Below, piece after piece: positions 1-64,000 of a DNA stretch of 64,000 nucleotides. The translations under genes were made by a program, and so were the position numbers. Numbering within the stretch: the stretch's first letter is position 1; each line of letters opens with the position of its first letter. This stretch comes from Minisyncoccota bacterium (GTDB lineage Bacteria > Patescibacteriota > Minisyncoccia > Phycocordibacterales > XYD1-FULL-46-19): contig JBBABX010000002.1 in the NCBI GenBank assembly GCA_041657405.1, positions 42,726 through 106,725 on the forward strand, written 5' to 3'. Below the pieces are notes generated by a model. The model had not been told where the DNA came from, ran no database searches, and was given only the letters and a program-made list of their open reading frames with translations.

Positions 1-98
1 AAGATCAACCCCATCATTAGGTGTTCTTCCTTCGATCTTTTTTGTACCGGCCTTTATCGCTTGGAATGGTCTGTCATTTAGATTCAACTCATAATTCA

Positions 99-578
99 TT
101 ATCTTATTTTATCTAAAATATAATCTCTGGTCTTTTCCGGGGTTTGATTTGAGTTGTCTATAATTTCTCCAAATGACGGGTTGTGTATTCCGATATCGTA
201 GTGGTGTTGGATTCTTGCCTTTTCCCAGTTATTTAGTTCACGGGTCCCACGATTGGCTAGGGCTTTTTCTAATTTGGGGGCAAGTGTAAATACAAATATT
301 TTTGCGTTTACATCTTTGAGTTGGTCCATAATATAGTCATGATTTTTTTGCGATAGTGGATAAGGGACAACCACATCAAATTCCTGATTGGCAAAATTCC
401 TAATTAGTGAAACTGCGTTCTCAAGATTAATCGGCACTGCCTGATCTATTGGCATCCAATCAATCATCTCCCTCAAGGCATCAATCTCTAAAAGAGCCGC
501 TTTGGATAACTCCTTAATCAAAAGTTTTCCAACTGTGCTTTTACCTGAGTTAATTGAACCATTTATAAAAATAATCAT
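99..578 (-). CDS. P-loop NTPase / small-molecule or nucleotide kinase-like protein
   Basis: 159-aa ORF with a Walker A motif (GSINSGKST) near the N-terminus. Size and layout fit the shikimate/gluconate-kinase-like AAA_33 family; the exact substrate cannot be called. Confidence 0.5.
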   Translation of the reverse strand: MIIFINGSINSGKSTVGKLLIKELSKAALLEIDALREMIDWMPIDQAVPINLENAVSLIRNFANQEFDVVVPYPLSQKNHDYIMDQLKDVNAKIFVFTLAPKLEKALANRGTRELNNWEKARIQHHYDIGIHNPSFGEIIDNSNQTPEKTRDYILDKIR

Positions 579-704
579 TATGTTCTATTTTATCACTTTT
601 TTCTTATTTTAGACATTCAAAGATTTGGGGCCTTGCAGAGTTGTTTATTAGTTGCCAATCGTTTTTCTTGTTATTATCTTAAGAATTATTACTTAAATAT
701 TAAA

Positions 705-1262
705 ATGTCTCTAAACAAAGAATTAAAACTTAAGATAGAGAAAATGACAAAGGTTGATCAAGACCTTCGAAAGAGACAACAGAGGGAATGGAAAGTTTTA
801 GCTAAAAAATGCACCGGTAAAGATGACCCCAAGCTTTTGATTTCTGTTCGTAAAATGGCAAAAGAGCTGTTGCGAGTTGACAAGAAAAACACTCTTGAGA
901 TGAAAAAGATAATCAATAAGTATGGTTGGCCCGAAAAGTCTTTGCTTGGCAAAAAAGGAGCTTTCAATGCTTGGCTTTTGGTTCAGCATGCCGATCATGA
1001 CATTGACTTTCAAGAGAAATGTCTAAAGCTTTTAACTGCCGCGGCAGACAAGGGCGAAGTCGATAAAAAAAGAGTGGCTTATCTGACAGATCGGGTTTTG
1101 TTGCATCGCGGCAAGAAACAAATTTATGGCACTCAGTTGAGAAGTTTTCCTCAAAAAGGAAAGATGATTTTAAAACCACAACCGATAAAAAATAGAAAAA
1201 AATTGATGAACTGCGGAAAGGTATGGGGCTTGAACCATTGGGGATTTATTTGGATAAAATGA
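705..1262 (+). CDS. hypothetical protein (start uncertain; the ORF is open from 633)
   Basis: Long ORF with a conserved-looking core (LVQHADHDIDFQ...AYLTDRV...QIYGTQ). No recognisable catalytic motif. A more plausible ATG lies at 705. Confidence 0.4.
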   Translation: MSLNKELKLKIEKMTKVDQDLRKRQQREWKVLAKKCTGKDDPKLLISVRKMAKELLRVDKKNTLEMKKIINKYGWPEKSLLGKKGAFNAWLLVQHADHDIDFQEKCLKLLTAAADKGEVDKKRVAYLTDRVLLHRGKKQIYGTQLRSFPQKGKMILKPQPIKNRKKLMNCGKVWGLNHWGFIWIK

Positions 1263-1316
1263 GAAAAATGTATTGATACTATTTTTAAATATTTATTCTC
1301 TTGTATCACTTCGTAA

Positions 1317-1532
1317 ATTATTGTTTTTAGACCTCAAGAAGTAACTCAAGCATTTTGTGATCATTCAAAGATTAAAAAAGTCTCAGGTTATAAGACAACA
1401 GAGTTGGAAGATGGTTTGAACATAACTATACGATGGGCCAAATCTATTGATCATCAAAAGTTTAAATATCTCAAATCATTAGATATACAAAGTGATAAAT
1501 TTCCTAAGACGTGGAAATCGAAAGATTACTAA
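1317..1532 (+). pseudogene. C-terminal remnant of an NAD-dependent sugar epimerase/dehydratase (no start codon)
   Basis: The stop-free frame 1317-1532 translates to ...FCDHSKIKKVSGYKTTELEDGLNITIRWAKSIDHQ.... This matches the characteristic C-terminal K-x-(G)W-x-P-x-x-x-LE(D/E)GL-x-x-T-x-x-W motif of GalE/RfbB-type epimerases. There is no ATG, an in-frame stop lies immediately upstream at 1314-1316, and no N-terminal Rossmann part is present. Confidence 0.4.
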
Positions 1533-1707
1533 GTCAACTTAAAAACTAAGGAGTGAAGCGAAACTTATAAACTATCTCCTATCTTTATTTTATCTTCCTT
1601 CTCAGCTTTTCTCTAAATCTCCTCTTTTCTTCTCCTAAAACCCACCCTCTTAATTTTATGTGCTAAATCTGTAAGATGTCAAGCTGTTAATTGTTAGCTT
1701 CTCTTTC

Positions 1708-3399
1708 TTATATCCCCGCCACAAAATCCACCACCTTCTTCTCCTTCTCTTGCTCGGCGAGGGGTTTGGTGTGCTTGAGTTCAACAATGAAGGTAGAACC
1801 TTTGCCCTTGCCTTCTGATTCGGCCCAGATTTTGCCACCCAGACCCTCCACAATCTGCTTGGCGACATACAAGCCAAGGCCGGTGCCGATTAGGTTGACC
1901 TTGCCGGCATCATAAGCGCGGACAAATTTTTCAAATAGTTTGGGCAGAGTTTCTGCTGGGATACCGACGCCGGAATCTTTGACTACAAAACGCACCACCT
2001 CCTCCCCTTCCGGTTTGGTCATATTTTCTACCCGAACTCTGATCCAGCCTTCTTTGGTATATTTGCTGGCGTTATCAATAATATTGTTAAAGACTTGATT
2101 TAGTTTGCCTAAGTCGGCGTAGACATTATGATCTTGGCCATCGTCTTCAAATTCTAATTTTAGGCCATTCTTGGTCACTTGCGGTCGTTGTTCCTCCACT
2201 ACCTGCTTGGCGAGTGTGCCGATATCAATGTCGGACATCTCGTATTTCATTCGGCCCAGTTCAATGCGGGTAATGTTTAAAAAGTCTTCAATGACGCTGA
2301 TCATTTTTTGGCTGGACTGAAAGACAACCTCAAGCGCCCCCTGAGCCTTTTTTGGTATTGGACCAAAAGAGCCTTCTATAAGCATTGAAGAATAACCTTT
2401 GATGGCCGTCAGGGGGCTCCGCAATTGGTGTGAAGCAATGGAAACGAACTCAGTTTTTTGTTTGTCTAATTCCTTTAAGCGCTCGTTGGCCTTACCCAAA
2501 TCTTCGGCCAGTTTTTCAATTTTTTCCCGCTGAGAGACTTCTTTTAAGACGCTACGGATTAAGAATGTGCCTATGACTACTGTTCCAATGAAAGAACCCC
2601 AGTTTACAAGTTGATCAATAATTGAACCAGAGATAAAAGCTCTAACCAGTAAGAATATCCATAAACTAAAGATAAAAAGTTGAGTGGCTATTAGTCTTAT
2701 ATTAAACAAGCGTTGTTTGAGGATGGCAGCAGTAATTATTACTACCATAATAATAGTAGCGGTTGGTCCAATCCAAGCATAATTTGGATTATTGAAGATA
2801 AATGGAAAAATGTGGTTAGTTATTACACCAATAATGACTGATGTATAACTTCCAAACAGTATATAGATATACTGTTTTTTTATTGGTCCTGTTGAATTTA
2901 ATAACCTCTTTACTAAAATCAATAAAGAAAGAACAAAAAATGAAAAAAGATAAATACCCCATAGATTAAAACCTGAACCAAAGAAAATATCATTTTCTTT
3001 TTCTTGATTAAAGACAACTTGGGTAACAACTGTGTTGGGAAATATTGGTAAAATACTAAAAAATAAAGAAATTATCAATATGGTAGTTAATACTTTTTTA
3101 TTGAACCAATCAACTTTGTTCGGGAAAGACATTACAAAAATAAGTAGGGATGCTGGAATTATTGCAGTAGCAACATAATAAAATCTCGCCCAAATCAAGG
3201 CTGAATAAGAATTTGGAATTCCTCTATACATAAACATTCCGAGTGCCCACATCGAACAACTTAAAGCTAAGAATGAATATAAAGATTCAGAAGTTTTTTT
3301 GTTACTATTAAAATAAATAACAGCAGCCAAAAGCAAGTTAACAAAAGCTGCTAACAAAAGTAAATAATTTGGTAAATCTAATTTTAGTAAGTCACCCAC
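1708..3399 (-). CDS. sensor histidine kinase with a large polytopic N-terminal membrane domain
   Basis: There are about 9-10 hydrophobic helices in the N-terminal 300 aa. An H-box follows (SIASHQLRSPLTAIKGY), then a HATPase_c G-box (GTGLGLYVAKQIVEGLGG). No response regulator is adjacent. Confidence 0.85.
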   Translation of the reverse strand: MGDLLKLDLPNYLLLLAAFVNLLLAAVIYFNSNKKTSESLYSFLALSCSMWALGMFMYRGIPNSYSALIWARFYYVATAIIPASLLIFVMSFPNKVDWFNKKVLTTILIISLFFSILPIFPNTVVTQVVFNQEKENDIFFGSGFNLWGIYLFSFFVLSLLILVKRLLNSTGPIKKQYIYILFGSYTSVIIGVITNHIFPFIFNNPNYAWIGPTATIIMVVIITAAILKQRLFNIRLIATQLFIFSLWIFLLVRAFISGSIIDQLVNWGSFIGTVVIGTFLIRSVLKEVSQREKIEKLAEDLGKANERLKELDKQKTEFVSIASHQLRSPLTAIKGYSSMLIEGSFGPIPKKAQGALEVVFQSSQKMISVIEDFLNITRIELGRMKYEMSDIDIGTLAKQVVEEQRPQVTKNGLKLEFEDDGQDHNVYADLGKLNQVFNNIIDNASKYTKEGWIRVRVENMTKPEGEEVVRFVVKDSGVGIPAETLPKLFEKFVRAYDAGKVNLIGTGLGLYVAKQIVEGLGGKIWAESEGKGKGSTFIVELKHTKPLAEQEKEKKVVDFVAGI

Positions 3400-3400
3400 T

Positions 3401-4879
3401 TTATTTATAAGCTGAATTAATTATAGCACTTTTTGAATACAAGATTCTTGTATCTGAAATATTTTTAAAACCAGTTTCTTTAAGTAGTTTTTTTTGTTCA
3501 TCAAAACTTAGCAATACTTTATCATTTTTTTTCTCTTCTTGTTTTATTAAATTATTATAATAAAACATTTTGATTATTGGAATAGAATACTTTATTGAAT
3601 CAGTAATAATTTTAATTAGACCTGACCTTTTTAGATCTTTTTTTATGTGTTCAATAAATATTCTATTTGGATTAAAGTTGTTATAAGGATTTGTTAAAAC
3701 TATTTTTCCTCCAGGTTTTAATACTCGATAAAACTCGCTAATAACCTTTGGTCTAAATTCATAAGGTATAGAATGTAATGTCAACATGCAAATTAACTTA
3801 TCGAACTCATTATCTGAAAACTTAAGATTAGTTAAATCGGATTTTATTAAGGTTGCTTCAGGGTCTTTTGATAAGTGAATTTTTAATGCGGTTTCAGAGT
3901 TATCTGCTCCGACCATTTCAATAGAATACTTTTCCTTAATACTTATTGATAGGATTCCAGTTCCTGAACCTGCATCTAAAATTCTATCGCCATTTTTTAT
4001 ATCTAGTTCCTTGATTACTTCTTCAGTCATTTCTTGATAAGGTATAGCCATTCCTATGACATCAAAGACTTTCATATAATTTGACCAAAAACTCTCATCC
4101 AAAGTATCTTTATTTGTAAAAGAGTAAATTATATCTTTATAAAAAGATACGAAAGAAAAAACAATGTAATACAGAAAGTTGTTTCTCCTCAACCATTTTT
4201 TAAACAAGTATTGTAATTGTGTAGGAGATTTTATCTTAATTTCATTTTGCCGCAAAAATTTAATATATAAATTAGCCACTTTTATTATTATCCCTGTCCC
4301 ATGTCGAGATTTTTTTTCCATTATGCTATCTATATCGCTGAGTTTTTCTGAATCATATATTATATGTTCAGGTTTTAGATTTTCTAACGCATCATTTTTA
4401 CCATCCCATACAACCAGTTCACTTTGTGGATTAAAATAACTTGTTTTCAAAGATAATTCTAAATCTAGGGAGGGATCACATTTGATCCATTTATTATTTA
4501 AAAAAACAAAACTGTATACATGGGATGACTTTTTGCTTATCTTCCTCTTGAGTATGGGGGGAACCACTGGCCCAAAGTATTCTTGTCCTTTTGTTTTTAA
4601 AACACCATAACCGGAGGGAATGTTTATGGATCTAAGCATTGTTACCAACAAATTTGTTTTATTGGTGCAAGTCCCCTCCTTTTCTTGGAGTGTTTCGCTT
4701 GCTTTTCTTTGCCACAAGCCAACTCGATACTCTATGTTGTCTCTAACCCAATTGAAAACAGCGATTGCCTTTTCTTGATCCGAAGAAAAGCCTTTTGTTA
4801 TCTCTTTTGCTTTTTCTGATATCTGAGGATTATTACAGTCACAAAACCTCGTTTCTTTTAAGTATTTTTCGAGTTCCAT
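3401..4879 (-). CDS. fusion protein: N-terminal transglutaminase-like cysteine protease domain plus C-terminal class I SAM-dependent methyltransferase
   Basis: The N-terminal half has a TGase-like Cys-His-Asp core (EGTCTNKTNLLVTMLRSINIPSGY ... HVYSFVFLNNKWIKCDPS). The C-terminal half has methyltransferase motif I (ILDAGSGTGILS) and the post-I/II region (VLKPGGKIVLTNP). Its stop codon sits 1 nt from the HK start. Confidence 0.7.
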   Translation of the reverse strand: MELEKYLKETRFCDCNNPQISEKAKEITKGFSSDQEKAIAVFNWVRDNIEYRVGLWQRKASETLQEKEGTCTNKTNLLVTMLRSINIPSGYGVLKTKGQEYFGPVVPPILKRKISKKSSHVYSFVFLNNKWIKCDPSLDLELSLKTSYFNPQSELVVWDGKNDALENLKPEHIIYDSEKLSDIDSIMEKKSRHGTGIIIKVANLYIKFLRQNEIKIKSPTQLQYLFKKWLRRNNFLYYIVFSFVSFYKDIIYSFTNKDTLDESFWSNYMKVFDVIGMAIPYQEMTEEVIKELDIKNGDRILDAGSGTGILSISIKEKYSIEMVGADNSETALKIHLSKDPEATLIKSDLTNLKFSDNEFDKLICMLTLHSIPYEFRPKVISEFYRVLKPGGKIVLTNPYNNFNPNRIFIEHIKKDLKRSGLIKIITDSIKYSIPIIKMFYYNNLIKQEEKKNDKVLLSFDEQKKLLKETGFKNISDTRILYSKSAIINSAYK

Positions 4880-4885
4880 CTTATT

Positions 4886-5542
4886 TTATATAACCCCAGA
4901 GATTTCTTTTATAAGTCCTTTTGCTATTTTATCTTTTCCTAAATACTCAACTATTTTTTTGTTGCTGTCTATTATATAAGCTCGGTGTTCTTTTTGTACA
5001 GTAGAGTATTCATTGGCGACAATCATGTCGGCCCTTGAGGCAATCATGCTTTTGTAAGCAATAGCAACCAGTTTGTTTTTTGGCAAACCGACTTCTAATT
5101 TAAATTTAACCAAAAATACGTTAGGTCTAATTTTTTTTATCAAATCAACAATTTTTGCCGTTGGTTTAAGTTTAATTGTTAAAGTTTTTTTCCCCGATTT
5201 AATTTTCCCCTCTTTTGAAGGGATTGGTGCGTAGTCTGCTACAGCGGATGAGTGTATAACTATTTCGTAATTTTTTGTCGAAAGCTCTTTTTTTACCAAG
5301 TTTAAGAGATCGTCGTAATATTTGTACTTAATAATTTCTAAATTTTTGGATTCTAGGGGTATTTTTGCTTTACCTGGTCCAAATAGCAAAGTTACTTTTG
5401 CTCCTTTTTTTGCGGCTTCACTGGCAATTAAAGCGCCAAGGGTTCCGCCAAAAACATTTGTTATGACCCTTACTTTGTCAATCGGTACCCAGGTTGGACC
5501 AGCTGTTATTAATATTCTTTTATTAGCAAGTTTTTTAGTCAT
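4886..5542 (-). CDS. coaB: phosphopantothenate--cysteine ligase (CoaB domain, stand-alone)
   Basis: N-terminal ILITAGPTWVPIDKVRVITNVFGGTLGALIA matches the DFP/CoaB signature. It overlaps coaC by 8 nt. Confidence 0.75.
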   Translation of the reverse strand: MTKKLANKRILITAGPTWVPIDKVRVITNVFGGTLGALIASEAAKKGAKVTLLFGPGKAKIPLESKNLEIIKYKYYDDLLNLVKKELSTKNYEIVIHSSAVADYAPIPSKEGKIKSGKKTLTIKLKPTAKIVDLIKKIRPNVFLVKFKLEVGLPKNKLVAIAYKSMIASRADMIVANEYSTVQKEHRAYIIDSNKKIVEYLGKDKIAKGLIKEISGVI

Positions 5543-6083
5543 GAAAAACTTTTTTTATCTCAGATAAGATGGTCTCAATATCAGCTATTTTCCCTGCCCC
5601 TTCATCTCTACAAGCTAGCTTACCTTCGCGAGGGTTTATTATCCTATACTTTTCCATGGCCTCTAATTTTTTAATGTTCCCTTGTGTTATGGGGTTGAGC
5701 CACATCTGAGTGTTCATGGCAGGAGCTATAATGATCGGAGTTTTTTGAGGGGTAGCTAAGGTTACGGTTGTTAAAAGATTGTCTGCAAGTCCATGAACCA
5801 TTTTTGATATGGTATTTGCTGTTGCTGGAGCAATAACTATCACGTCGGCCCATTTGGCTAATGATATATGTTCAACTTCTTCTGGATTTTGAATATTCCA
5901 CATGTCTGTATATACAGCATGGTTAGTTAAGGCTTGGAATGTTAAAGGAGACACAAATTTTGTAGCACTATTTGTCATTGTGACTTTTACATCATAACCT
6001 TCTTTTAAAAGACTGGTTACCAAAGAACAAGCTTTATAAGCGGCTATTCCCCCTGTTATGCCAATTAAGATCCTTTTTTTCAT
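5535..6083 (-). CDS. coaC: phosphopantothenoylcysteine decarboxylase (flavoprotein, CoaC domain, stand-alone)
   Basis: The flavoprotein fold signature ILIGITGGIAAYKACSLVTSLLKEGYDVKVTMT is present, plus the PxMN motif (APAMNTQMW). Confidence 0.8.
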   Translation of the reverse strand: MKKRILIGITGGIAAYKACSLVTSLLKEGYDVKVTMTNSATKFVSPLTFQALTNHAVYTDMWNIQNPEEVEHISLAKWADVIVIAPATANTISKMVHGLADNLLTTVTLATPQKTPIIIAPAMNTQMWLNPITQGNIKKLEAMEKYRIINPREGKLACRDEGAGKIADIETILSEIKKVFHD

Positions 6084-6252
6084 AATTATATTTTACAATA
6101 AAACAAGAGATTGTTCAAATTTTTAAAAAACAAAAAACTATATTTTATATGTATAATACACCACTTACTTTCAAAAATGAAGCAGTGGTTTGGGAAAAAC
6201 GCTATTTACTTTCTACTTTACTTAATTAGTCCATTAGTTATACAATATATAA

Positions 6253-6462
6253 ATGGAAAACGATCGTGAAATAATTTTTGATGTTGATAAAAAAAATGGA
6301 TTTTCTCAGACTGAATTAGAGGAATTACTCAAAAAATGGCAAGAAAAGTTGGGTATGGAAGATTGGGACTTGGAAGTCAAAATCGTTGAATTTCGTCGCA
6401 AAAACGGTTACCGCCAAAGCGGTGATTTTGTTGCTGGTCTCGAAAAGAAAATGGCCCAATAG
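6253..6462 (+). CDS. small hypothetical protein
   Basis: 69-aa charged ORF and the only plus-strand ORF in this block. No motif recognised. Confidence 0.3.
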   Translation: MENDREIIFDVDKKNGFSQTELEELLKKWQEKLGMEDWDLEVKIVEFRRKNGYRQSGDFVAGLEKKMAQ

Positions 6463-6495
6463 CTTGGAAATTTCAAATTTCTAAGCCAAAAATAG

Positions 6496-7269
6496 TTATT
6501 TTCCCTTCTGGTACAACTCCTCCACCTTCCCCTTCACAAACTCGCAGGATTTGGTATAAAACTCGTCACTGGGATTTTCGCTCGCGAGAACTTCGGCGGG
6601 AATTTTGAATGGCGCGCCGACGATGACGTTTAGACGTTTGCCGTTTTCTTTTTTGGGATTGATGGCTATTGGCAAAATATCCATTTTTAATTCTTTGAAA
6701 ATATAAATCAGTCCGCGACGAAAAAGTTTTATGCCGATGTCGCGATTAAGCCCACCTTCTGGAAAAATCATAACACGTTCACCTTGTTTTAGACACTCAA
6801 TCAGGGGAGCCAGCTTTTGTTCAAAAGTCCACTCTTTTTCAAATGGCACGACACCGTAAAGAAAGTAAATAATTTTAACCAAACCAATTTTATCAAAAAA
6901 ATGGGCGATTCGGTCAACAAAAGTGACAGAGCCCATTATTCTGATTGGCAAAATTTTTAGGAGTGTTTTGAATGGAATAGCGTTACTGATTAGCCAAGGG
7001 TCAAAGACTGATTTGTGATTGGAGATTATCACTAGCGGTTGGTTAGGTTGGAAATCGTAATCAAAGAAAGAGTCATCAATTGTTATTTTTACGTGTTGGA
7101 AAATGCGAGTGATTGGAAAGCAAAGAAAATAAGTCAGAACCCAAGTCAACTTGACCCAAAACAAGCCCCTGGGGACTATTTGGACCCTTGGCGCAGTGTA
7201 AATACGTGTTTGGGTCTCTGGAAAGGATGTTATATTAAATTGGCCGGAAATGGCCTTTTTAGATTTCAT
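6496..7269 (-). CDS. plsC: lysophospholipid (1-acyl-sn-glycerol-3-phosphate) acyltransferase, PlsC family
   Basis: The acyltransferase HX4D block (ISNHKSVFDPW) and the FPEGG block (MIFPEGGLNRD) are both present. A hydrophobic N-terminus is also seen. Confidence 0.7.
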   Translation of the reverse strand: MKSKKAISGQFNITSFPETQTRIYTAPRVQIVPRGLFWVKLTWVLTYFLCFPITRIFQHVKITIDDSFFDYDFQPNQPLVIISNHKSVFDPWLISNAIPFKTLLKILPIRIMGSVTFVDRIAHFFDKIGLVKIIYFLYGVVPFEKEWTFEQKLAPLIECLKQGERVMIFPEGGLNRDIGIKLFRRGLIYIFKELKMDILPIAINPKKENGKRLNVIVGAPFKIPAEVLASENPSDEFYTKSCEFVKGKVEELYQKGK

Positions 7270-7368
7270 ACTAAAGATGTGCGGTTTTCCGTATTTAGAC
7301 TATACCATAAAAGCGAAACAAAATGAAGAAAGAGGCTGTTTTGGGGGGCAACAGAAAATCGATTGACC

Positions 7369-7713
7369 TTAGTGAATGGTGTCGCCGGTAATTTTGACGA
7401 GCTGGGTTTGGCCGGTACTTTGATTTAAAATTTTTACGACACTACCCATCCTAACTTTCGTAGAGGGTTTGTTTTTAGTTTTAACTATTTTGGCGCCATT
7501 ACGAATCTCTACCAGTTTTTGCAGTTCGGTGGTGGTCATTTCAAAGTTAAAACGTGCTACATCATAAGTAGCGTTGTCGTGCCAAGTTTCGGAACTTTGT
7601 CTGGTGGATTCGCCCATCTCATAACCAAATTGAATAACCTTTTGCTCAAGTTCAATGATTTTGTCCAACAATACCAAAAAATCCTCTGGTAAAAATTTGT
7701 AAGTTTTGCTCAT
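7369..7713 (-). CDS. GreA/GreB-family transcription elongation factor-like protein (short)
   Basis: The N-terminal acidic coiled-coil region (GESTRQSSETWHDNATYDVARFNFEMTTTELQKL) resembles the GreA finger. The C-terminal VRMGSVVKILNQSTGQTQLVKITGD resembles the GreA FKBP-like domain. Only 114 aa. Confidence 0.5.
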   Translation of the reverse strand: MSKTYKFLPEDFLVLLDKIIELEQKVIQFGYEMGESTRQSSETWHDNATYDVARFNFEMTTTELQKLVEIRNGAKIVKTKNKPSTKVRMGSVVKILNQSTGQTQLVKITGDTIH

Positions 7714-7825
7714 AAAATTATGGAAGTGATTATAAGTATTTGGGACGATCGTCCCAAATACTTATCAACTATCAAATTTCTATTTTTATGTTCTATCCTA
7801 AAATTTTACATTTCCTATTTCAATT

Positions 7826-8887
7826 CTAGAGACCCTCTTCGCGGAGGTCCTCAATGATTTTTTTAGCTTTTTTTGAAAGTTTGTTTGGAGTAGGAAAAGT
7901 GACTCGAACCAAAAGATTGCCCCGGTGGTTGTGCCCATTTGGGACACCCCTATCTTTTACTCGTAGCATTTCACCATAAGTTATTCCGGCGGGAATACTC
8001 AGAGTCATATCTCCCTCAAGTGTTTTTAATTTATAATCAGTCCCTAAAATAGCATCGGTCATCTTGATTTTTATATCAGATAACAAGTCGTTGCCAGAAC
8101 GGCGCCACATTTCATCTCGTTCGACATGAATTTTTACATAAAGATCACCACTTCTTCCGTCTATAATTGCTTCTCCGCGTTCAGACATTCTGATCATCTC
8201 GCCATTATTTATACCAGACGGTATCTTGACCTGCACCTCATCGTCTTTTTTGTAGACTCCTTCTCCACCACAAACGTGACATTTTTTTTCGGGGATTTTC
8301 CCGCGACCATGGCAAGTTGGACAAGTTTTAGCTGTTTGGAAAGTGCCTAAAATAGAACGCACGGTTTCTTTTATTTGGCCTGTTCCTTTGCAAGTTTCGC
8401 AATTTTTGATCTTGGCACCCTTTTCAGCGCCAGTGCCATTGCAGAAATCACAAATTCCAACTTTGTTTATTAATAGTTTGCGTTCGGTGCCAAAGATTGA
8501 TTCTTTGAAGGTTATTAAAATATCTACCGAAATATCTCGACCACGCTTGACCTTAGTTTGATGACTTCCACCAAAAATATCACCAAAAATATCACCCAAG
8601 TCAAATTCAAACGAGCCACCTTGGCCACCAGTAAAACCGGAAAAATCCCAACCGCCAGTTGGCCCGCCTTGACCGTTAAAACCACCAGAGCCAAATTGAT
8701 CATATTGGGCGCGCCTTTTGTCGTCTGACAAAATTTGATAAGCTTCGTTAACTTCTTTAAATTTGGCCTCGTCGCCGTTTGTTTTGTCAGGATGATATTT
8801 GTGAGCTAGTTTGTGGAAAGCCTTTCGAATATCTTCTTTCGAAGCGTTTCTTTCAATCCCCAATATTTTATAGAAATCTTTATCCAT
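7826..8887 (-). CDS. dnaJ: molecular chaperone DnaJ
   Basis: It has a J-domain (YKILGI...HKYHPDK), a G/F-rich linker, four CxxCxGxG zinc-finger repeats and a C-terminal substrate-binding domain. Confidence 0.95.
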   Translation of the reverse strand: MDKDFYKILGIERNASKEDIRKAFHKLAHKYHPDKTNGDEAKFKEVNEAYQILSDDKRRAQYDQFGSGGFNGQGGPTGGWDFSGFTGGQGGSFEFDLGDIFGDIFGGSHQTKVKRGRDISVDILITFKESIFGTERKLLINKVGICDFCNGTGAEKGAKIKNCETCKGTGQIKETVRSILGTFQTAKTCPTCHGRGKIPEKKCHVCGGEGVYKKDDEVQVKIPSGINNGEMIRMSERGEAIIDGRSGDLYVKIHVERDEMWRRSGNDLLSDIKIKMTDAILGTDYKLKTLEGDMTLSIPAGITYGEMLRVKDRGVPNGHNHRGNLLVRVTFPTPNKLSKKAKKIIEDLREEGL

Positions 8888-8987
8888 ATTTTAGTCTTAA
8901 TTATACTACTTTTTTACCCTTGAGACAAGGTCTGGGTATTGACAATACGTATTTTTGAGTTTCTAATTTTGAATAAAGAAACTTTTT

Positions 8988-9028
8988 ACCCAGCCCCACT
9001 TTCAATCAAGATAGAAGTGGGGCTGGGT
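8988..9028. promoter_or_regulatory. 12-bp perfect GC-rich stem-loop in the dnaK-dnaJ intergenic region
   Basis: ACCCAGCCCCAC -17 nt loop- GTGGGGCTGGGT. This is unusually GC-rich for its surroundings. There is no clean U-tract on the transcribed (minus) strand, so it is more likely an attenuator or processing/stability element than a full terminator. Confidence 0.4.
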
Positions 9029-9079
9029 AAATTTTTTACTACTTATTCTTAATTTTAAATTGAATTTAATTGTCGGTAA

Positions 9080-10981
9080 TTATTTGGTTTCCGCATCTCG
9101 AATATTGTCTTTTCCACCCTCTTCTGGATTCTTGCTGTCCTTTTCTTCTTTGGGGGCTTCTTGAGTTTGGTTTTTCATCATCGCTTCGCCGATTTTTTGT
9201 ATTTCGGTAGAAAGAGCACTCGTGGCATTTTTTATTGCTTCCAGATCATCACCGTCCTTCACTTTTTTCAGTTCAGCAATTTTATCTTCCACCATTTTTT
9301 TTGTTGTTTCTTCTATCTTGCCTTCAGCATCTTTTAATGATTTTTCAGCTGTGTAAGTAAGTTGTTCGGCAATGTTTTTAGTTTCTACTGCTTCACGTTT
9401 CTTTTTGTCTTCTTCGGCATGACCCTCGGCATCTTTTTTCATTCGTTCTACGTCTTCTTTAGACAAACTAGTCTTAGCTTCAATGCGAATAGACTGTTCT
9501 TTCCCTGTAGATTTTTCTTTGGCTTTGACTGATAAAATGCCGTTGGCATCAATATCAAAAGTCACTTCTACTTGAGGTAGGCCTCGAGGTGCTGGCGGAA
9601 TACCGTCTAAAATAAAGCGCCCAAGAGTTTTGTTGTCGACGGCCATTTCACGTTCACCTTGAACAACGTGAATTTCTACAGAAGTCTGATTGTCGGCGGC
9701 CGTAGAAAAAATTTGAGAACGAGAAGTTGGAATGGTCGTGTTTCGCTCAATCAATTTGGTAGCAATACCTCCCATTGTTTCAATGCCTAATGAGAGCGGG
9801 GTAACATCAAGCAAAAGCACATCTTTGACATCGCCTTGAAAAATTCCTCCTTGAATCGCGGCGCCAATAGCTACGACTTCGTCTGGGTTGATAGAACGAT
9901 TAGGCTCCTTATCAAACAAATTCTTAACCGCTTCTTGGATAGCTGGCATTCTAGTTTGCCCGCCAATTAAAATAATTTCATTGATATCCGTAGTTTGATA
10001 ACCAGAATCTTCCATCGCACGTTTGGTTATGTCAATAGAACGGTCAATAAATTCTTGAGCTAAATTTTCTAAAGTTGCTCTGGTCATGGTTTTGTTTAAA
10101 TGAACTGGACCAGAAGCGTCAGAAGTGATAAACGGAATGTTAATATCGGTTTGCATAGAAGTCGAAAGCTCAAGTTTGGCTTTTTCGGCAGCCTCCTTTA
10201 AACGTTGCAAGGCTAATTCATCATGACTAATATCTAAACCAGTCTCTTTTTTAAATTCTTCCGCAATCCAACGGATAATTTTTTGATCAATATCCTCACC
10301 GCCCATATGAGAATCTCCATCAGTTGCTTTGACTTGGATACTCTGTTCTTCTTCGCCGCCAATGATGTCTAAAACCGAGATGTCAAAAGTGCCTCCACCA
10401 AAATCATAAACAACAATTTTCTCATCCTTTTTTTTGTTTAAACCATAAGCCAAAGCCGCTGCTGTTGGCTCGTTAATAATTCGGCGAACCTTAAAACCAG
10501 CAATTTCACCAGCGTCCTTAGTTGCTTTGCGTTGCGAATCATCAAAATAAGCCGGAACTGTAATAACCGCCTCCTCAATCTTTTCTCCAAGTTTAGCCTC
10601 GGCATCATTTTTTATTTTTTGCAAAATCATTGCTGAAATTTCTTCAGGACGATGTTCTTTGTCACCCATTTTAACCAGGACTCCGCCGTCATCAGACTTA
10701 TTTATTTCAAAAGGAGAAATTTCTTTATCTCGTTGGACATTTAAATCTTCAAACTTATGGCCCATCAAACGTTTAATGCCAAAAATGGTATTTTTAGGAT
10801 TGGTGATTGCTTGTCTTTTGGCAACCAAACCAGCCAAACGTTCTCCCGCTTTAGAAATAGCCACAATTGACGGCGTGGTGCGTGCACCCTCTGCATTTTC
10901 GATAATTTTTGGTTGTCCACCTTCTATTACAGCGACGGCGGAATAAGTTGTTCCCAAATCAATTCCTATAATTTTTGCCAT
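9080..10981 (-). CDS. dnaK: molecular chaperone DnaK (Hsp70)
   Basis: [22 protein letters not shown] and the full Hsp70 NBD plus SBD architecture are present; 633 aa. Confidence 0.97.
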
Positions 10982-11043
10982 ATTTTTTATTTAGAATTAT
11001 TTATTTTTTAATAAAAATTATTTAATCGACTTTTTATCAATAG

Positions 11044-11682
11044 TTATGATTCTTTTGACCAATGCTTGACCTTTACTTGGGCAGGACGCAACACTTGATC
11101 TTTTATTTTATAACCTTTTTTTACAACTTCGTCAATAATATCATCTTCGTCTGGGGTTTGAGCAGGAACAATGGCAACCGAATGCTCTTCAAGAGGATTA
11201 AATTTGTTTCCTATTTCAGGGTATATTTCTTTAAGGTTGTGGTTTTGAAATATATTTTTTAATTGTTGGTAGATATATTCTACTCCCTTTCGCCAATTTT
11301 CTGGCGCTTGTTCCCAAATTTTTTTGTTTGCCATTGCCATTTCAAAACTGTCAGCTAAAAGTAAAAATTCTTCGAAAAGTCCTTCCTTGACCCATTGAAC
11401 GGTTTGGCTACGATTTTCTTCAGTTTCTTTCTTTAGGTTCAAATAATCGGCTTTGGCACGCTGCCAACCATCTAGATATTCTGAACGTTCCGTTTGACAA
11501 GTTTTTAGCTCCTCCCTCACTTTTTTGAGTTTTTTATCAAATTCTGTTGACCCTGGCCCTTGATTGTCCAAGTTTTCTTCTAAAATGATATCTTCAGAAT
11601 CAGTTTTTGATTCCCCTTCTTTTTTTCTTTTGTCCGTCTGTTTTGACATATGAATTAAAAAGCGTTTTTTTTGAAAAAACAC
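11044..11682 (-). CDS. grpE: nucleotide exchange factor GrpE (true start probably the ATG at 11649)
   Basis: A coiled-coil N-terminus is followed by a GrpE C-terminal beta domain. It sits immediately upstream of dnaK on the same strand. Confidence 0.85.
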   Translation of the reverse strand: MFFQKKRFLIHMSKQTDKRKKEGESKTDSEDIILEENLDNQGPGSTEFDKKLKKVREELKTCQTERSEYLDGWQRAKADYLNLKKETEENRSQTVQWVKEGLFEEFLLLADSFEMAMANKKIWEQAPENWRKGVEYIYQQLKNIFQNHNLKEIYPEIGNKFNPLEEHSVAIVPAQTPDEDDIIDEVVKKGYKIKDQVLRPAQVKVKHWSKES

Positions 11683-11776
11683 TAAAATTAAGTAAAATTA
11701 AACGGATAATTCGCCTATATTATAACTGGGTGAATGATTTTATGCAAACATCCGTTAAAAAAAGTAACCACTTTTT

Positions 11777-12181
11777 TTAACGTTTAGACCATTGAGGTGC
11801 CTTACGGGCTTTTTTGAGCCCAAATTTTCGACGTTCTTTTTCACGAGAGTCTCTGGTTAAGAGACCATTTTTCTTAATTTCAGATTTTGTTTTTTCATCG
11901 GTTTTAACAATTGCCCTCGCTAAACCAAGCCTAAAAGCTTCTGCTTGTGAAGAAATGCCACCACCAGTCAATTTAACGGAAATTAAATATTTATCTAAAT
12001 TCTTTATATTTTCCAGTTGGCTTTTCGCTCTCAATCTCAATTCTTGGGTTGGGAAATATTCTTCAAATGATTTATTGTTAATCTTAATTTCACCCTTGCC
12101 AGTATAAAGCCTGACTCTCGCGACAGAAGTTTTGCGACGACCAACTGCTTCTATATATTTATCTTTTGTTGCAATAGTCAT
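11777..12181 (-). CDS. rpsI: 30S ribosomal protein S9
   Basis: GRRKTSVARVRL... with a C-terminal ...KKARKAPQWSKR. Confidence 0.95.
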   Translation of the reverse strand: MTIATKDKYIEAVGRRKTSVARVRLYTGKGEIKINNKSFEEYFPTQELRLRAKSQLENIKNLDKYLISVKLTGGGISSQAEAFRLGLARAIVKTDEKTKSEIKKNGLLTRDSREKERRKFGLKKARKAPQWSKR

Positions 12182-12185
12182 AATC

Positions 12186-12539
12186 TTATTCAGTTATCGT
12201 TAAATTTTTCATTATTACATCTCGTAATTTATTGCTAGGCAACATCCCCTTGATTGCTCGGGAAAGAGCTTCACGATATCCCTTTTTTTCAATTACTCTA
12301 TTTAAAATCTCTTCCTTCATGCCTCCAGGGTAACCGCTATAGTGATGATAAACCTTGGTCTTTTTCTTTTTATCAGAAATATCCATTTGGCTGGCGTTGA
12401 TGATAGAAACTTTGATTTCGGGAGCAAGATGACGCTCAAACTTAGCGCTATTTTTATTGCGCAAAGCAACCGCTGCTTCTGAAGCGACGCGACCTAACGC
12501 TTTACCTGCTGCATCAATTGTGATTTCGTTGTTTTCCAT
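12186..12539 (-). CDS. rplM: 50S ribosomal protein L13
   Basis: The AAGKALGRVASEAAVALRNK pattern is present (L13 LGRLAS motif). It is adjacent to rpsI, as is typical. Confidence 0.9.
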   Translation of the reverse strand: MENNEITIDAAGKALGRVASEAAVALRNKNSAKFERHLAPEIKVSIINASQMDISDKKKKTKVYHHYSGYPGGMKEEILNRVIEKKGYREALSRAIKGMLPSNKLRDVIMKNLTITE

Positions 12540-12542
12540 ATT

Positions 12543-12926
12543 TTAGACAAATTCTATTATCGCCATTGAACTGCCGTCGCTAGTTCTCTTGGGCAACTTG
12601 GTAATTCGAGTATAACCGCCGGCGCGTTCAATATAACGCGGACCGATTTCTTTGAATAATTTATTAACACGAATTGGTGAACCAAGTTTTTGAGTAATTA
12701 ATTTACGATTAGCCACAGTGTCAACTTTAGCCTTAGTTACCAATTTTTCTATTAAACGCCTTGTTTCTTTAGCCTTAGTTTCGGTTGTTGTAATTTTTTC
12801 TCTAAGAATTAAATTAGACATCAAAGACCTAAGTAATGCTTGACGCACTCCTGTTTTTCGGCTAAATTTTTTTCCTGTTTTTTGATGTCTCATATCTTTA
12901 GATTCATTATTTAAGATTAATTCCAA
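12543..12926 (-). CDS. rplQ: 50S ribosomal protein L17
   Basis: MRHQKTGKKFSRKTGVRQALLRSL matches the L17 N-terminus. It follows rpoA. Confidence 0.9.
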   Translation of the reverse strand: MELILNNESKDMRHQKTGKKFSRKTGVRQALLRSLMSNLILREKITTTETKAKETRRLIEKLVTKAKVDTVANRKLITQKLGSPIRVNKLFKEIGPRYIERAGGYTRITKLPKRTSDGSSMAIIEFV

Positions 12927-13890
12927 GATTATCCAATATTTGTTTTATTTCTTGGATACCTTTATCTCCCAATCCGCTTATTTCTAATAAATCCGATTCT
13001 TTTTTTCTGGTTAGACCGCTAACGGTGCGGATACTAGCCCCTTTTAAAGCTTTAATTGTGCGGACAGACAAATCTAAATCTTCTATCTTTGTCTTAAGAA
13101 CGTCCTCATCAATATCGTTGCCAGAACGGTCTGATATATCATCCTGTTTGGGATCTTCATATAAATCGTCGCCTTTTTCGGTTATTTTTTCTTCCTCTTC
13201 AACAAAGCCTATAACAGCTTTTAGTTGGTCAATCATAATGCGGATGCTTTTTTCCATTGCGTCGCGAGGGGTAAGGGTGCCGTCGGTCTCAATGCTTAGG
13301 CGTAATTTGTTGAAGTCTGTTCGGTTGCCAACGCGCATATTTTCTACTTCATAACTAGCTTTGCGAATTGGAGTAAATGTTGCATCGACAGCAATAGTTC
13401 CAACCTCAACCTTATCTTTTTTTAAAATATCCTTAGGAACATAACCAAGGCCTTTTTCTAAGGTAATCTCAAGTATTAGTTCGGCACTTTTGTCGGTAAT
13501 GTTGGCAATTTCTTGATCTTTATTTATAATTTCTACTTGACCTGGCAATTCCAAATCAGCAGCAGTAATTATTTTGGGACCTTTAATATGCAATTTAACC
13601 ACTTGGCTTTCGTTGCCTATTACTTTAAATTTTACTCTCTTTAAATTGAGAATAATATTAATGACATCTTCTTTTACTCCATTGATGGTGGAAAACTCGT
13701 GGTCAACGCTGTTGATTTTCAATGAGGTAATTGAAAATCCAGGCAAAGACGACAAAATAATTCGTCGCAAAGAATTACCTAGGGTGTGACCATAACCCGG
13801 GTAAAGGCCTTCGATTTCATAAACGCCGCTGAATTCATCTTCAGCAATAATTCGCGGCTTTGAAGGTATGATGATGTTGAAATCTGGCAT
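12907..13890 (-). CDS. rpoA: DNA-directed RNA polymerase alpha subunit
   Basis: It has the N-terminal assembly domain (…LEITLEKGLGYVP…) plus an alpha-CTD. It sits in the rpsD-rpoA-rplQ arrangement. Confidence 0.95.
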   Translation of the reverse strand: MPDFNIIIPSKPRIIAEDEFSGVYEIEGLYPGYGHTLGNSLRRIILSSLPGFSITSLKINSVDHEFSTINGVKEDVINIILNLKRVKFKVIGNESQVVKLHIKGPKIITAADLELPGQVEIINKDQEIANITDKSAELILEITLEKGLGYVPKDILKKDKVEVGTIAVDATFTPIRKASYEVENMRVGNRTDFNKLRLSIETDGTLTPRDAMEKSIRIMIDQLKAVIGFVEEEEKITEKGDDLYEDPKQDDISDRSGNDIDEDVLKTKIEDLDLSVRTIKALKGASIRTVSGLTRKKESDLLEISGLGDKGIQEIKQILDNLGINLK

Positions 13891-13929
13891 AATTATTTAA
13901 GCTATTAAAAATTTAAAATGCTATTAAAA

Positions 13930-14544
13930 TTATCTACTATAGTATTCTAAGATTGACTCAAAATTGATAATCGTTTCAGCTTTACCAACAACTGGTTCCC
14001 CCTTGACTACCCCCTCACCTTTTTCAATGTCTAAAGATAACCATTCTGGCGTATTGTAATCTTTAATTTTTTCAGTAAGGTTTTGGAAAACACCATTATT
14101 TAAGCTTTGTGGTCTAATTTTTATTTTATCACCAACTTTAACTTGTAAAGATGGAACCCGAGTGCGACGGTTATTTACTAAAATATGACCATGCGAAACT
14201 AATTGTCTAGCCAAAGCACGAGATGAGGCTAATCCTAAGCGGAAAATAACATTATCAAGTCTATTTTCTAAAGTTTTAAACAAACTAGTGGCTCGATCAC
14301 TGCCTTTATGTTTTTTAACTCCTTCCACATATTTGGAAAATTGTCTTTCGGTTATTCCATAAGAAAAACGAGCTTTTTGTTTTTCTAAAAGTTGTAAAGC
14401 ATACTCAGAAGGAGCTCCTTTGGGTCGTTTGCCTGTGCGACGTTTTTTGTCAGGGCCAGAAATGGTAAATTTAGTAGTTTGGCATTTACCAAAAACCCGA
14501 TCACCAATTCGTCTGCAAATTTTATATTTTGGTCCGATTTTCAT
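13930..14544 (-). CDS. rpsD: 30S ribosomal protein S4
   Basis: MKIGPKYKICRRIGDRVFGK N-terminus and an S4 domain. Confidence 0.95.
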   Translation of the reverse strand: MKIGPKYKICRRIGDRVFGKCQTTKFTISGPDKKRRTGKRPKGAPSEYALQLLEKQKARFSYGITERQFSKYVEGVKKHKGSDRATSLFKTLENRLDNVIFRLGLASSRALARQLVSHGHILVNNRRTRVPSLQVKVGDKIKIRPQSLNNGVFQNLTEKIKDYNTPEWLSLDIEKGEGVVKGEPVVGKAETIINFESILEYYSR

Positions 14545-14562
14545 AATAATAATTTAAAAATT

Positions 14563-14991
14563 TTACACCCGACGCGGTTTTGGCGGTTTGGGTCCATTAA
14601 ATGGGATTGGTGTTCGATCTTTTATTGATAAAATATTGATACCTTTTCCAGAAAAAGCGCGCATTGCTGATTCTCGTCCAGCACCAACACCTTTGATAAT
14701 CACATCAATTTCTTTTAATCCCATTGCCAAGGCTCTATCAGCTAATAATTCTCCTACTTTACTGGCGGCAAAGGGAGTTCCTTTTTTAGAACCAGAAAAA
14801 CCAAGGGAACCACTAGAAGACCAAGCATAAACTTTGCCAGAGGGATCAGTCAAGAGCAATTTAGTGTTGTTATAGGTAGCTTCTACGTATAAAATTCCGC
14901 GATCTAACTTTTTCTTAGGCACTCTTTGGCTACTAGCACTACGGCCAGCATTAACTTGTCCTCCTTTTTTTATAATTCTTTTCTTTCCCAT
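14563..14991 (-). CDS. rpsK: 30S ribosomal protein S11
   Basis: GILYVEATYNNTKLLLTDPSGKVYAWSSSG matches the S11 core. Confidence 0.95.
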   Translation of the reverse strand: MGKKRIIKKGGQVNAGRSASSQRVPKKKLDRGILYVEATYNNTKLLLTDPSGKVYAWSSSGSLGFSGSKKGTPFAASKVGELLADRALAMGLKEIDVIIKGVGAGRESAMRAFSGKGINILSIKDRTPIPFNGPKPPKPRRV

Positions 14992-15004
14992 AACTCAATA
15001 ATTA

Positions 15005-15379
15005 TTATTTCTTTTCAACTTTACGTTTGCCCGAACCCATTGTCTTTTTCTTACCACGCAAAGTCCTAGCGTTAGTTTTGGTTCTTTGTCCGCGACAAGG
15101 CAAACCTCTTTGGTGTCTTGCTCCGCGGTAGCTTTTAATGTCACGTAAACGTTTAATGTTTGTGGACTTTTCTCTTTTAAGGTCTCCCTCTATTTTATAA
15201 ACTTCAATTAGCTTACGAATAACGTTTTCTTCTTCTTCAGTTAAGTCATCACTTTTTTTACCAAGATCAATTTTAGCTTCAGTTAAAATCTTTTGAGCTC
15301 TAGAAATACCAATGCCGTAAATAGCGGTTAAAGCGTATTCTATTCTTTTGTTTGGTAAAGTAATACCAGCGATTCTCAT
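15005..15379 (-). CDS. rpsM: 30S ribosomal protein S13
   Basis: [24 protein letters not shown] and a basic C-terminal tail. Confidence 0.95.
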
Positions 15380-15395
15380 ATCAAAATAAAATTAT

Positions 15396-15512
15396 TTAAG
15401 CTTGTTTTTGCTTATGGCGAGGTTTGCTTTTGCAAATAATGTAAAGATGGCCTCTTCTTTTGACCATTTTACATTGAGCACATCGTTTTTTAATTGTTGA
15501 CCTAACTTTCAT
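15396..15512 (-). CDS. rpmJ: 50S ribosomal protein L36 (38 aa; below the ORF-track length cutoff)
   Basis: I translated the minus strand by hand: [38 protein letters not shown]. This has the canonical C-x2-C...C...H zinc ribbon of L36 and sits between infA and rpsM as expected. Confidence 0.85.
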
Positions 15513-15523
15513 TTTTTTATTAA

Positions 15524-15775
15524 TTAACCCCTCCTCACGATTCGTCCTCGATTCCCATAGGGATCCATTACTATTTGCACTTTGTCTCCAACCATAACTC
15601 TAATGCGATTAATCCGCATTTTCCCCGCCAAGTAGACTAAAATTTCTTTATTTGAATCGTTGTCTAACTTGACTTTAAAAAGAGTGTTTGGCAGAGCCTC
15701 TATAACAACCCCTGAAACAATCTCCTCCTTTGGGGATGAGTCACTTTCGGGGTTTTTTTTATTGTCTGTTTTCAT
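15524..15775 (-). CDS. infA: translation initiation factor IF-1 (with a short N-terminal extension)
   Basis: S1-like core ...[41 protein letters not shown]... Confidence 0.9.
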
Positions 15776-15849
15776 TACTGAATTGACTTGAACATATTAA
15801 CAAATTTACACCTTAGAAGTCAAGGCTATTCGACTAATTTTGTTTTAAT

Positions 15850-18366
15850 TTACTCTACAATCTTTTTTTCGATCTTTATCTCTATTTTTGAATTGTCTTG
15901 AGGTACTTTTTTAATCCAAGGTGGTCGAAAAACAATATTTGCTTTAGTTATTTCCGAATATGAGGCAAAAACATTGTTATATTCATTTTTAGGAGTTTTT
16001 TTAAGATCTTCTTTTAGAGAATTTTCATCAAATTGCCAAATAACATAACCGATTCCTTGTAAATTAAAAGAAAATGAATTTAAATTTTCGGGATTTAAAT
16101 TTTCTTTATCTAATAAAGTAAAATTAAGTTCTTCTAAATTAACAACATCAACTTTGTCTTCCCCGGTCCATCCAGGAATGGCTTTGGCCAAATATTGGCT
16201 TAATTCAGCTTGATCAAACAAAATGCCGGTGGCGGTTATTTTGCCTCTAACGACCACCTTGTCTGAATCAACTTCTGTTGATGTAGCTATTTCAACAGAA
16301 AAACGAGTCAGGATAGCATCATCAAATAAAATATAATTTTCTGGAACCTGTTGTTTTATTTTTTGCACTATTTTTGCCTGCAGACTGCTTTTCATTGTTT
16401 CTTCTAAGGTAGACATATCATTTTCAGAAATTTTTGGTCTTTGCCCGACAAAACCACCACTAATTGGAGTTTTTGATTTGGCGATAATCTTGGCAAATTT
16501 TGGTGAACCAGTAAACCCAGGGATAGTAAAGTCAACTAAACCAAGATTGTGTTCCGGTCCGGCTTTATCAGCATAAACGGTTACTTCTAATTGTCCTGGC
16601 AAAGTCTCGCCGTTTTCTCCTTTGTGTGTACCCGGAATAGTTACCGGCTCAGCAATCCTATAAATATTGCCATTGGGCGCTTGGAAACGAGTTTTTTCTA
16701 CTAAGGGTTGAGAATTTGAACTATAATTATTTATTATTACAATTTGGCCACTAGCTTTTATGGCGACATTCTCGCTTCCTGACGCAGTTACCGAGGTTGA
16801 CTCTGATTCCTCAATATTTTCAGCTAAAACAAAATTTAAACCATTTTCTCCTTCTTTGGTGGCAATATAAGTATTAGAAACATCTAATTGTCCTTGTTTT
16901 GGTTGAATATTTACAATTGCTTTCGCAAAAATATTAGAAAAAACAAAACCGCCAATACTTATAACTAAAATTACAGACAATAAAATTAGCAGGCCACCCA
17001 AACGGAAACAATGTTTGGTTTTTGTTCTTGTTGTATTTAAAGATGGCATCGACTCTTTAGATTCTATTTTAGTTTTTTTGCCTCCAACTTCTGGAAATAT
17101 TTCACGAAGACTTTTTTTGTTTTTTACAATATCTTGCATGTTTTTTAAAGTATTAATAAAATAAAAATTACTTGGATTTTCATTTAGTTTATCACAAAAT
17201 AGCGCTTCGGCCAAAACAAAGGTGTTGGTAATCTGGCCAGGGCTATTTATAGGTTCATATGTTAGCATTTTTTTGTCAATGAAGCCAACAGAAAGATAAT
17301 TTCTGGGAGAAAGCAGGAAGTCTGAAAGATTAGTTTTTTTGATCCAATTGGCTAATAAAAAATCTGAGTCATCATAACCGATAAGATAAACGCGTTCAGG
17401 AATAAAAACTGTTTCGGCGATTTGATCAATGGTTTTTTGAAATAAATTTGACCAACTGATAAAAATTTTCTCTAAAGCTTGATTGGCACGAGTAGTCGCA
17501 ATTTGGCTAGTTTTTTTACCCATTACTAATTTCAGAAGTGATTCAGCTTCGGCTGGCACGGTTCCAGAAAGTTCGGCTAATTTTTTTATAATTTGACGAT
17601 GTCCAAAAGGAAAAGTGCGATGTTCAATCAAAATACCATCAACAATCACCATTATATCAGTAATATCCCCCGCGCTGTCTATTAACAAAAAATCTTTTTC
17701 ATTTGCTAGAAGTTTTTTAAAAATAGAGTAAGCGGTATAAGTAAAAGATTGGAATCGAACAGAAGTTTCGGGAAAAAAATTTTCTATAACATTTTTTAAA
17801 TAACCCAAAAGAGAAGCTGAGCCAATACTTAGATATTGATTGATTTCTATGTTATTAGCAATTTGGCCAGAAATCTTATCAATTTTATAACCATCTAAGA
17901 TTACAGACATGATTTCATTTTCTATAATGACAGAATAATCGTTTAAGATTTCAGGATAAAGGGAAGGGTGTCTTGTTATAAAATCTTTTGCTGTTTTTTG
18001 GCTAAGTTCATAAATTTTTTGGGGAGTAACGGAAGTCTTTTTATCTGAATGCCAAACAATATTTTTTGTTTGAGTTATAAAATAAGGCGATGATAAAAAA
18101 CAAAAAACCACTTCGGGTTTATAAGAATTATCTTTTAATGTTTTTAAAACTTTTTCTAATCCTTGATTAATTTCTTTGAAATAATCTTTAAAAGTTGTTG
18201 ATTTTTGCGGAGATAGATAAATTTGAGTAAAAAATAAAATACTAGAAGAAATACTGAATTTATTCTTCTGACCAGCTTTAAAAATAGCACCACTAATTTG
18301 ATCACTACCAATATCAATAAGTGCAACCAAATTATTCCCCCTTTTTTTGCGTGACAAAAAAGACAT
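15850..18366 (-). CDS. large bitopic protein: N-terminal actin-like (ASKHA; FtsA/PilM-like) ATPase-fold domain, single TM helix, ~350-aa extracytoplasmic domain
   Basis: The N-terminus has LVALIDIGSDQISGAIF (phosphate-1-like) and a second DxG-type motif (LLIDSAGDITDIMVIVDGIL). A hydrophobic segment follows at about aa 455-480 (LGGLLILLSVILVISIGGFVFSNIF). The rest is a beta-rich, Thr/Asn-containing C-terminal region. Confidence 0.5.
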   Translation of the reverse strand: MSFLSRKKRGNNLVALIDIGSDQISGAIFKAGQKNKFSISSSILFFTQIYLSPQKSTTFKDYFKEINQGLEKVLKTLKDNSYKPEVVFCFLSSPYFITQTKNIVWHSDKKTSVTPQKIYELSQKTAKDFITRHPSLYPEILNDYSVIIENEIMSVILDGYKIDKISGQIANNIEINQYLSIGSASLLGYLKNVIENFFPETSVRFQSFTYTAYSIFKKLLANEKDFLLIDSAGDITDIMVIVDGILIEHRTFPFGHRQIIKKLAELSGTVPAEAESLLKLVMGKKTSQIATTRANQALEKIFISWSNLFQKTIDQIAETVFIPERVYLIGYDDSDFLLANWIKKTNLSDFLLSPRNYLSVGFIDKKMLTYEPINSPGQITNTFVLAEALFCDKLNENPSNFYFINTLKNMQDIVKNKKSLREIFPEVGGKKTKIESKESMPSLNTTRTKTKHCFRLGGLLILLSVILVISIGGFVFSNIFAKAIVNIQPKQGQLDVSNTYIATKEGENGLNFVLAENIEESESTSVTASGSENVAIKASGQIVIINNYSSNSQPLVEKTRFQAPNGNIYRIAEPVTIPGTHKGENGETLPGQLEVTVYADKAGPEHNLGLVDFTIPGFTGSPKFAKIIAKSKTPISGGFVGQRPKISENDMSTLEETMKSSLQAKIVQKIKQQVPENYILFDDAILTRFSVEIATSTEVDSDKVVVRGKITATGILFDQAELSQYLAKAIPGWTGEDKVDVVNLEELNFTLLDKENLNPENLNSFSFNLQGIGYVIWQFDENSLKEDLKKTPKNEYNNVFASYSEITKANIVFRPPWIKKVPQDNSKIEIKIEKKIVE

Positions 18367-18435
18367 TGTTTAATTTATTATATTATAGAATTGCAAGAGA
18401 AAAAAAGAAAGAGTATTTGCTTGTATCTGAGTTTT

Positions 18436-20316
18436 TTATTCCAAAAGCGCTTTTATTCTTCTAATTCCTGCCGCAACAGCCTCTTCTTTTTTTATTTTGA
18501 AATGACCAAGTTCACCAGTACGCAAAACATGGGGCCCCCCGCAAAATTCTTTGGACCAAGCAGAATCAAGGTTGTCGCCAATGTAATAAATTGTCACTTT
18601 TTTGCCGTATTTTTCGCCAAAAAGGTGGTTGGCACCAGTTTTTTCCGCCTCGTCTTTTGGAAGTTCTACTTTATTGACTAGCAAATCAGCGGCAATTTTT
18701 TCGTTGACTAAATTCTCGATCGCCGTTTTTTGTTCCTCAGTTAGTTTGGCAGGATATGTAAAATCAAAACGCAAACGTTCATTAGTGATATTACTACCCT
18801 TTTGCGTTACCTCGGAACCTAAGATTTCTTTTAATGCTGCTTGCAAGAGATGGGTGGCAGTATGATATTTAATCACTTGTTTACTCTCATTAGCCAAACC
18901 ACCTTTGAATTTTTGGTCAGCACCGACACGAGATAGTTCTTGATGTTTTTGTAATTTGTTACCAAATTCCGTTTTTAGTTTTTCTTCTGCCTCTTTTGCT
19001 AATTTTAAACCGCGATTTTTGACTTCTTCCAAACCTAACTCAAGCGGAATACCAAAAGTCTGATAAAGATTAAAGAAAAACTCGCCTGACAAAACAGGGC
19101 TCGCAACTTCTTCTATTGCATCAATTGCCACATTTAGTTTGCCTGACAACTCTTTGTCAATAATCTTGATACCCGCCGCCAAGGTCTGGCGGAACTTCTC
19201 CTCTTCTTTTTTTAGTTCTGTGACAATTTTCTCTTTTTCAGTGGTCAATTCGGGATAAACATTTTCATATTTAGCAACAATCAAGTTTATTAAACGCTCG
19301 CTAAGATTATCGGGGACGCCTATTTTATTACTATAACGCATCGCGCGACGAATAATTCGACGTAAAACATAACCACGATCAGTATTGGTTGGTTTAACTC
19401 CAGCCGCAAACATAAAAACTGCTGTGCGAATATGGTCAGCAATAATTCTCTCAGCACGTTCGTCATTTTCTTGACTATGAGCGGAAATTTCTGCCAGTAA
19501 TAACGCAAAAATATCAGTTTGAAAGATGTTTATATTGTTCAAAACTGCGGTTGTGCGTTCTAAACCCATACCAGTATCAACATTCTTTTTTTCAAGTGGT
19601 TCGTAATCTCCATTTGTCGTCTTGTTAAATTCCATAAAGACATTATTCCAAATTTCAACCATACGAAAAGAATCTACTAGCTCTGTAAAACACTTATCCG
19701 GAAGAACATCTCCGGGGCAGGTGTCATAAAAAATCTCTGTGTCGCCACCACACGGACCATTTGCTCCCGCAATCCAAAAATTATCTTCTTGTCCTAGTGG
19801 AATAATTCGGACGTTTTCTCTTATTATTTCATCATTGCTGGCAATTTCAGCTTGCAAACCAACTTTGGCAAAAACTTCCTGCCAAATTTTTATAGATTCT
19901 TCATCATGAGGAATACCGTTTTCACCACGGAAAACTGTCACATAAAGACGTTTGGGATCCAAGCCTAAACCCTCTTTCTTGTCGGTTAAAAATTCAAAAC
20001 TCCAATTGATTGATTCTTTTTTAAAATAATCACCCAGCGACCAGTTACCCATCATTTCAAAAAAGGTTAAATGACGATTATCACCAACGTCATCAATGTC
20101 GTTAGTGCGGAGACATTTCTGGACATTAGTCAAACGATTGCCGGCCGGATGAGGTCGACCCAAGAGATAAGGAATTAGAGGTTGCATACCGGCGGTAGTA
20201 AAGAGAGTGCTTTCGTCTCCATAATCAGCAGGAATAAGAGAAGCTGAAGGAATTATTTTATGTCCCTTTTTTTCAAAAAAAGCCAAGAATTTTTGGCGAA
20301 TTTCTTCGGATGTCAT
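18436..20316 (-). CDS. alaS: alanyl-tRNA synthetase (catalytic plus editing domains; C-Ala domain absent)
   Basis: The N-terminus is FLAFFEKKGHKIIPSASLIP...FTTAGMQ. The editing domain has HTATHLL ... CGGPHV. It is only 626 aa, versus about 870 for full-length bacterial AlaRS. Confidence 0.95.
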   Translation of the reverse strand: MTSEEIRQKFLAFFEKKGHKIIPSASLIPADYGDESTLFTTAGMQPLIPYLLGRPHPAGNRLTNVQKCLRTNDIDDVGDNRHLTFFEMMGNWSLGDYFKKESINWSFEFLTDKKEGLGLDPKRLYVTVFRGENGIPHDEESIKIWQEVFAKVGLQAEIASNDEIIRENVRIIPLGQEDNFWIAGANGPCGGDTEIFYDTCPGDVLPDKCFTELVDSFRMVEIWNNVFMEFNKTTNGDYEPLEKKNVDTGMGLERTTAVLNNINIFQTDIFALLLAEISAHSQENDERAERIIADHIRTAVFMFAAGVKPTNTDRGYVLRRIIRRAMRYSNKIGVPDNLSERLINLIVAKYENVYPELTTEKEKIVTELKKEEEKFRQTLAAGIKIIDKELSGKLNVAIDAIEEVASPVLSGEFFFNLYQTFGIPLELGLEEVKNRGLKLAKEAEEKLKTEFGNKLQKHQELSRVGADQKFKGGLANESKQVIKYHTATHLLQAALKEILGSEVTQKGSNITNERLRFDFTYPAKLTEEQKTAIENLVNEKIAADLLVNKVELPKDEAEKTGANHLFGEKYGKKVTIYYIGDNLDSAWSKEFCGGPHVLRTGELGHFKIKKEEAVAAGIRRIKALLE

Positions 20317-20447
20317 GGTTTAATCTTAGCAAAACAGGGCGCTAAGCGCAAAAAGATGCAGACCAAACGCAGACTATGCAGACAAGACGTTTTTTCGTTA
20401 AGGAAAACTCCAACAAAACAAATCAGCTTTTATTTTAATTTTTCTCT

Positions 20448-21614
20448 CTATCTTATTATTCCTCCCCCCAAACAAAAATTGCCATCATAAATCACCAGCG
20501 ATTGTCCGGTGGGTTTTAGCTGAGGTTTATCAAAACAAAAAGTTGCTTCTCCGTTTTTTAAAGCGGTAAACTTTCCGGCTTGTAATGGTTGGCGATAGCG
20601 GAAACGCGCCTGGTACTTTGGACCGATAGTTGGCGTCTCGTTGATCCAGTTGGTTTCGCGAATGTCAAAATTTGTAGTCATTGCCCCGGTTTGATTTGGT
20701 TCAGAAGAAACGGTAATAGTGTTTTTTTCTATATCTTTGGCAATCACAAAGTATGGTTTTTGCTCGGGGGTTTTTTTCTCAATCGCAAAGCCGTGCCGTT
20801 CACCAATCGTAAAGAAAATGGCACCGTCGTGATAGCCAATGACTTCACCTGTCTCACTTAAAACGTCCCCTGTCTTAGACGGAATTTGCCCAGCCAAGAA
20901 TTTTTTGAAATCAATTTGCCCAATGAAGCAAAGACCTTGGCTGTCTTTTTTCTCGGCGTTGGGCAGATCAAACTTTTTGGCAAGTTTCCTTACTTCTTCT
21001 TTTTCATAACTGCCAACCGGAAACAAGATGTGCGTCAACTGCTCTTGTCTTAAATTCCACAAAAAATAAGTCTGATCTTTGTTCTTATCTTTGCTTAACG
21101 CCAGTTGACGAGTGTCGTCTGCTCCAATGCTCCTATTCTTTAACTTTTTTGACTTTTCACTTTTGACTTCTAACTTTTGATTTCTAACATTGATTTGTGC
21201 GTAATGTCCTGTTGCCACAAAATCCGCGCCCTGACTCATAACATAATTATAGAAGATTCCAAACTTAATTTGTTTATTGCACATAACATCAGGATTCGGG
21301 GTTCGGCCGGCACGATATTCACTCAAAAGATAATTCACCACTTTTTCTTTGTATTCTTTAGACGCATCAAAGGTGAGAAGTGGAATATCCAGATAAGCCG
21401 CTGCGCGCATAGCTTCACGTCTTTCTGTTCGCCAATTGCAAGCAATGCCCCAATCAGTTTCTGTATCATCAACCGGATCCCAAGGCTTGATATAAACCCC
21501 AACCACGTCACAACCAGTCTTCTTCAGTAAAGCCGCCGAGACAGAGCTATCCACCCCGCCCGACATCCCAACATAGACCGTCTTTCTGCCTTTTTTATTA
21601 TAACCCAAAGCCAT
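20448..21614 (-). CDS. mnmA: tRNA-specific 2-thiouridylase MnmA (with a low-complexity lysine-rich insert)
   Basis: It has the PP-loop (VYVGMSGGVDSSVSAALL), catalytic Cys motifs and a C-terminal beta-barrel. Confidence 0.9.
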   Translation of the reverse strand: MALGYNKKGRKTVYVGMSGGVDSSVSAALLKKTGCDVVGVYIKPWDPVDDTETDWGIACNWRTERREAMRAAAYLDIPLLTFDASKEYKEKVVNYLLSEYRAGRTPNPDVMCNKQIKFGIFYNYVMSQGADFVATGHYAQINVRNQKLEVKSEKSKKLKNRSIGADDTRQLALSKDKNKDQTYFLWNLRQEQLTHILFPVGSYEKEEVRKLAKKFDLPNAEKKDSQGLCFIGQIDFKKFLAGQIPSKTGDVLSETGEVIGYHDGAIFFTIGERHGFAIEKKTPEQKPYFVIAKDIEKNTITVSSEPNQTGAMTTNFDIRETNWINETPTIGPKYQARFRYRQPLQAGKFTALKNGEATFCFDKPQLKPTGQSLVIYDGNFCLGGGIIR

Positions 21615-21746
21615 TTCCCGCTAATTTTACCACGGATTTTGGGGCACACCAAGTTTCTCTAGATTCATCATAATATTTGACAATTTTTTAAAAAATTATA
21701 TTATAGGATTAGATCTGAGAACTCAAAAAACAAAAAAAGGAGGAGT

Positions 21747-22340
21747 TTGATGAAAACCAAAAACATGTTCTTTGTGATGGCTATTCTGACATTGTTCTCA
21801 ATTGGTGCTTTTGGAAGTTTTTATTGCCCCCCGTGCACTCCAGGAGACCCGGGAACTTGGGAGTATGTCAATCAAGACTTTATAAGTTTTGAGGGACAAA
21901 ATTGGGCCTTTAGCGGGGAATTCTTGGATTGGGATGTTAGGGGCCCTTTCTTTGAATTATTCTATCAGGATGGGCTTCTGGAACTTCACAGGGGGTTTTT
22001 CCCATCATTTCCTGAGCTTGAAATGGAAATTCCCTTTGGGGATTTTATAGTCTCTGGGTGGTCCCCGTCTGGCGGAAATCACTTAACGTTCAGACTAGAA
22101 GACTATTCAGTAGAGGGAAGCTCTTCACTGCTTCTTGGTTATAATGGCTGGCCTTGGCCAACAATTGTGGAAGATGAGCCACTACATTTAACAGGCGAGA
22201 CAAGCTATGCCTGTATAAGAATTGGTTCAGGGGACTTTCAATGTCCCCCGCCTCCCGAGATTGTCCCAGAACCGGCGACAATCTCGCTCCTAGCCTTTGG
22301 AATAGTCGGCCTAGCTGGTTTTCGGAGACTAAAAGCTTGA
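21747..22340 (+). CDS. secreted protein with a C-terminal PEP-CTERM sorting signal
   Basis: An N-terminal signal peptide is present. The C-terminus is VPEPATISLLAFGIVGLAGFRRLKA, i.e. PEP motif, hydrophobic helix, basic cluster. The gene is visibly more GC-rich than its flanks and has its own RBS (AAGGAGGAG). Confidence 0.6.
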   Translation: MMKTKNMFFVMAILTLFSIGAFGSFYCPPCTPGDPGTWEYVNQDFISFEGQNWAFSGEFLDWDVRGPFFELFYQDGLLELHRGFFPSFPELEMEIPFGDFIVSGWSPSGGNHLTFRLEDYSVEGSSSLLLGYNGWPWPTIVEDEPLHLTGETSYACIRIGSGDFQCPPPPEIVPEPATISLLAFGIVGLAGFRRLKA

Positions 22341-22356
22341 GTAATGTTCTTTTTCT

Positions 22357-22388
22357 AGTCGACGCAGAAATGTGTCGACTTTTTTATT
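22357..22388 (+). terminator. intrinsic terminator downstream of the PEP-CTERM gene
   Basis: AGTCGACGC-AGAAAT-GTGTCGACT hairpin followed by TTTTTTATTTT. Confidence 0.6.
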
Positions 22389-22432
22389 TTGTCAAAATTT
22401 AAATAAAAATAATTTTTTAGTTCGCCCATATT

Positions 22433-22987
22433 TTATTCACTTGTCATCAGCTTTTGGTAAATTTCATAAGTGACACGAGCATCCGCTAAGGCTGAATGAG
22501 CCTTTTTATTTCGTAAGTTAAAATGTTCCGCCAAAGCCCAAAGACTAAATTTGGGTGTCCAATCTTTGTGATAAAGTTTGGCAAAAGCCAAAGACAATAA
22601 ATCCAGTTTGTGATAATCAAGTTTTAAGTCAACATTTTCTCGTTGAGCCGCTAAACCCAAAAAGCCCCAATCAAAAGAAACATTGTGCGCCAACATAATT
22701 GAGCCCTCCACTTTTTGAGCCAAATCTTTTAAAATTTGTTTTAATTCACCAGCAAATAACCACTCTGATTCATTATAATGATTAATTCGTAACGCTTCTG
22801 GGTCGGCCGTTTCTAAATGTTGAGGTTTTACCTTATATTCAAATTCTTCAATTTCTCTAAATATGTGAGTGCCATCATTTGTGAAAGTATGTTCTGCTAT
22901 TACTCCGCCAATTTCTAAAACCTCATGTTTTTCAAGGTTTAGACCAGTCGTTTCTAAGTCGATAACTGCGATTTTTATTTTTTTCAT
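22433..22987 (-). CDS. DEDDh-family 3'-5' exonuclease (DnaQ/DNA pol III epsilon-like)
   Basis: Exo I (IAVIDLETTGL), Exo II (ML.AHNVSFDWGFL) and Exo III (H-x4-D: AHSALADA) motifs are present. Confidence 0.8.
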   Translation of the reverse strand: MKKIKIAVIDLETTGLNLEKHEVLEIGGVIAEHTFTNDGTHIFREIEEFEYKVKPQHLETADPEALRINHYNESEWLFAGELKQILKDLAQKVEGSIMLAHNVSFDWGFLGLAAQRENVDLKLDYHKLDLLSLAFAKLYHKDWTPKFSLWALAEHFNLRNKKAHSALADARVTYEIYQKLMTSE

Positions 22988-22989
22988 AA

Positions 22990-23994
22990 TTAGATATTGT
23001 ATTTTTTTCGATTAAGCTTGTGTTCATCAAAAGTTTCCGCATAATGCATGATGCCATCATGGTCAGACAAATAAAACCAATAATCGCTTTCTTCCGGTTG
23101 AATAGCTGCCAAAATAGCGTCCCAGCCTGGATTTCCGATAGGAGTTGGCGGCAAACCTTTATTGATATAGGTATTATAGGGTGATTTAGATTTTAAGTCA
23201 TCCTTAGTCAAATCAAAAGTTGTTTTGCCTAAATAATATTCAAAGGTGGCATCAACTTGTAAAGGCATTCCAGTAGCTATTCGTTTCCATAAAATTCCAG
23301 AAACTAGTCGTCGATCTTTTTCGGTTTTAACTTCTCGGTCAATAATTGATGCCATTATAATTATTTCGTCCATTGTTTTTTCTGTCGCTTGAATGTCTTT
23401 TTCTAGAGTTTTAATTCGATTATCAAAATTATTCCTCATTGCTTTTATCATATCGTTCGGTCCATCTAATCTAGAAAAAAAGTAAGTATCGGGAAATAAA
23501 TAGCCTTCCCATTTAGTGCCTAACTTTATGAAAGATTCTTCTTCAAAATTGGGAATTTTTAGACTAATAGCCTTGGCAATTTTAGAGACTGAGGCGCCTT
23601 CAAAAAAAGTTATGCGATAAGGCTCATGACCCAAAAGACAATTAGTCAATCGCAAAGCAATTGTTAAAACGGAAATTGGTTGGTTAAAATAATAACTGCC
23701 AGTTTGAATTTTTTTCTGTCCGCCGAGTAAGAAAATAAAAGCCTTAAAAGTTTTTGGAGAAAGAATTAAACCTTGTTGGTATAAATTTTCAGCTACATCA
23801 CTTGCTGTTTGACCATTTTCCACTTGAAAATAAATTTCTGTGGGAAAAATGTAGGGTGGAAAAACAAACATCAAATTAAACAAAATAAAGACTACCGCAA
23901 AAACACAAAGAGTATACAGCCCCAAATTAACGATTTTTTGTTTCTTATCCTTGTTATCTTCAGGGTTTGGAAAATTCGTCTTAATCTTGAACAT
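22990..23994 (-). CDS. mltG: endolytic murein transglycosylase MltG (YceG family)
   Basis: It has an N-terminal TM anchor and YceG-like core motifs (YLFPDTYFF, ...PPTPIGNPG...). Confidence 0.85.
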   Translation of the reverse strand: MFKIKTNFPNPEDNKDKKQKIVNLGLYTLCVFAVVFILFNLMFVFPPYIFPTEIYFQVENGQTASDVAENLYQQGLILSPKTFKAFIFLLGGQKKIQTGSYYFNQPISVLTIALRLTNCLLGHEPYRITFFEGASVSKIAKAISLKIPNFEEESFIKLGTKWEGYLFPDTYFFSRLDGPNDMIKAMRNNFDNRIKTLEKDIQATEKTMDEIIIMASIIDREVKTEKDRRLVSGILWKRIATGMPLQVDATFEYYLGKTTFDLTKDDLKSKSPYNTYINKGLPPTPIGNPGWDAILAAIQPEESDYWFYLSDHDGIMHYAETFDEHKLNRKKYNI

Positions 23995-23996
23995 AA

Positions 23997-25256
23997 TTAT
24001 AGAGGCAGATTAACCGGCGGTTCACCACGTTTAGATGGAATACGCGATAATGAGGGAGTTGTCGCTACTTGACCAGGGAAATGGTAGACTGTTGCCAATT
24101 CTTCGGTGGTTAACACCATTGGTTTTTTATTAGCTGGCGGATAAAAGTAAGCTCTTTCTCTAAAATATTTGAAAACCAGTTTTTTGATACGCCGAGTTCT
24201 AATATCATGAAAATCTTCCCAGGGATTTTCATAACTAGAAATATTAACTATCGGCTTGAAAGAATTCAAGCCAGGGGAGCCAAATTGTTTCATACTATTG
24301 TTTACTCCAACTTTGACAATCGGACGGATACTTTCTTTGGAAGCATAGATAGCACGAATTCCTACATCAAAACCTAATTTGCCAAGATGTCTTTCTATTG
24401 TTTCTGCCAGCGATCTTTCTCCTGGAGACATTGCTAATTTCATAAATGAACTCAAGTCTTCACTTTTTTCTTTGCGTTTTAGAATTTTTTGCAATTCCTC
24501 TTGGGCCGCGTCTTTCCAGCTTTTCATTTCCACTTTAGAGAAAAAATTATACCATTTTGCTTTTTCATTCTTTATAGGGAAACGATCCTTACTTCCCATA
24601 ACCAAAAATTGAAACCAAACTTGTTCGCCTTGCCTAATAGAACCCAAGAATTCTATTAGGGGTGTCATTGGATCAATCTTGTATTCTTCTTTAGGATCTT
24701 TTTCTAAGCCAAAATCATAATAAGTTTTTATTGGGTAAACATCTTCTTTCGCAAATTTCCATTCCCAACCAGCAATATCCCATGGCGAATCGGGTTGTCC
24801 AAAAGTTACCCCTTCTGTATAATCGTCAACTTGGAAAATCTCCACTTCCGGATATTGGGAATAAACTTGTGATTCTATTAAATCTTTGAAAAACTTAGGA
24901 ATGTTAAAATAAAAATGAATCTCACCTCCGAAAGAAACTACCTCTAAAGAAAACCAAGAACGAACATTGCCTTTAATATATTTATCAACTAATTCACCTT
25001 CATAAGTTTGATAAAAGACGTGGAGCAAAAGTTCCATCGCAGCCGGCGATTTATTAATCTCTTTGGGAATTTTGATTTCTAATAAAATACGTTCTTCTTT
25101 GCTGATAAAATTTTCTCTGATAAAAGCTAGGTAAGAATCCCAAAGAATATAGGCTAAAACAAAAGGCAAAAAATAAACAGTATAAGGAAGAGCCAAAAGA
25201 AGCCACCTCCCAGTGTCGCTCAAAAAAATTTCTGTAAGATTTAAAATAAAATTCAT
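23997..25256 (-). CDS. hypothetical membrane-anchored protein
   Basis: 419 aa with an N-terminal hydrophobic segment. Conserved-looking blocks are present (ILLEIKIPKEINKSPAAMELLLHVFY; VLTTEELATVYHFPG). No catalytic motif recognised. Confidence 0.4.
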   Translation of the reverse strand: MNFILNLTEIFLSDTGRWLLLALPYTVYFLPFVLAYILWDSYLAFIRENFISKEERILLEIKIPKEINKSPAAMELLLHVFYQTYEGELVDKYIKGNVRSWFSLEVVSFGGEIHFYFNIPKFFKDLIESQVYSQYPEVEIFQVDDYTEGVTFGQPDSPWDIAGWEWKFAKEDVYPIKTYYDFGLEKDPKEEYKIDPMTPLIEFLGSIRQGEQVWFQFLVMGSKDRFPIKNEKAKWYNFFSKVEMKSWKDAAQEELQKILKRKEKSEDLSSFMKLAMSPGERSLAETIERHLGKLGFDVGIRAIYASKESIRPIVKVGVNNSMKQFGSPGLNSFKPIVNISSYENPWEDFHDIRTRRIKKLVFKYFRERAYFYPPANKKPMVLTTEELATVYHFPGQVATTPSLSRIPSKRGEPPVNLPL

Positions 25257-25329
25257 TTCTTAAATAATAAAACATTATCGTAAAAAAAACTACTCTTTGG
25301 CAATTTTATTTCCAATTTGAAACAAAAAC

Positions 25330-25358
25330 ACGATTTTGACACCGTGTTTTTTCTAACT
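25330..25358. terminator. bidirectional-looking hairpin terminator
   Basis: AAAAACACGG-loop-CCGTGTTTTTT lies just downstream of the minus-strand gene ending at 25383. Confidence 0.45.
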
Positions 25359-25382
25359 TTGTTTTAAAGAATATATGAATTA

Positions 25383-26402
25383 TTAAACTAAGTAATAATT
25401 TCCACTTTCATCACGTTTGAAATACTTAGGATTTTGAAGATTGACAAGAATTGTGTTTTCTTTGACAAAACGTTCCTTTAAAACACGGTTGATAATTTCA
25501 TTTTTGGGCAAATTACCCGTCTCTTTAAGAATTTTAACCACAACATCAATAACAGTTCCGCTTGAATATCCCCATTCAGTTAAGGCATATAAACCACGAC
25601 CTACCAAAACAAATCGGCTGTCTTTTATCAATTCATTATGGCAAGTGGCAGGGTGGGCTTTTTTGCCAAAAGTTTGAATAATTCTATTCGCCACTTCAGT
25701 AAAATGCAAAGGAGTTTTGTTTTGCCGTAAAACAAGATAAGCATAATCGCGAATACCACGCATACGAATATTGGGTGAGCTATTTAATCCCCATTCTCCC
25801 AATGGATTTTTGGCCAACAATTTACAAATTTTTAACCATTCTCGCGCGAAATTTTCTACTTGAGGGTCATCTGAAAGATCATCAAGTTCTTTAACAAATT
25901 TAGAAATAAGTTCTGGTTCAGAGATTAAATCTCGTTCAGAAAAACCAGCACAAAGTTTGCGCAAAGATTGATGCACCCTAGTGGCCATATCTTGATTAAC
26001 AGTCCAACGATGATAGAATTCTTCATCTTCTTTGATTCTAACAAAAGCATCAGAAACTACCAATAAGAAATGAATATGGTTTTGGATTGATTCGTCTTTA
26101 GAGAAAGATTCTAAAAATGCTTGTTCGTGGACGACACCGCCATGTTCTTGCATTAAATTTTTAAGCTGTTCAAAAGTGCTAAGCGCTGAATCGTAAACTT
26201 TTGATTTTTTTATCAAATTTAACCCAAAATTTTCTATTTGTCGAACTCTTTCACGAGTGATCTTATACTCATTACCGATTGCTTCCAAGGTCAATCTTTT
26301 GCTGGTTTTACCTAGACCATAACGCTTTGTCAGAATGTCACGATTTCGTTCTGGCAAAATATTCAACAATTTTTTGGTAATTTCTTTTGGTTTTATAGAC
26401 AT
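25383..26402 (-). CDS. DNA-binding protein: N-terminal sigma-70 region-4-like HTH plus C-terminal HARE-HTH winged helix
   Basis: The N-terminus RYGLGKTSKRLTLEAIGNEYKITRERVRQIE is a region-4-type HTH. The C-terminus PLHFTEVANRI...HPATCHNELIKDSRFVLVGRGLYALTEWGY matches the HARE-HTH signature (TPEAT...RF.RVGRGL..L.EW). Confidence 0.55.
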   Translation of the reverse strand: MSIKPKEITKKLLNILPERNRDILTKRYGLGKTSKRLTLEAIGNEYKITRERVRQIENFGLNLIKKSKVYDSALSTFEQLKNLMQEHGGVVHEQAFLESFSKDESIQNHIHFLLVVSDAFVRIKEDEEFYHRWTVNQDMATRVHQSLRKLCAGFSERDLISEPELISKFVKELDDLSDDPQVENFAREWLKICKLLAKNPLGEWGLNSSPNIRMRGIRDYAYLVLRQNKTPLHFTEVANRIIQTFGKKAHPATCHNELIKDSRFVLVGRGLYALTEWGYSSGTVIDVVVKILKETGNLPKNEIINRVLKERFVKENTILVNLQNPKYFKRDESGNYYLV

Positions 26403-26499
26403 AAGTTTTTGCTGTTTATTCCTTTGTCTTTGCGACTATTAAGCCATTTCGGGCTATATTTTTAAGTTACTTTAGTTTTATCATTTATTTAAAGATAAG

Positions 26500-29400
26500 T
26501 CAAATATTTGTAGGAGCCAAAACAAAATTTATTAAACGATCTTTTACGTAGAGAGTTTTTTTAATAGAACGATCCTCTAGCCAGCATTTTATATTTGAGT
26601 TTTCTTTAGCTGTTTCAATTATCTCTTTTTCACTAGCGTTAGTTGCTACAATAATTGTGCCTCTAACCTTACCATTAACCTGAACAACGATTTTCAATTC
26701 TTGTTTGATTATTTTTTGTTCATCATAGATTGGCCAAGATGACAAATGAATGGATGTCTTATGCCCAAACCTAAACCATAATTCCTCAGTTAAATGAGGA
26801 GCAAAGGGCGCCAATAATTTGAGCATATTTTCAAAATCTGCTTGGTTAATTGCCAACTGTTTTTCCATTTCATTAGTTAATATCATCAAGGATGATATGG
26901 CTGTATTAAAGGCAAAATTAGAAATATCAGTGCTCACTTTTTTGATAGTTTGATGAATCTGACAAACTAAAGAACTTTCTTCTTGGAAAACTTTTACTTT
27001 CTCGGCTAAACGCCATACTTTTTCTAAAAAGCGCCGCGCACCAATCATATTCTCGGTTTGCCAAGAAGCCCCCGCCTCAAAAGGACCCATAAACATTTCA
27101 TAAACACGCAAAGTGTCCGCGCCATATAATTTGACCATTTCATCCGGGTTAATAACATTCCCCCAACGTTTAGACATTTTGCGACCGTCATTACCAGAAA
27201 TTAAACCTTGATTCTTTAATTTAGCAAAAGGTTCTTTCTCACTTACCAAACCAAGATCAAATAAAAATTTGTGCCAAAAACGAGCATAAATCAAATGTCT
27301 CGTTGCATGTTCGGTGCCACCAACATACATATCCACTTCTCGCCAGTATTTTTCTTTATCTTTAGAAACTAATGTTTCTTCATTTTGAGGATCCATAAAA
27401 CGAAGGTAATACCAAGAAGAACCTGCCCATTGAGGCATTGTATTTGTTTCTCGTCTAGCTGGGGCACCACAAATTGGGCATTTAACGTTAACCCATCTAG
27501 AGATACTGGCCAAAGGTGATTCGCCAGTATTTGTTAGGGTATAACTTTTTACTTTGGGTAATTTAATTGGTAATTTTTCTTTAGGTACTGGCACCACGCC
27601 ACATTTCTCGCAATGAATTATTGGGATCGGTTCACCCCAATAACGTTGACGTGAGAAGACCCAATCACGAAGTTTATATTTAACCACTTGGCGACCTCTG
27701 ACAAATTTGGTTATGGCTTTTTTTGCTTTTTCACTGGATAACCCTGAAAACTTGGGTCCAGCGTTGACTAAAATTCCAGGGTCAGTATGAATTATCAAAT
27801 CTTTATACCATTCATTTTTCGCCAATAAAGACCAGGGGGTTATGGATTCCTGTTTTTTTTCTTTAGAAAACTGCTCAATCTGTTTGTTTACCTCCGTGAC
27901 TGTTTCAGGCGACAAAACAATCCGCGCCATTTTACCTTTTCGGTCTTTAAACAAAAAAATTATACTATCACCAACATATTCGTTCCAATAGCCGGGTGAA
28001 AGTTTATTCCTGATCAATTTTTCGTAAACTGGCAATTTTTTAGCAGATAAAATTAACAGCCTGTCGCCGTTAGGTTTTTTCTCAAATATCTTAGCACCAA
28101 CTTCTTCTAATTCGCTATCAGAAATTTGGTTAGCACCAGTAAGATAACTTTTTATCGGCGCATTTTTCTTGGCAATACTTTGAATAACAGGTAAATTATA
28201 TTTTTGGGCAAAAGCAAGATCACGCAAATCATGCGCCGGCACCGCCATCACCGCACCAGTGCCATAATCAGGCAAAACATAATCAGCGATAAAGACGGGG
28301 ATTTCTCTGCCGTTAGAAGGATTAATAGCAGATAAACCTTTCAGCTCAACTCCGGTCTTTTCCCTGTCCTCGGTTGTTCGTTCTATCTCACTTTGTTTTC
28401 TTGTCTGTTTTTGGTATTTTTCAATATTCAGTTTGTTGTCAAAGATTGATAAATTTTTAACAACAAATTGGTGTTCTGGCGATAATACCAAATAAGTAGC
28501 CCCAAACAAAGTATCTGCGCGAGTAGTGAAAATTTTTATAGTATCCAAAATATTTTCCAAGACAGTTGGTTCTACGGTACCACAAGTATGGGTTTTTTTA
28601 GCTTCAAATTTAATTAGATTCCCACCTAAATTTTTTTGTAATTTTTCTCCTTGTTGTTCGTCTATCAAAAAATCTTTTTGGTCTTCTAAAATTACTATCT
28701 CTCCGGCATTTTTTTTGATTTTAGAAAAATTAAATTTCCAATTTACCAAAATACTAACTTCTGGCCTTTCTTTATCTTTAAATTTTGGTTCCATCAAACC
28801 AGAAACTAGAACAAATTTTTTGATTGGATTTTTTAAACGTTCCAAGATTCGCAAACCAACAACTGTCCCCAAACTATGCCCAATCAAAACAGTATTTTCA
28901 TCAAAAATGATATTTTTCATCACAAATTCTACTTGGTTAGCCACATTTGGCAAAAAAGGATTAGGCAATTGTGGCACTATTACTTGATGACCACGTTTTT
29001 CCAATTCTCGCTTAAGCCATGGGAACCAACAGTATTTAGGTCCACTTTTATAACCGTGTAAAATAACAAATTTTAATTTTTTAGTTTTTAATTCAAAATT
29101 TATCTCTATTCCCTCACTACGACCAATCCAATTACGTTGAGATTCCTTAATGGATTCTGGCCAGGCTAAATCGGTTAAATCTTCAAGTAAGCGGTCAGCA
29201 TAATCAGTAATTTTTAATACCCATTGACGCATTGGCCTTTTTTCCACCTCTGAACCACAACGCTCGCATTTGCCATTCTCCAGATCTTCATTAGCAAGTC
29301 CTGTTTTACAAGATGGACACCAATTAATCGGCTCATAGGATTGATACGCCAAACCTTTTTGGAAAAGTTGCAAAAAAATCCATTGCGTCCACTTATAATA

Positions 29401-29841
29401 TTTTGGATCTGTTGTATTTATTTCACGAGACCAGTCATAATCAAGCCCAATAATTTTTAATTGTTCTTTGAAATGTTTGATATTTTTCTTGGTCGCAATT
29501 TCGGGATGAATTTTATTTTTGATAGCGTAATTTTCGGTCGGTAAACCAAAAGCATCCCAACCCATTGGGTGAAGAACATTAAAACCACTCATTCGTTTAT
29601 AACGAGAATAGATATCTGTTCCAATATAACCCTTGGGATGCCCAACATGCAGACCCTCTCCTGAGGGGTATGGAAACATATCTAAAATGTAACACTTATC
29701 TTTTTTTGAGTTATCTTTAGTTTGATAAATTTTGGATTGACGCCATTCTTTTTGCCACTTTGATTCTATCTTTTTATGGTCATATTTATTAGAAATTTTG
29801 GCTTTGAAAACTTTCTTCTTAGACGTCATTTTAAGATACAT
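26500..29841 (-). CDS. leuS: leucyl-tRNA synthetase carrying an inserted RBBP9/YdeN-type serine hydrolase domain
   Basis: Class I HVGH (HVGHPKGY) and KMSKR motifs are present. The CP1 editing domain (TTRADTLFGATY), anticodon-binding and C-terminal domains are present. An extra ~180 aa lies between WIGRSEG and the editing domain: ILHGYKSGP...TVLIGHSLGTV...FVLVSG...HTCG. Confidence 0.95.
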   Translation of the reverse strand: MYLKMTSKKKVFKAKISNKYDHKKIESKWQKEWRQSKIYQTKDNSKKDKCYILDMFPYPSGEGLHVGHPKGYIGTDIYSRYKRMSGFNVLHPMGWDAFGLPTENYAIKNKIHPEIATKKNIKHFKEQLKIIGLDYDWSREINTTDPKYYKWTQWIFLQLFQKGLAYQSYEPINWCPSCKTGLANEDLENGKCERCGSEVEKRPMRQWVLKITDYADRLLEDLTDLAWPESIKESQRNWIGRSEGIEINFELKTKKLKFVILHGYKSGPKYCWFPWLKRELEKRGHQVIVPQLPNPFLPNVANQVEFVMKNIIFDENTVLIGHSLGTVVGLRILERLKNPIKKFVLVSGLMEPKFKDKERPEVSILVNWKFNFSKIKKNAGEIVILEDQKDFLIDEQQGEKLQKNLGGNLIKFEAKKTHTCGTVEPTVLENILDTIKIFTTRADTLFGATYLVLSPEHQFVVKNLSIFDNKLNIEKYQKQTRKQSEIERTTEDREKTGVELKGLSAINPSNGREIPVFIADYVLPDYGTGAVMAVPAHDLRDLAFAQKYNLPVIQSIAKKNAPIKSYLTGANQISDSELEEVGAKIFEKKPNGDRLLILSAKKLPVYEKLIRNKLSPGYWNEYVGDSIIFLFKDRKGKMARIVLSPETVTEVNKQIEQFSKEKKQESITPWSLLAKNEWYKDLIIHTDPGILVNAGPKFSGLSSEKAKKAITKFVRGRQVVKYKLRDWVFSRQRYWGEPIPIIHCEKCGVVPVPKEKLPIKLPKVKSYTLTNTGESPLASISRWVNVKCPICGAPARRETNTMPQWAGSSWYYLRFMDPQNEETLVSKDKEKYWREVDMYVGGTEHATRHLIYARFWHKFLFDLGLVSEKEPFAKLKNQGLISGNDGRKMSKRWGNVINPDEMVKLYGADTLRVYEMFMGPFEAGASWQTENMIGARRFLEKVWRLAEKVKVFQEESSLVCQIHQTIKKVSTDISNFAFNTAISSLMILTNEMEKQLAINQADFENMLKLLAPFAPHLTEELWFRFGHKTSIHLSSWPIYDEQKIIKQELKIVVQVNGKVRGTIIVATNASEKEIIETAKENSNIKCWLEDRSIKKTLYVKDRLINFVLAPTNI

Positions 29842-30034
29842 TTAGAAATAATAATTTGATTTTACCACGAAAAAGAGAAAAATCAATAATAAATGCTGAA
29901 CTAATACTGAGCTGCTGAGGATCAAGCAAAGCAAAAAACTAGAGGTATCTAACTTTGAAAGAAAGTAGAACAATTACCAAATAGTTCACCCCACCATGAT
30001 GAAGTGAACTATTTAAATTTCACAAAATAAAAGT

Positions 30035-30658
30035 CTAGTTCAAGGTTCCCGACTTAAATTTCTTGTGCCCTAAGTAAATCAAAATCGCTAGGGCTAAACC
30101 AAGAATTATCACGCGCAAATAGTCCTCCATTGCTGACCAATATTGAACAGAAGCAACAACAAAAGACAAGACTCCTCCATAAGAAAGGCTGAGGGAAATT
30201 ACCTCATTGGTGGCAGCCAAAAAGCCGATAATTAACACCGCCAAACCCAAAACGACCAAAACAACAAAGATATTCCGTTGATAAAACTCTCTTGCTACCT
30301 CATAATTTTTTTGGCAAGTATAATTCAAATCGCAAAAACTCTTGGTCATAACTTTCGGCCCTTCTCCATCGAGTGCTTCAATCAGAGACGATTCATAAGC
30401 GGCATTTTCGGTCCAAGCACCACCTTGAGCCACACAATCAGCTTGATTAGTTGGCGTAATTGTTACTTGTTTGGTTTGACAAAAATCCTCCCATTGTGGT
30501 TCTTGATAAAATAATCTTGTCGCGAAATGAAAAAAAAGATTCAGCACAATAATGATGCCAATAACTAACGCCCATTTTAAGATATTTTTGTTTGTCATAT
30601 TTTTAGAGTTAACAATAAAAATAATTGATAATAAAATTAAAAAGAAAAATATTGGCAT
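30035..30658 (-). CDS. hypothetical membrane protein (N- and C-terminal TM segments, Cys-containing exodomain)
   Basis: The hydrophobic N-terminus is MPIFFFLILLSIIFIV. There are three C-terminal hydrophobic helices and six Cys in the central region. Confidence 0.4.
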   Translation of the reverse strand: MPIFFFLILLSIIFIVNSKNMTNKNILKWALVIGIIIVLNLFFHFATRLFYQEPQWEDFCQTKQVTITPTNQADCVAQGGAWTENAAYESSLIEALDGEGPKVMTKSFCDLNYTCQKNYEVAREFYQRNIFVVLVVLGLAVLIIGFLAATNEVISLSLSYGGVLSFVVASVQYWSAMEDYLRVIILGLALAILIYLGHKKFKSGTLN

Positions 30659-30755
30659 AGTTTTAAAATATTATATCTCATTGCAAATTTTTTACCAACA
30701 ACTCATCATCTTTACAAAATCAAAGCCCCTTCCCTGCTTTCGCAAGAAAATGGGG

Positions 30756-31055
30756 CTAAAATGAGATTAGGAAATTTTTTTTTGCTTGCTCAGCTGCTTT
30801 TATAGCTCTAATCTTGGCTCTATTCTCTTCAATTATTTCATTTAGCCGTTTTGAGCTGAGTGGTCGCCGCATTCCTTCGGCAATAAGCCCAAGTTCGTAC
30901 TTGCAATCATTTATCTCATGTTGGAGACTTCTGATTTTTCCATACGGACCTGTCCCTTGAACACCTAACGTCATAAGACACCTCCTTTCTTCTGACATTA
31001 GTTTATCATAAATTTGTTTAAATCTTAAACTCGATAACATCACCATCTTTGACAA
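30756..31055 (-). CDS. small hypothetical protein (probable start at an internal ATG near 30998; the ORF's 5' end overlaps ychF)
   Basis: Charged helical ORF. No motif recognised. Confidence 0.3.
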   Translation of the reverse strand: MSKMVMLSSLRFKQIYDKLMSEERRCLMTLGVQGTGPYGKIRSLQHEINDCKYELGLIAEGMRRPLSSKRLNEIIEENRAKIRAIKAAEQAKKNFLISF

Positions 31056-32118
31056 TATATTCTTTACCTTCGGTTCGAACTAAACCTTTTTCGCGTGCAG
31101 TAGCATAGGAGCCAGCCCTTATTAAATCTTGCCAAAAAACCACCTCGGCACGGATAAACTTTTCCTTAAAATCAGTATGAATCGCCAGGCCTGCCTCCGG
31201 CGCGGTAGAACCTTTTTTGATTGTCCAAGCGCGAGTTTCATCAGTGCCAGTCGTAAAATATGTTTCCAAACCTAAAAGTTCATAACTAGCTTTAATTAAG
31301 TCATTAATGCCATCATTCTCTACTCCTAGTTCTAATTTAAATTCTGCACGATCGTCAACATCTAATTCTGACAACTCCCCTTCTATTTTGGCATCAGTCA
31401 CCACAAATTCGGAGCCAAGTCCGGCAATGTAATCTTCTACCGGCTTGGTATCCACCATTTGTCCGCCGTGTTTTTTGTTTAAAACATAAAGAATTGGTTT
31501 AACTGACAAGAGATGCAGATTTTTTAAAACAAGGGCAATACTCTCCCAACCAGCCAATTTCTTGAAGTCTGACAAATGAGAAGAAATCATCTGACCGGCG
31601 GTTAGAATTTTTTCAAATTGTAGCAAAACATTATTTTCTAAAACGGCTGTCTTGTCACCTCGCTTTACGTCACGTGCCAAGCCGGCGATTCTTTTGCTAA
31701 CAGTCTGTAAATCAGCCAAGACCAGTTCTAGATTAATTGTCTCAATATCGTCAATCGGATTAATCTTGCCCGAGACGTGAGTAATATTAGAATCTTCATA
31801 AATACGCACAACCTCAGCAATCGCATCCACTTCGCGAATGTGCTGAAGAAATTGATTACCTAACCCCTCACCAGCCGATGCGCCCTTGACCAGACCAGCA
31901 ATATCCACAAACTCAATCACTGCTGGAATTCGTTTGGCGGATTTGGAAAAGTCAGCCAGCAAGTCAACCCGCTCGTCAGGTACCGGCACAATCCCCACCG
32001 ATGGGTCAATGGTACAAAAAGGATAATTTTCCGCCGGCACACCCTTTTTGGTGAGAGCATTAAAAAGCGTGGACTTCCCCACGTTTGGCAGACCAACAAT
32101 ACCGACCGAAATATTCAT
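31018..32118 (-). CDS. ychF: ribosome-binding ATPase YchF (Obg-family GTPase)
   Basis: G1 GIVGLPNVGKSTLFNALT, a coiled-coil insert and a C-terminal TGS domain (...IRAEVVFWQDLI...). Confidence 0.95.
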   Translation of the reverse strand: MNISVGIVGLPNVGKSTLFNALTKKGVPAENYPFCTIDPSVGIVPVPDERVDLLADFSKSAKRIPAVIEFVDIAGLVKGASAGEGLGNQFLQHIREVDAIAEVVRIYEDSNITHVSGKINPIDDIETINLELVLADLQTVSKRIAGLARDVKRGDKTAVLENNVLLQFEKILTAGQMISSHLSDFKKLAGWESIALVLKNLHLLSVKPILYVLNKKHGGQMVDTKPVEDYIAGLGSEFVVTDAKIEGELSELDVDDRAEFKLELGVENDGINDLIKASYELLGLETYFTTGTDETRAWTIKKGSTAPEAGLAIHTDFKEKFIRAEVVFWQDLIRAGSYATAREKGLVRTEGKEYIVKDGDVIEFKI

Positions 32119-32155
32119 AGCTTAAACTTTAGCATTAGTTGAACCAAAAACCAAC

Positions 32156-32383
32156 TTATTTTTCAGCCAAAATTTTCTGCAATTCGTCACGATACTTATT
32201 AACCACATCCATTGTCGCAATCATATGATCAACTTTATCTTTCTTAATTTTTTCTTCTATCTCGTTAGCAATTTGTTGGAAAAAAGCTGGATTTTTTTTG
32301 ATAATTGCCATCAAGGGCTCTATTTGTTCTTTTGAAACCCCCTTAGATTGAAGCATTTTTTTAATAAAAAATTCTTTAAACAT
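32156..32383 (-). CDS. small helical hypothetical protein (ORF trimmed to the ATG at 32381-32383; the longer ORF overlaps the tRNA)
   Basis: The N-terminal 31 codons of the 32156-32476 ORF are the antisense of tRNA-Ala(GGC). The remaining 76 aa are Lys/Glu-rich. Confidence 0.3.
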   Translation of the reverse strand: MFKEFFIKKMLQSKGVSKEQIEPLMAIIKKNPAFFQQIANEIEEKIKKDKVDHMIATMDVVNKYRDELQKILAEK

Positions 32384-32384
32384 G

Positions 32385-32456
32385 TGGACCATACCGGAAT
32401 CGAACCGGTCACCTCTCCCATGCCATGGGAGCGCTCTACCAAATGAGCTAATGGCC
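32385..32456 (-). tRNA. tRNA-Ala (anticodon GGC)
   Basis: I hand-folded the cloverleaf: acceptor GGGCCAT, D-arm GCTC/GAGC, anticodon stem CTCCC/GGGAG with loop AUGGCAU (the same loop as E. coli tRNA-Ala GGC), T-arm GGTTCGATTCC. A G3:U70 Ala identity pair is present. No encoded CCA. Confidence 0.9.
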
Positions 32457-32588
32457 CAAATTTCAAAAGTTGCCACTTATAAATATAACAAATCTTTATT
32501 AAATTGTAAAAGTGAGAAAAATTTAAAAATTATTTTTGATTTTATTTTAGCTGTATTCGTGCTATAATCATCCAATCATTTAATTTCA

Positions 32589-32665
32589 GGGCCCGTAGTT
32601 CAGTTGGCTAGAACGCCACATTTGCAATGTGGAGGTCACCGGTTCGAGCCCGGTCGGGTCCACCA
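32589..32665 (+). tRNA. tRNA-Ala (anticodon UGC), CCA encoded
   Basis: GGGCCCGTAGTTCAGTTGGCTAGAACGCCACATTTGCAATGTGGAGGTCACCGGTTCGAGCCCGGTCGGGTCCACCA; anticodon loop UUUGCAA; G3:U70 present. Confidence 0.9.
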
Positions 32666-32736
32666 AATTATTTAAATAAAAAAGCTTCAAAAGCAAGTCT
32701 GCAATTTGAACTCCATTCAAAATTGAGATAAATTAC

Positions 32737-35700
32737 TTAATTGGAATTTGGTATTTCTTGGACCGTTTTTCGAGGCCATCTAGCTAAAATAAGTGGAATT
32801 AAAAGTAGGGTCAAAACCACCGAAAAAATCATTCCGAACATTACTGTGAATGCAAGCGGGCCCCACATCGCATTAACAAAAATCAAGGGTATCATCCCAA
32901 TAAAAGTGGTAGTCGTCGTAAGTAAAATAGGACGCAAACGTGTGGTAGCTGCTTCAATAGCCGCCTCTTGCAATGGGAGCTTTCTTTCCTGACGTTCTCG
33001 TTCAAATTGATCAATAATTAAAATAGTGTTGTTTACAATTATTCCTGCCAAAGCAATAAAACCAAGAATAGAAGAAAAACTTAAGGCTTGCCGAGAAATC
33101 AACAAACCAACAAAAACCCCGATCAATGATAATGGAATAATCATTAGTGTATAAAAGGCATAACGGAAAGAATTAAACTCCAAAACTAAAATTACCAACA
33201 TTAACAAAACACCCAGAATAAGTGCTTGCAACATTTCTGTAAAAGTTTTCATCATATCTTCTGTTTCACCCCCGGCCGTGATTTGCACATTGTAAGATTG
33301 TTCCATTTCTGTTTTGTGAGTAAATAATTCATTAATAACCTCTGAAGCTGTTGTCCCCTTATGAAGATATCCGCTAACAGTAATTAAACGATCCCCATTC
33401 TCGTGTTCAATGGTGGAGTGTCCTTTTTCAATTGAACGTTCCAAAATTGAACCAAGTAAAATATTCCCTTGTGGGGTAGATACTGACAATTGACTAATGG
33501 CTTCCATCACAGTTTCGTTGGTCCGACCAGGCAAATTTTGACCAGGATTCAAACCAACTTTAACAAAAACATCGATATCCTCACCCCCTTGTCTGATTTT
33601 TGTCGCTGAAACCCCATAAATTGAAGAACGTAGGGTTTGGGCAATAGTCATAGCATTTAGACCAAATTCAGTCGCGAGATCTCGATTTAAAGTCAAAACC
33701 AAGTCAGATAATTCATCATCCGCGCTTATTGTAATATCTCTAGCGCCACCAATTTTATCCAAATAATCTTTGACGGCAGCTGCTGCTAAACTTAGAGAAT
33801 TTAAATCTTCACCTGTTATTTTTATTTCTAAGGGTGCGCCCGTGGGTGGGCCTTCAGATGGTTCCATAACCATTATTTTAGCTTCTGTCATTAAATCTGT
33901 TGAATCTTTTATTTTGGCTAAAATTTCTGAACTCGTCTGTTTTCGATTTTTTTTCAAAGTCATTGTAATATTGCCCAAATTTTCGCCAGAACCACTAACA
34001 CCAAAATTGAACATTGAAGCCGAGCCAACACTTGTGATAAAAGATTCAATGTCATCAATTTCATACAAAACCTCTTCCACCGCGCGCACGGCCAAATCAG
34101 TCTTCTCTAAATCGGTACCTTTTAATTTTTCAATATCAATATAAAGATAATCTACATCAGATTGTGGAAAAAAGACGGTTTCCACCAAGCCTGATAGCGG
34201 TAAGCCAAATGAAAAGATAAAAGCAATAATTAATCCCCAAAATAATTTATTTTGTCTTCGTTGATCTTGGAAAAACCAACGTAATTTATTACGATACCAA
34301 TTACGCAAACGATGGCTAGTTTCTTCTTGCCGGCGACCAAGTTTGGAGGTATTTTCACCTTTTTTTACCACCAAAACTGTTAAAATTGGCACGACAGCCA
34401 AAGCAACAAAAATTGAAGCTAAAAGAACAAAAATTGTAGTATAAGGAATACTGGCAATAAATTTACCAACAATCCCAGATAGAAAGAAAAGTGGAAAGAA
34501 AACAGCAATAGTGGTCATGGTGCCAGAAATGAGTGGCCAACTATATTCACTCACAGTTTCGCGCGCTGCTTCAAATTTGCTATGTCCCATATTGAAACGA
34601 GAATAAATTGATTCCACCACAACAATGCCTGAGTCAACCAAAATTCCAATTGCCAAAATAAGAGAAAATAAACTAATAAAATTTATTGTGTTACCACTAT
34701 TTTTTAGACCGATAAAAGCAATCAAAAATGAAAGTGGAATAGACAATCCGGCAACAATCGCTTCGCGCCAGCCAATAGTCAAAAACAGAACAAGCATCAC
34801 CAAAGCGACTGTTTCCAATCCTGTTGTTATCAAACGACGAAGATCGTCTTTTATCATTTGCGAGATATCAAAAGAAATTAAAACCTCACTATTTTGTAAT
34901 TGATTTTTCTCTAATTCAAATAATTTCTTTTTGACAGTGTCACCAATTTTTGTAATATCACCACCAGCTTTTTTGTAAATAGACAAGGTTATTGCTTGGA
35001 CAGAAGGTTGTCCGTTTTTACTAAAACGATCCAAACTTTTTGCCTCTTCGGCGCCATTATAAACAGTGGCAATGTCACGCAAATAAATTATTCTCCCATC
35101 GCGTGAAGTTATCGGTAAATTTACCACTTCATCAGCATTGTCTAAATCTCCAGCAAATTTTAAATTATAGTTAACACCATCAACTACCAATCCCCCGATT
35201 GGCAAAGAGGCATTGGCAACTGAAATTGATTGAATAATTTCATTTAAACTAACTCCAAAGCTGTCTAATTTGCCTTTGTCAACAATCACGTTAACCTCTC
35301 GCTTTCGATCTCCAGTCATTAAGATCTTTGAAACCCCAGCAGTAGACTTTAAATTACTTCGAGTATCTTCCGCTAAAACAGCAAACTCCGTTGCTGGCAA
35401 TTCTGAAGAAATAGATACCATCATAATCGGTTGGTCAGCAAAATTTATTTCCATAACCATCGGATCTTCAGCTCCACTTGGTAATTCTGGTTTAAGTTTA
35501 TCAAGTTCGTCTTTGAGCTTTTGAATTGATTTATCAATATCAGCGCTGGTTTCAAATTCTACAACAACGGTTGAAACCCCCAAACCAGAAGAGGATGTTA
35601 TTTGGGTTAAATTTTCTAGATTATTTAAACCATCTTCCAATTTATTAGTAACCAATTTTTCCATATCCTCAGCCGAAGCGCCAGGATAAACAGTTGTAAT

Positions 35701-35841
35701 GATTCCCATTGGAATTTGCACTTCAGGAGTAGATTCTTTGGGAATAGTAAAATAAGAAATCAAGCCAAAGATTATAATCCCAACAATCAATAAATAAGTA
35801 AATTGCCTTTTATGCAAAAAAAATGACCAAAAATCTTTCAT
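32737..35841 (-). CDS. RND-family efflux transporter permease (AcrB/HAE1-like)
   Basis: 1034 aa with 12 TM helices and two large loops. The N-terminal MKDFWSFFLHKRQFTYLLIVGIIIFGLISY…PEVQIP is typical of AcrB. Confidence 0.95.
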   Translation of the reverse strand: MKDFWSFFLHKRQFTYLLIVGIIIFGLISYFTIPKESTPEVQIPMGIITTVYPGASAEDMEKLVTNKLEDGLNNLENLTQITSSSGLGVSTVVVEFETSADIDKSIQKLKDELDKLKPELPSGAEDPMVMEINFADQPIMMVSISSELPATEFAVLAEDTRSNLKSTAGVSKILMTGDRKREVNVIVDKGKLDSFGVSLNEIIQSISVANASLPIGGLVVDGVNYNLKFAGDLDNADEVVNLPITSRDGRIIYLRDIATVYNGAEEAKSLDRFSKNGQPSVQAITLSIYKKAGGDITKIGDTVKKKLFELEKNQLQNSEVLISFDISQMIKDDLRRLITTGLETVALVMLVLFLTIGWREAIVAGLSIPLSFLIAFIGLKNSGNTINFISLFSLILAIGILVDSGIVVVESIYSRFNMGHSKFEAARETVSEYSWPLISGTMTTIAVFFPLFFLSGIVGKFIASIPYTTIFVLLASIFVALAVVPILTVLVVKKGENTSKLGRRQEETSHRLRNWYRNKLRWFFQDQRRQNKLFWGLIIAFIFSFGLPLSGLVETVFFPQSDVDYLYIDIEKLKGTDLEKTDLAVRAVEEVLYEIDDIESFITSVGSASMFNFGVSGSGENLGNITMTLKKNRKQTSSEILAKIKDSTDLMTEAKIMVMEPSEGPPTGAPLEIKITGEDLNSLSLAAAAVKDYLDKIGGARDITISADDELSDLVLTLNRDLATEFGLNAMTIAQTLRSSIYGVSATKIRQGGEDIDVFVKVGLNPGQNLPGRTNETVMEAISQLSVSTPQGNILLGSILERSIEKGHSTIEHENGDRLITVSGYLHKGTTASEVINELFTHKTEMEQSYNVQITAGGETEDMMKTFTEMLQALILGVLLMLVILVLEFNSFRYAFYTLMIIPLSLIGVFVGLLISRQALSFSSILGFIALAGIIVNNTILIIDQFERERQERKLPLQEAAIEAATTRLRPILLTTTTTFIGMIPLIFVNAMWGPLAFTVMFGMIFSVVLTLLLIPLILARWPRKTVQEIPNSN

Positions 35842-35842
35842 A

Positions 35843-37447
35843 TCATTTTACAATTTTTACCTTTTCACCTTCTTGCAAACCACGTGCGTCAATAACAAAA
35901 GCTTTATTAGGCAAGAGACCTTTCACTAAGATTTTGTCCCCATCTATTGGACCTTCTTCAATTGGTGTTGCGATTAATTCACTAGAAGTAGAAACTGTAA
36001 AAATAACCATTTCATTCGGTAAAATTTTAACTGCAGACAAGGGGATAGGCAAATATTCAGCTTTAACTAAATTTTTCTCGGATTTGACTTGTGCTATTTC
36101 CAAAGATACTGATTGACCATTCACAATATCAGAATTCTCTTCATTATTTAAAGAAATTTTAACTTCTATTTTTTTAGTAATTGGGTCTAAGGCAGGAGCC
36201 AAGCCAACAACCTTACCAGTAAACAAACCATCAATTACAACTGGCGCCCCTATTTCAACTGCACTCCTTTCATTTTCAGTAATATAAGCAATTATTTCCA
36301 AACTGCCATTATTGGATACAAAAGCCGCTTGTTGAGTTGAAGAAACATAATCACCCAACTTTATACTTAAACTATTAATTGTTCCCGTGATCGGTGAACG
36401 GATATAAGTTTTTTCCAAATTTATTTTGGCAGCTTCATAAGCAGCACGCGCTTGTTCCACCATCGCTTCGCCAGAAGTCAAAATATCACTCGAAGATTCA
36501 TAGGCAACTCTTTTAGCGTTATAACCCTCCAAACTAGACAAGAGAGAACTAATAACTCCATTAACCGACGACCTTGTGCTAGATATTGTAGTTTTATAAC
36601 TGTCTATTACCTGTTGATGAGAAGCATCACTAACTTTTAGACTGTTTATCAAACCAGCGGCTTGTTCAAGCATTTCGCTTATTTTACCCAAATCAACTCT
36701 GGCAAGCTCTACTTCTTGTCGCAAAGTCTCATAGTAAGAGTCTTGGGCATTGATAGATTCCAAACGAGTATTCCAAGTTGATAATATTTCATTCATTTCC
36801 AATCTTTTCTGATATAAATCAAATAAAGTTTTGGCATTAGCTGAATAATCAAAACTATAAGAAGTTCCTCCAACCAAAAAGGAAGTTTTAAATTTGGGGT
36901 TTGCCGTGTTTGGATTTTCGTAAAATTTATCAAGTTGATTATAAATAGCATCATCAGCTGTTGCGTAGGCTGTTTTTAAAGAATTAATTAGAAGTTGTTT
37001 AGCTTCAATTAAACCAGCCTGACCAATTATTAATTGTGATTCAGCACTTTTTAAAGCAGCGTAAGCACGATTGACTTCATTTTTTTGTGCGTCATTATCT
37101 ATCATCGCAATAATCCCCCCAGCTGAAATATTATCTCCCAATTGTTTATAAATTGCCTTAATAACCCCCCCAGCTTCAGTTTTGATATTTACTTCATTAA
37201 TTGAACGAACCAGACCAGAAAGAGGTAAATAATTTTCTTGAGTAGCAATTGTCGCAGCTGTTGTTAATTTTACTTCTTTTAAAATCTCCTTATCTTCCAA
37301 CGACTCGGTTTTTGAGAGACCAAAATATAAAATAGCTAAGATTATTAAAAGACCAACAGCAAAAAGTAAGGCAATCTTTTTTTGTCTCAAAGTTTGTTTT
37401 AAGCTCTTTTCACCAGCTTCTTCTATTTTTTTCCAACTAAATATCAT
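35843..37447 (-). CDS. RND efflux periplasmic adaptor (membrane fusion protein, HlyD-like)
   Basis: It has an N-terminal TM anchor, a long coiled-coil hairpin and C-terminal beta-barrel/MP domains. It lies 1 nt upstream of the RND permease. Confidence 0.85.
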   Translation of the reverse strand: MIFSWKKIEEAGEKSLKQTLRQKKIALLFAVGLLIILAILYFGLSKTESLEDKEILKEVKLTTAATIATQENYLPLSGLVRSINEVNIKTEAGGVIKAIYKQLGDNISAGGIIAMIDNDAQKNEVNRAYAALKSAESQLIIGQAGLIEAKQLLINSLKTAYATADDAIYNQLDKFYENPNTANPKFKTSFLVGGTSYSFDYSANAKTLFDLYQKRLEMNEILSTWNTRLESINAQDSYYETLRQEVELARVDLGKISEMLEQAAGLINSLKVSDASHQQVIDSYKTTISSTRSSVNGVISSLLSSLEGYNAKRVAYESSSDILTSGEAMVEQARAAYEAAKINLEKTYIRSPITGTINSLSIKLGDYVSSTQQAAFVSNNGSLEIIAYITENERSAVEIGAPVVIDGLFTGKVVGLAPALDPITKKIEVKISLNNEENSDIVNGQSVSLEIAQVKSEKNLVKAEYLPIPLSAVKILPNEMVIFTVSTSSELIATPIEEGPIDGDKILVKGLLPNKAFVIDARGLQEGEKVKIVK

Positions 37448-37671
37448 AGCAATATTTGTTTTAAATTTTTATTAAAAGTTTTTTAAATATCTTAATTTAG
37501 ATAAATAATTTTAAAAAAGCCAAACAATATTTTTCATTACCAATTCTAAGTTTTTGGTTAAAAAACGTAAAACTTCAAATTAAAAATTGAAGAATAAATC
37601 AAAAAGCAATAAATTAAGAGTTAGGTTTAATCTCTTTACCACTAAAGTCTAAAAATATAAACTGCCTAGTC

Positions 37672-37700
37672 ATTTTAGAGTAGATGACAAATTTGGTCAA
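37672..37700 (-). promoter_or_regulatory. candidate sigma-70-type promoter (-35 TTGACC, 17-bp spacer, -10 TAAAAT) upstream of the RND operon
   Basis: Sequence match only. The context is AT-rich, so chance matches are common. Confidence 0.25.
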
Positions 37701-37833
37701 GGTTTGGGTAAAAAAAGATAACTAAGTTGCTAAGCATTTAATCTTAATTTCTTATTTTAAAACGTTTTAAAATAAGGGTCTAAACGTTCCATTATCCGAT
37801 TGCAACGTTAAAATTTAAATGAAAACCCCTTTT

Positions 37834-38229
37834 TCAATTGTTGCGCTTTTTGACTAAAGAATAAGAGACGAACCTTCCAGTCTTTCCGATTTGAGAAATT
37901 TTCCCATCTCGTTGCAATTCTTCCAAGTAACGAAAAGCGCTGGTCCGTGAAATTCCAAGTTTGTCAGCAACGTCATCATTGGAGATATTTTTATTAAACT
38001 CAAGAAGATTTAGAATTTTCGTTTTTCGAGCTTTTTTTAATAAATTAACCTGCTCACGGTATTCGGCTAAATTATTACCTATTTTTTCCCCCTCTTCTTT
38101 TTCTTTCTCTAAAATAGAGATCTCTTGTTCAAGAAATTTGTTTCTTTTTTTGTAAACAAAAATAATCATCAACAAAAATAAAAAAATAAATGCTAAAATA
38201 AAAGAAATGAAAAAAATGCTAAAATCCAT
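37834..38229 (-). CDS. membrane-anchored winged-helix transcriptional regulator
   Basis: The N-terminal TM helix is FFISFILAFIFLFLLMIIFVY. The C-terminal HTH is DDVADKLGISRTSAFRYLEELQRDGKI. Confidence 0.5.
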   Translation of the reverse strand: MDFSIFFISFILAFIFLFLLMIIFVYKKRNKFLEQEISILEKEKEEGEKIGNNLAEYREQVNLLKKARKTKILNLLEFNKNISNDDVADKLGISRTSAFRYLEELQRDGKISQIGKTGRFVSYSLVKKRNN

Positions 38230-38233
38230 ATTA

Positions 38234-39211
38234 TTATTTTTTTAAGGCCAAAGAGACAACATGGTCAAGAAAATTGGATAAAGATATCCCTAACGCTGAA
38301 AGTGATTTTGGCACCAATGATTCCGTGGTTAAACCAGGCAAAGAATTAACCTCTAGAACATAAATGCCTCGTGGTGAGACGATAAAATCAGTCCGCGAAT
38401 AATGTTTCAGACCAAGCAGTTTATGAACCATAGCCGCCAACCCTCCCAGCTCCTTTTTTTCTTCAATAGAAAATTTACCTGGACAAATTTCTTGAGAACG
38501 ACCAGAATATTTGGCCTCATAATCAAAAAATTTTCTATCGGTCGGTGACACAATTTCTATTGGCAAAAGCGGATAATTTTCGTGGCCACGAAAATTATCA
38601 ACCACGCCACAAGTTGCTTCACGACCACGAATATATTCTTCCACTAAAATTGTTGAACTAACTTTAAAACATTCATTAACTCCGTAAACCAACTCATCAA
38701 AAGTTTTGGCCAAAAAAACACCAACCGAAGAACCACTGTTGGCGGGCTTAACAATCCAAGGTGGTGAAATTTTTAAAAAAGCGTCATAAGCAACCATTTC
38801 GGCTTTAATTTCTGAGTTAGATTTAAAATGAATTCCCCGAGGAACTTTCAATCCTGCTTTAGCTATAATTTCTTTAGCCGCAATTTTGTTCATTCCCAAA
38901 GCGGAGGCCAAACGACCAGAACCAGTATAGGGCAACATTACGTTATCGAGCAGAGTTTGGACTTGACCATCTTCCCCAAATTCACCGTGAAGAGCATTAA
39001 AAACAATATCAAGGTTAGGATGCAAACGAGCGGGATTTATTTCCAAGCCATCCAAGTGCCATTTGCCATCTTTAGTAATCAAAACATCTCGAGGTTGATA
39101 TTTTTCACGCGGTAAATTTTCCAAAACTGCCCCTCCAGTTTTTAGTGAGACTTCATATTCAGGCCCAAGCCCACCACGCATAACTCCCACTCTAATTACG
39201 TCTGTTGACAT
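38234..39211 (-). CDS. ddl: D-alanine--D-alanine ligase
   Basis: ATP-grasp fold with Ddl N-terminal motifs (…HGEFGEDGQVQTLLDNVMLPYTGSG…). Confidence 0.9.
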   Translation of the reverse strand: MSTDVIRVGVMRGGLGPEYEVSLKTGGAVLENLPREKYQPRDVLITKDGKWHLDGLEINPARLHPNLDIVFNALHGEFGEDGQVQTLLDNVMLPYTGSGRLASALGMNKIAAKEIIAKAGLKVPRGIHFKSNSEIKAEMVAYDAFLKISPPWIVKPANSGSSVGVFLAKTFDELVYGVNECFKVSSTILVEEYIRGREATCGVVDNFRGHENYPLLPIEIVSPTDRKFFDYEAKYSGRSQEICPGKFSIEEKKELGGLAAMVHKLLGLKHYSRTDFIVSPRGIYVLEVNSLPGLTTESLVPKSLSALGISLSNFLDHVVSLALKK

Positions 39212-39314
39212 AATTTTATTTTAACACAGCTCAAATTTTATTAACAATATCAAAATTGACACACCTAATATCGCCGACTCTCCTGCCTTACCTTTTTATT
39301 AAAAATTTAAAATT

Positions 39315-39740
39315 CTATTTTAATATTTCTTTGATTTTTGCAATTACGTCATCCAAGGTAAAGTTTGCTTTAACCATAAAATCATCCGCACCAAGCTGTT
39401 TAGCTTTTTCAATATCTTCGGGTTGTCCTAAATTGGAAAAGACGATGACGGGAATATTTTTAGTGGTATCGTCTTGTTTAATTTTTGTCAAAACCTCAAA
39501 ACCATCAACGTTTGGCAAAAGTAAATCCAAAAAAATTAAATCTGGTTTAATTTCAGTTAATTTAGTCAAGGCCTCACTACCATCAACCGCGATAGAAACT
39601 TCGAAACCTTCAGTTTCTAAGCGTTTGGCGTTTAAAGAACGAAGAAACTCATCGTCTTCAACAATTAATATTTTTTTTGCCATTTTATAAAATTGTATAT
39701 TTAAATCTTGTAAATTAAAGGTTTTTACCTCATTATTCAT
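39315..39740 (-). CDS. single-domain response regulator (CheY-like receiver only)
   Basis: KKILIVEDDEFLR...DLIFLDLLLPNVDGFEVL...K receiver signature with no output domain. Its start codon overlaps the stop of the upstream HK by 1 nt. Confidence 0.85.
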   Translation of the reverse strand: MNNEVKTFNLQDLNIQFYKMAKKILIVEDDEFLRSLNAKRLETEGFEVSIAVDGSEALTKLTEIKPDLIFLDLLLPNVDGFEVLTKIKQDDTTKNIPVIVFSNLGQPEDIEKAKQLGADDFMVKANFTLDDVIAKIKEILK

Positions 39741-40735
39741 TATACTTTTTTCTGACGTAAAGGTAAAGTAAAAGAAAAGCTGGAACCTCCTTTTTTACCT
39801 TCTTCAAACCAAATTGCTCCATTATGTTTTTCCAAAATTTCCCGCGTAATATACAAACCCAAACCACTACCGTCTGGTTCTTGTTTGATTGCGTTGCTGG
39901 CTCGAAAAAACTTTTGAAAGACTTTATCCTTCTCGCCACTAGGTATTCCAATACCAGAATCAACTACAGTAATCTGTAAACTACTTTCAGCACTATTTAA
40001 GCGAGAATCATCTATCTTAATAAAAATTTTTCCGCCGAGTGTGTTGTATTTTATAGCATTATCAATCAAGTTTTCCAAAACCATTCTTATCTTATCTTCA
40101 TCCATTTCCAAGAAAGGTAGCTCTTTATTTGGTTTTTCAAATACTACTTCCAATTGTCGGCTTTTTATTTGATTAGAAAATTCATTTATAACATTATCAA
40201 CTAGCTCTACAAGATTTGTCGGCTTGAAAGAAAATTCAGATTTTTCTGAATCTATAGTATCTATCTTTAACAAGTCATTAACAATGGAAATAACCCGTTC
40301 TGTGCTCTGAAAACCTTTTTTCATAAATTTCTTAAAGTCTTCATCAATATTGCCTAATTGACCTTTTATGGCCATATCAAAAGTCCATTTAATGGCCGCC
40401 AAGGGTGTGCGTAATTGATGAGTTGTAACGGAAATAAATTTTGACTTAGCCGCTTCCAAAGATTGCAATCTTTTATTAGCCATCACAAGCTCTAGCTCTT
40501 TGGCGTAAAGTTCGCGATTTTTACTTTCTAATTCACGATTTATTTTTTCTAATTCATGTATCTGCTGAGTCTTTAAGTTGGCTTCTTTAATTGATAACTT
40601 AATATGAGTGCTGCAACCACGAAACCAATAACCCAAAACGGCCGCAATAATAAAAACTATTGAAACCGCTAGCCAAAAAGCTGGCGAAAACAAAAGAATA
40701 AATAAATCCAAAAATAGGCTGGAATCAAAATTCAT
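39740..40735 (-). CDS. membrane-anchored sensor histidine kinase (HisKA plus HATPase_c)
   Basis: One or two N-terminal TM helices, a coiled coil, H-box SVTTHQLRTPLAAIKW and G-box GSGLGLYITREILEKHNG. Confidence 0.85.
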   Translation of the reverse strand: MNFDSSLFLDLFILLFSPAFWLAVSIVFIIAAVLGYWFRGCSTHIKLSIKEANLKTQQIHELEKINRELESKNRELYAKELELVMANKRLQSLEAAKSKFISVTTHQLRTPLAAIKWTFDMAIKGQLGNIDEDFKKFMKKGFQSTERVISIVNDLLKIDTIDSEKSEFSFKPTNLVELVDNVINEFSNQIKSRQLEVVFEKPNKELPFLEMDEDKIRMVLENLIDNAIKYNTLGGKIFIKIDDSRLNSAESSLQITVVDSGIGIPSGEKDKVFQKFFRASNAIKQEPDGSGLGLYITREILEKHNGAIWFEEGKKGGSSFSFTLPLRQKKV

Positions 40736-40740
40736 CCCTT

Positions 40741-42063
40741 TTATTTTAACATTTGACGCATTTTTTTTCTATGGAAAGTAAGAACAAAACGGTGGACATC
40801 GGCATTAGTCGCCAAAATCTCGCGATGATAATTTTTGATTGTATTTTGGTCGCCTAATATTTCTCGCGGGTGGTGCTTTTCATTTTTGACAACAGAGACC
40901 AAAGACAAATTTATCCCTAGTTGACTCAAGATTTCTTTAGCCGCTCGAAGCTGTGTTTGTCCACCATCAACAACAATTAAATCTGGAAAACTCCATTGCT
41001 TATGTTTAAATCGTCGTAATAAAATTTCCTTCAGGTTACCAAGATCATCACTTTTGTTTGCACTTTTACCTCGTAATCGGAAAAGACGATATTCGTCTTT
41101 ATTTAATTCTCGTCCTTCCCAAACCGCCATCGCGCCAACAGTCCCCGCCCCAGCAAAATGAGAGATATCGTAAGCCTCCAATCTAAATGTTTTTGTTCCA
41201 TTTTGGTTTACCACTAATTTTTTATCAGTTCCAAATCTAGAAAGTCCTTCACCAACATTTTTTAACAAAGCAACGTCTTGGATATGTCTAAGGGCAAAAA
41301 TTTTATCACGTTGACGACTAGCTTCCTCAAATTTTTGAGATTTAACCAATTGTTTCATTTCTTTATCCAAACCTTTTATTATTTTTTCCTTTCTACCTTC
41401 TAAAAACAAAATTAATTTTTTGATTATAAGTTGATACTCTTTTTTAGTTATTTTACCAGTGCAAACTCCTGGACAAAGACCAATTTGACTATTAAAACAG
41501 CCTCGAATATCTTTTATCTGTTTTTTGCCTTTTTTTTCTTCGTAAGGTTTACAGACATCACGATAAGGAAATATCTTCCGAATAATTTTTAAAGCAGTTT
41601 TTAATTCAGAAACGTAGGGAAAGGGGCCGAAACTTCTTATGATCTCATATTTAACGTTTAAATCTTTCTTCAATTGACGACCACGAACCATCAAAACTCG
41701 CGGATAATTTTCTTTTGTTATTACTACATACCAATAACTTTTATCGTCTTTTTCGCGAGTGTTATAAGACGGTTGGTATTTTTTTATAAGACTAGCTTCT
41801 AAAATCAAAGCTTCTAACACCGAGTCTGTTTCTTGCCATTTTATGTTCGTGGCCAAAGTCAACATTTGTTTTACCTTTGGCCCGCGCGTTTTAACTAAAT
41901 TTTCACCAAAGTAACTTCGCACTCTGTCTCTCAAAGAGGTTGCTTTGCCAATATATAAAATTTTTTGTTTTGGTACGCCAGTTTTTTCCAACCGAGAAAC
42001 TCCTAAAAAATAATAGACTCCTGGTCCATCGGGCAAGTTATACTTTTTGATATTTATGACCAT
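40741..42063 (-). CDS. uvrC: excinuclease ABC subunit C (short form: GIY-YIG plus RNase H-like endonuclease domains)
   Basis: The N-terminal GIY-YIG is GVYYF...ILYIGKATSLRDRV. The C-terminal EndoV/RNaseH-like region is RLEAYDISHFAGAGTVGAMAVW. 440 aa. Confidence 0.85.
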   Translation of the reverse strand: MVINIKKYNLPDGPGVYYFLGVSRLEKTGVPKQKILYIGKATSLRDRVRSYFGENLVKTRGPKVKQMLTLATNIKWQETDSVLEALILEASLIKKYQPSYNTREKDDKSYWYVVITKENYPRVLMVRGRQLKKDLNVKYEIIRSFGPFPYVSELKTALKIIRKIFPYRDVCKPYEEKKGKKQIKDIRGCFNSQIGLCPGVCTGKITKKEYQLIIKKLILFLEGRKEKIIKGLDKEMKQLVKSQKFEEASRQRDKIFALRHIQDVALLKNVGEGLSRFGTDKKLVVNQNGTKTFRLEAYDISHFAGAGTVGAMAVWEGRELNKDEYRLFRLRGKSANKSDDLGNLKEILLRRFKHKQWSFPDLIVVDGGQTQLRAAKEILSQLGINLSLVSVVKNEKHHPREILGDQNTIKNYHREILATNADVHRFVLTFHRKKMRQMLK

Positions 42064-42088
42064 ATTTAAGATAAAACAATAGTCTATC

Positions 42089-44769
42089 TTAAGACTTTTG
42101 CTTTTTTTTATTCAAACTTAATGCACGTTTCAAATATTTAGCAGTTTGCGAAGCACTCACATAAGCTACTTCTTCTGGTGTGCCTACTGCTACCACTTGA
42201 CCGCCAGCGTCTCCACCATCGGGTCCCATATCAATTATGTAATCAGCGTTTTTTATGACCTCCATATTATGTTCAATTATTAAAACGGTGTTGCCTTTTT
42301 CTACTAATTTTTGCAAAATTTCAATCAATTTTTTAACATCTTCATAATGCAAGCCAATGGTCGGCTCGTCTAAAATGTAAATTGTTTTTTCAGTTTGCAA
42401 TCGATAAAGTTCTGATGAAATTTTAACCCGTTGAGCTTCCCCCCCAGACAAAGAGGTCGCAGTTTGGCCTAATTCTAAATAGCCCAAACCGACATCATTA
42501 AGAGCCTTAAGACGATCATAAATAGCGGGGATATCAACAAAGAAATCTAACGCCTCTTCTATTGTCATTTTTAAAACTTCATAAATATTTTTTTTCTTAT
42601 ATTTTACCTCTAAGGTGTCCTTTTCATAACGATGACCACCACAAACGTCACAAGGCACAAAAACTGTTGGCAAAAAATGCATTTCTACCGCTATTTCACC
42701 GTTACCCTGACAAGCTTCACAACGACCACCTTTAACATTAAAAGAAAATCTGGCCGGATTCCAACCACGAGCACGTGCCAAAGTAGTGGAGGCAAATAGG
42801 TTGCGGATAAAAGTAAAAGCACCAGTATAAGTAGCGGGATTAGAACGAGGCGTTCGACCAATCGGAGATTGATCTATCATAATCACCCTGCTTAGCTTTT
42901 CTGAACTCGTAAATTCTTTACAATTAAAAATTTCATTAGTGCGATAACGACGTTCAAGTCGTCCTTGTAAATTTTTATATAAAATTTCATAAACAAAAGA
43001 GGATTTCCCCGAACCAGAAACTCCAGTAACGGCAATCATCCGTCCTAATGGCACATCTACATTTAAATTTTTGACATTAAAAATATTACCGCCACGAATT
43101 TTAATAATACCCTTATCGTTTTGACATCTTTTAGACAACAGGGAGATAATTTTATCTCCTCTCAAATAATCTACCGTTAATGAGCCAAAATTATTTTTAG
43201 GAGCTGTGAGTAATTTTTCAGTCCAACCAGCTACCACAATGTGTCCGCCATGCACACCAGCCCCTGGTCCGATATCAACTAAATAATCCGAAGCAAAAAT
43301 TGTGTCTTCATCATGTTCCACGACTAAGATAGAATTGCCCAAATCGCGTAACTCTAATAAAGTTTTTATTAATCTATCGTTGTCACGCGCGTGTAATCCA
43401 ATCGTCGGTTCGTCTAAAACATAAAGAGTGCCTACTAAACGAGAGCCTAGCTGTGAAGCCAAGCGAATACGTTGAGCCTCGCCGCCAGAAAGAGTGTCTG
43501 CTCGTCGGTCCAAAGTAATATAACCAAGTCCTACATCGTTAAGAAATTTCAAACGTGATTGTATTTCACGCAATAAGACTTCTGAGATTGCTTTTTCTTT
43601 GACTGTTAATTTTAATAAAGTAAAAAATTCAAACGCTTCTTTGATTGACAAATTTGTCAATTGAACAATATTCAAACCAGAATTTTCTTTTTTTGTTTTT
43701 GCATTATTAGCAATATTTTGTTTTGTTTTGGTGGAACCAATAAAAACTTGTAGGGATTCTCGCCTCAAACGTGCCCCAAACACTCTAAACATGGTTCCTT
43801 GCCAAACAAGTGCTTCGTGCCAAGACCATGACAAACTGGGCAAGCGCCATATGGTGAGTTGAAAGAAAACAGCCGTGGTTCAATTTCTGGAAAAGAAAAA
43901 CCATCATTGGGACAAGCAAATTTGGCCGACAACAAAAATTCTTCATTATTAAATTGTATTCTAATCAAACCATCAGATTCCTTGAGCGCTCTTTCTATCG
44001 CCTCAAACAACCGTTCGTTAACAGCATCCGTAATGGCTTGGTCGATCTCCTTTTTTAATTTAGAACCTTTTTTACCAAGTTCTAAGCTAGTCAGTTCAAT
44101 TTCATCAATCAAAACATCAATATTATGTTTTTTTGTCTTAGCCATTAGTATTTGCTCGCGTAATTTTTTACGAACTCCATCAATTTTTACTTCCGAATAT
44201 CCTTTTTCCAATAAATCATAGAGCAATTGATAGTATTCCCCCTTACGTCCACGAACAACCGGTGCATAAATTTCTACCACCTTGGTAGTCGGATGTTTGA
44301 TAATTTCCTCTTTTACAAAATTAATAATTTCTTCATTTGAAAGTTTTTCTATTTTAGTACCACAAATAGGGCAATGTGGATGCCCAATTCGAGCGTAAAG
44401 CACGCGTAAATAATCATAAATTTCAGTGATCGTCGCAACAGTAGAACGGGGATTGTGAGAACGAGATTTTTGGTCAATAGAAATTGCCGGCGACAAACCA
44501 GAGATATCTTCCACATCTGGTTTGGGTAATTGTTTTAAAAATTGTCTAGCATAAGCCGATAATGATTCTACATAACGACGTTGGCCTTCGGCAAAAATTG
44601 TATCAAAAGCTAATGATGACTTACCAGAACCAGAAAGACCGGTAAAAACCACCAGTTTATTTCTAGGAATTTCTAAATCAATATTTTTGAGATTATGTGT
44701 GCGTGCGCCTTTAATTTTTATTTTATCTTCCATAAAATTATTTATACAATCAAACTCCCCATGATTCAA
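42089..44769 (-). CDS. uvrA: excinuclease ABC subunit A, currently split over two overlapping frames (43765-44769 N-terminal part; 42089-43843 C-terminal part)
   Basis: The N-terminal ORF has the first ABC Walker A ([23 protein letters not shown]) and first zinc finger (CPVCHGLG...CLEC). The downstream frame continues with (G)[11 protein letters not shown] signature [12 protein letters not shown], a second Walker A (GVSGSGKSS) and a second LSGGEAQRV. The two frames join at a CCCC (plus-strand) homopolymer at 43775-43778, and a single extra G on the coding strand would restore one ~918-aa UvrA. Confidence 0.85.
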
Positions 44770-45054
44770 CCATGGGGTTATAATGTAATTATAATGATTA
44801 TAACCTAAGAAATAAATAGGTGCTCAAAATCAAAACCGAGCACTTCTCGGAAAAAGATTCTGCTTGCCAGAAACAGTATTATGAATAATCTTAGGTGTTG
44901 CAACATATCACTTAAAAAATAAAGGGGATTGTCTAAGTCAAACACAGATTGACCTGCAACCCCCTCCCAGAAAGGAGAAATCCATGCTCAATGCTCAAAG
45001 CATGTCTTTATTTATGTTAGCATATAATTTTAAAAAAGCAAGACAATATTAAAA

Positions 45055-45130
45055 ATATAGGGCACCGAACAGCGGCGCCCCAGGATCGATTCTCGTCCCT
45101 CTCGCAAGGAAAAGAGGAACAAAAATATAT
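45055..45130 (-). terminator. GC-rich tandem hairpins followed (on the minus strand) by a T-rich tract, downstream of the ABC transporter gene
   Basis: The minus strand reads ...CCTCTTTTCCTTGCGAGAGG...GGGCGCCGCTGTTCGGTGCCC then TATATTTTTAATATT. Confidence 0.4.
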
Positions 45131-45214
45131 TACCACTAATAAACGAAAAATCCAAAATTACTTCGACTGTTATTTTAACTAGATAAAATATAGATAAGAA
45201 CTGGTTATCTCTCT

Positions 45215-46993
45215 TTATTTAACAAACCCCCCTACTTGAAATTGCCAAAGCTTTTTGTAAAGACTCTTTTCGCGAGCCAATAAATCTTTATGATTTCCTT
45301 CTTCTGCAATTTGTCCCTTGTTGATAGCAATGATTCGGTCAGAATTTTTAATAGTAGACAAACGATGCGCGATGACTAAAACTGTTTTGCCTTTCATCAA
45401 CTCATTTAAAGCTTCTTGAATCATTTGTTCAGAATGAGAATCTAAACTAGAAGTTGCTTCATCAAGCACCAAAATAGGTGCTGCACGCAAAATTGCCCGC
45501 GCGATAGCCACACGTTGACGTTCCCCTCCAGACAATTTAATGCCACGTTCACCCACTAAAGAATCATAGCCATTTTCTAGACGAGTGATAAATTCATGAC
45601 AACGAGCTTTTTTGGCTGCTTCCTCCACCTCTTGATTTGTGGCTTCTGGACGACCATAACGAATATTTTCTCTAATTGAACGATGAAAAAGAATTGGATC
45701 TTGTGAAACCAAACTAATATTTCGCCATAAACTTTCCAAAGTCACTTGAGAAATATCTTGCCCGTCAATAAAAATATGACCAGCTGTTAAGTTGTGCATC
45801 CGCAAAAGCAATTTAATCACCGTTGTTTTGCCAGCACCAGACGGACCAACAAAAGCAACTTTTTCTCCAGAAGCAATTTTTAAATCAAAATTGGAGATAA
45901 TCTGTCGTGTGTGATGATAGTTAAAAGTTACCCCGTGATATTCTATTATTCCCTCAGTCACCACTAAATTTTTAGCTCCAGGGATATCTTTGATTTCAAA
46001 GGGGGTTTCTAAAATTTGAGTCATTTCTTCGGCATCTGATAGAGATTGAAAAACCCGACGCAAAACATTACCAATCCCCCAAATCCGGTCAAAAATATTT
46101 ATCAAATAAGCTTGAATCATAACAAAATCTCCAATAGACATCACTCCTTGCTGCCACAAATTCACCGCAAAAATAATTATTCCAATTTCCAAAAAAATTG
46201 CCAACAACCCTTGGAACGCGTCAAAATAACTGCCAACGTTCCAGCTCTTCCGTCTGGCTTCTGCTAAACGTCCGGAAGAAATCGAAAAGTTGTCAATTTC
46301 ACGCTGACTCCCGTTAAATAATTTGACATTGACATTGTTGGTAATTGAATCAGCTAACAAACCGGAATTGGTTGTCTCCTCTTCGTTGCGTCTCAAATCA
46401 AATTTAATTTTATAATTGGCAAAAATCAAATTAACTAAAAGAAAAACAACTAACCAAATCAACATACTTAAACCAAGCCAAAAATTTTTCCAAAACAAAA
46501 CAGTTGAAGTAATAATTAATCCAACCGCCAAAGGAATAATATCCCAAAAGATAACATCTGCAACATTCTCAAAAGCCGCGGTAAACCATTTGACTTTTTT
46601 TACAAGAGAACCAACAAAAGTATTGTTTAAAAATGAAGAAGAATGATGATGCAGACAAGCAAAGCAATCATTCGATAAGTGCGCAATTATTTGTGATTCC
46701 AAATAATTAGCACCAAAAGCGGCGCTACGACGAGCCAGCCATTGAAATAAATAAACTCCTAGCAATCCAATCACTATCCAAACAGCTTTTCCCGCCACTT
46801 GGGGCGTCTTTTCTCCTGAAGATAAAATATCAAAAAGAAATTTATAAAAAATCGGCCCGATTGAATCAGCAACACTAACCACAACCATAGAAAAGGAAAC
46901 TAGCAAAGTCGCCGAACGATAATTTCGGATTTGAGCCCAAAAAAAATTCAGGGTGTTTTTTGTTTTTGAATTATAAAAAATTTGCCTAAACAT
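45215..46993 (-). CDS. ABC exporter, fused permease/ATPase (MsbA/lipid A-multidrug exporter-like)
   Basis: Six N-terminal TM helices. The C-terminal NBD has Walker A GPSGAGKTT, signature LSGGERQRVAIARA and Walker B ILVLDEATS. Confidence 0.9.
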   Translation of the reverse strand: MFRQIFYNSKTKNTLNFFWAQIRNYRSATLLVSFSMVVVSVADSIGPIFYKFLFDILSSGEKTPQVAGKAVWIVIGLLGVYLFQWLARRSAAFGANYLESQIIAHLSNDCFACLHHHSSSFLNNTFVGSLVKKVKWFTAAFENVADVIFWDIIPLAVGLIITSTVLFWKNFWLGLSMLIWLVVFLLVNLIFANYKIKFDLRRNEEETTNSGLLADSITNNVNVKLFNGSQREIDNFSISSGRLAEARRKSWNVGSYFDAFQGLLAIFLEIGIIIFAVNLWQQGVMSIGDFVMIQAYLINIFDRIWGIGNVLRRVFQSLSDAEEMTQILETPFEIKDIPGAKNLVVTEGIIEYHGVTFNYHHTRQIISNFDLKIASGEKVAFVGPSGAGKTTVIKLLLRMHNLTAGHIFIDGQDISQVTLESLWRNISLVSQDPILFHRSIRENIRYGRPEATNQEVEEAAKKARCHEFITRLENGYDSLVGERGIKLSGGERQRVAIARAILRAAPILVLDEATSSLDSHSEQMIQEALNELMKGKTVLVIAHRLSTIKNSDRIIAINKGQIAEEGNHKDLLAREKSLYKKLWQFQVGGFVK

Positions 46994-47068
46994 AAAAATA
47001 AAAAGGCTTAATTACCTCATTTTTTAATTATATCATATTTTCAAACTTAAATCAATATCAAATTTAAT

Positions 47069-49150
47069 TTATTTTTTATTTTTGAGTGGTAAGTTTTCCA
47101 ATTCCTTGATCTCGTCCCGTAAAATCGCGGCTGTTTCAAAGTCTAATTCTTTTATTGCTTCGTTTAATTGTTTTACTTTTTCTTTGATGATTTTTTTAGG
47201 ATTATGCCCAAAGAGATTAATGTCAACCGAGAGCATCCTTCCGACTGTTTGAGCACGTTCTTTAGCTAATGATTCAGTGATGTCATGAATTTTTTTCTTG
47301 ATACTTTTCGGCGTAACTCCATATTTTTTATTGTAAGCAAGTTGGATTGCGCGACGACGGTTAGTTTCATCTATCGCCAACTTCATTGAACCAGTGACAG
47401 TATCAGCATACAAGATAACTCGTCCATTAACATTACGCGCGGCACGACCGATTGTTTGGACTAAAGAAACTTCCGAACGCAAAAAACCTTCTTTGTCAGC
47501 ATCAAGAATCCCAATAAAAGCCACTTCTGGCAAATCTAAACCTTCACGCAAAAGATTGACTCCTACTAGGCAATCAAACTGACCCTTGCGAAAATCAGTT
47601 AATATTTTAATGCGGTCTAGAGTTTTGATCTCGCTATGTAAATATTCAGATTTTATCTTTTTTTCTTTCAAAAATTGGGCCAAATCTTCTGCCATTTTTT
47701 TAGTGAGTGTAGTCGCGATTACTCGGTTGCCATTTTTAATTTCTTTTTCCGCCTCCACGATAAAATCAAATACTTGACCATTATACGCTTTGGGACCACT
47801 CAGAGAAGATGCTTTGACTGGCCTAATTTCAATTATTGGGTCAAGTAAACCGGTTGGGCGAATAATCTGTTCAGTAATACCTTTTGAAGCTGACAGACCT
47901 TTTCCCTTGGCGGCCTGTTGACTTTTGTCTATTTCGTATTTACCTGGAGTGGCACTAGTATAAATAATTTGACTAATTTTTTTTTCAAATTCTGGAAATT
48001 TTAGCGGTCTGTTGTCAAGAGCGCTTGGTAGCCGAAAACCGTGCTCAATCAAAACTTTTTTGCGGCTCTCATCACCGGCATACATCCCACGAATTTGCGG
48101 AACTGTCACGTGTGATTCGTCAATAATTGTTAAAAAATCCGGAGAACCGTCATTTTTATGTGGAAAATAATCTAAAAGCGTAGCTGGTGCCTCCCCAGAC
48201 GCGCGCCCGGACAAATGACGAGAATAATTTTCAATGCCGTTGCAATAACCAATCTCTTTAATCATTGCCAAATCATAATTGGTTCGCCTTTTTAACCTTT
48301 CAGCCTCTAAAATTTTACCCTCCTTATCTAATTCAATCAATCTATTTTTTAATTCAATCTTAATGGAATCAATCGCGCGATTTCTTTCTTTTTCTTGTGT
48401 AATAAAATGTTTAGCCGGAAACAAAAAAGCTTCCTTCGGTTGCTGAATAATTGAACGACTAATTGAATCTAAATTTAATATTTCAACTATTTTGTCATCT
48501 TTAATTTTTATGTTAGTTATCATTCTTTCCCCAGGTGACATAATTTCTACCGAATTGCCAATAGCGCGAAATCTACCGGGCAAGAGATCAGTATTGGTTC
48601 GTTCATAAAAAATTCCCACCAAAGATCTGATCAAATCTGCTCGTGAAAGTTTGTCACCACATTTTAAGAAAAGATGACTTTTTTGATATTCTTCCGGACT
48701 ACCTAGTCCATAAATACAAGATACTGACGCCACAATGATTACATCCCGCCTGGTCAATAAGGCTTGGGTTGAAGCATGACGCAGACGTTCTATCTCTTCG
48801 TTTATGCTGGCATCTTTTTCAATATAAGTGTCAGAGGCCACAACATAAGCTTCTGGTTGATAGTAATCATAATAAGAAACAAAATAATGCACAGTGTTGT
48901 TGGGAAAGAAACTTCGATATTCTTGTGCTAATTGCGCCGCCAAAGTTTTATTATGCGCAATAACCAAAACAGGTTTGTTTTGCTCTGCAATTATATTGGC
49001 AACAGTAAAAGTTTTACCAGAACCAGTTACCCCCAAAAGAGTCTGATGTTCCAGACCCTTGCTTAAACCCTTATTTAAAGACAAAATAGCTTTAGACTGA
49101 TCCCCAGCAGGATTAAATTTAGATTTTAATTGTAAAACATTTTTTGACAC
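47069..49150 (-). CDS. uvrB: excinuclease ABC subunit B
   Basis: Helicase motif I is GVTGSGKTFT; a beta-hairpin region and the C-terminal UvrB/UvrC-interaction helix (ELENL...) are also present. Confidence 0.95.
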   Translation of the reverse strand: MSKNVLQLKSKFNPAGDQSKAILSLNKGLSKGLEHQTLLGVTGSGKTFTVANIIAEQNKPVLVIAHNKTLAAQLAQEYRSFFPNNTVHYFVSYYDYYQPEAYVVASDTYIEKDASINEEIERLRHASTQALLTRRDVIIVASVSCIYGLGSPEEYQKSHLFLKCGDKLSRADLIRSLVGIFYERTNTDLLPGRFRAIGNSVEIMSPGERMITNIKIKDDKIVEILNLDSISRSIIQQPKEAFLFPAKHFITQEKERNRAIDSIKIELKNRLIELDKEGKILEAERLKRRTNYDLAMIKEIGYCNGIENYSRHLSGRASGEAPATLLDYFPHKNDGSPDFLTIIDESHVTVPQIRGMYAGDESRKKVLIEHGFRLPSALDNRPLKFPEFEKKISQIIYTSATPGKYEIDKSQQAAKGKGLSASKGITEQIIRPTGLLDPIIEIRPVKASSLSGPKAYNGQVFDFIVEAEKEIKNGNRVIATTLTKKMAEDLAQFLKEKKIKSEYLHSEIKTLDRIKILTDFRKGQFDCLVGVNLLREGLDLPEVAFIGILDADKEGFLRSEVSLVQTIGRAARNVNGRVILYADTVTGSMKLAIDETNRRRAIQLAYNKKYGVTPKSIKKKIHDITESLAKERAQTVGRMLSVDINLFGHNPKKIIKEKVKQLNEAIKELDFETAAILRDEIKELENLPLKNKK

Positions 49151-49210
49151 ACGGCAAGTCTAACATAAAGTTGTAAAAAATAAAATCATTTAATTCTAAA
49201 TCTTTTAAAA

Positions 49211-50371
49211 TTAAAACTGATCGTTAAGAATCCCTCTCCTGATCTCTTTTACCAAGTTTACTAGATAATATAAATTATGAATTGATGCCAAGGTAGCCGC
49301 CAGCATCTCTTTGGCACGAAAAAGATGAGCTAGATAAGCGCGAGAATAATTTTGGCAAGTATAACAACCGCAACTTTTTTCAATCGGTCTTAAATCTTGA
49401 CGATAAGCGGCATTTAAAATATTCAAACGTCCTCCCCTAACCATTAAGGTACCATTCCGCGCCATTCGTGTCGGTGTTACACAATCAAAAGTATCAGCAC
49501 CATTTTTAATTCCCGCAACAATATCTTCGGGTTCCCCAATCCCTAGTAAATGCCGAGGTTTAGCTTCCGGCAAAATTTGGTTAACCCAACTCACTGCTGT
49601 GCCCATATCTTTTTTATTAAATGAACCCCCAATCCCAAAACCAGCAAAATCCATTTGACTTATCACTTGCGCTGATTTTTCACGCAAATCACGGTGACGA
49701 CCGCCCTGGACTATCCCAAACAAGGATTGATTACCCCCGAGTCGCTGGTGTTCATCAAGAGAACGTTTTGCCCAACGATGAGTTCGTTCCATTGCTATAT
49801 TTTGGTAATCATAAGATGCCAAAGGTGAAGTGCACTCATCAAAAGCAAAGATAATATCAGCACCAAGGTTGTGTTGAATCTGTATTGACCGTTCTGGGGT
49901 AAAACGATGGAAACTTCCATCAAGGTGTGATTGGAAAGTTACTCCCTCTTCATCTATTTTAGCCAATTTAACTGTAGGTTTTTCATAATCAGATTTTTCT
50001 TTTGTTGCTTCTTTTTTCCCACCAACAAATTTACTGACTCCCCCTTCACCATAAGCAGCACCAAGAGAAAAAATTTGAAAGCCACCAGAATCAGTCATTG
50101 TCGGGCCAGGCCAATTCATAAACGAAGACAATCCGTTCGCTTCTTTGATTAATTCATCACCCGGTTGGAGATACAAGTGATAAGTATTTGCCAAAACTAC
50201 CGATACCCCCAGAGAGGCTACCATTTCCGGTGTTAAAGCTTTGACCGTAGCTTTAGTTCCCACGGCCACAAAAGCAGGAGTTTCAATAACTCCATGTAAA
50301 GTCTCCAAAAACCCGGCTCGCGCCAAACTAGTTTTTGATTTTTTTTGAACGGTAAATTTAAAATTCTGCAC
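49211..50371 (-). CDS. tgt: queuine tRNA-ribosyltransferase (tRNA-guanine transglycosylase)
   Basis: TIM-barrel Tgt motifs (…LETLHGVIETPAFVAVGT…; DSGGFQ) and a C-terminal zinc site CxCxxC...H (CGCYTCQNYSRAYLAHL). Confidence 0.9.
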   Translation of the reverse strand: MQNFKFTVQKKSKTSLARAGFLETLHGVIETPAFVAVGTKATVKALTPEMVASLGVSVVLANTYHLYLQPGDELIKEANGLSSFMNWPGPTMTDSGGFQIFSLGAAYGEGGVSKFVGGKKEATKEKSDYEKPTVKLAKIDEEGVTFQSHLDGSFHRFTPERSIQIQHNLGADIIFAFDECTSPLASYDYQNIAMERTHRWAKRSLDEHQRLGGNQSLFGIVQGGRHRDLREKSAQVISQMDFAGFGIGGSFNKKDMGTAVSWVNQILPEAKPRHLLGIGEPEDIVAGIKNGADTFDCVTPTRMARNGTLMVRGGRLNILNAAYRQDLRPIEKSCGCYTCQNYSRAYLAHLFRAKEMLAATLASIHNLYYLVNLVKEIRRGILNDQF

Positions 50372-50389
50372 AAACTTTGTCGTTCTGAT

Positions 50390-51403
50390 TTATAAATCTA
50401 CCAAATTCTGAGGCTTCCCCGCCACAAAACCTGCGATATTGTCCATTGTTGTATCTAAAATTCGCGTTAAAGCTTCCCAGGTATTGAAAGCATTGTGCGG
50501 TGTTATTATAACATTGGGCATATCAATCAACATATGATTTTGCAAAACAGTCTTTAAATTATGTTGTTCTTCCAAATAACTGCTTAAAAATTCCATTTCA
50601 TCTTTGACAACTCCTTCCTCTTCTAAAACATCCAGACCAGCCCCAGCCAGGTGACCATTTTTAAGAGCTTTAAATAAAGCGTCAGTTTCTACCAACCCTC
50701 CTCGTGCCGTATTTATTAAATAGGCCCCCTTTTTCATTTTGGCGATTGATTCAACATTCAGGAGGTGGTGATTTTCAGATGTATAAGGAATATGAAGAGT
50801 CAAAATATCAGCTTTTGCCAAAACATCTTTAAAAGACAGATACTGATAGTTCATCTGCTTGGCATATTCTTCATTGGGAAATTTATCATAAGCAATAATA
50901 TTCATATTAAACCCTCTGGCAATTTCTATAACATTTCGTCCAATTCGACCAGTCCCGATTACTCCCAAGGTTTTATTTTTTAAATCAAAACCACGCAAGC
51001 CATCCAAACCAAAGCTACCAGTTTCTCTGATTCGGTCATAACTTTCATAAATCTTTCGCGAGAGAGCCAAAATCAAAGCAAAAGTATATTCAGCAACAGT
51101 ATCTTCTCCATAACTTGGCACATTAGCCACTTGAATATTCCTTTGGCGACACAAATCTAAATCGATATGGTCAAAACCAGTGGAACGAGTAACTAATAAT
51201 TTAAGATTAGGAAAATAATTTAAAGTTTCTACGTCTAGACGCGAATCAACAAAAATTGAGATTATGTCCGCATCATTTTCGACCGGTAAATGTTCGGCTA
51301 AAAGAGGGCCATCAATTATAATCTTATTTTCCAACGCTGAAAATTTTTTATTAATATATTCCTTCTGCCATTCCTCTAATTCAAAAAACAAAACTTTAGG
51401 CAT
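50390..51403 (-). CDS. D-isomer-specific 2-hydroxyacid dehydrogenase (D-lactate/phosphoglycerate dehydrogenase-like)
   Basis: NAD-binding GxGxxG (GVIGTGRIGRNV) and catalytic R/E/H-type motifs (…TARGGLVE…, ITPHNA). Confidence 0.85.
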   Translation of the reverse strand: MPKVLFFELEEWQKEYINKKFSALENKIIIDGPLLAEHLPVENDADIISIFVDSRLDVETLNYFPNLKLLVTRSTGFDHIDLDLCRQRNIQVANVPSYGEDTVAEYTFALILALSRKIYESYDRIRETGSFGLDGLRGFDLKNKTLGVIGTGRIGRNVIEIARGFNMNIIAYDKFPNEEYAKQMNYQYLSFKDVLAKADILTLHIPYTSENHHLLNVESIAKMKKGAYLINTARGGLVETDALFKALKNGHLAGAGLDVLEEEGVVKDEMEFLSSYLEEQHNLKTVLQNHMLIDMPNVIITPHNAFNTWEALTRILDTTMDNIAGFVAGKPQNLVDL

Positions 51404-51416
51404 AACTCAAAAAGAT

Positions 51417-53885
51417 TTAACTTTTAATTCCACCTTCAATCATTTTTTCTGCTTTATCAACCACTGAAAGCATTTTAATAATCACATCAGGGTTCAAAGA
51501 CATACTAGTGATACCGTTTTTGACTAAAAATTCAGCGAACTCTGGATAGTCAGATGGCGCCTGTCCGCATATCCCAACATATTTACCACGAGCGCGACAA
51601 CGTTCAATAACCGCGCTAATTAGATCTTTTACCGATGGATCATTTTCATTTCCAATATGTGTCAAAATACTAGAATCACGATCAAGACCTAATGTTAATT
51701 GAGTTAAATCATTAGAACCAATAGACATTCCGTCAAAGATATCTAAAAATTTATCAACCAAAATAACATTAGAAGGAACTTCACACATAACATAAATTTT
51801 TAGATCTTTGTCTTTTTCTCGGTCTAAACCATTCTCAGCCATAATATCAATTACAGCTTGTCCTTCTGCCAAGGTTCGACAAAATGGGACCATAGCTACA
51901 ACATTGGTTAAACCAAGCTCATTTCTAACTTTGGCTAAGGCTTCCACTTCTAACACAAAAGCATCTCTAAATTTAGGATCATAATAACGAGAAGCACCAC
52001 GCCAGCCAATCATTGGATTTTCTTCTTCTGGCTCGTAAAATTCTCCCCCAATCAAGGTCCGATATTCATTTGTCTTAAAATCAGAAAAACGAATAATCAC
52101 TTCATTTGGCCAGAAAGCAGCTCCAATTAGACTGATCCCTTCAGCTAATTCATTCACATAAAAATCTTTTTTGTTCTTACCGGAATACTCCTCAGTTAAA
52201 GCCTCAATCTCCTTTGCCACTTTTTGCGACGAACGATCTTTGGACCGCTTAATTTTTTCAAAATCAAGCAAAGCCTTTGGGTGAATTTTAATATAAGAAG
52301 TGATAATAAATTCCAATCGTCCCAAGCCAACACCAGCCACCGGCAAATAATAATTTTTCATAGCCTCTTCGGGAGAACCCACGTTTAAAACCACTTTGGT
52401 TTTAGGTGAAGGAATTTTATCTAATCGATGTTCAATTATTTTAAACGGTATCTCGTTTTTATAAACCAACCCATCTTTATCAGAAGAACAATCAACAGTA
52501 ACCATTTGGCTGTTCTTTAAAACTTTAGTCGCATTACCAGTTCCAACAATACAAGGCACCCCCAATTCACGAGAAACAATTGCCGCATGACTAGTCCGAC
52601 CACCTTTTTCGGTTATGATAGCTGAAGCAATTTTCATAATTGGCTCCCAATCTGGATCAGTAATTTCAGTAACTAAAATTTCTCCTGGTTTAAAAGAAGA
52701 CATCTCTTTGGTCTGCTTAATTATTCTTACTTTTCCAGTAGCAATTTTTGAACCAATGGCGATACCGCGCGTCAGCTCCATTCCTTTTTTTGATAATTTA
52801 TATTCGCGATAAAGATTGGGGTCAGCTTCAGCGTGAATTGTCTCAGGTCTTGCTTGGACTATAAACAATTCTTTGGTTTTACCATCTTTAGCCCATTCAA
52901 TATCCATTGGCTGATACCGATTGTGTTTCTTAGAAAAATACTTTTCAATTAAAGTTACCCAGGTTGCCAATTGAATAATTTCATCATCATCCAAACTAAA
53001 TTTGATTCGATCATTTTTTTTGACTTTCACTTTCGTGGTGCCAATTTTTCCATAAATCATTTTTTGGTCTTTTTCTCCCAACGTTTTGGACAAAATTGCT
53101 TTATAACCTTTTTCTAGGGTTGGTTTAAAAACCACAAATTCATCAGGTGTAATCTGCCCTTGGACTACCATCTCACCCAATCCATAAGCAGAATTGATTA
53201 CTACGACATTTTTAAAACCGGTTTCTGTATCAATTGAAAAGGCTACCCCGCTAGAACCGACATCACTACGAACCATTTTTTGTACCCCAACCGACAAAAG
53301 CACATCAAACATTGAAAAACCCTTATCTACTCGATAAGAAATCGCACGATTAGTAAAAAGTGAAGCAAAACATTTTTTTACAGCTTCTAAAAGGGCTTTT
53401 TCGCCCGAAATATTGAGATATGTTTCTTGTTGGCCAGCAAAAGAAGCTCCCGGCAAATCTTCTGCCGTGGCTGAAGAACGAACCGCTACGTCACAATTTT
53501 TGGTTTGATAAAATTCTTCCGACATTTGATGATAAGCCGCTAAAATTTCAGTTTCTAAATCTGCCGGTAAATTTTCCTTAAGAATCATTGATCGAATGTG
53601 AGCTCCTCTTTTTTGCAAATCAACCACATTATGAGTGTCCAATCCTTCTAAAGTTTCTTTGATTCTTTCTTTTAAATCAGTCTTTACCAAAAAATAATTA
53701 TAAGCATAAGCAGTAATGGCAAAACCATCCGGAACTTTTACTCCAAGAGGTGTTAGATTGTTAACCATCTCACCCAAGGCGGCATTTTTACCTCCCACCA
53801 GAGGCACATCAGTAATAGATAAATCTCTAAACCATAAGATATATTCCTTATCACGATTATCTTGAACTTTATTTTCCTTGGTCAT
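51417..53885 (-). CDS. ppsA: phosphoenolpyruvate synthase (pyruvate, water dikinase)
   Basis: It has an N-terminal ATP-grasp-like PEP-utilisers domain, a central phosphohistidine domain (GGRTSHAAIVSRELGVPCIVG) and a C-terminal PEP/pyruvate-binding TIM barrel. 822 aa. Confidence 0.9.
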   Translation of the reverse strand: MTKENKVQDNRDKEYILWFRDLSITDVPLVGGKNAALGEMVNNLTPLGVKVPDGFAITAYAYNYFLVKTDLKERIKETLEGLDTHNVVDLQKRGAHIRSMILKENLPADLETEILAAYHQMSEEFYQTKNCDVAVRSSATAEDLPGASFAGQQETYLNISGEKALLEAVKKCFASLFTNRAISYRVDKGFSMFDVLLSVGVQKMVRSDVGSSGVAFSIDTETGFKNVVVINSAYGLGEMVVQGQITPDEFVVFKPTLEKGYKAILSKTLGEKDQKMIYGKIGTTKVKVKKNDRIKFSLDDDEIIQLATWVTLIEKYFSKKHNRYQPMDIEWAKDGKTKELFIVQARPETIHAEADPNLYREYKLSKKGMELTRGIAIGSKIATGKVRIIKQTKEMSSFKPGEILVTEITDPDWEPIMKIASAIITEKGGRTSHAAIVSRELGVPCIVGTGNATKVLKNSQMVTVDCSSDKDGLVYKNEIPFKIIEHRLDKIPSPKTKVVLNVGSPEEAMKNYYLPVAGVGLGRLEFIITSYIKIHPKALLDFEKIKRSKDRSSQKVAKEIEALTEEYSGKNKKDFYVNELAEGISLIGAAFWPNEVIIRFSDFKTNEYRTLIGGEFYEPEEENPMIGWRGASRYYDPKFRDAFVLEVEALAKVRNELGLTNVVAMVPFCRTLAEGQAVIDIMAENGLDREKDKDLKIYVMCEVPSNVILVDKFLDIFDGMSIGSNDLTQLTLGLDRDSSILTHIGNENDPSVKDLISAVIERCRARGKYVGICGQAPSDYPEFAEFLVKNGITSMSLNPDVIIKMLSVVDKAEKMIEGGIKS

Positions 53886-54014
53886 AAAAAAATTAATACT
53901 AGTTAAACAACAAATAATTACTTTTTATTATAACTTATTCCAAGGCAAAAGTAACCCTTCCTTTTTAAAATTTGGGGGGATATTTGGTAAAATATCCAAA
54001 TTTTTTAGTTTTGA

Positions 54015-54881
54015 TTATTCCACCGTTAAGAATTTGACTAAATCTTCTTTAGCTTGCTCTACCGCTTTTTTGTATTTAACTTCAGCTTCAGCTACCTGGC
54101 GATCACGTTCTGAAATAATGACATTTTCAGCTTCAACTATATCTTTAAAAATTTTTTCCCGACCTTGACGTAGTTTAACTAAACGATTTTGCAAACTGTT
54201 TTCAGCCTGAATTCCGTCTCCAATTCCGCACATTTCAACTGCTTTTTGAATTTCTTCTCCTAATTTTTCCTCATAACTGATCAATCTGCTTTCCATTTCC
54301 GTCATTTTTTTGGATTTTAAATTATCTAAGTCTAAACGGTAATTCTTTACTGCCAAATCCGTCAAAAGACGGCGTTCTTCTAACGCGAGATTAACCTTTT
54401 TTTTGTATTGTTCAATTGCTTCTTTTTGCAAATCCGATTCAGCTATTTTATTCAAACGATCAAAATAAACTTTAAGATAATAGTCTTGACGCAATCTAAG
54501 CCAAGCACGTTGGTCGTCATATTTTTGTCTTTCTTCTTGGATTTTCTGATTTTGCACGCCAAGATTAGCGTTAATATTTTGTTGTCTTTCCAAATAACTT
54601 GTTTCTAGTTTTGTCACAGCTTCTTCAAGTTTCTGACAAAATTCTTCTGTTGTAAGTGGCGTTGTCGTTGTACTAGTAGCAATTGTTAAACTTGAAGAAG
54701 CCGTTGAAACAAAAAGGGTTGTGCTTGAGGCCGTTTCGTCCAAATTAGAGTTTGAAAACGGTAAAAAATTGGGCAGCGAAAAAGCTTCTGCCTCTTCTAT
54801 CGCCAAAACAGGTAAAACCAAAGCATTGGCTGACAACATAACTAAAACGAATATTAAAAGTTTTTTAAGGTAACAATTCAT
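54015..54881 (-). CDS. secreted coiled-coil protein with Thr-rich linker (hypothetical)
   Basis: A signal peptide (…LSANALVLPVLAI), a TSTTTTP tract and a long heptad-rich region. It overlaps the upstream putative anti-sigma gene by 17 nt. Confidence 0.4.
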   Translation of the reverse strand: MNCYLKKLLIFVLVMLSANALVLPVLAIEEAEAFSLPNFLPFSNSNLDETASSTTLFVSTASSSLTIATSTTTTPLTTEEFCQKLEEAVTKLETSYLERQQNINANLGVQNQKIQEERQKYDDQRAWLRLRQDYYLKVYFDRLNKIAESDLQKEAIEQYKKKVNLALEERRLLTDLAVKNYRLDLDNLKSKKMTEMESRLISYEEKLGEEIQKAVEMCGIGDGIQAENSLQNRLVKLRQGREKIFKDIVEAENVIISERDRQVAEAEVKYKKAVEQAKEDLVKFLTVE

Positions 54882-55278
54882 TTTCTAAATTATTTAAATC
54901 AAACAAAAAATCGTTAACTTCAATTTCTGCCGCTAGGGCGTCTTCAGCAGCTAAAATTTCCAACTCTCCAACAAAACCTGACTCAATTACCTTGTCTACC
55001 TCGCGAATAATTTGAGCATGAAGAGTTTGGCTGTTGGCAAAAGGATCCCCGCTTGTGCCAAAATCTCGTCCAAATATTCCCAAGACCAAAATTGCCATAG
55101 TCATTATGGAAAAAGATATAAAACTTCGTCTTTTGATCAAATCAACAAAAAAAGAATAGGGTGATAAAATTGGTTCATTTAATTCTTTTAAGATTTGCCA
55201 TAAAAAATCCTGACGTGGTCTTGATTTTTCACGTAAAATAAAAAATAATTTATTTAATTTTTTGTCTTCATTCTCCAT
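54865..55278 (-). CDS. putative membrane anti-sigma factor
   Basis: 137 aa with one central TM helix (FISFSIMTMAILVLGIFG), located 5 nt downstream of the ECF sigma gene. Assignment is by position only; there is no zinc anti-sigma motif. Confidence 0.35.
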   Translation of the reverse strand: MENEDKKLNKLFFILREKSRPRQDFLWQILKELNEPILSPYSFFVDLIKRRSFISFSIMTMAILVLGIFGRDFGTSGDPFANSQTLHAQIIREVDKVIESGFVGELEILAAEDALAAEIEVNDFLFDLNNLENELLP

Positions 55279-55283
55279 GTAAA

Positions 55284-55850
55284 TTATAATAATCCTTTAT
55301 CTTTAAAAAAACTCTTAAGTGTCTGGATGGAACGTGAACTAATTTGTCTAACCGCTGCTTCATTTTTGTCTATAATTTCAGCAATATCTCTATACGAAAG
55401 ACCTTCTATATAATGCATCACTAGAATCTGACGATCTGGCTCTTTCATCTTTGTGATTGCTTGCCTAGCCAAATGAGCCAATTCCATTTCTTCGGCTTCT
55501 TCTGCTGGATTTAGGGCTTGATCAATAAACTCAATTTGCCAATCATCTGGATCGTTATCTAACATTGGCAAACTTTTCTTTTTGCGAAAAAAGTCAATGA
55601 CTATATTGTTCGCGATTCGATAAAGCCACGAACTAAAAGGTTTATCCCTAAAATGAAAACCGTCCAATGATTTAAGAGCTTTCAAAAAAACCATTTGAGT
55701 CAAATCTTCGGCCTCTTCTCGGTTACCGACTTTAAAAAAAATAAAGCGATAAATTGGTGTAAAATATTGTTCATAAACCTTAGCAAAAGCATGACTATCG
55801 CCATTTTTTGCCTTGTTTATTAAGCCTTTGATTTTTTCCTCTTCTTTCAT
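55284..55850 (-). CDS. ECF-type RNA polymerase sigma factor (sigma-70 regions 2 and 4)
   Basis: Region 2 (…YEQYFTPIYRFIFFKVGNREEAEDLTQMVFLKALKSL…) and region 4 HTH (LSYRDIAEIIDKNEAAVRQISSRSIQTLK). Confidence 0.85.
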   Translation of the reverse strand: MKEEEKIKGLINKAKNGDSHAFAKVYEQYFTPIYRFIFFKVGNREEAEDLTQMVFLKALKSLDGFHFRDKPFSSWLYRIANNIVIDFFRKKKSLPMLDNDPDDWQIEFIDQALNPAEEAEEMELAHLARQAITKMKEPDRQILVMHYIEGLSYRDIAEIIDKNEAAVRQISSRSIQTLKSFFKDKGLL

Positions 55851-55917
55851 AAATAACGTTTAAAACGCCCTATTGTGACACTTAAACAGCCAAGATGGCA
55901 AGAAAATAAAGATTAAA

Positions 55918-56649
55918 TTATCTCAGATAAAAAGTAGCCTTAACTGTGACCATGACTTCCTTATTGATATTTGATGTATCATAAGCTCCATAATCAGAAA
56001 TTTCAATAGAGTTCTCCGATAAAACCTGGACCACTCCACTAGAGGCAGCTTTTAAACCTCCTATTTTTTTATTCCCCGCCTTGGCTATCTCGCTAGCTCG
56101 CGCTTTAGCATCAGCAATAGCCGCCGAGAGAAGAGAGACACGCAATTCTGGTAATTTGGAATAAAAATATTGAAGAGATTGAGTAGAAAAAATAACTCCT
56201 GCCGTTATTAATTCTCCGCTATTATTGGCAATACTTGAAATATTTTCCACTTCATTTGAGTTGATTTCTATCGTTCGACGCAAAATATAACGTTTAGCAT
56301 CGCCACGATTATCGGGATCCCAAACTTCTTCCATAAAAACTGGAGAGATGGTTAAATCTTTTTCAGCAAAACCTTTATCTAAATAAAATTTCTTGACTAA
56401 ATCTAAATCACGATCCATCTGTTCATAACCAAACTTCATATTACCAAGCTCAACCACCCGATTGAAAGTAGCAATCCATTTAACAGTATCGGCTATGACA
56501 GCCTGTTTGGCTGAACCAGTCACTACCAACGCATTATCAAAGGACCGAACTCGGTAAAAAGTGTAGGCACCTATTAAGGTGCTGACAATCAAACTGCCAC
56601 TTAAAACAAAGCTAATCAATGTCGCCGAATTTTTAAAATTGTTATCCAT
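55918..56649 (-). CDS. SIMPL/DUF541-family protein (YggE-like), N-terminally membrane-anchored
   Basis: An N-terminal TM helix. The length and the C-terminal ...LLSAAIADAKARASEIAKAGNKKIGGL... region resemble SIMPL-domain proteins. Confidence 0.5.
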   Translation of the reverse strand: MDNNFKNSATLISFVLSGSLIVSTLIGAYTFYRVRSFDNALVVTGSAKQAVIADTVKWIATFNRVVELGNMKFGYEQMDRDLDLVKKFYLDKGFAEKDLTISPVFMEEVWDPDNRGDAKRYILRRTIEINSNEVENISSIANNSGELITAGVIFSTQSLQYFYSKLPELRVSLLSAAIADAKARASEIAKAGNKKIGGLKAASSGVVQVLSENSIEISDYGAYDTSNINKEVMVTVKATFYLR

Positions 56650-56851
56650 AATAAAATAATATTAAAAAATAATTGTTATCTTTTCCCGTTATCATTTCTT
56701 CTAATTTTGAGTGAATCCTTTTTCAGTCTATATCTATCATTTTTTTGACATTGTCTAATTTTAAATGTTGACGGAGATCGATAAGCTGGAGATCCGCTTT
56801 TATTTCCTACTTTGGCATAATTTTTCATAATTCATTTTTATTATTTTAACG

Positions 56852-57613
56852 TTATTTTTGAATTATCGCAAAACGATAACGACCAAATTGGTCTTTGCCA
56901 AAGAGCCAAGATTTATATTTATTTTTTTTTAAAAATTTATCAACTGCTTTTTTTTGTCCATAGCCAAATTCCAGATAAATTTTCCCATTAATTTTCAAAT
57001 AGGCTGGCGCTTGTTTCAAAAATTTTTTAAGATAAAAAAAACCGTCTCGACCGCCGTATAAAGCTTCCCGGGGCTCATATTTTGTCACCGAACTAGCTAA
57101 TTTTTGAGCAAGTGGAATATATGGAGGGTTAGCAAAAATATAATCAAAAGTTCCTCTAACATTAGAAAAAACGTTACTTCTTACGATCTTGGCTCGATTA
57201 GGCCCAACTTTATCACGATTCAGTTTGAGATTTTTTTTAAGAGTTTTGAGTGCTTGCAAATTTTTGTCAGCAAAAATCACTTTAGCTTGATTGACATTAA
57301 TTAAAACAGCTAAACCAATACAACCAGATCCCGCAAAAATATCCAAACATTTTATTGTTTGACGTTTGTTTTCTTTTTTTATCTCAGTTATTGCTTTTTC
57401 CGTCCAATATTCAGTTTCTTCGCGTGGAATAAGTGGTCGTTCAGTCAAATCAATTTTGCAACCCAAAAACGATTTCCAACCAATGACATAGTCAATGGGT
57501 TCACCTTGTCGCAAACGAGACAAATCTTTGGCCAAATTAGTTGACGCAATTTGATTACCAGAGTATTTATCTTGTCTTAACCAATTTAAATATTTCTCTT
57601 CTTTTTTCATCAC
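56852..57613 (-). CDS. prmC: release factor glutamine N5-methyltransferase PrmC/HemK
   Basis: HemK N-terminal region (EPIDYVIGWKSFLGCKIDLTERPLIPREETE), motif I LDIFAGSGCIGLAV and the NPPY motif (IFANPPYIP). Confidence 0.8.
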   Translation of the reverse strand: MMKKEEKYLNWLRQDKYSGNQIASTNLAKDLSRLRQGEPIDYVIGWKSFLGCKIDLTERPLIPREETEYWTEKAITEIKKENKRQTIKCLDIFAGSGCIGLAVLINVNQAKVIFADKNLQALKTLKKNLKLNRDKVGPNRAKIVRSNVFSNVRGTFDYIFANPPYIPLAQKLASSVTKYEPREALYGGRDGFFYLKKFLKQAPAYLKINGKIYLEFGYGQKKAVDKFLKKNKYKSWLFGKDQFGRYRFAIIQK

Positions 57614-58332
57614 GGCTTTGGATCAAGTCGCATATACTTTTGCCAATGATCATACAAATCTCTGGTGGCAATCAAATCTCCTACGTTATAACGAGCAATA
57701 TCTAAGTATTTTTTCTCACGAAAAAGTCTGGTAACATCATCACCACAAACACCATCGCCTTTAGGACTTTTTATTCCTAAAGCACGACACCACAAATGCA
57801 AAGAATTTTTGCCACGAACAGCTCCATAAAAAGATAACTGGTCAAAAAGATCCACGTGTTTGGCATCATAACGTTGACTGTTAAGATAACGATTGGACAT
57901 CAAATCTTTCGTTATTTTTACCTTGTTAACCGCCGAACGAGCAATCAAAAAGGGAACATCAAATGATCGCCCATTAAAATCAATGAACTCGTCATATTCC
58001 TTAGCTCCGTGCCAAAAACGCTCTAACATTTCTTTCTCAGACATTGGTTTAAATTTAAAATCATTTTCTTCTGATTCTTTTTCTTCACTGTCAGGTGCTT
58101 GATAGTAAACAACCCCCTTGTTTTTATCATAATCTAATAAACCAATCGCCACAATTTGCCCAGTTAGAGGAGAAAAGCCTAAGCCGTCTTTTATTTTCCC
58201 AAGTTCACGATCATATTCTTCTTGATTCTCGCAACTTTCTTTTATCCATTTGGTCAAAATTTCGCAAGTCGTTTCATCCATTTCATCATAATTTTCACCA
58301 GCTGTTTCTATGTCAAAAATTAACTTTGCCAT
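57610..58332 (-). CDS. RNase H-fold predicted 3'-5' exonuclease (PolB-exonuclease-like; COG3298-type); the ORF extends to 58386
   Basis: Exo I-like LIFDIETAG at the proposed start, and conserved downstream Y/D-containing blocks (…RYNVGDLIATRDLYDHW). It overlaps prmC by 4 nt. Confidence 0.5.
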   Translation of the reverse strand: MAKLIFDIETAGENYDEMDETTCEILTKWIKESCENQEEYDRELGKIKDGLGFSPLTGQIVAIGLLDYDKNKGVVYYQAPDSEEKESEENDFKFKPMSEKEMLERFWHGAKEYDEFIDFNGRSFDVPFLIARSAVNKVKITKDLMSNRYLNSQRYDAKHVDLFDQLSFYGAVRGKNSLHLWCRALGIKSPKGDGVCGDDVTRLFREKKYLDIARYNVGDLIATRDLYDHWQKYMRLDPKP

Positions 58333-58489
58333 TTTTTTCTTTTTAGATAATAACTTTATTTTAACATAATAAAACAAAGGCTTCAATTTTGCGTATCTAA
58401 TTTAACAACTGAAAAATAGGAACAAATTTTAGATTTAAATTATAATTTTTGTTATAATAACAAAAACATTATTAATAACACGTAAAATT

Positions 58490-59128
58490 ATGGAACAAAA
58501 ACATAGCTTTTGGGCAATCGCCGCCGGTTTAGTAATTCTTGTTTTGGTAATTTACGGAGTAAGCCAAAATAATTTATCAAGTCCTAACGATAATTTAAAT
58601 ATGTCACCAATTATTAAATTAGAAACCAATTTGGGTGAAATTCAATTTAAAACTTATCCCAATGATGCTCCCAAAACTGTTGAAAATTTTGTAAAATTAG
58701 CAAACGAGGGTTTTTATGACGGTCTCACTTTTCATCGAGTTATCAATGGTTTTATGATTCAAGGTGGCGACCCTAATTGTTCCCCCGAATTATCTAAGCA
58801 ACCAACTACTGGTCCTTGTGGCACTGGCGGCCCAGGTTACCAATTTGAAGACGAATTAAATTCTGATACCCAATCTTACCAAGACGGTTATCAAAAAGGA
58901 GTTGTCGCTATGGCTAATGCTGGCCCCAATACCAATGGTAGTCAATTTTTTATTATGCTAGCTGACACTCCTCTCCCAAATGACTACACAATTTTCGGCA
59001 AAGTTATCAAAGGTCAAGAGATTGTTGACCAAATCGGACAAGTGACAATTGACATTAATGACCGCCCAATTAAACCAATAAAAATAATCAAAGCAACAAC
59101 TTTGATCATTAACGAATCTGATATTTGA
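58490..59128 (+). CDS. ppiB: cyclophilin-type peptidyl-prolyl cis-trans isomerase with N-terminal membrane anchor
   Basis: FHRVINGFMIQGGDP and GPNTNGSQFFI cyclophilin motifs; N-terminal TM AIAAGLVILVLVIYGV. Confidence 0.9.
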   Translation: MEQKHSFWAIAAGLVILVLVIYGVSQNNLSSPNDNLNMSPIIKLETNLGEIQFKTYPNDAPKTVENFVKLANEGFYDGLTFHRVINGFMIQGGDPNCSPELSKQPTTGPCGTGGPGYQFEDELNSDTQSYQDGYQKGVVAMANAGPNTNGSQFFIMLADTPLPNDYTIFGKVIKGQEIVDQIGQVTIDINDRPIKPIKIIKATTLIINESDI

Positions 59129-59202
59129 GTTTTAAATAACAGAAAAATATTAATGATTAAAAAACTTTCTTAGTATTTGAATTAATAAGAATTATTTTAA
59201 AT

Positions 59203-59502
59203 TCACTTAACTTCTTTAGTTTTTTGGGGATCAGGAATCAAACCATTCCTAATGCAAGCCGGACAATAATTGCCACTGCCACCACAAATCGGGCATCTAT
59301 CTCTTAACTCATCTTCTGGAGTTCTACTTTGAATATAATCCTTAGCAAGTTTTGAGATTTTGTCATCTTCTCTAGTCTCTTCAAATTTAGTATCTAAGTC
59401 TAAATCTTGGCCTCTTTCTTCAATTTCAGGCAAATCCATTTGTTCGCCAGATTGATATTCTTTTTTATTTTTCATAATTTTACAATAATTAAAATTAAAC
59501 AA
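59203..59502 (-). CDS. small acidic protein with C-terminal zinc ribbon (hypothetical)
   Basis: CPICGGSGNYCPACIRNG at the C-terminus. The likely start is the internal ATG (MKNKKEY). Confidence 0.35.
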   Translation of the reverse strand: MFNFNYCKIMKNKKEYQSGEQMDLPEIEERGQDLDLDTKFEETREDDKISKLAKDYIQSRTPEDELRDRCPICGGSGNYCPACIRNGLIPDPQKTKEVK

Positions 59503-59539
59503 ATATCAGCTAAAAACCGCGAGTTGCTTCGTTTCTGTT

Positions 59540-60481
59540 TTAAGCTTCTGTTTCTATCGCAAAATTGACAAGAACTTTATTTCCTTGGAGGAGGCCGTCA
59601 ATTCTTACTCTTTTACCAATTTCCCAATCATTACAAACAATCGGACCATCTATCGCCTGGCAACGACTGCTGGGAACAAACTGAAGCATCACCCGAAGAG
59701 CTGGTTGTCCAGGTTTTTCATAAACCAGAGACCACCCATCGGCTCCTTCATCTTTTACCAAGTTGCCAATCTCAGAAAAAACAATCTCTTCTTCTGGCAA
59801 AATTTCAAAAGATTTAATTTTGACACTTTTGTTTTCATCTATCAGATAACTAAATTCAGCACGAAATAGAATATGACCATCTTCATATTCAACCAAACCA
59901 TTTTTATTTTCGCTAAAAGTAATATTGTTTACTTGAAAAGCTCCGCCCAAAACTGGTTCTTCGGGCGACAATTCAGCAATATATTCTCTAATATAATTAT
60001 CAACTTTTTTCTGTTCATCCACCTCAAAAGAAACCCCTGGATTACCACAGGAAATATCGTCTATCTTCCACTTCCCATTAATTTTGATTAAGGATATTTG
60101 GATTATCTTAATAACCCCAGAAAAATCCTCTCGCACTTCAACTTGAACCCCTTTGTCATTACTGCCAACTTCATAAATTAAAAATTTTTCCGGCTTATTC
60201 TGAGCACACAACACTGGATCATAATTGTTTTGGTCATAAACAGTTATTGCCTCTTTTATTTTTCTTTTTAAATTATCTGTTAAGGTGTCACTCTTTTGAT
60301 AAGAATTATCATCAAGACGATATTCACCATCAAGCCAATTCTCATAAAATTTCTTTGTGGTAACAACTGGGTCGCTGAAAAAGTAATAATCATAAACTAA
60401 CCACCCAGCCACAATTAACAAGAGAAATATTAATGAATAAGTTAATTTTTTCATAATAGAAAGTGTTAAAATATTTAACAT
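59540..60481 (-). CDS. hypothetical membrane-anchored protein
   Basis: N-terminal TM (LTYSLIFLLLIVAGWLVY) followed by a ~280-aa soluble domain. No motif recognised. Confidence 0.4.
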   Translation of the reverse strand: MLNILTLSIMKKLTYSLIFLLLIVAGWLVYDYYFFSDPVVTTKKFYENWLDGEYRLDDNSYQKSDTLTDNLKRKIKEAITVYDQNNYDPVLCAQNKPEKFLIYEVGSNDKGVQVEVREDFSGVIKIIQISLIKINGKWKIDDISCGNPGVSFEVDEQKKVDNYIREYIAELSPEEPVLGGAFQVNNITFSENKNGLVEYEDGHILFRAEFSYLIDENKSVKIKSFEILPEEEIVFSEIGNLVKDEGADGWSLVYEKPGQPALRVMLQFVPSSRCQAIDGPIVCNDWEIGKRVRIDGLLQGNKVLVNFAIETEA

Positions 60482-60534
60482 AAATATTTTAACACTCCTT
60501 TCCTGATTTGCAATTTAAACTTTTTTAATCCGAC

Positions 60535-60948
60535 TTAAATTGCAAATAGAATTGCGCCACTAGTTATCAATAAAGCTCCCAATCCAGTTTTCCAAGTCAA
60601 AGTCTCACCCAAAAATAAAATTGCCAAGATTAAAATAAAAACAACACTCAAACGGTCTAGTGCCGCCGCCCCAGACGCTGGACCAATTTTTAAAGCTGCA
60701 AAATAAAAAAGCCAAGATAATGCTCCAACCAAACCAGACAAAATGATAAAAATAAAAGATTTGCCATCAATTTTACCCAAATCAAATTTACCAAAACTAA
60801 TAGCAAAAATTAAAAGCGCGCAAGCCATAACAATCGCACGGATAGTCGTGGCCAAGGTAGTATCAACCCCTCCCAATCCGAGTTTGCCCAAAATTGCCAC
60901 CAAAGCAGCAAAAAAGGCAGACAATAAAGCTAGGATTATCCAAGACAT
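60535..60948 (-). CDS. small EamA/DMT-superfamily membrane transporter (4-TM half-size)
   Basis: 137 aa with four hydrophobic helices. The N-terminus MSWIILALLSAFFAALVAILGKLG is an EamA-like signature. Confidence 0.55.
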   Translation of the reverse strand: MSWIILALLSAFFAALVAILGKLGLGGVDTTLATTIRAIVMACALLIFAISFGKFDLGKIDGKSFIFIILSGLVGALSWLFYFAALKIGPASGAAALDRLSVVFILILAILFLGETLTWKTGLGALLITSGAILFAI

Positions 60949-61120
60949 AGAAACATTATAAATCTTAAATATTTTTTATGAAAGCAAATTCTGGGGAGAA
61001 ACCTATTTTTAATTTTTATAATAAAGAATTTTCGAATTTTCTAATTTGACTTAATCATTAAAATTTGTTCCACTTAAAATAGTTCTTTTCCAATAAAACT
61101 AACCCTTAGGAGAAATAGTA

Positions 61121-61594
61121 ATGACCACAAAAATCAACCGGACAAAAGACAAGGCCTATCCAATGGTAAATGAGATTTTTGAATTAACCATTGACGGCAA
61201 CATCCCAGAAAATACCCCAGAAGGAATGATCAAGAATTGTAAATATTGTGGTTTTGAACTTGAAAAGTGGAGTCATGAGGGACCGACCATAACCGGCAAA
61301 AAAACTAAAAAGTTTAAACTCACCCAAATTGGCCAGCAACACGATTGGACGACAACCAAAACACTTTTAAGAAACAAGAACGGTCCCACCCCCGAAGGTC
61401 AGTGGTTAAAAGCTTTCAAAGAGGCATACCCAAAATCAGATTATAAGGGACCAATCGTGGTTGCCGATGCTTCGTGGATTGGTCTTTTAGACGGGAAATA
61501 TTTCCCCTATCTATCTGAAGGAGGGTTGCTAGTGTTTAGCTGGGTCGGAGCCAGTTTTGGCGACCGTTGGCGCTGGTTAGTATTTGCTCTTTAA
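61121..61594 (+). CDS. hypothetical protein (good RBS AGGAG 8 nt upstream)
   Basis: 157 aa with a C-x2-C (CKYCGF) and an aromatic-rich C-terminus. No motif recognised. Confidence 0.4.
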   Translation: MTTKINRTKDKAYPMVNEIFELTIDGNIPENTPEGMIKNCKYCGFELEKWSHEGPTITGKKTKKFKLTQIGQQHDWTTTKTLLRNKNGPTPEGQWLKAFKEAYPKSDYKGPIVVADASWIGLLDGKYFPYLSEGGLLVFSWVGASFGDRWRWLVFAL

Positions 61595-61636
61595 AAGTCA
61601 GGGGTTAAGAGCCAGATTCTTAAATTTCTGATTTTT

Positions 61637-61668
61637 ACTCTGTTGTTAACTTAACAACAGAGTTTTTG
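61637..61668 (+). terminator. intrinsic terminator (perfect 13-bp inverted repeat plus T-tract)
   Basis: ACTCTGTTGTTAA-C-TTAACAACAGAGT followed by TTTTTG. Confidence 0.55.
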
Positions 61669-61827
61669 TTTCAATCAATCAACAATTAAAGCAACCGAGT
61701 GCCATTTTTTTCTTAATCTTCCAAAAATTCGCCCGAATTTGGGGGAATTAAGAAAAATTTCCCTCATTCCCAAACTTTTTTAATATTTTGAACCAATTTA
61801 AAGCTCTTTTCATAATAAAACTTACTA

Positions 61828-62013
61828 TTAATTAGACAAAAACTTTCTTATTCTCTCCTTTTTGGGTTTATAAAAATACCCCTTACTCTTCCATTTAGCA
61901 ATCTCTTTCTTGGCACTTTCCTCGGTGTTGCATTCATACAAAACACAAAAACCATTGACAAATAACCCTATTTCTGATATTATATTCGGGACTGCTCTTT
62001 GAGATAAGAACAC
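61828..62013 (-). CDS. small hypothetical protein
   Basis: 61-aa ORF with AT-rich, host-like composition. No motif recognised. Confidence 0.25.
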   Translation of the reverse strand: MFLSQRAVPNIISEIGLFVNGFCVLYECNTEESAKKEIAKWKSKGYFYKPKKERIRKFLSN

Positions 62014-62135
62014 TGCAAAACGATGTTTGAGATGAGCTTTTTGAGCTTCAAAGTCAGGGGCCTAGAAAGCTCGTCTCAAACTGAGGCAAGTCGTTCCGAG
62101 CGATCTCGGTAAATCAGAAAATGGAGATGATGTCG

Positions 62136-62927
62136 ATGAAAACATTGAACACGTCTGCACTGGTAACCGCAGACAGTCCGAAAGGACAGAGAGCTACCGA
62201 AACGTTCCGCGCCCAATATAACAAGGCGGGACTTGACGACGAAAGCGCACAGATCCTGAACGAGAATCCCGGCTTCGCCGTGTATCTCGCCGATGGTATC
62301 CGTCGCTTCTCAGCCAAAGCGCCCGACTACGGTCTGGCGCAGTCAATCCTCGGCATGGATTTCATCACGCCCGAGGAAGTCAGCAGGGCTCGCCCGAGCA
62401 TTGTGTACACCGACGACCAGATCACGGCACTCGCCGAAAGTCTGCCGTCGGAAGACATGCTCAAGTGGTGCAAGGACAACGGTTACGCCGTCATGCCCGC
62501 TCCGCCGCAGGCGTGCTCACTGCTCGACATTCGGGAGATCCTGTCCGCCCACTTCTGCTCGAAGACGGGTGGGTAGTATTCCTACCAGAAGTTCGCTCGC
62601 GAAGACAGGACGTCCTTCGGATGGCTCGCCATCAAGAAGACTCCGATCTCCGACTCGACCAGCAAAAACTGGAACGAGCAGAACAAGCTTCTGTCCACAC
62701 TCGAGACGGTGCCGAACGCCGCCGAGATGAGCTGGTTCATCACGACCTATTTCGAGGTCCGTGGTATCCGACTCTTCGAAAGCATCTACGTTCGGACGTC
62801 CAATCTCGACTCGGACGGTGACCGTGTTAGCGTCGGCGGCTTCGATTCCAAGGGTCTCTTAGTCAATAACTGGGGCGGCGGCCACCGCCAGGGCGACCTC
62901 GGCTTATCGGGTGTCAGGAAGCAGTGA
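62136..62927 (+). CDS. hypothetical protein in a high-GC segment, interrupted by a single in-frame TAG at 62574-62576 (frame open from 62121)
   Basis: GGAG lies 8 nt upstream of the ATG at 62136. ORFs 62121-62576 and 62709-62927 are in the same frame, and the 44 codons between them are stop-free and protein-like. The other two forward frames give Arg/Ser/Pro-rich nonsense typical of off-frame GC-rich DNA. Confidence 0.4.
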
Positions 62928-62965
62928 TCCTTGATCCCTTGAGGGCTTGTTCCTCTTGAATACTT

Positions 62966-63008
62966 GAGCCTTCGCGAAATTTTTTTTCGCGAAGGCTCTT
63001 TCTTTTTA
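62966..63008 (+). terminator. strong intrinsic terminator (14-bp perfect stem)
   Basis: GAGCCTTCGCGAAA-TTTTT-TTTCGCGAAGGCTC followed by TTTCTTTTT. Confidence 0.6.
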
Positions 63009-63024
63009 TACACAAACAAAAAAC

Positions 63025-63046
63025 CACCCGAAAGGGTGATTTTTTG
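63025..63046 (+). terminator. second, weaker hairpin plus T-tract
   Basis: CACCC-GAAA-GGGTG followed by ATTTTTTG. Confidence 0.4.
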
Positions 63047-63319
63047 TTCTGGTTACTGCTCTCAGTAGGTATGTAATGTGCGGAATAGTTACCTTTGATT
63101 TCTATCGAAACTTGAGGAGTCTAGGACACCCTTTTGGAAGGTTCGTGCCCATGACTCGTTCTTAAAATGCTTTGCAAATTATAGCGATTTTAAGAGTCTC
63201 GATAGATCTCACATGGCTGCTGCCGCAAAAGGATTCGAACCGTCTCGGTCTAGAACCAAAATTATCTTAGTATACGGCTTGTTTATTGCTCTTTTTTGCG
63301 GTATAAATGATTTACTTAT

Positions 63320-63659
63320 GCAGCAGCACCAAATGAAACTGGCAACAGAGCCATACAACAACATCGCCACGGGAAAGAAAGTGATCGAATCCCGTCTTTT
63401 TGATGAGAAGCGCCAGCAGATTGCGATTGGCGACCAGATTGTTTTCAGTGAAAATGATAATCCAGAAAATAGTGTAACTACTACAGTGAAAGGATTGTTG
63501 CGCTACCAAACCTTCAAAGAACTTTTTGCTGACCATGATCCAGCACTTTTCGGAGAAAAGAGCCGTGATTTTCTCCTGACACAGATAAAACAATTCTATC
63601 CTGACGAAGACGAGCAGAAATACGGCGTTGTCGGCATTCGCCTAGAACTACTTGGCTAA
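63320..63659 (+). CDS. ASCH (PUA-like) domain protein; the ORF is open from 63213 but its 5' part overlaps a tRNA-like fragment
   Basis: EPYNNIATGKKVIESRLFDEKRQQIAIGDQIVF...YGVVGIRLE matches the ASCH-domain pattern (short beta-barrel with conserved GxK(T/V)xExR). Confidence 0.55.
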
Positions 63660-63786
63660 CTGCTATCTTATATTGTAATGTTCGTACCGTACCCAACATG
63701 GGTACGTCAACCTTTTTGTTGCTCAAGGAGCTATAGTGGCTTCCCTGCAACAAATCAAAGAAAGGAGTTCCTTACAATGATACGAG

Positions 63787-64000
63787 TACGAAGAGTTCGG
63801 CTCGATGATTTACCTGTCGTAGCGGAAATGATGCACCAGCATCTTGACCCGTTCTACGGCGGAGACCATCGGGCGCACGCAAAGCGCATCGTCGAAACTG
63901 CCTCCAGAGGCAACAAAGACAAGAAGGGTCACTTTTCGGCTGAACAGCTGATGTATGTAGCCACCGAGGACAACCACATCGTGGGTATCCTTAACTTCGT
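63787..64000 (+). CDS. partial CDS (5' end only; runs off the window), possibly GNAT-like
   Basis: A strong RBS AAAGGAG lies 9 nt upstream. The N-terminus MIRVRRVRLDDLPVVAEM resembles GNAT acetyltransferase N-termini, but this is weak. Confidence 0.35.

Follow-up and report, generated by a model that had tools for sequence, protein, structure and literature searches.

The GC spike near the end of the 64,000-nucleotide stretch of DNA analyzed here (the window) is very probably a horizontally acquired, stand-alone target gene of a diversity-generating retroelement (DGR), which has been orphaned and inactivated and which lies beside a second islet at a tRNA-Gln gene. We base this proposal on homology, the gene neighborhoods of relatives, an adenine bias, the modeled fold of the product, direct repeats and the reproducibility of the region across assemblies. 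In DGRs a reverse transcriptase (RT), aided by Avd, copies the RNA of a template repeat (TR) into cDNA with misincorporation opposite adenines, and this cDNA takes the place of the variable region (VR), which lies at the target gene's 3' end, rewriting the ligand-binding face of a C-type lectin. We posit that the recipient half alone of such a system would be left in the window, namely a promoter, a structured 5' UTR, the ORF with its VR, a post-VR hairpin and a terminator (Table 1), with the VR bearing an adenine-specific footprint. With a conserved Trp codon changed to TAG, this copy would no longer be diversified, and the jump in base composition would reflect the GC level typical of the family, with no drift toward that of the 35%-GC host. 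The tRNA-Gln islet would have entered by site-specific integration, its integrase being now absent.

Table 1. Features of the anomalous region, in window coordinates
Feature	Position	Strand	Evidence
Acquired block of about 1.07 kb (promoter, 5' UTR, DGR target gene, 3' hairpins)	61948..63021	+	blastn match to L001
Predicted sigma-70-like promoter, TTGACA-17-TATTAT, TG before the -10 hexamer	61955..61983	+	consensus scan, 11/12
Conserved 5'-UTR hairpin, 24 pairs	62025..62081	+	MFE z = -4.6; covariation
Small second 5'-UTR hairpin, CCGAG-CGAT-CTCGG	62096..62109	+	90% of cells paired
Predicted DGR target (variable protein) gene, 268 codons, TAG-interrupted	62121..62927	+	homology, neighbors in relatives, modeled fold
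Ribosome-binding site, GGAG	62123-62126	+	just downstream of second 5'-UTR hairpin
Premature stop, TAG for almost invariant TGG (Trp)	62574..62576	+	homologue alignment, three assemblies
Variable region (VR) of target gene	62803..62921	+	gapless alignment to TRs of 11 relatives
Short hairpin GAGGG-CTTGT-TCCTC, 14 nt past the stop codon	62941..62955	+	conserved across loci
Intrinsic terminator of target gene, 14-pair stem then T-run	62966..63008 (hairpin 62966-62998)	+	terminator scan
Second terminator-like hairpin CACCC-GAAA-GGGTG, A-run/T-run flanks	63025..63048 (hairpin 63025-63038)	.	terminator scan
Distal att-like direct repeat	63138..63241	-	92.3% identity over 104 nt to L004 14133-14236
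ASCH-domain gene, first of islet	63333..63659	+	Pfam PF04266 (E = 2.8e-9), PHROG 19935
441-aa GNAT-ASCH fusion gene, 5' part	63777..64000 (ends at 65102, beyond the window)	+	Pfam Acetyltransf_1 and ASCH

Identity of the gene in the GC spike

On the basis of sequence comparisons we identify the gene in the spike as the target gene of a Patescibacteria DGR, because its homologues in another Patescibacteria genome (L001) and in about 24 other species adjoin Avd, RT and a template repeat. In L001 and L003 alike the homologue is followed by a bAvd gene (PF22296; PHROG 'Avd protein of DGR', E = 9e-18) and also by an RVT_1 gene (PHROG reverse transcriptase, E = 2e-114). Across 53 species-level loci, RT and Avd lie within 6 kb of the homologue in 23, a TR being detected in 22 of those, and one further locus, at a contig end, shows Avd and a TR; in the remaining 29 all three are absent from the 6 kb around the homologue, most of these copies being intact. 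That about half of the species-level copies are without a nearby RT bears on the frequency with which DGR targets become orphans or receive their RT in trans.

Searches with the target protein recovered 283 homologues; among the 120 listed, identity to it ranges over 57-90% and the length is mostly 260-270 aa. Judging from the spacing to the GGAG motif, the true start of the window copy is likely the ATG at 62136. The protein has no match in Pfam or PHROGs, a profile search of PDB sequences returned nothing below E = 0.25, and no relative was identified for the helical domain at its N-terminus (about residues 20-120). In the structural model the C-terminus adopts a C-type lectin fold with the VR inside it, and on this model a widespread Patescibacteria 'hypothetical protein' family that has no Pfam model would be recast as DGR variable proteins. 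A 157-aa ORF at 61121-61594 with similar C-terminal motifs was considered as a paralogue and rejected, BLASTP having found nothing significant; it is a near-orphan with 4 homologues.

Comparison of the VRs with their templates reveals the substitution pattern of DGR activity: the 11 cognate TR/VR pairs show 10-17 adenine mismatches against 0-3 at other bases, and in the pair of L001 itself 17 of 31 adenines differ as opposed to 1 of 87 other bases. The VR of the window copy differs from its nearest heterologous TR, that of L001, at 15/32 adenines and 6/87 other positions (Fisher p = 2.7e-6), a bias measured against the TRs of other genomes and one in which the six non-adenine differences are unassigned. 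The window copy itself would have been diversified in the past. The 3' end of its VR (about 62898-62921) corresponds to an IMH-like invariant segment, which reads CAGGAAG in every VR where the paired TR reads CAGGCAG, and which is succeeded by the short post-VR hairpin and the terminator hairpin in an arrangement with a putative role in homing. In the Bordetella and Legionella DGRs an inverted repeat follows the IMH in the target (PMC5758913), and by analogy the short hairpin, whose loop carries large insertions in L003, L017, L028 and L037, is a candidate for its counterpart.

The premature stop and the missing retroelement half

The ORF of the window copy is not intact: the in-frame TAG that had been noticed in the original prediction recurs in each of the three assemblies covering the site (L004, L005 and L007). 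It precedes the VR by 76 codons and is a single transition away from TGG. Relaxed selection on this copy was considered and rejected, since there is no excess of deviations at conserved columns, of which we counted only four, all conservative; for the same reason the nonsense mutation seems to be of recent date. But for the TAG, the copy appears undamaged, and its flanking cis elements are all preserved.

The search for the other half of the retroelement covered about 81 kb, out of a genome with a probable size of 0.6-1 Mb. In the window and its extension (71.6 kb), tblastn with four RTs of the family gave a best E of 0.36, tblastn with two Avd proteins of the family gave no match, and blastn located no second VR-like copy that could serve as a TR. 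Likewise, there are no RVT_1 or RVT Pfam domains among the called genes of L004 or L068, including 10 kb to the left, and a scan of JGI metagenomes for the end of a cognate TR returned the VR itself only. Given the conversion of a conserved Trp codon to TAG and the absence of RT, Avd and TR in the DNA searched, we propose that the window copy has been orphaned and recently inactivated, and that the RT would have been lost rather than be remote.

Stand-alone copies may nevertheless have a function of their own, as 29 of the 53 loci are without RT, Avd and TR and mostly intact. A more far-reaching reading, which we consider rather unlikely, is that the ~1-kb GC-rich unit is a mobile Patescibacteria cassette, functional or diversified in trans without a linked RT, that the tRNA-Gln repeat belongs to an undescribed cassette-array system, and that the 5'-UTR hairpin is a new cis-regulatory RNA motif. 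Orphan copies have just the discrete ~1-kb block in common with the DGR-linked ones. If this reading were true, the repeat array would be integron-like or built on tandem att sites and the hairpin would be specific to the target gene family.

A little less likely again is that the window gene is a remote target still being serviced, with RT, Avd and TR located elsewhere rewriting its VR and the TAG being transient or confined to a minor part of the population. Non-adjacent and remote DGR targets are documented (PMC5758913, PMC8144416), and the conserved and intact VR 3' end, post-VR hairpin and terminator, the scarcity of degenerative changes and the many intact copies without a nearby RT would all suit such an arrangement. 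However, a stop upstream of the VR in every covering assembly, a VR that is identical across the samples (the three covering assemblies representing one strain), the empty ~81 kb and the fruitless metagenome scan for a cognate TR speak against it. It is very improbable, on the other hand, that the TAG is read through or recoded with full-length protein still being made: the remainder of the ORF is undamaged and some Patescibacteria lineages do recode stops, but the codon affected in them is UGA and not UAG, TAG is an ordinary stop in this host (4 of 53 ORFs in the window end with it), the homologues have a Trp codon one transition off, and a non-exhaustive look at the window revealed neither Pyl-type machinery nor a recoding signal. 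Thus, the window copy is most likely a recently inactivated fossil that is no longer diversified.

Leader hairpins, base composition and the acquired block

The promoter, predicted from its close fit to the consensus, lies in a stretch conserved with L001, L010, L013 and L017. Downstream of it, the 16-bp imperfect inverted repeat originally placed at the compositional boundary proved to be genuine and longer than described, but instead of marking a terminus it forms a conserved RNA hairpin that lies within the acquired block. In the window this hairpin is built of 19 pairs followed by 5 pairs, with a one-base bulge in either arm between them; its consensus across 25 loci has 22 pairs, 10 of them with compensatory changes, and 97% of cells are paired. 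A two-helix test counted 12 pairs changed on both sides as against 4.9 +/- 1.5 in shuffles (0/500), with slid controls far lower, and because the G-U pairs occur on the plus strand only, we interpret the hairpin as an RNA structure. The tRNAs are the only matches to Rfam 15 at gathering score in the window, near 62017-62091 there are sub-threshold miRNA-like hairpin matches only (E about 1-2), and the leader, the hairpins at the 3' end and the att-like repeat matched no family at gathering or relaxed thresholds. We found no earlier description of the covarying 5'-UTR hairpin, and with its strong covariation support and absence from Rfam it constitutes a lead for further work. The second, smaller hairpin is less strongly supported, with changes on both sides in 2 of its 5 pairs. 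A riboswitch-like pairing of the 3' arm of the main hairpin with the downstream GAGGCAAG is compatible in 86% of cells and was rejected, as it shows no both-side changes and one position is never paired.

At the other end of the gene, the strong terminator that had been predicted is borne out as a hairpin with a T-run, and its stem displays compensatory variants among the loci (GAGCCTTCGCG/CGCGAAGGCTC, GAGCCTCCGCG/CGCGGAGGCTC and GAGCCCTCGCG/CGCGAGGGCTC). The second terminator-like hairpin lies just outside the conserved block and is absent from the relatives.

The GC level itself rises abruptly. The DNA before ~62.0 kb is AT-rich as first described, each 1-kb bin as far as 62000 having 27-42% GC and the next, 62001-63000, 55.4%. 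The switch, which had been thought to extend over the last 2 kb, is a genuine jump at ~62.0-62.1 kb, but the high level is narrower than claimed: 200-nt bins have 51-61% GC across 62100-62999, with the peak of 55-61% confined to 62100-62950, after which there is a trough of 38-45% across 62900-63799 and a return to about 50-54% from 63700 onward in the final gene. Beyond the window end, 49-54% GC persists through the GNAT-ASCH gene and then falls to 33-38%. The anomalous region, a small 'island' of about 3.4 kb, has 43-58% GC versus 34-36% in its flanks. The codon composition also agrees with the original prediction, with third-position GC of 0.76 in the target ORF versus a host mean of 0.30 (range 0.21-0.43 over 53 host ORFs), as do the off-frame Arg/Pro/Ser-rich ORFs at 62293-62730 and 62465-62821. 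High GC is a trait of the target gene family: in nearly all loci the gene has 54-64% GC versus 31-53% in the flanks, and the same level recurs in most of the hosts examined, among them some whose genomes have 31-36% GC. The spike is accordingly a usable marker for the target gene in AT-rich CPR genomes. A 10-mer, AAGTCAGGGG, that had been offered as a boundary repeat does occur at 61595-61604 and 62051-62060, but is at chance level, since 43% of shuffles of the adjacent 1-kb segments share at least one 10-mer.

GC spikes in AT-rich genomes are a frequent sign of structured RNAs, and this, together with the three open forward frames and the conserved hairpins in the flanking UTRs, could indicate a large structured non-coding RNA with an incidental ORF; we give this virtually no credence, as Rfam offers no gathering-score match and chance-level matches only in a relaxed search, ORF length is kept among the listed homologues, third-position substitutions dominate (396, 297 and 834 mismatches at codon positions 1, 2 and 3) and the product models as a recognizable fold.

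Sequence similarity to other genomes supports the view that the spike is horizontally acquired DNA. The block is 93.0% identical over 1075 bp (blastn) to L001 7814-8886, with no similarity beyond its limits and unrelated flanks, and in most other loci similarity begins at about 62024-62028 and ends at about 63007-63022; at the left end, 61948, there is neither a second repeat nor a junction scar. The proposal of an acquired island is further strengthened by the ASCH/GNAT-ASCH module, which shares 78% identity with a module of yet another genome, and by the position of the anomalous stretch next to tRNA-Gln with att-like direct repeats. The nearest relatives of both GC-rich genes are in Patescibacteria, the phylum of the host. 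The notion of a prophage remnant holds only loosely: in two relatives the intact retroelement adjoins methylase, terminase-like (a faint match) and serine-recombinase genes, but a scan of IMG/VR yielded no relative.

The earlier suspicion of a mis-assembly, joining an AT-rich and a GC-rich organism, could draw on the sharpness of the GC change and on two Logan contigs (L006 and L009) that both stop at 62172, inside the target gene; it can be discarded with near certainty, because six assemblies from six samples (JGI, ENA and Logan), made with different pipelines, agree at 100% identity over the left boundary (61948-62172), L004, L005 and L007 traverse the whole block and run back into AT-rich host DNA, 33-38% GC and housekeeping genes resume past tRNA-Gln, and both GC-rich genes are Patescibacteria genes. 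The recovered contigs all represent one strain, L004 and L005 differing by a single 5-nt indel in 10.9 kb. A repeat common to co-occurring organisms accounts better for the breaks at 62172, which illustrate that the target gene breaks assemblies. Hence the composition switch is genuine DNA, accounted for by known biology.

The tRNA-Gln islet and comparison with known systems

The T-arm-like fragment noted at 63213-63245 is genuine, and is explained by the 104-bp direct repeats, which include the 3' end of tRNA-Gln. The copy in the window consists of a diverged tRNA-Gln 3' end and about 81 nt of tRNA-downstream sequence, and the matching direct repeat that was to be looked for past 64 kb lies at window coordinates 65253-65356, where an intact tRNA-Gln(ttg) gene (L004 14214-14285, 1.3 kb beyond the window) has its 3' end within the repeat. 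The repeats bracket only the 2.1-kb ASCH/GNAT-ASCH islet (43-53% GC) and not the DGR-target block. The prediction of an ASCH-domain gene was correct; its longest ORF starts from 63213, but its homologues have 112-113 aa. The GNAT-ASCH gene has about 53% GC and 78% DNA identity to L064, and its 563 homologues belong to Patescibacteria wherever the source is labelled. The same two-gene module occurs in L064 and L065, and is a conserved Patescibacteria module that is here richer in GC than the host. The flanking repeats with the tRNA-Gln 3' end are typical of site-specific integration at tRNA genes, and we propose that the 2.1 kb represent a second acquired islet, with integration at tRNA-Gln as the presumed mechanism. 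The anomalous region continues past the window end, as had been expected; an integrase was to be looked for there, but neither the genes from 51.1 to 71.6 kb nor the window ORFs examined have an integrase, recombinase or transposase Pfam domain.

Three further copies of the tRNA-Gln-associated repeat are found in L017, where it bounds three small cargo segments at tRNA-Gln. In two CPR species a repeat of ~85-100 nt downstream of tRNA-Gln divides cargo segments of one or two genes, and this repeat-delimited array of tiny islets is another lead. The ~1-kb target unit is frequently near tRNA genes; it is convergent with tRNA-Gln here and co-directional in L013, L017 and L028.

Among known systems, the islet resembles islands in tRNA genes with att repeats in that DNA of a composition unlike that of the host adjoins tRNA-Gln(ttg) and in that a 104-bp repeat including the tRNA 3' end flanks the 2.1-kb segment. 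It differs from them in the absence of an integrase in or near it, in a repeat that reaches about 81 nt past the tRNA and in the tiny size of the islets, none of which exceeds two genes. No recognizable repeat marks the left end of the DGR-target block.

The closest known system to the target gene is that of the Patescibacteria/CPR DGRs (clade 2, PMC8144416; the 'CPR set' of Wu et al. 2018, PMC5758913). Roux et al. 2021 described one DGR clade as restricted to Patescibacteria and VR regions as systematically being C-type lectin folds (PMC8144416). The target protein has no sequence-level match to any PDB chain, and shares only 9-15% sequence identity with the structurally characterized variable proteins TvpA (PDB 2y3c), Mtd (1yu0) and TaqVP (5vf4). 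Unlike the CPR DGRs, the window holds the target gene alone, with RT, Avd and TR absent from about 81 kb, and this gene carries a premature stop, belongs to a family without a Pfam model and has a covarying 5'-UTR hairpin without an Rfam family. As in the CPR DGRs, its homologues adjoin Avd, RT and TR, the TR/VR mismatches are adenine-specific, the VR would lie at the extreme C-terminus of a predicted C-type lectin fold, and it ends in an IMH-like segment that is one base off the TR and is followed by an inverted repeat.

Genomic context of the GC-rich ORF

The ORF with an in-frame TAG that the original prediction placed at the GC-rich end of the window was recovered (see table), and an ORF scan likewise found all three forward frames open, with Arg/Pro/Ser-rich off-frames. 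Its product matches no Pfam or PHROG family; it has 283 homologues, and among the 120 listed these share 57-90% identity, are mostly 260-270 aa long and are labelled Patescibacteria wherever the source gives a name. Homologues have Trp at the position of the window's TAG. Between the window and 20 relatives, substitutions number 396, 297 and 834 at codon positions 1, 2 and 3; because they concentrate at the third position the region is protein-coding, and the alternative of a structured RNA in place of a gene is ruled out.

The identity of the family is settled by genomic context: its members are target genes of diversity-generating retroelements (DGRs). Downstream of the homologue, two comparison loci (L001 and L003) carry first a 116-aa bAvd gene (PHROG “Avd protein of DGR”, E = 9e-18), coding for the accessory protein, and then a 349-aa reverse transcriptase (RT). 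RT and Avd genes lie within 6 kb of the gene in 23 of 53 species-level Patescibacteria loci (L010-L062, taken from species-representative genomes), 22 of which also have a detected repeat of its 3' end; one locus has Avd and the 3'-end repeat at a contig end, and the other 29 carry no RT, Avd or template repeat (TR) within 6 kb, most of their genes being intact. Two or three copies are present in some MAGs (L026 with L032; L056, L057 and L061). In locus L017 the RT seems to be split into overlapping ORFs (3946-4608 and 4460-5047; span 3946-5047, minus strand) with partial tblastn coverage, and may be frameshifted, which would make this a DGR in decay, with Avd, TR and target retained.

Across 11 cognate pairs of TR and variable region (VR), mismatches fall almost exclusively at TR adenines, the defining DGR signature; the L001 TR differs from its own VR at 17 of 31 adenines versus 1 of 87 other bases. 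One non-adenine difference is constant among the pairs: the 3' edge reads CAGGCAG in TRs and CAGGAAG in VRs. Compared with the closest TR, that of L001 in another genome, the window VR differs at 15 of 32 adenines and 6 of 87 other positions (Fisher p = 2.7e-6).

Composition, anatomy and spread of the target block

GC content in 1-kb bins is 27-42% up to 62000 and 55.4% at 62001-63000; in 200-nt bins the high-GC stretch covers ~62100-62999 (51-61%), followed by 38-45% at 62900-63799 and 50-53% over the last 300 nt of the window. The predicted abrupt switch is hence real and sharp, but it is a ~0.9-kb spike followed by moderately raised GC rather than 2 kb of 55-60%. Third-position GC of the target ORF is 0.76 versus 0.30 in host genes. 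The family has 54-64% GC in nearly every locus, with flanks of 31 to 53%, whatever the host (58% versus 33% in L015, 58% versus 34% in L024 and 60% versus 34% in L060). The composition jump is a trait of the family, in whose copies GC has not shifted towards that of the host.

DNA similarity to L001 covers 61948-63021 (93% over 1075 bp) with none beyond, and in most other loci extends from about 62024-62028 to about 63007-63022; the boundary first placed at 62030 corresponds to the start of this widely conserved unit. The inverted repeat noted at this boundary exists, but is only part of a longer 5'-UTR hairpin, and the 10-mer shared between 61595-61604 and 62051-62060, while present, is meaningless: when the two adjacent 1-kb segments are shuffled, some 10-mer is common to both in 43% of cases. 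The expected strong terminator was found downstream of the gene.

Features of the target block and of the repeats near tRNA-Gln
Feature	Coordinates	Basis or remark
Predicted promoter, near-consensus	61955-61983	consensus scan
5'-UTR hairpin, 24 pairs in window	within 62025-62081	folding and covariation
Small second hairpin, 5' of ribosome-binding site	62096-62109	
Target ORF	62121-62927	
In-frame TAG	62574-62576	
Window VR	62803-62921	gapless alignment to relatives' TRs
Short post-VR hairpin	62941-62955	loop tolerates insertions in other loci
Intrinsic terminator hairpin	62966-62998	compensatory variants among loci
Direct repeat, first copy	63138-63241	
Direct repeat, second copy	65253-65356	L004 14133-14236
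tRNA-Gln(ttg), intact	65334-65405	minus strand
Repeat-element copies in L017	3820-3899, 8181-8273, 10152-10246	

In an alignment of 25 loci (A2), compensatory changes occur at 10 of the 22 pairs in the consensus helix of the 5'-UTR hairpin; a two-helix test gave 12 pairs changed on both sides versus 4.9 +/- 1.5 in shuffles (0 of 500 as high), and the structure clearly outscores slid controls. Since G-U pairs are confined to the sense strand, the structure forms in RNA. No Rfam 15 family matches the hairpin; it may serve to stabilise the mRNA or to bind a regulator. For the leader, an alternative riboswitch-like pairing fits the sequences but has no covariation to support it, and was rejected.

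Stand-alone copies and DGR-linked loci have only this discrete ~1.0-1.2-kb block in common. Because nucleotide identity reaches 80-93% between genomes despite unrelated flanks, comparison of the loci indicates that the block spread horizontally within Patescibacteria, in support of the horizontal acquisition originally suggested. A plus-strand 157-aa ORF (61121-61594) of moderately enriched GC (about 39-46%) separates the block from the host EamA gene; it is almost unique, with only three distant homologues among 5.8 billion proteins, and may be further foreign cargo. A minus-strand 61-aa ORF (61828-62013) without a Pfam match straddles the left junction of the block at 61948, and may be what is left of the 3' end of a gene that the insertion interrupted, or else a spurious ORF.

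The tRNA-Gln islet and assembly support

A 104-bp direct repeat (92% identity) flanks the adjoining islet; its second copy, the matching repeat looked for beyond 64 kb, extends into the 3' end of an intact tRNA-Gln gene, and the T-arm-like fragment reported earlier is a real, diverged tRNA 3' end inside the first. Between them lie the predicted ASCH-domain gene and the gene for a 441-aa GNAT-ASCH fusion, which together form a two-gene module conserved in Patescibacteria; its DNA is 78% identical to locus L064 and here has 43-53% GC versus 34-36% in the host. This is the classic footprint of tRNA-gene integration, though without an integrase, as had been observed.

An element of ~85-100 nt directly downstream of tRNA-Gln(ttg) occurs in two copies in the window genome and three in the species of L017, with 81-86% identity between the two species. 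The L017 copies separate the DGR cassette, a NUDIX-fusion gene and a PcfJ-like gene beside tRNA-Gln. Each copy delimits a cargo segment of one or two genes with no integrase nearby; the arrangement may represent att sites in tandem or a cassette system resembling integrons. Of 18 loci checked, 10 have a tRNA or tmRNA gene no more than 6 kb from the target-family gene. The region immediately left of window position 99 (L068 7663-9326), outside the window, carries a NUDIX gene and one more small ASCH-like gene; both kinds are found repeatedly as small cargo in this set of Patescibacteria loci (also L017 and L064). The window's only two tRNA genes, both tRNA-Ala, are divergent and 130 nt apart (32384-32665; ggc minus, tgc plus).

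The anomalous region as a whole extends over ~3.4 kb (61948-65356). It is made up of two short acquired stretches, block and islet, at a tRNA-Gln hotspot, and is no large island. A chimeric join is contradicted by five assemblies of other samples that reproduce the left boundary at 100% identity (JGI 3300014204, ENA ERZ27247346 and three Logan SRA runs), and by the host-like DNA that resumes beyond, with GC of 33-38% and housekeeping genes (a RuvB-like gene, Dus, a methyltransferase and a D-Ala-D-Ala carboxypeptidase). The window lies within a 173,559-bp JGI contig, its NCBI counterpart being a Candidatus Paceibacterota MAG; same-strain assembly L004 matches 51121-64000 exactly and reaches window coordinate 71594, and L005 and L007 span the entire GC-rich block, including the TAG. 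Two Logan contigs (L006 and L009) both stop at base 62172, within the 5' stretch of the target gene that is most conserved, probably owing to an assembly-graph tangle at near-identical copies in co-occurring organisms.

Fate of the window copy and relation to known elements

We read the window copy as an orphaned target gene, recently inactivated via a single TGG-to-TAG transition: it is otherwise undamaged, with only four deviations at conserved columns, all conservative. TAG is among the regular stops of the host, whose usage is TAA 42, TGA 7 and TAG 4. The main rival, that a DGR elsewhere still acts on this gene, appears unlikely to us; no RT, Avd or TR was found in the window and its 7.6-kb extension, no RVT Pfam domain in the 10 kb to its left, in JGI metagenomes a search for a TR end that fits the window VR recovered only the VR itself, and this VR is identical across the three covering assemblies.

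As leads we single out the high share of RT-less copies in the target family, the covarying 5'-UTR hairpin without an Rfam counterpart, and the tiny cargo islets arrayed between repeats at tRNA-Gln. One DGR clade is confined to Patescibacteria, with VR regions that are systematically C-type lectin folds (PMC8144416), and CPR DGRs usually have a single target gene of unknown function (PMC5758913). In our judgement the GC spike is an orphaned and pseudogenised DGR target gene accompanied by a tRNA-associated islet, both of them known kinds of element.

Follow-up and report, generated by a model that had tools for sequence, protein, structure and literature searches.

A DGR target gene of Patescibacteria, orphaned and most likely made a pseudogene by a recent amber mutation

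A reading frame interrupted by one in-frame TAG, found in the window (the whole 64-kb stretch of DNA analysed here, from a Candidatus Paceibacterota MAG), is very probably an orphan target gene of a diversity-generating retroelement (DGR) that was recently hit by a nonsense mutation; the likeliest reading is a pseudogene rather than amber read-through. By its sequence, the gene is homologous to the variable (target) proteins that Patescibacteria DGRs act on. In an active DGR, a reverse transcriptase (RT) and Avd pair copies a template repeat (TR) into cDNA with errors at adenines, and this cDNA replaces the variable region (VR) of the target, diversifying the ligand-binding face of a C-type-lectin-fold (CLec) domain. 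The initial annotation had correctly described one interrupted gene, but had not recognized it as a DGR target that lacks its retroelement. The features of the locus, in window coordinates, are listed here.

61955–61983, + strand: sigma-70-type promoter (TTGACA, 17 nt spacer, TATTAT, TG extension), found by a scan and matching 11/12 consensus positions
62025–62081, + strand: 5′ leader hairpin of ~17+5 bp between promoter and start codon (inverted repeat I2), kept in relatives
62136–62927, + strand: interrupted gene for a homologue of DGR variable (target) proteins, with a helical N-terminal part and a CLec/FGE-like C-terminal part
62574–62576, + strand: in-frame TAG where relatives have a conserved TGG (Trp); the A at 62575 is the mutated base
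62804–62921, + strand: predicted VR, which covers the final 118 nt of the gene and is hypervariable across homologues
62901–62918, + strand: IMH-like GC-rich 3′ end of the VR, GGCTTATCGGGTGTCAGG, from DNA alignment
62966–62998, + strand: perfect 14-bp hairpin followed by a T-run, kept in relatives with compensatory changes

The TAG closes an ORF that begins at 62121, and the sequence across it (62570–62579) is TGGGTAGTAT, read as codons GGT GGG TAG TAT TCC. The unchanged frame then stays open for 116 codons, the next stop being the TGA at 62925–62927, as expected from the earlier description of two ORFs lying in one frame with a single TAG between them. Position 62121, which that description took as the start, is probably too far upstream; the likely start is ATG 62136 (MKTLNTSAL...), because GGAG lies 9 nt before it and several homologues begin at the same place. 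The gene sits in a block (~62020–62940) with a GC content of 0.55–0.64, against an average of ~0.36 for the remaining window, and its own GC of 0.58 and GC3 of ~0.75 compare with a GC3 of ~0.28 for the neighbouring genes. By composition the segment is foreign.

Searching with the read-through translation as query returned 283 database homologues. The best 120 of these were nearly all 245–280 aa long and covered both halves of the protein, with identities up to 90% and E-values down to ~1e-152; the named ones came from Patescibacteria MAGs (Taylorbacteria and Paceibacterota), and none of the homologues had a Pfam domain. Because full-length homologues align on both sides of the stop, the continuity of the frame is not a matter of chance, and the proposal of a single ~265-aa protein with one internal TAG, continuous across the gap between the ORFs, holds. 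Homologues did not end at the TAG, which would have pointed to two separate proteins, and the alignments identify the two ORFs as one gene. For annotation, we suggest joining the 151-aa and 72-aa ORFs and flagging them as a pseudogene.

The initial annotation had suggested asking which amino acid homologues spanning the stop carry there, and the answer was Trp. In a set of 67 loci taken from GTDB species-representative genomes, the column held Trp in 64 aligned stretches and Arg in 2, with a stop in the window alone, and Trp was invariant in 62 diverse homologues (32–92% identity). In the DNA alignment, base 62575 was G in 18/18 close relatives and A in the window. With Trp as the aligned residue and TGG as the codon in each of these 18 relatives, the alignments identify the change as TGG to TAG, a G-to-A transition at 62575. 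A nonsense mutation was one of three explanations offered by the initial annotation, and it is the only one that this conserved codon and the results below support.

The stop is one of ten private substitutions outside the VR, nine of them nonsynonymous (stop included) and one synonymous. This 9:1 ratio differed from the 108:96 pooled from 18 relatives (Fisher p = 0.024), in a sample that is small (10 substitutions) and depends on the relatives chosen, and may reflect relaxed constraint on the window copy. Six of the private changes ran from GC to AT and two from AT to GC, the bias to be expected when a gene of high GC content drifts within an AT-rich genome.

If the TAG were a sequencing or assembly error, the true gene would be intact with TGG, and the stop is indeed a one-base difference from all relatives. 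Three other assemblies, made with different assemblers and with contigs of differing size, nevertheless matched the window at 100% identity over 2.2–3.0 kb with the TAG included (L006/L007, JGI 3300014204; L008, ERZ27247350; and L009, ERZ27247346), and two NCBI MAG records, both labelled Candidatus Paceibacterota, contain the truncated 151-aa ORF. The eight further private nonsynonymous changes also fit real divergence better than a lone miscall. Because three other assemblies share the identical TAG sequence, a random sequencing error is unlikely; the matching assemblies may share a population or reads, so a population-specific allele is compatible with the match. Overall, we regard an erroneous TAG, the second explanation of the initial annotation, as highly improbable.

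The third, amber read-through or recoding, would have the TAG decoded through a suppressor tRNA, a reassigned code or programmed read-through, with the full-length protein still made. The 116 open codons, together with the intact promoter and terminator, would suit such decoding, as would the fact that the genome was viewed only in part (~75 kb); an open downstream frame is, however, also expected right after a recent mutation. The two checks proposed by the initial annotation, a tally of TAG as a terminator and a search for a suppressor tRNA(CUA), both spoke for a standard code. Of the 56 other ORFs treated as genes in the window, 42 ended in TAA, 9 in TGA and 5 in TAG, so that TAG is an ordinary terminator here; each of the five TAG stops was backed by another stop 1–11 codons further on, and no other gene in the window was split at a TAG. 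No tRNA(CUA) was found in the window or the next 11 kb, ~75 kb in all, by ARAGORN and Rfam, and the only tRNAs detected were Ala(GGC) and Ala(UGC) in the window and Gln(UUG) downstream. The RNA around the TAG was not significantly stable (z = −1.8), and a local structure promoting read-through was therefore discounted, as was pyrrolysine or another special residue at the site, given that the homologues encode Trp there and none has TAG.

We therefore consider decoding of the TAG very unlikely. The resemblance of the locus to amber reassignment or suppression (as in recoded phages and Pyl-decoding archaea and bacteria) is superficial, consisting of the in-frame TAG only, whereas TAG is a normal terminator here, no suppressor tRNA was seen in ~75 kb, a single gene is hit and its codon was originally TGG. 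The standard code applies in this genome, with TAG as an ordinary stop, and because each defining feature that was tested was lacking, the locus is not a member of any recoding system. One candidate for amber recoding is thereby removed, leaving the TAG as a plain nonsense mutation.

The assignment of the gene to the DGR targets came from its relatives. In three loci (L001, L002 and L005), genes for bAvd (PF22296) and for a reverse transcriptase (RVT_1) adjoin the target homologue on its 3′ side, and Avd and/or RT lay ≤6 kb from the gene in 24/67 genome loci, in two arrangements. In DGR-linked relatives the last 118 nt of the gene recurred ~360 nt downstream at 85–86% identity, with the mismatches falling at adenines of the downstream copy in 17/18 cases in L001 and 16/17 in L005. 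We assign the two copies as VR and TR because this concentration of mismatches at adenines is the DGR signature. Protein alignments likewise showed the C-terminal 40 residues to be hypervariable. Compared with the TR of L010, the VR in the window had 15 mismatches at TR adenines and 6 elsewhere, and on account of those 15 the sequence points to past diversification of this VR; identity between the window and L010 was 81% in the VR, 96% in the rest of the coding sequence and 99% in the 3′ untranslated region (62928–63010).

The homologues resemble the clade 2 DGR targets of Patescibacteria/CPR (Roux et al. 2021, PMC8144416) and the ‘CPR set’ of Wu et al. 2018 (PMC5758913), whose VRs are unclassified, in having bAvd and RT adjacent and in having a 118-nt C-terminal VR with a TR ~360 nt downstream that differs from it almost solely at adenines. 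CPR clade-2 targets are described as without recognizable domains or membrane segments (PMC8144416), and most CPR VRs are unclassified (PMC5758913); likewise, no Pfam domain, signal peptide or transmembrane segment was detected in the target homologues here. The nearest intact homologue gave only a sub-threshold Pfam match, to Aldo_ket_red, which we rejected as an identity, and a PDB sequence-profile search found no match at E up to 10.

A first AlphaFold model built from close homologues only was poor and had no meaningful matches, and once 34 distant homologues were added the pLDDT rose to 90.8. The modelled fold was C-type-lectin/FGE-like, with well-defined helices at residues 18–117 preceding the CLec-like part (AF2 model). 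The closest systems of known structure are the CLec-fold DGR variable proteins TvpA (2Y3C), Mtd (1YU0) and TaqVP (5VF4), together with the FGE/pFGE fold (1Y4J). A C-type-lectin (or Ig) fold carrying the VR characterizes the DGR target family, and the model has such a fold. A ‘hypothetical protein’ family with no Pfam match and hundreds of members in Patescibacteria is thus now identified as a CLec-fold DGR target.

In the same model, the stop falls inside the CLec-like region and takes away residues 152–268, that is, most of the CLec domain and the entire VR. The disruption is thus at a conserved site (Trp in 62 homologues) and costs the protein most of its CLec part and the VR, as in a pseudogene. 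An alternative is that the truncation is tolerated or selected, with a ~150-aa N-terminal fragment working alone or the two ORFs being separate proteins. The well-defined helices ahead of the CLec-like part would suit a fragment of this kind, and the gene in another locus, L038, breaks off after residue 146, although with a contig end 132 nt away this truncation may stem from the assembly. The stop does not, however, coincide with a domain boundary, all other homologues are full length, the ORF beginning with GTG at 62709 has no homologous stand-alone counterpart, and the private nonsynonymous excess (10 substitutions) speaks against purifying selection. We judge a functional fragment quite unlikely, and prefer loss of the gene by nonsense mutation.

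The gene lies in a self-contained cassette of ~1.07 kb (61955 to ~63010), consisting of a promoter, a structured leader, one gene and a terminator. The promoter −35 box is kept in relatives, with ATTGACAAA aligning in most other loci in the DNA alignment, and the leader hairpin had a few compensatory pairs in the RNAalifold consensus. No Rfam family was found in the GC-rich block, leader hairpin included; RNAI and His_leader gave weak, terminator-like matches below threshold and were set aside. The hairpin at 62966–62998, whose stem variants among relatives (TTCGCG/CGCGAA, TCCGCG/CGCGGA and CCTCGCG/CGCGAGG) preserve pairing, is probably the cassette terminator. Homology to relatives ceases at ~63010–63028, and none to L010 extends past 63030; L010 runs on into its TR region exactly where homology with the window stops. 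At the IMH-like end of the VR, a homing motif that is otherwise conserved, the window carries two private substitutions (G to A and C to T) seen in 0/8 aligned relatives, and two of the six non-adenine VR differences from the L010 TR fall in this short stretch.

Some further properties of the cassette were noted. A 22-nt A-rich imperfect direct repeat with 77% identity occurs at both of its edges (61933–61954 and 63005–63026); we rejected a target-site duplication, since the right-hand copy belongs to the conserved cassette end in relatives, and the repeat is probably chance or a piece of the cassette end. The window cassette has 96% nucleotide identity to L010, yet their flanks do not align. 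In most loci the target gene has a GC content of 0.54–0.64 (GC3 0.62–0.86) regardless of flanking GC (0.31–0.6), and in L020 the target has a GC of 0.54 while its Avd and RT are host-like (RT 0.29). This steadiness could reflect horizontal mobility of the cassette or a constraint at the nucleotide level.

No partner for the window copy was found. The RT and Avd of L001 had no tblastn match in the 64-kb window, and blastn searches that used TRs or the VR of the window as query found no TR there, the VR being single-copy. Downstream, the same contig in JGI metagenome 3300014204 allowed a view ~11 kb beyond the VR gene, and no RT, Avd or TR was present in it (RVT_1 and Avd being absent among the called genes). 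TR, Avd and RT were thus absent over ~75 kb, with 61 kb upstream and 11 kb downstream of the copy covered. In JGI metagenomes, the IMH 18-mer occurred in the window's own contig only, apart from 10 chance matches, and no TR bore it; a protein search with the L010 RT returned >7,600 RTs, none of which could be linked to the MAG of the window, P0173 and P0151 coming from other samples. Within ~75 kb, the locus accordingly has none of the traits of an active DGR: a cognate TR, RT and Avd, an intact ORF and a conserved IMH. On this sequence evidence, the copy in the Candidatus Paceibacterota MAG is an orphan within ~75 kb.

CPR DGR targets thus represent a known kind of system that is here decayed and orphaned, the window copy differing from them in having no TR, Avd or RT in ~75 kb, a privately altered IMH and a stop codon inside the gene. 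DGRs with remote targets are known, such as the seven targets of Treponema denticola (PMC5758913), and the window copy is like these in that it is of target type, has a VR with an IMH-like end and lies away from any RT. Remote targets are, however, intact genes serviced in trans, whereas the gene in the window is interrupted and no cognate TR was found for it; its IMH changes are common to no TR in the JGI metagenome collection. It is quite unlikely, in our estimate, that the orphan is alive as a silent or remote cassette of a DGR elsewhere in the genome. Such a copy could, for example, be held in reserve and swap sequence with an active target by recombination, or its expression could be gated by the stop and restored through reversion or low-level read-through. 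In a wider form of this reading, the GC-rich ~1.07-kb cassette may spread horizontally among Patescibacteria without depending on the RT.

We return to the preferred reading, in which the orphan has been inactivated. Orphan targets in two other loci, L015 (5700–5900) and L003 (upstream of the gene), retain ~100 nt of a TR-side element, gcgatatctcaaggtgagatatctcgcgagcttgaaccgtaa..., and because of these remnants the sequences indicate that orphans arise by deletion of the TR–Avd–RT module. The target cassette would then outlive the loss of this module and gather inactivating mutations. In the window, a G-to-A transition would have turned the conserved Trp152 codon (TGG) into TAG, with translation ending at codon 152 through normal termination; the predicted product is an N-terminal fragment of 146–151 aa, without most of the CLec domain, the whole VR and the ligand-binding variable face. 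We infer that the protein has lost its function and that diversification of the copy has ceased. The inactivation was probably recent, because no damage is seen in the promoter, the ribosome-binding site, the terminator or the downstream frame, and private changes affect only ~1.5% of positions. Other decayed copies were seen among the relatives: L038 is 3′-truncated, and L066 and L072 could be aligned only in separate pieces. The window copy may thus exemplify how a DGR decays, with a target left behind after loss of the TR–Avd–RT module and then inactivated.

Two observations concern the related loci with DGR genes. Of 24 essentially full-length DGR RT genes, 11 (L011, L013, L014, L017, L018, L020, L023, L037, L040, L046 and L048) shared a tract of simple sequence immediately 5′ of the GxPIGNLTSQ motif, always at one and the same site; the tract was (GA)5–15 in ten loci and G10 in L046, and in L017 it lay on the minus strand, ~555 nt into the RT ORF. 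The assembled RT was out of frame across the tract in 10/11, by one repeat unit, with L013 alone in frame, and the RTs without a tract were intact. The pattern resembles phase variation, in which strand slippage would switch the DGR reverse transcriptase ON or OFF; our literature search found no description of DGR RT phase variation through such a tract. Complete DGR cassettes of the family (L089:6291–7571, L001:7247–8792 and L088:3346–6127) adjoin a serine recombinase (Resolvase/Recombinase), DNA methyltransferases and MmeI/GmrSD-type restriction or defence genes, and this company suggests that they sit in mobile or defence islands.

Near the orphan cassette itself, a 104-nt direct repeat with 92% identity joins window positions 63138–63241 and L006:4576–4679 (window-equivalent 65253–65356). 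It takes in the final 23 nt of a gene for tRNA-Gln(UUG) (L007:4657–4728, minus strand) and 81 nt downstream of that gene, and the ~2.1 kb between the copies hold ASCH and GNAT/ASCH genes. The pair may represent a small tRNA-associated insertion or a segmental duplication, and the listed start of the ASCH ORF at 63213, which overlaps the tRNA fragment, is probably too far upstream.
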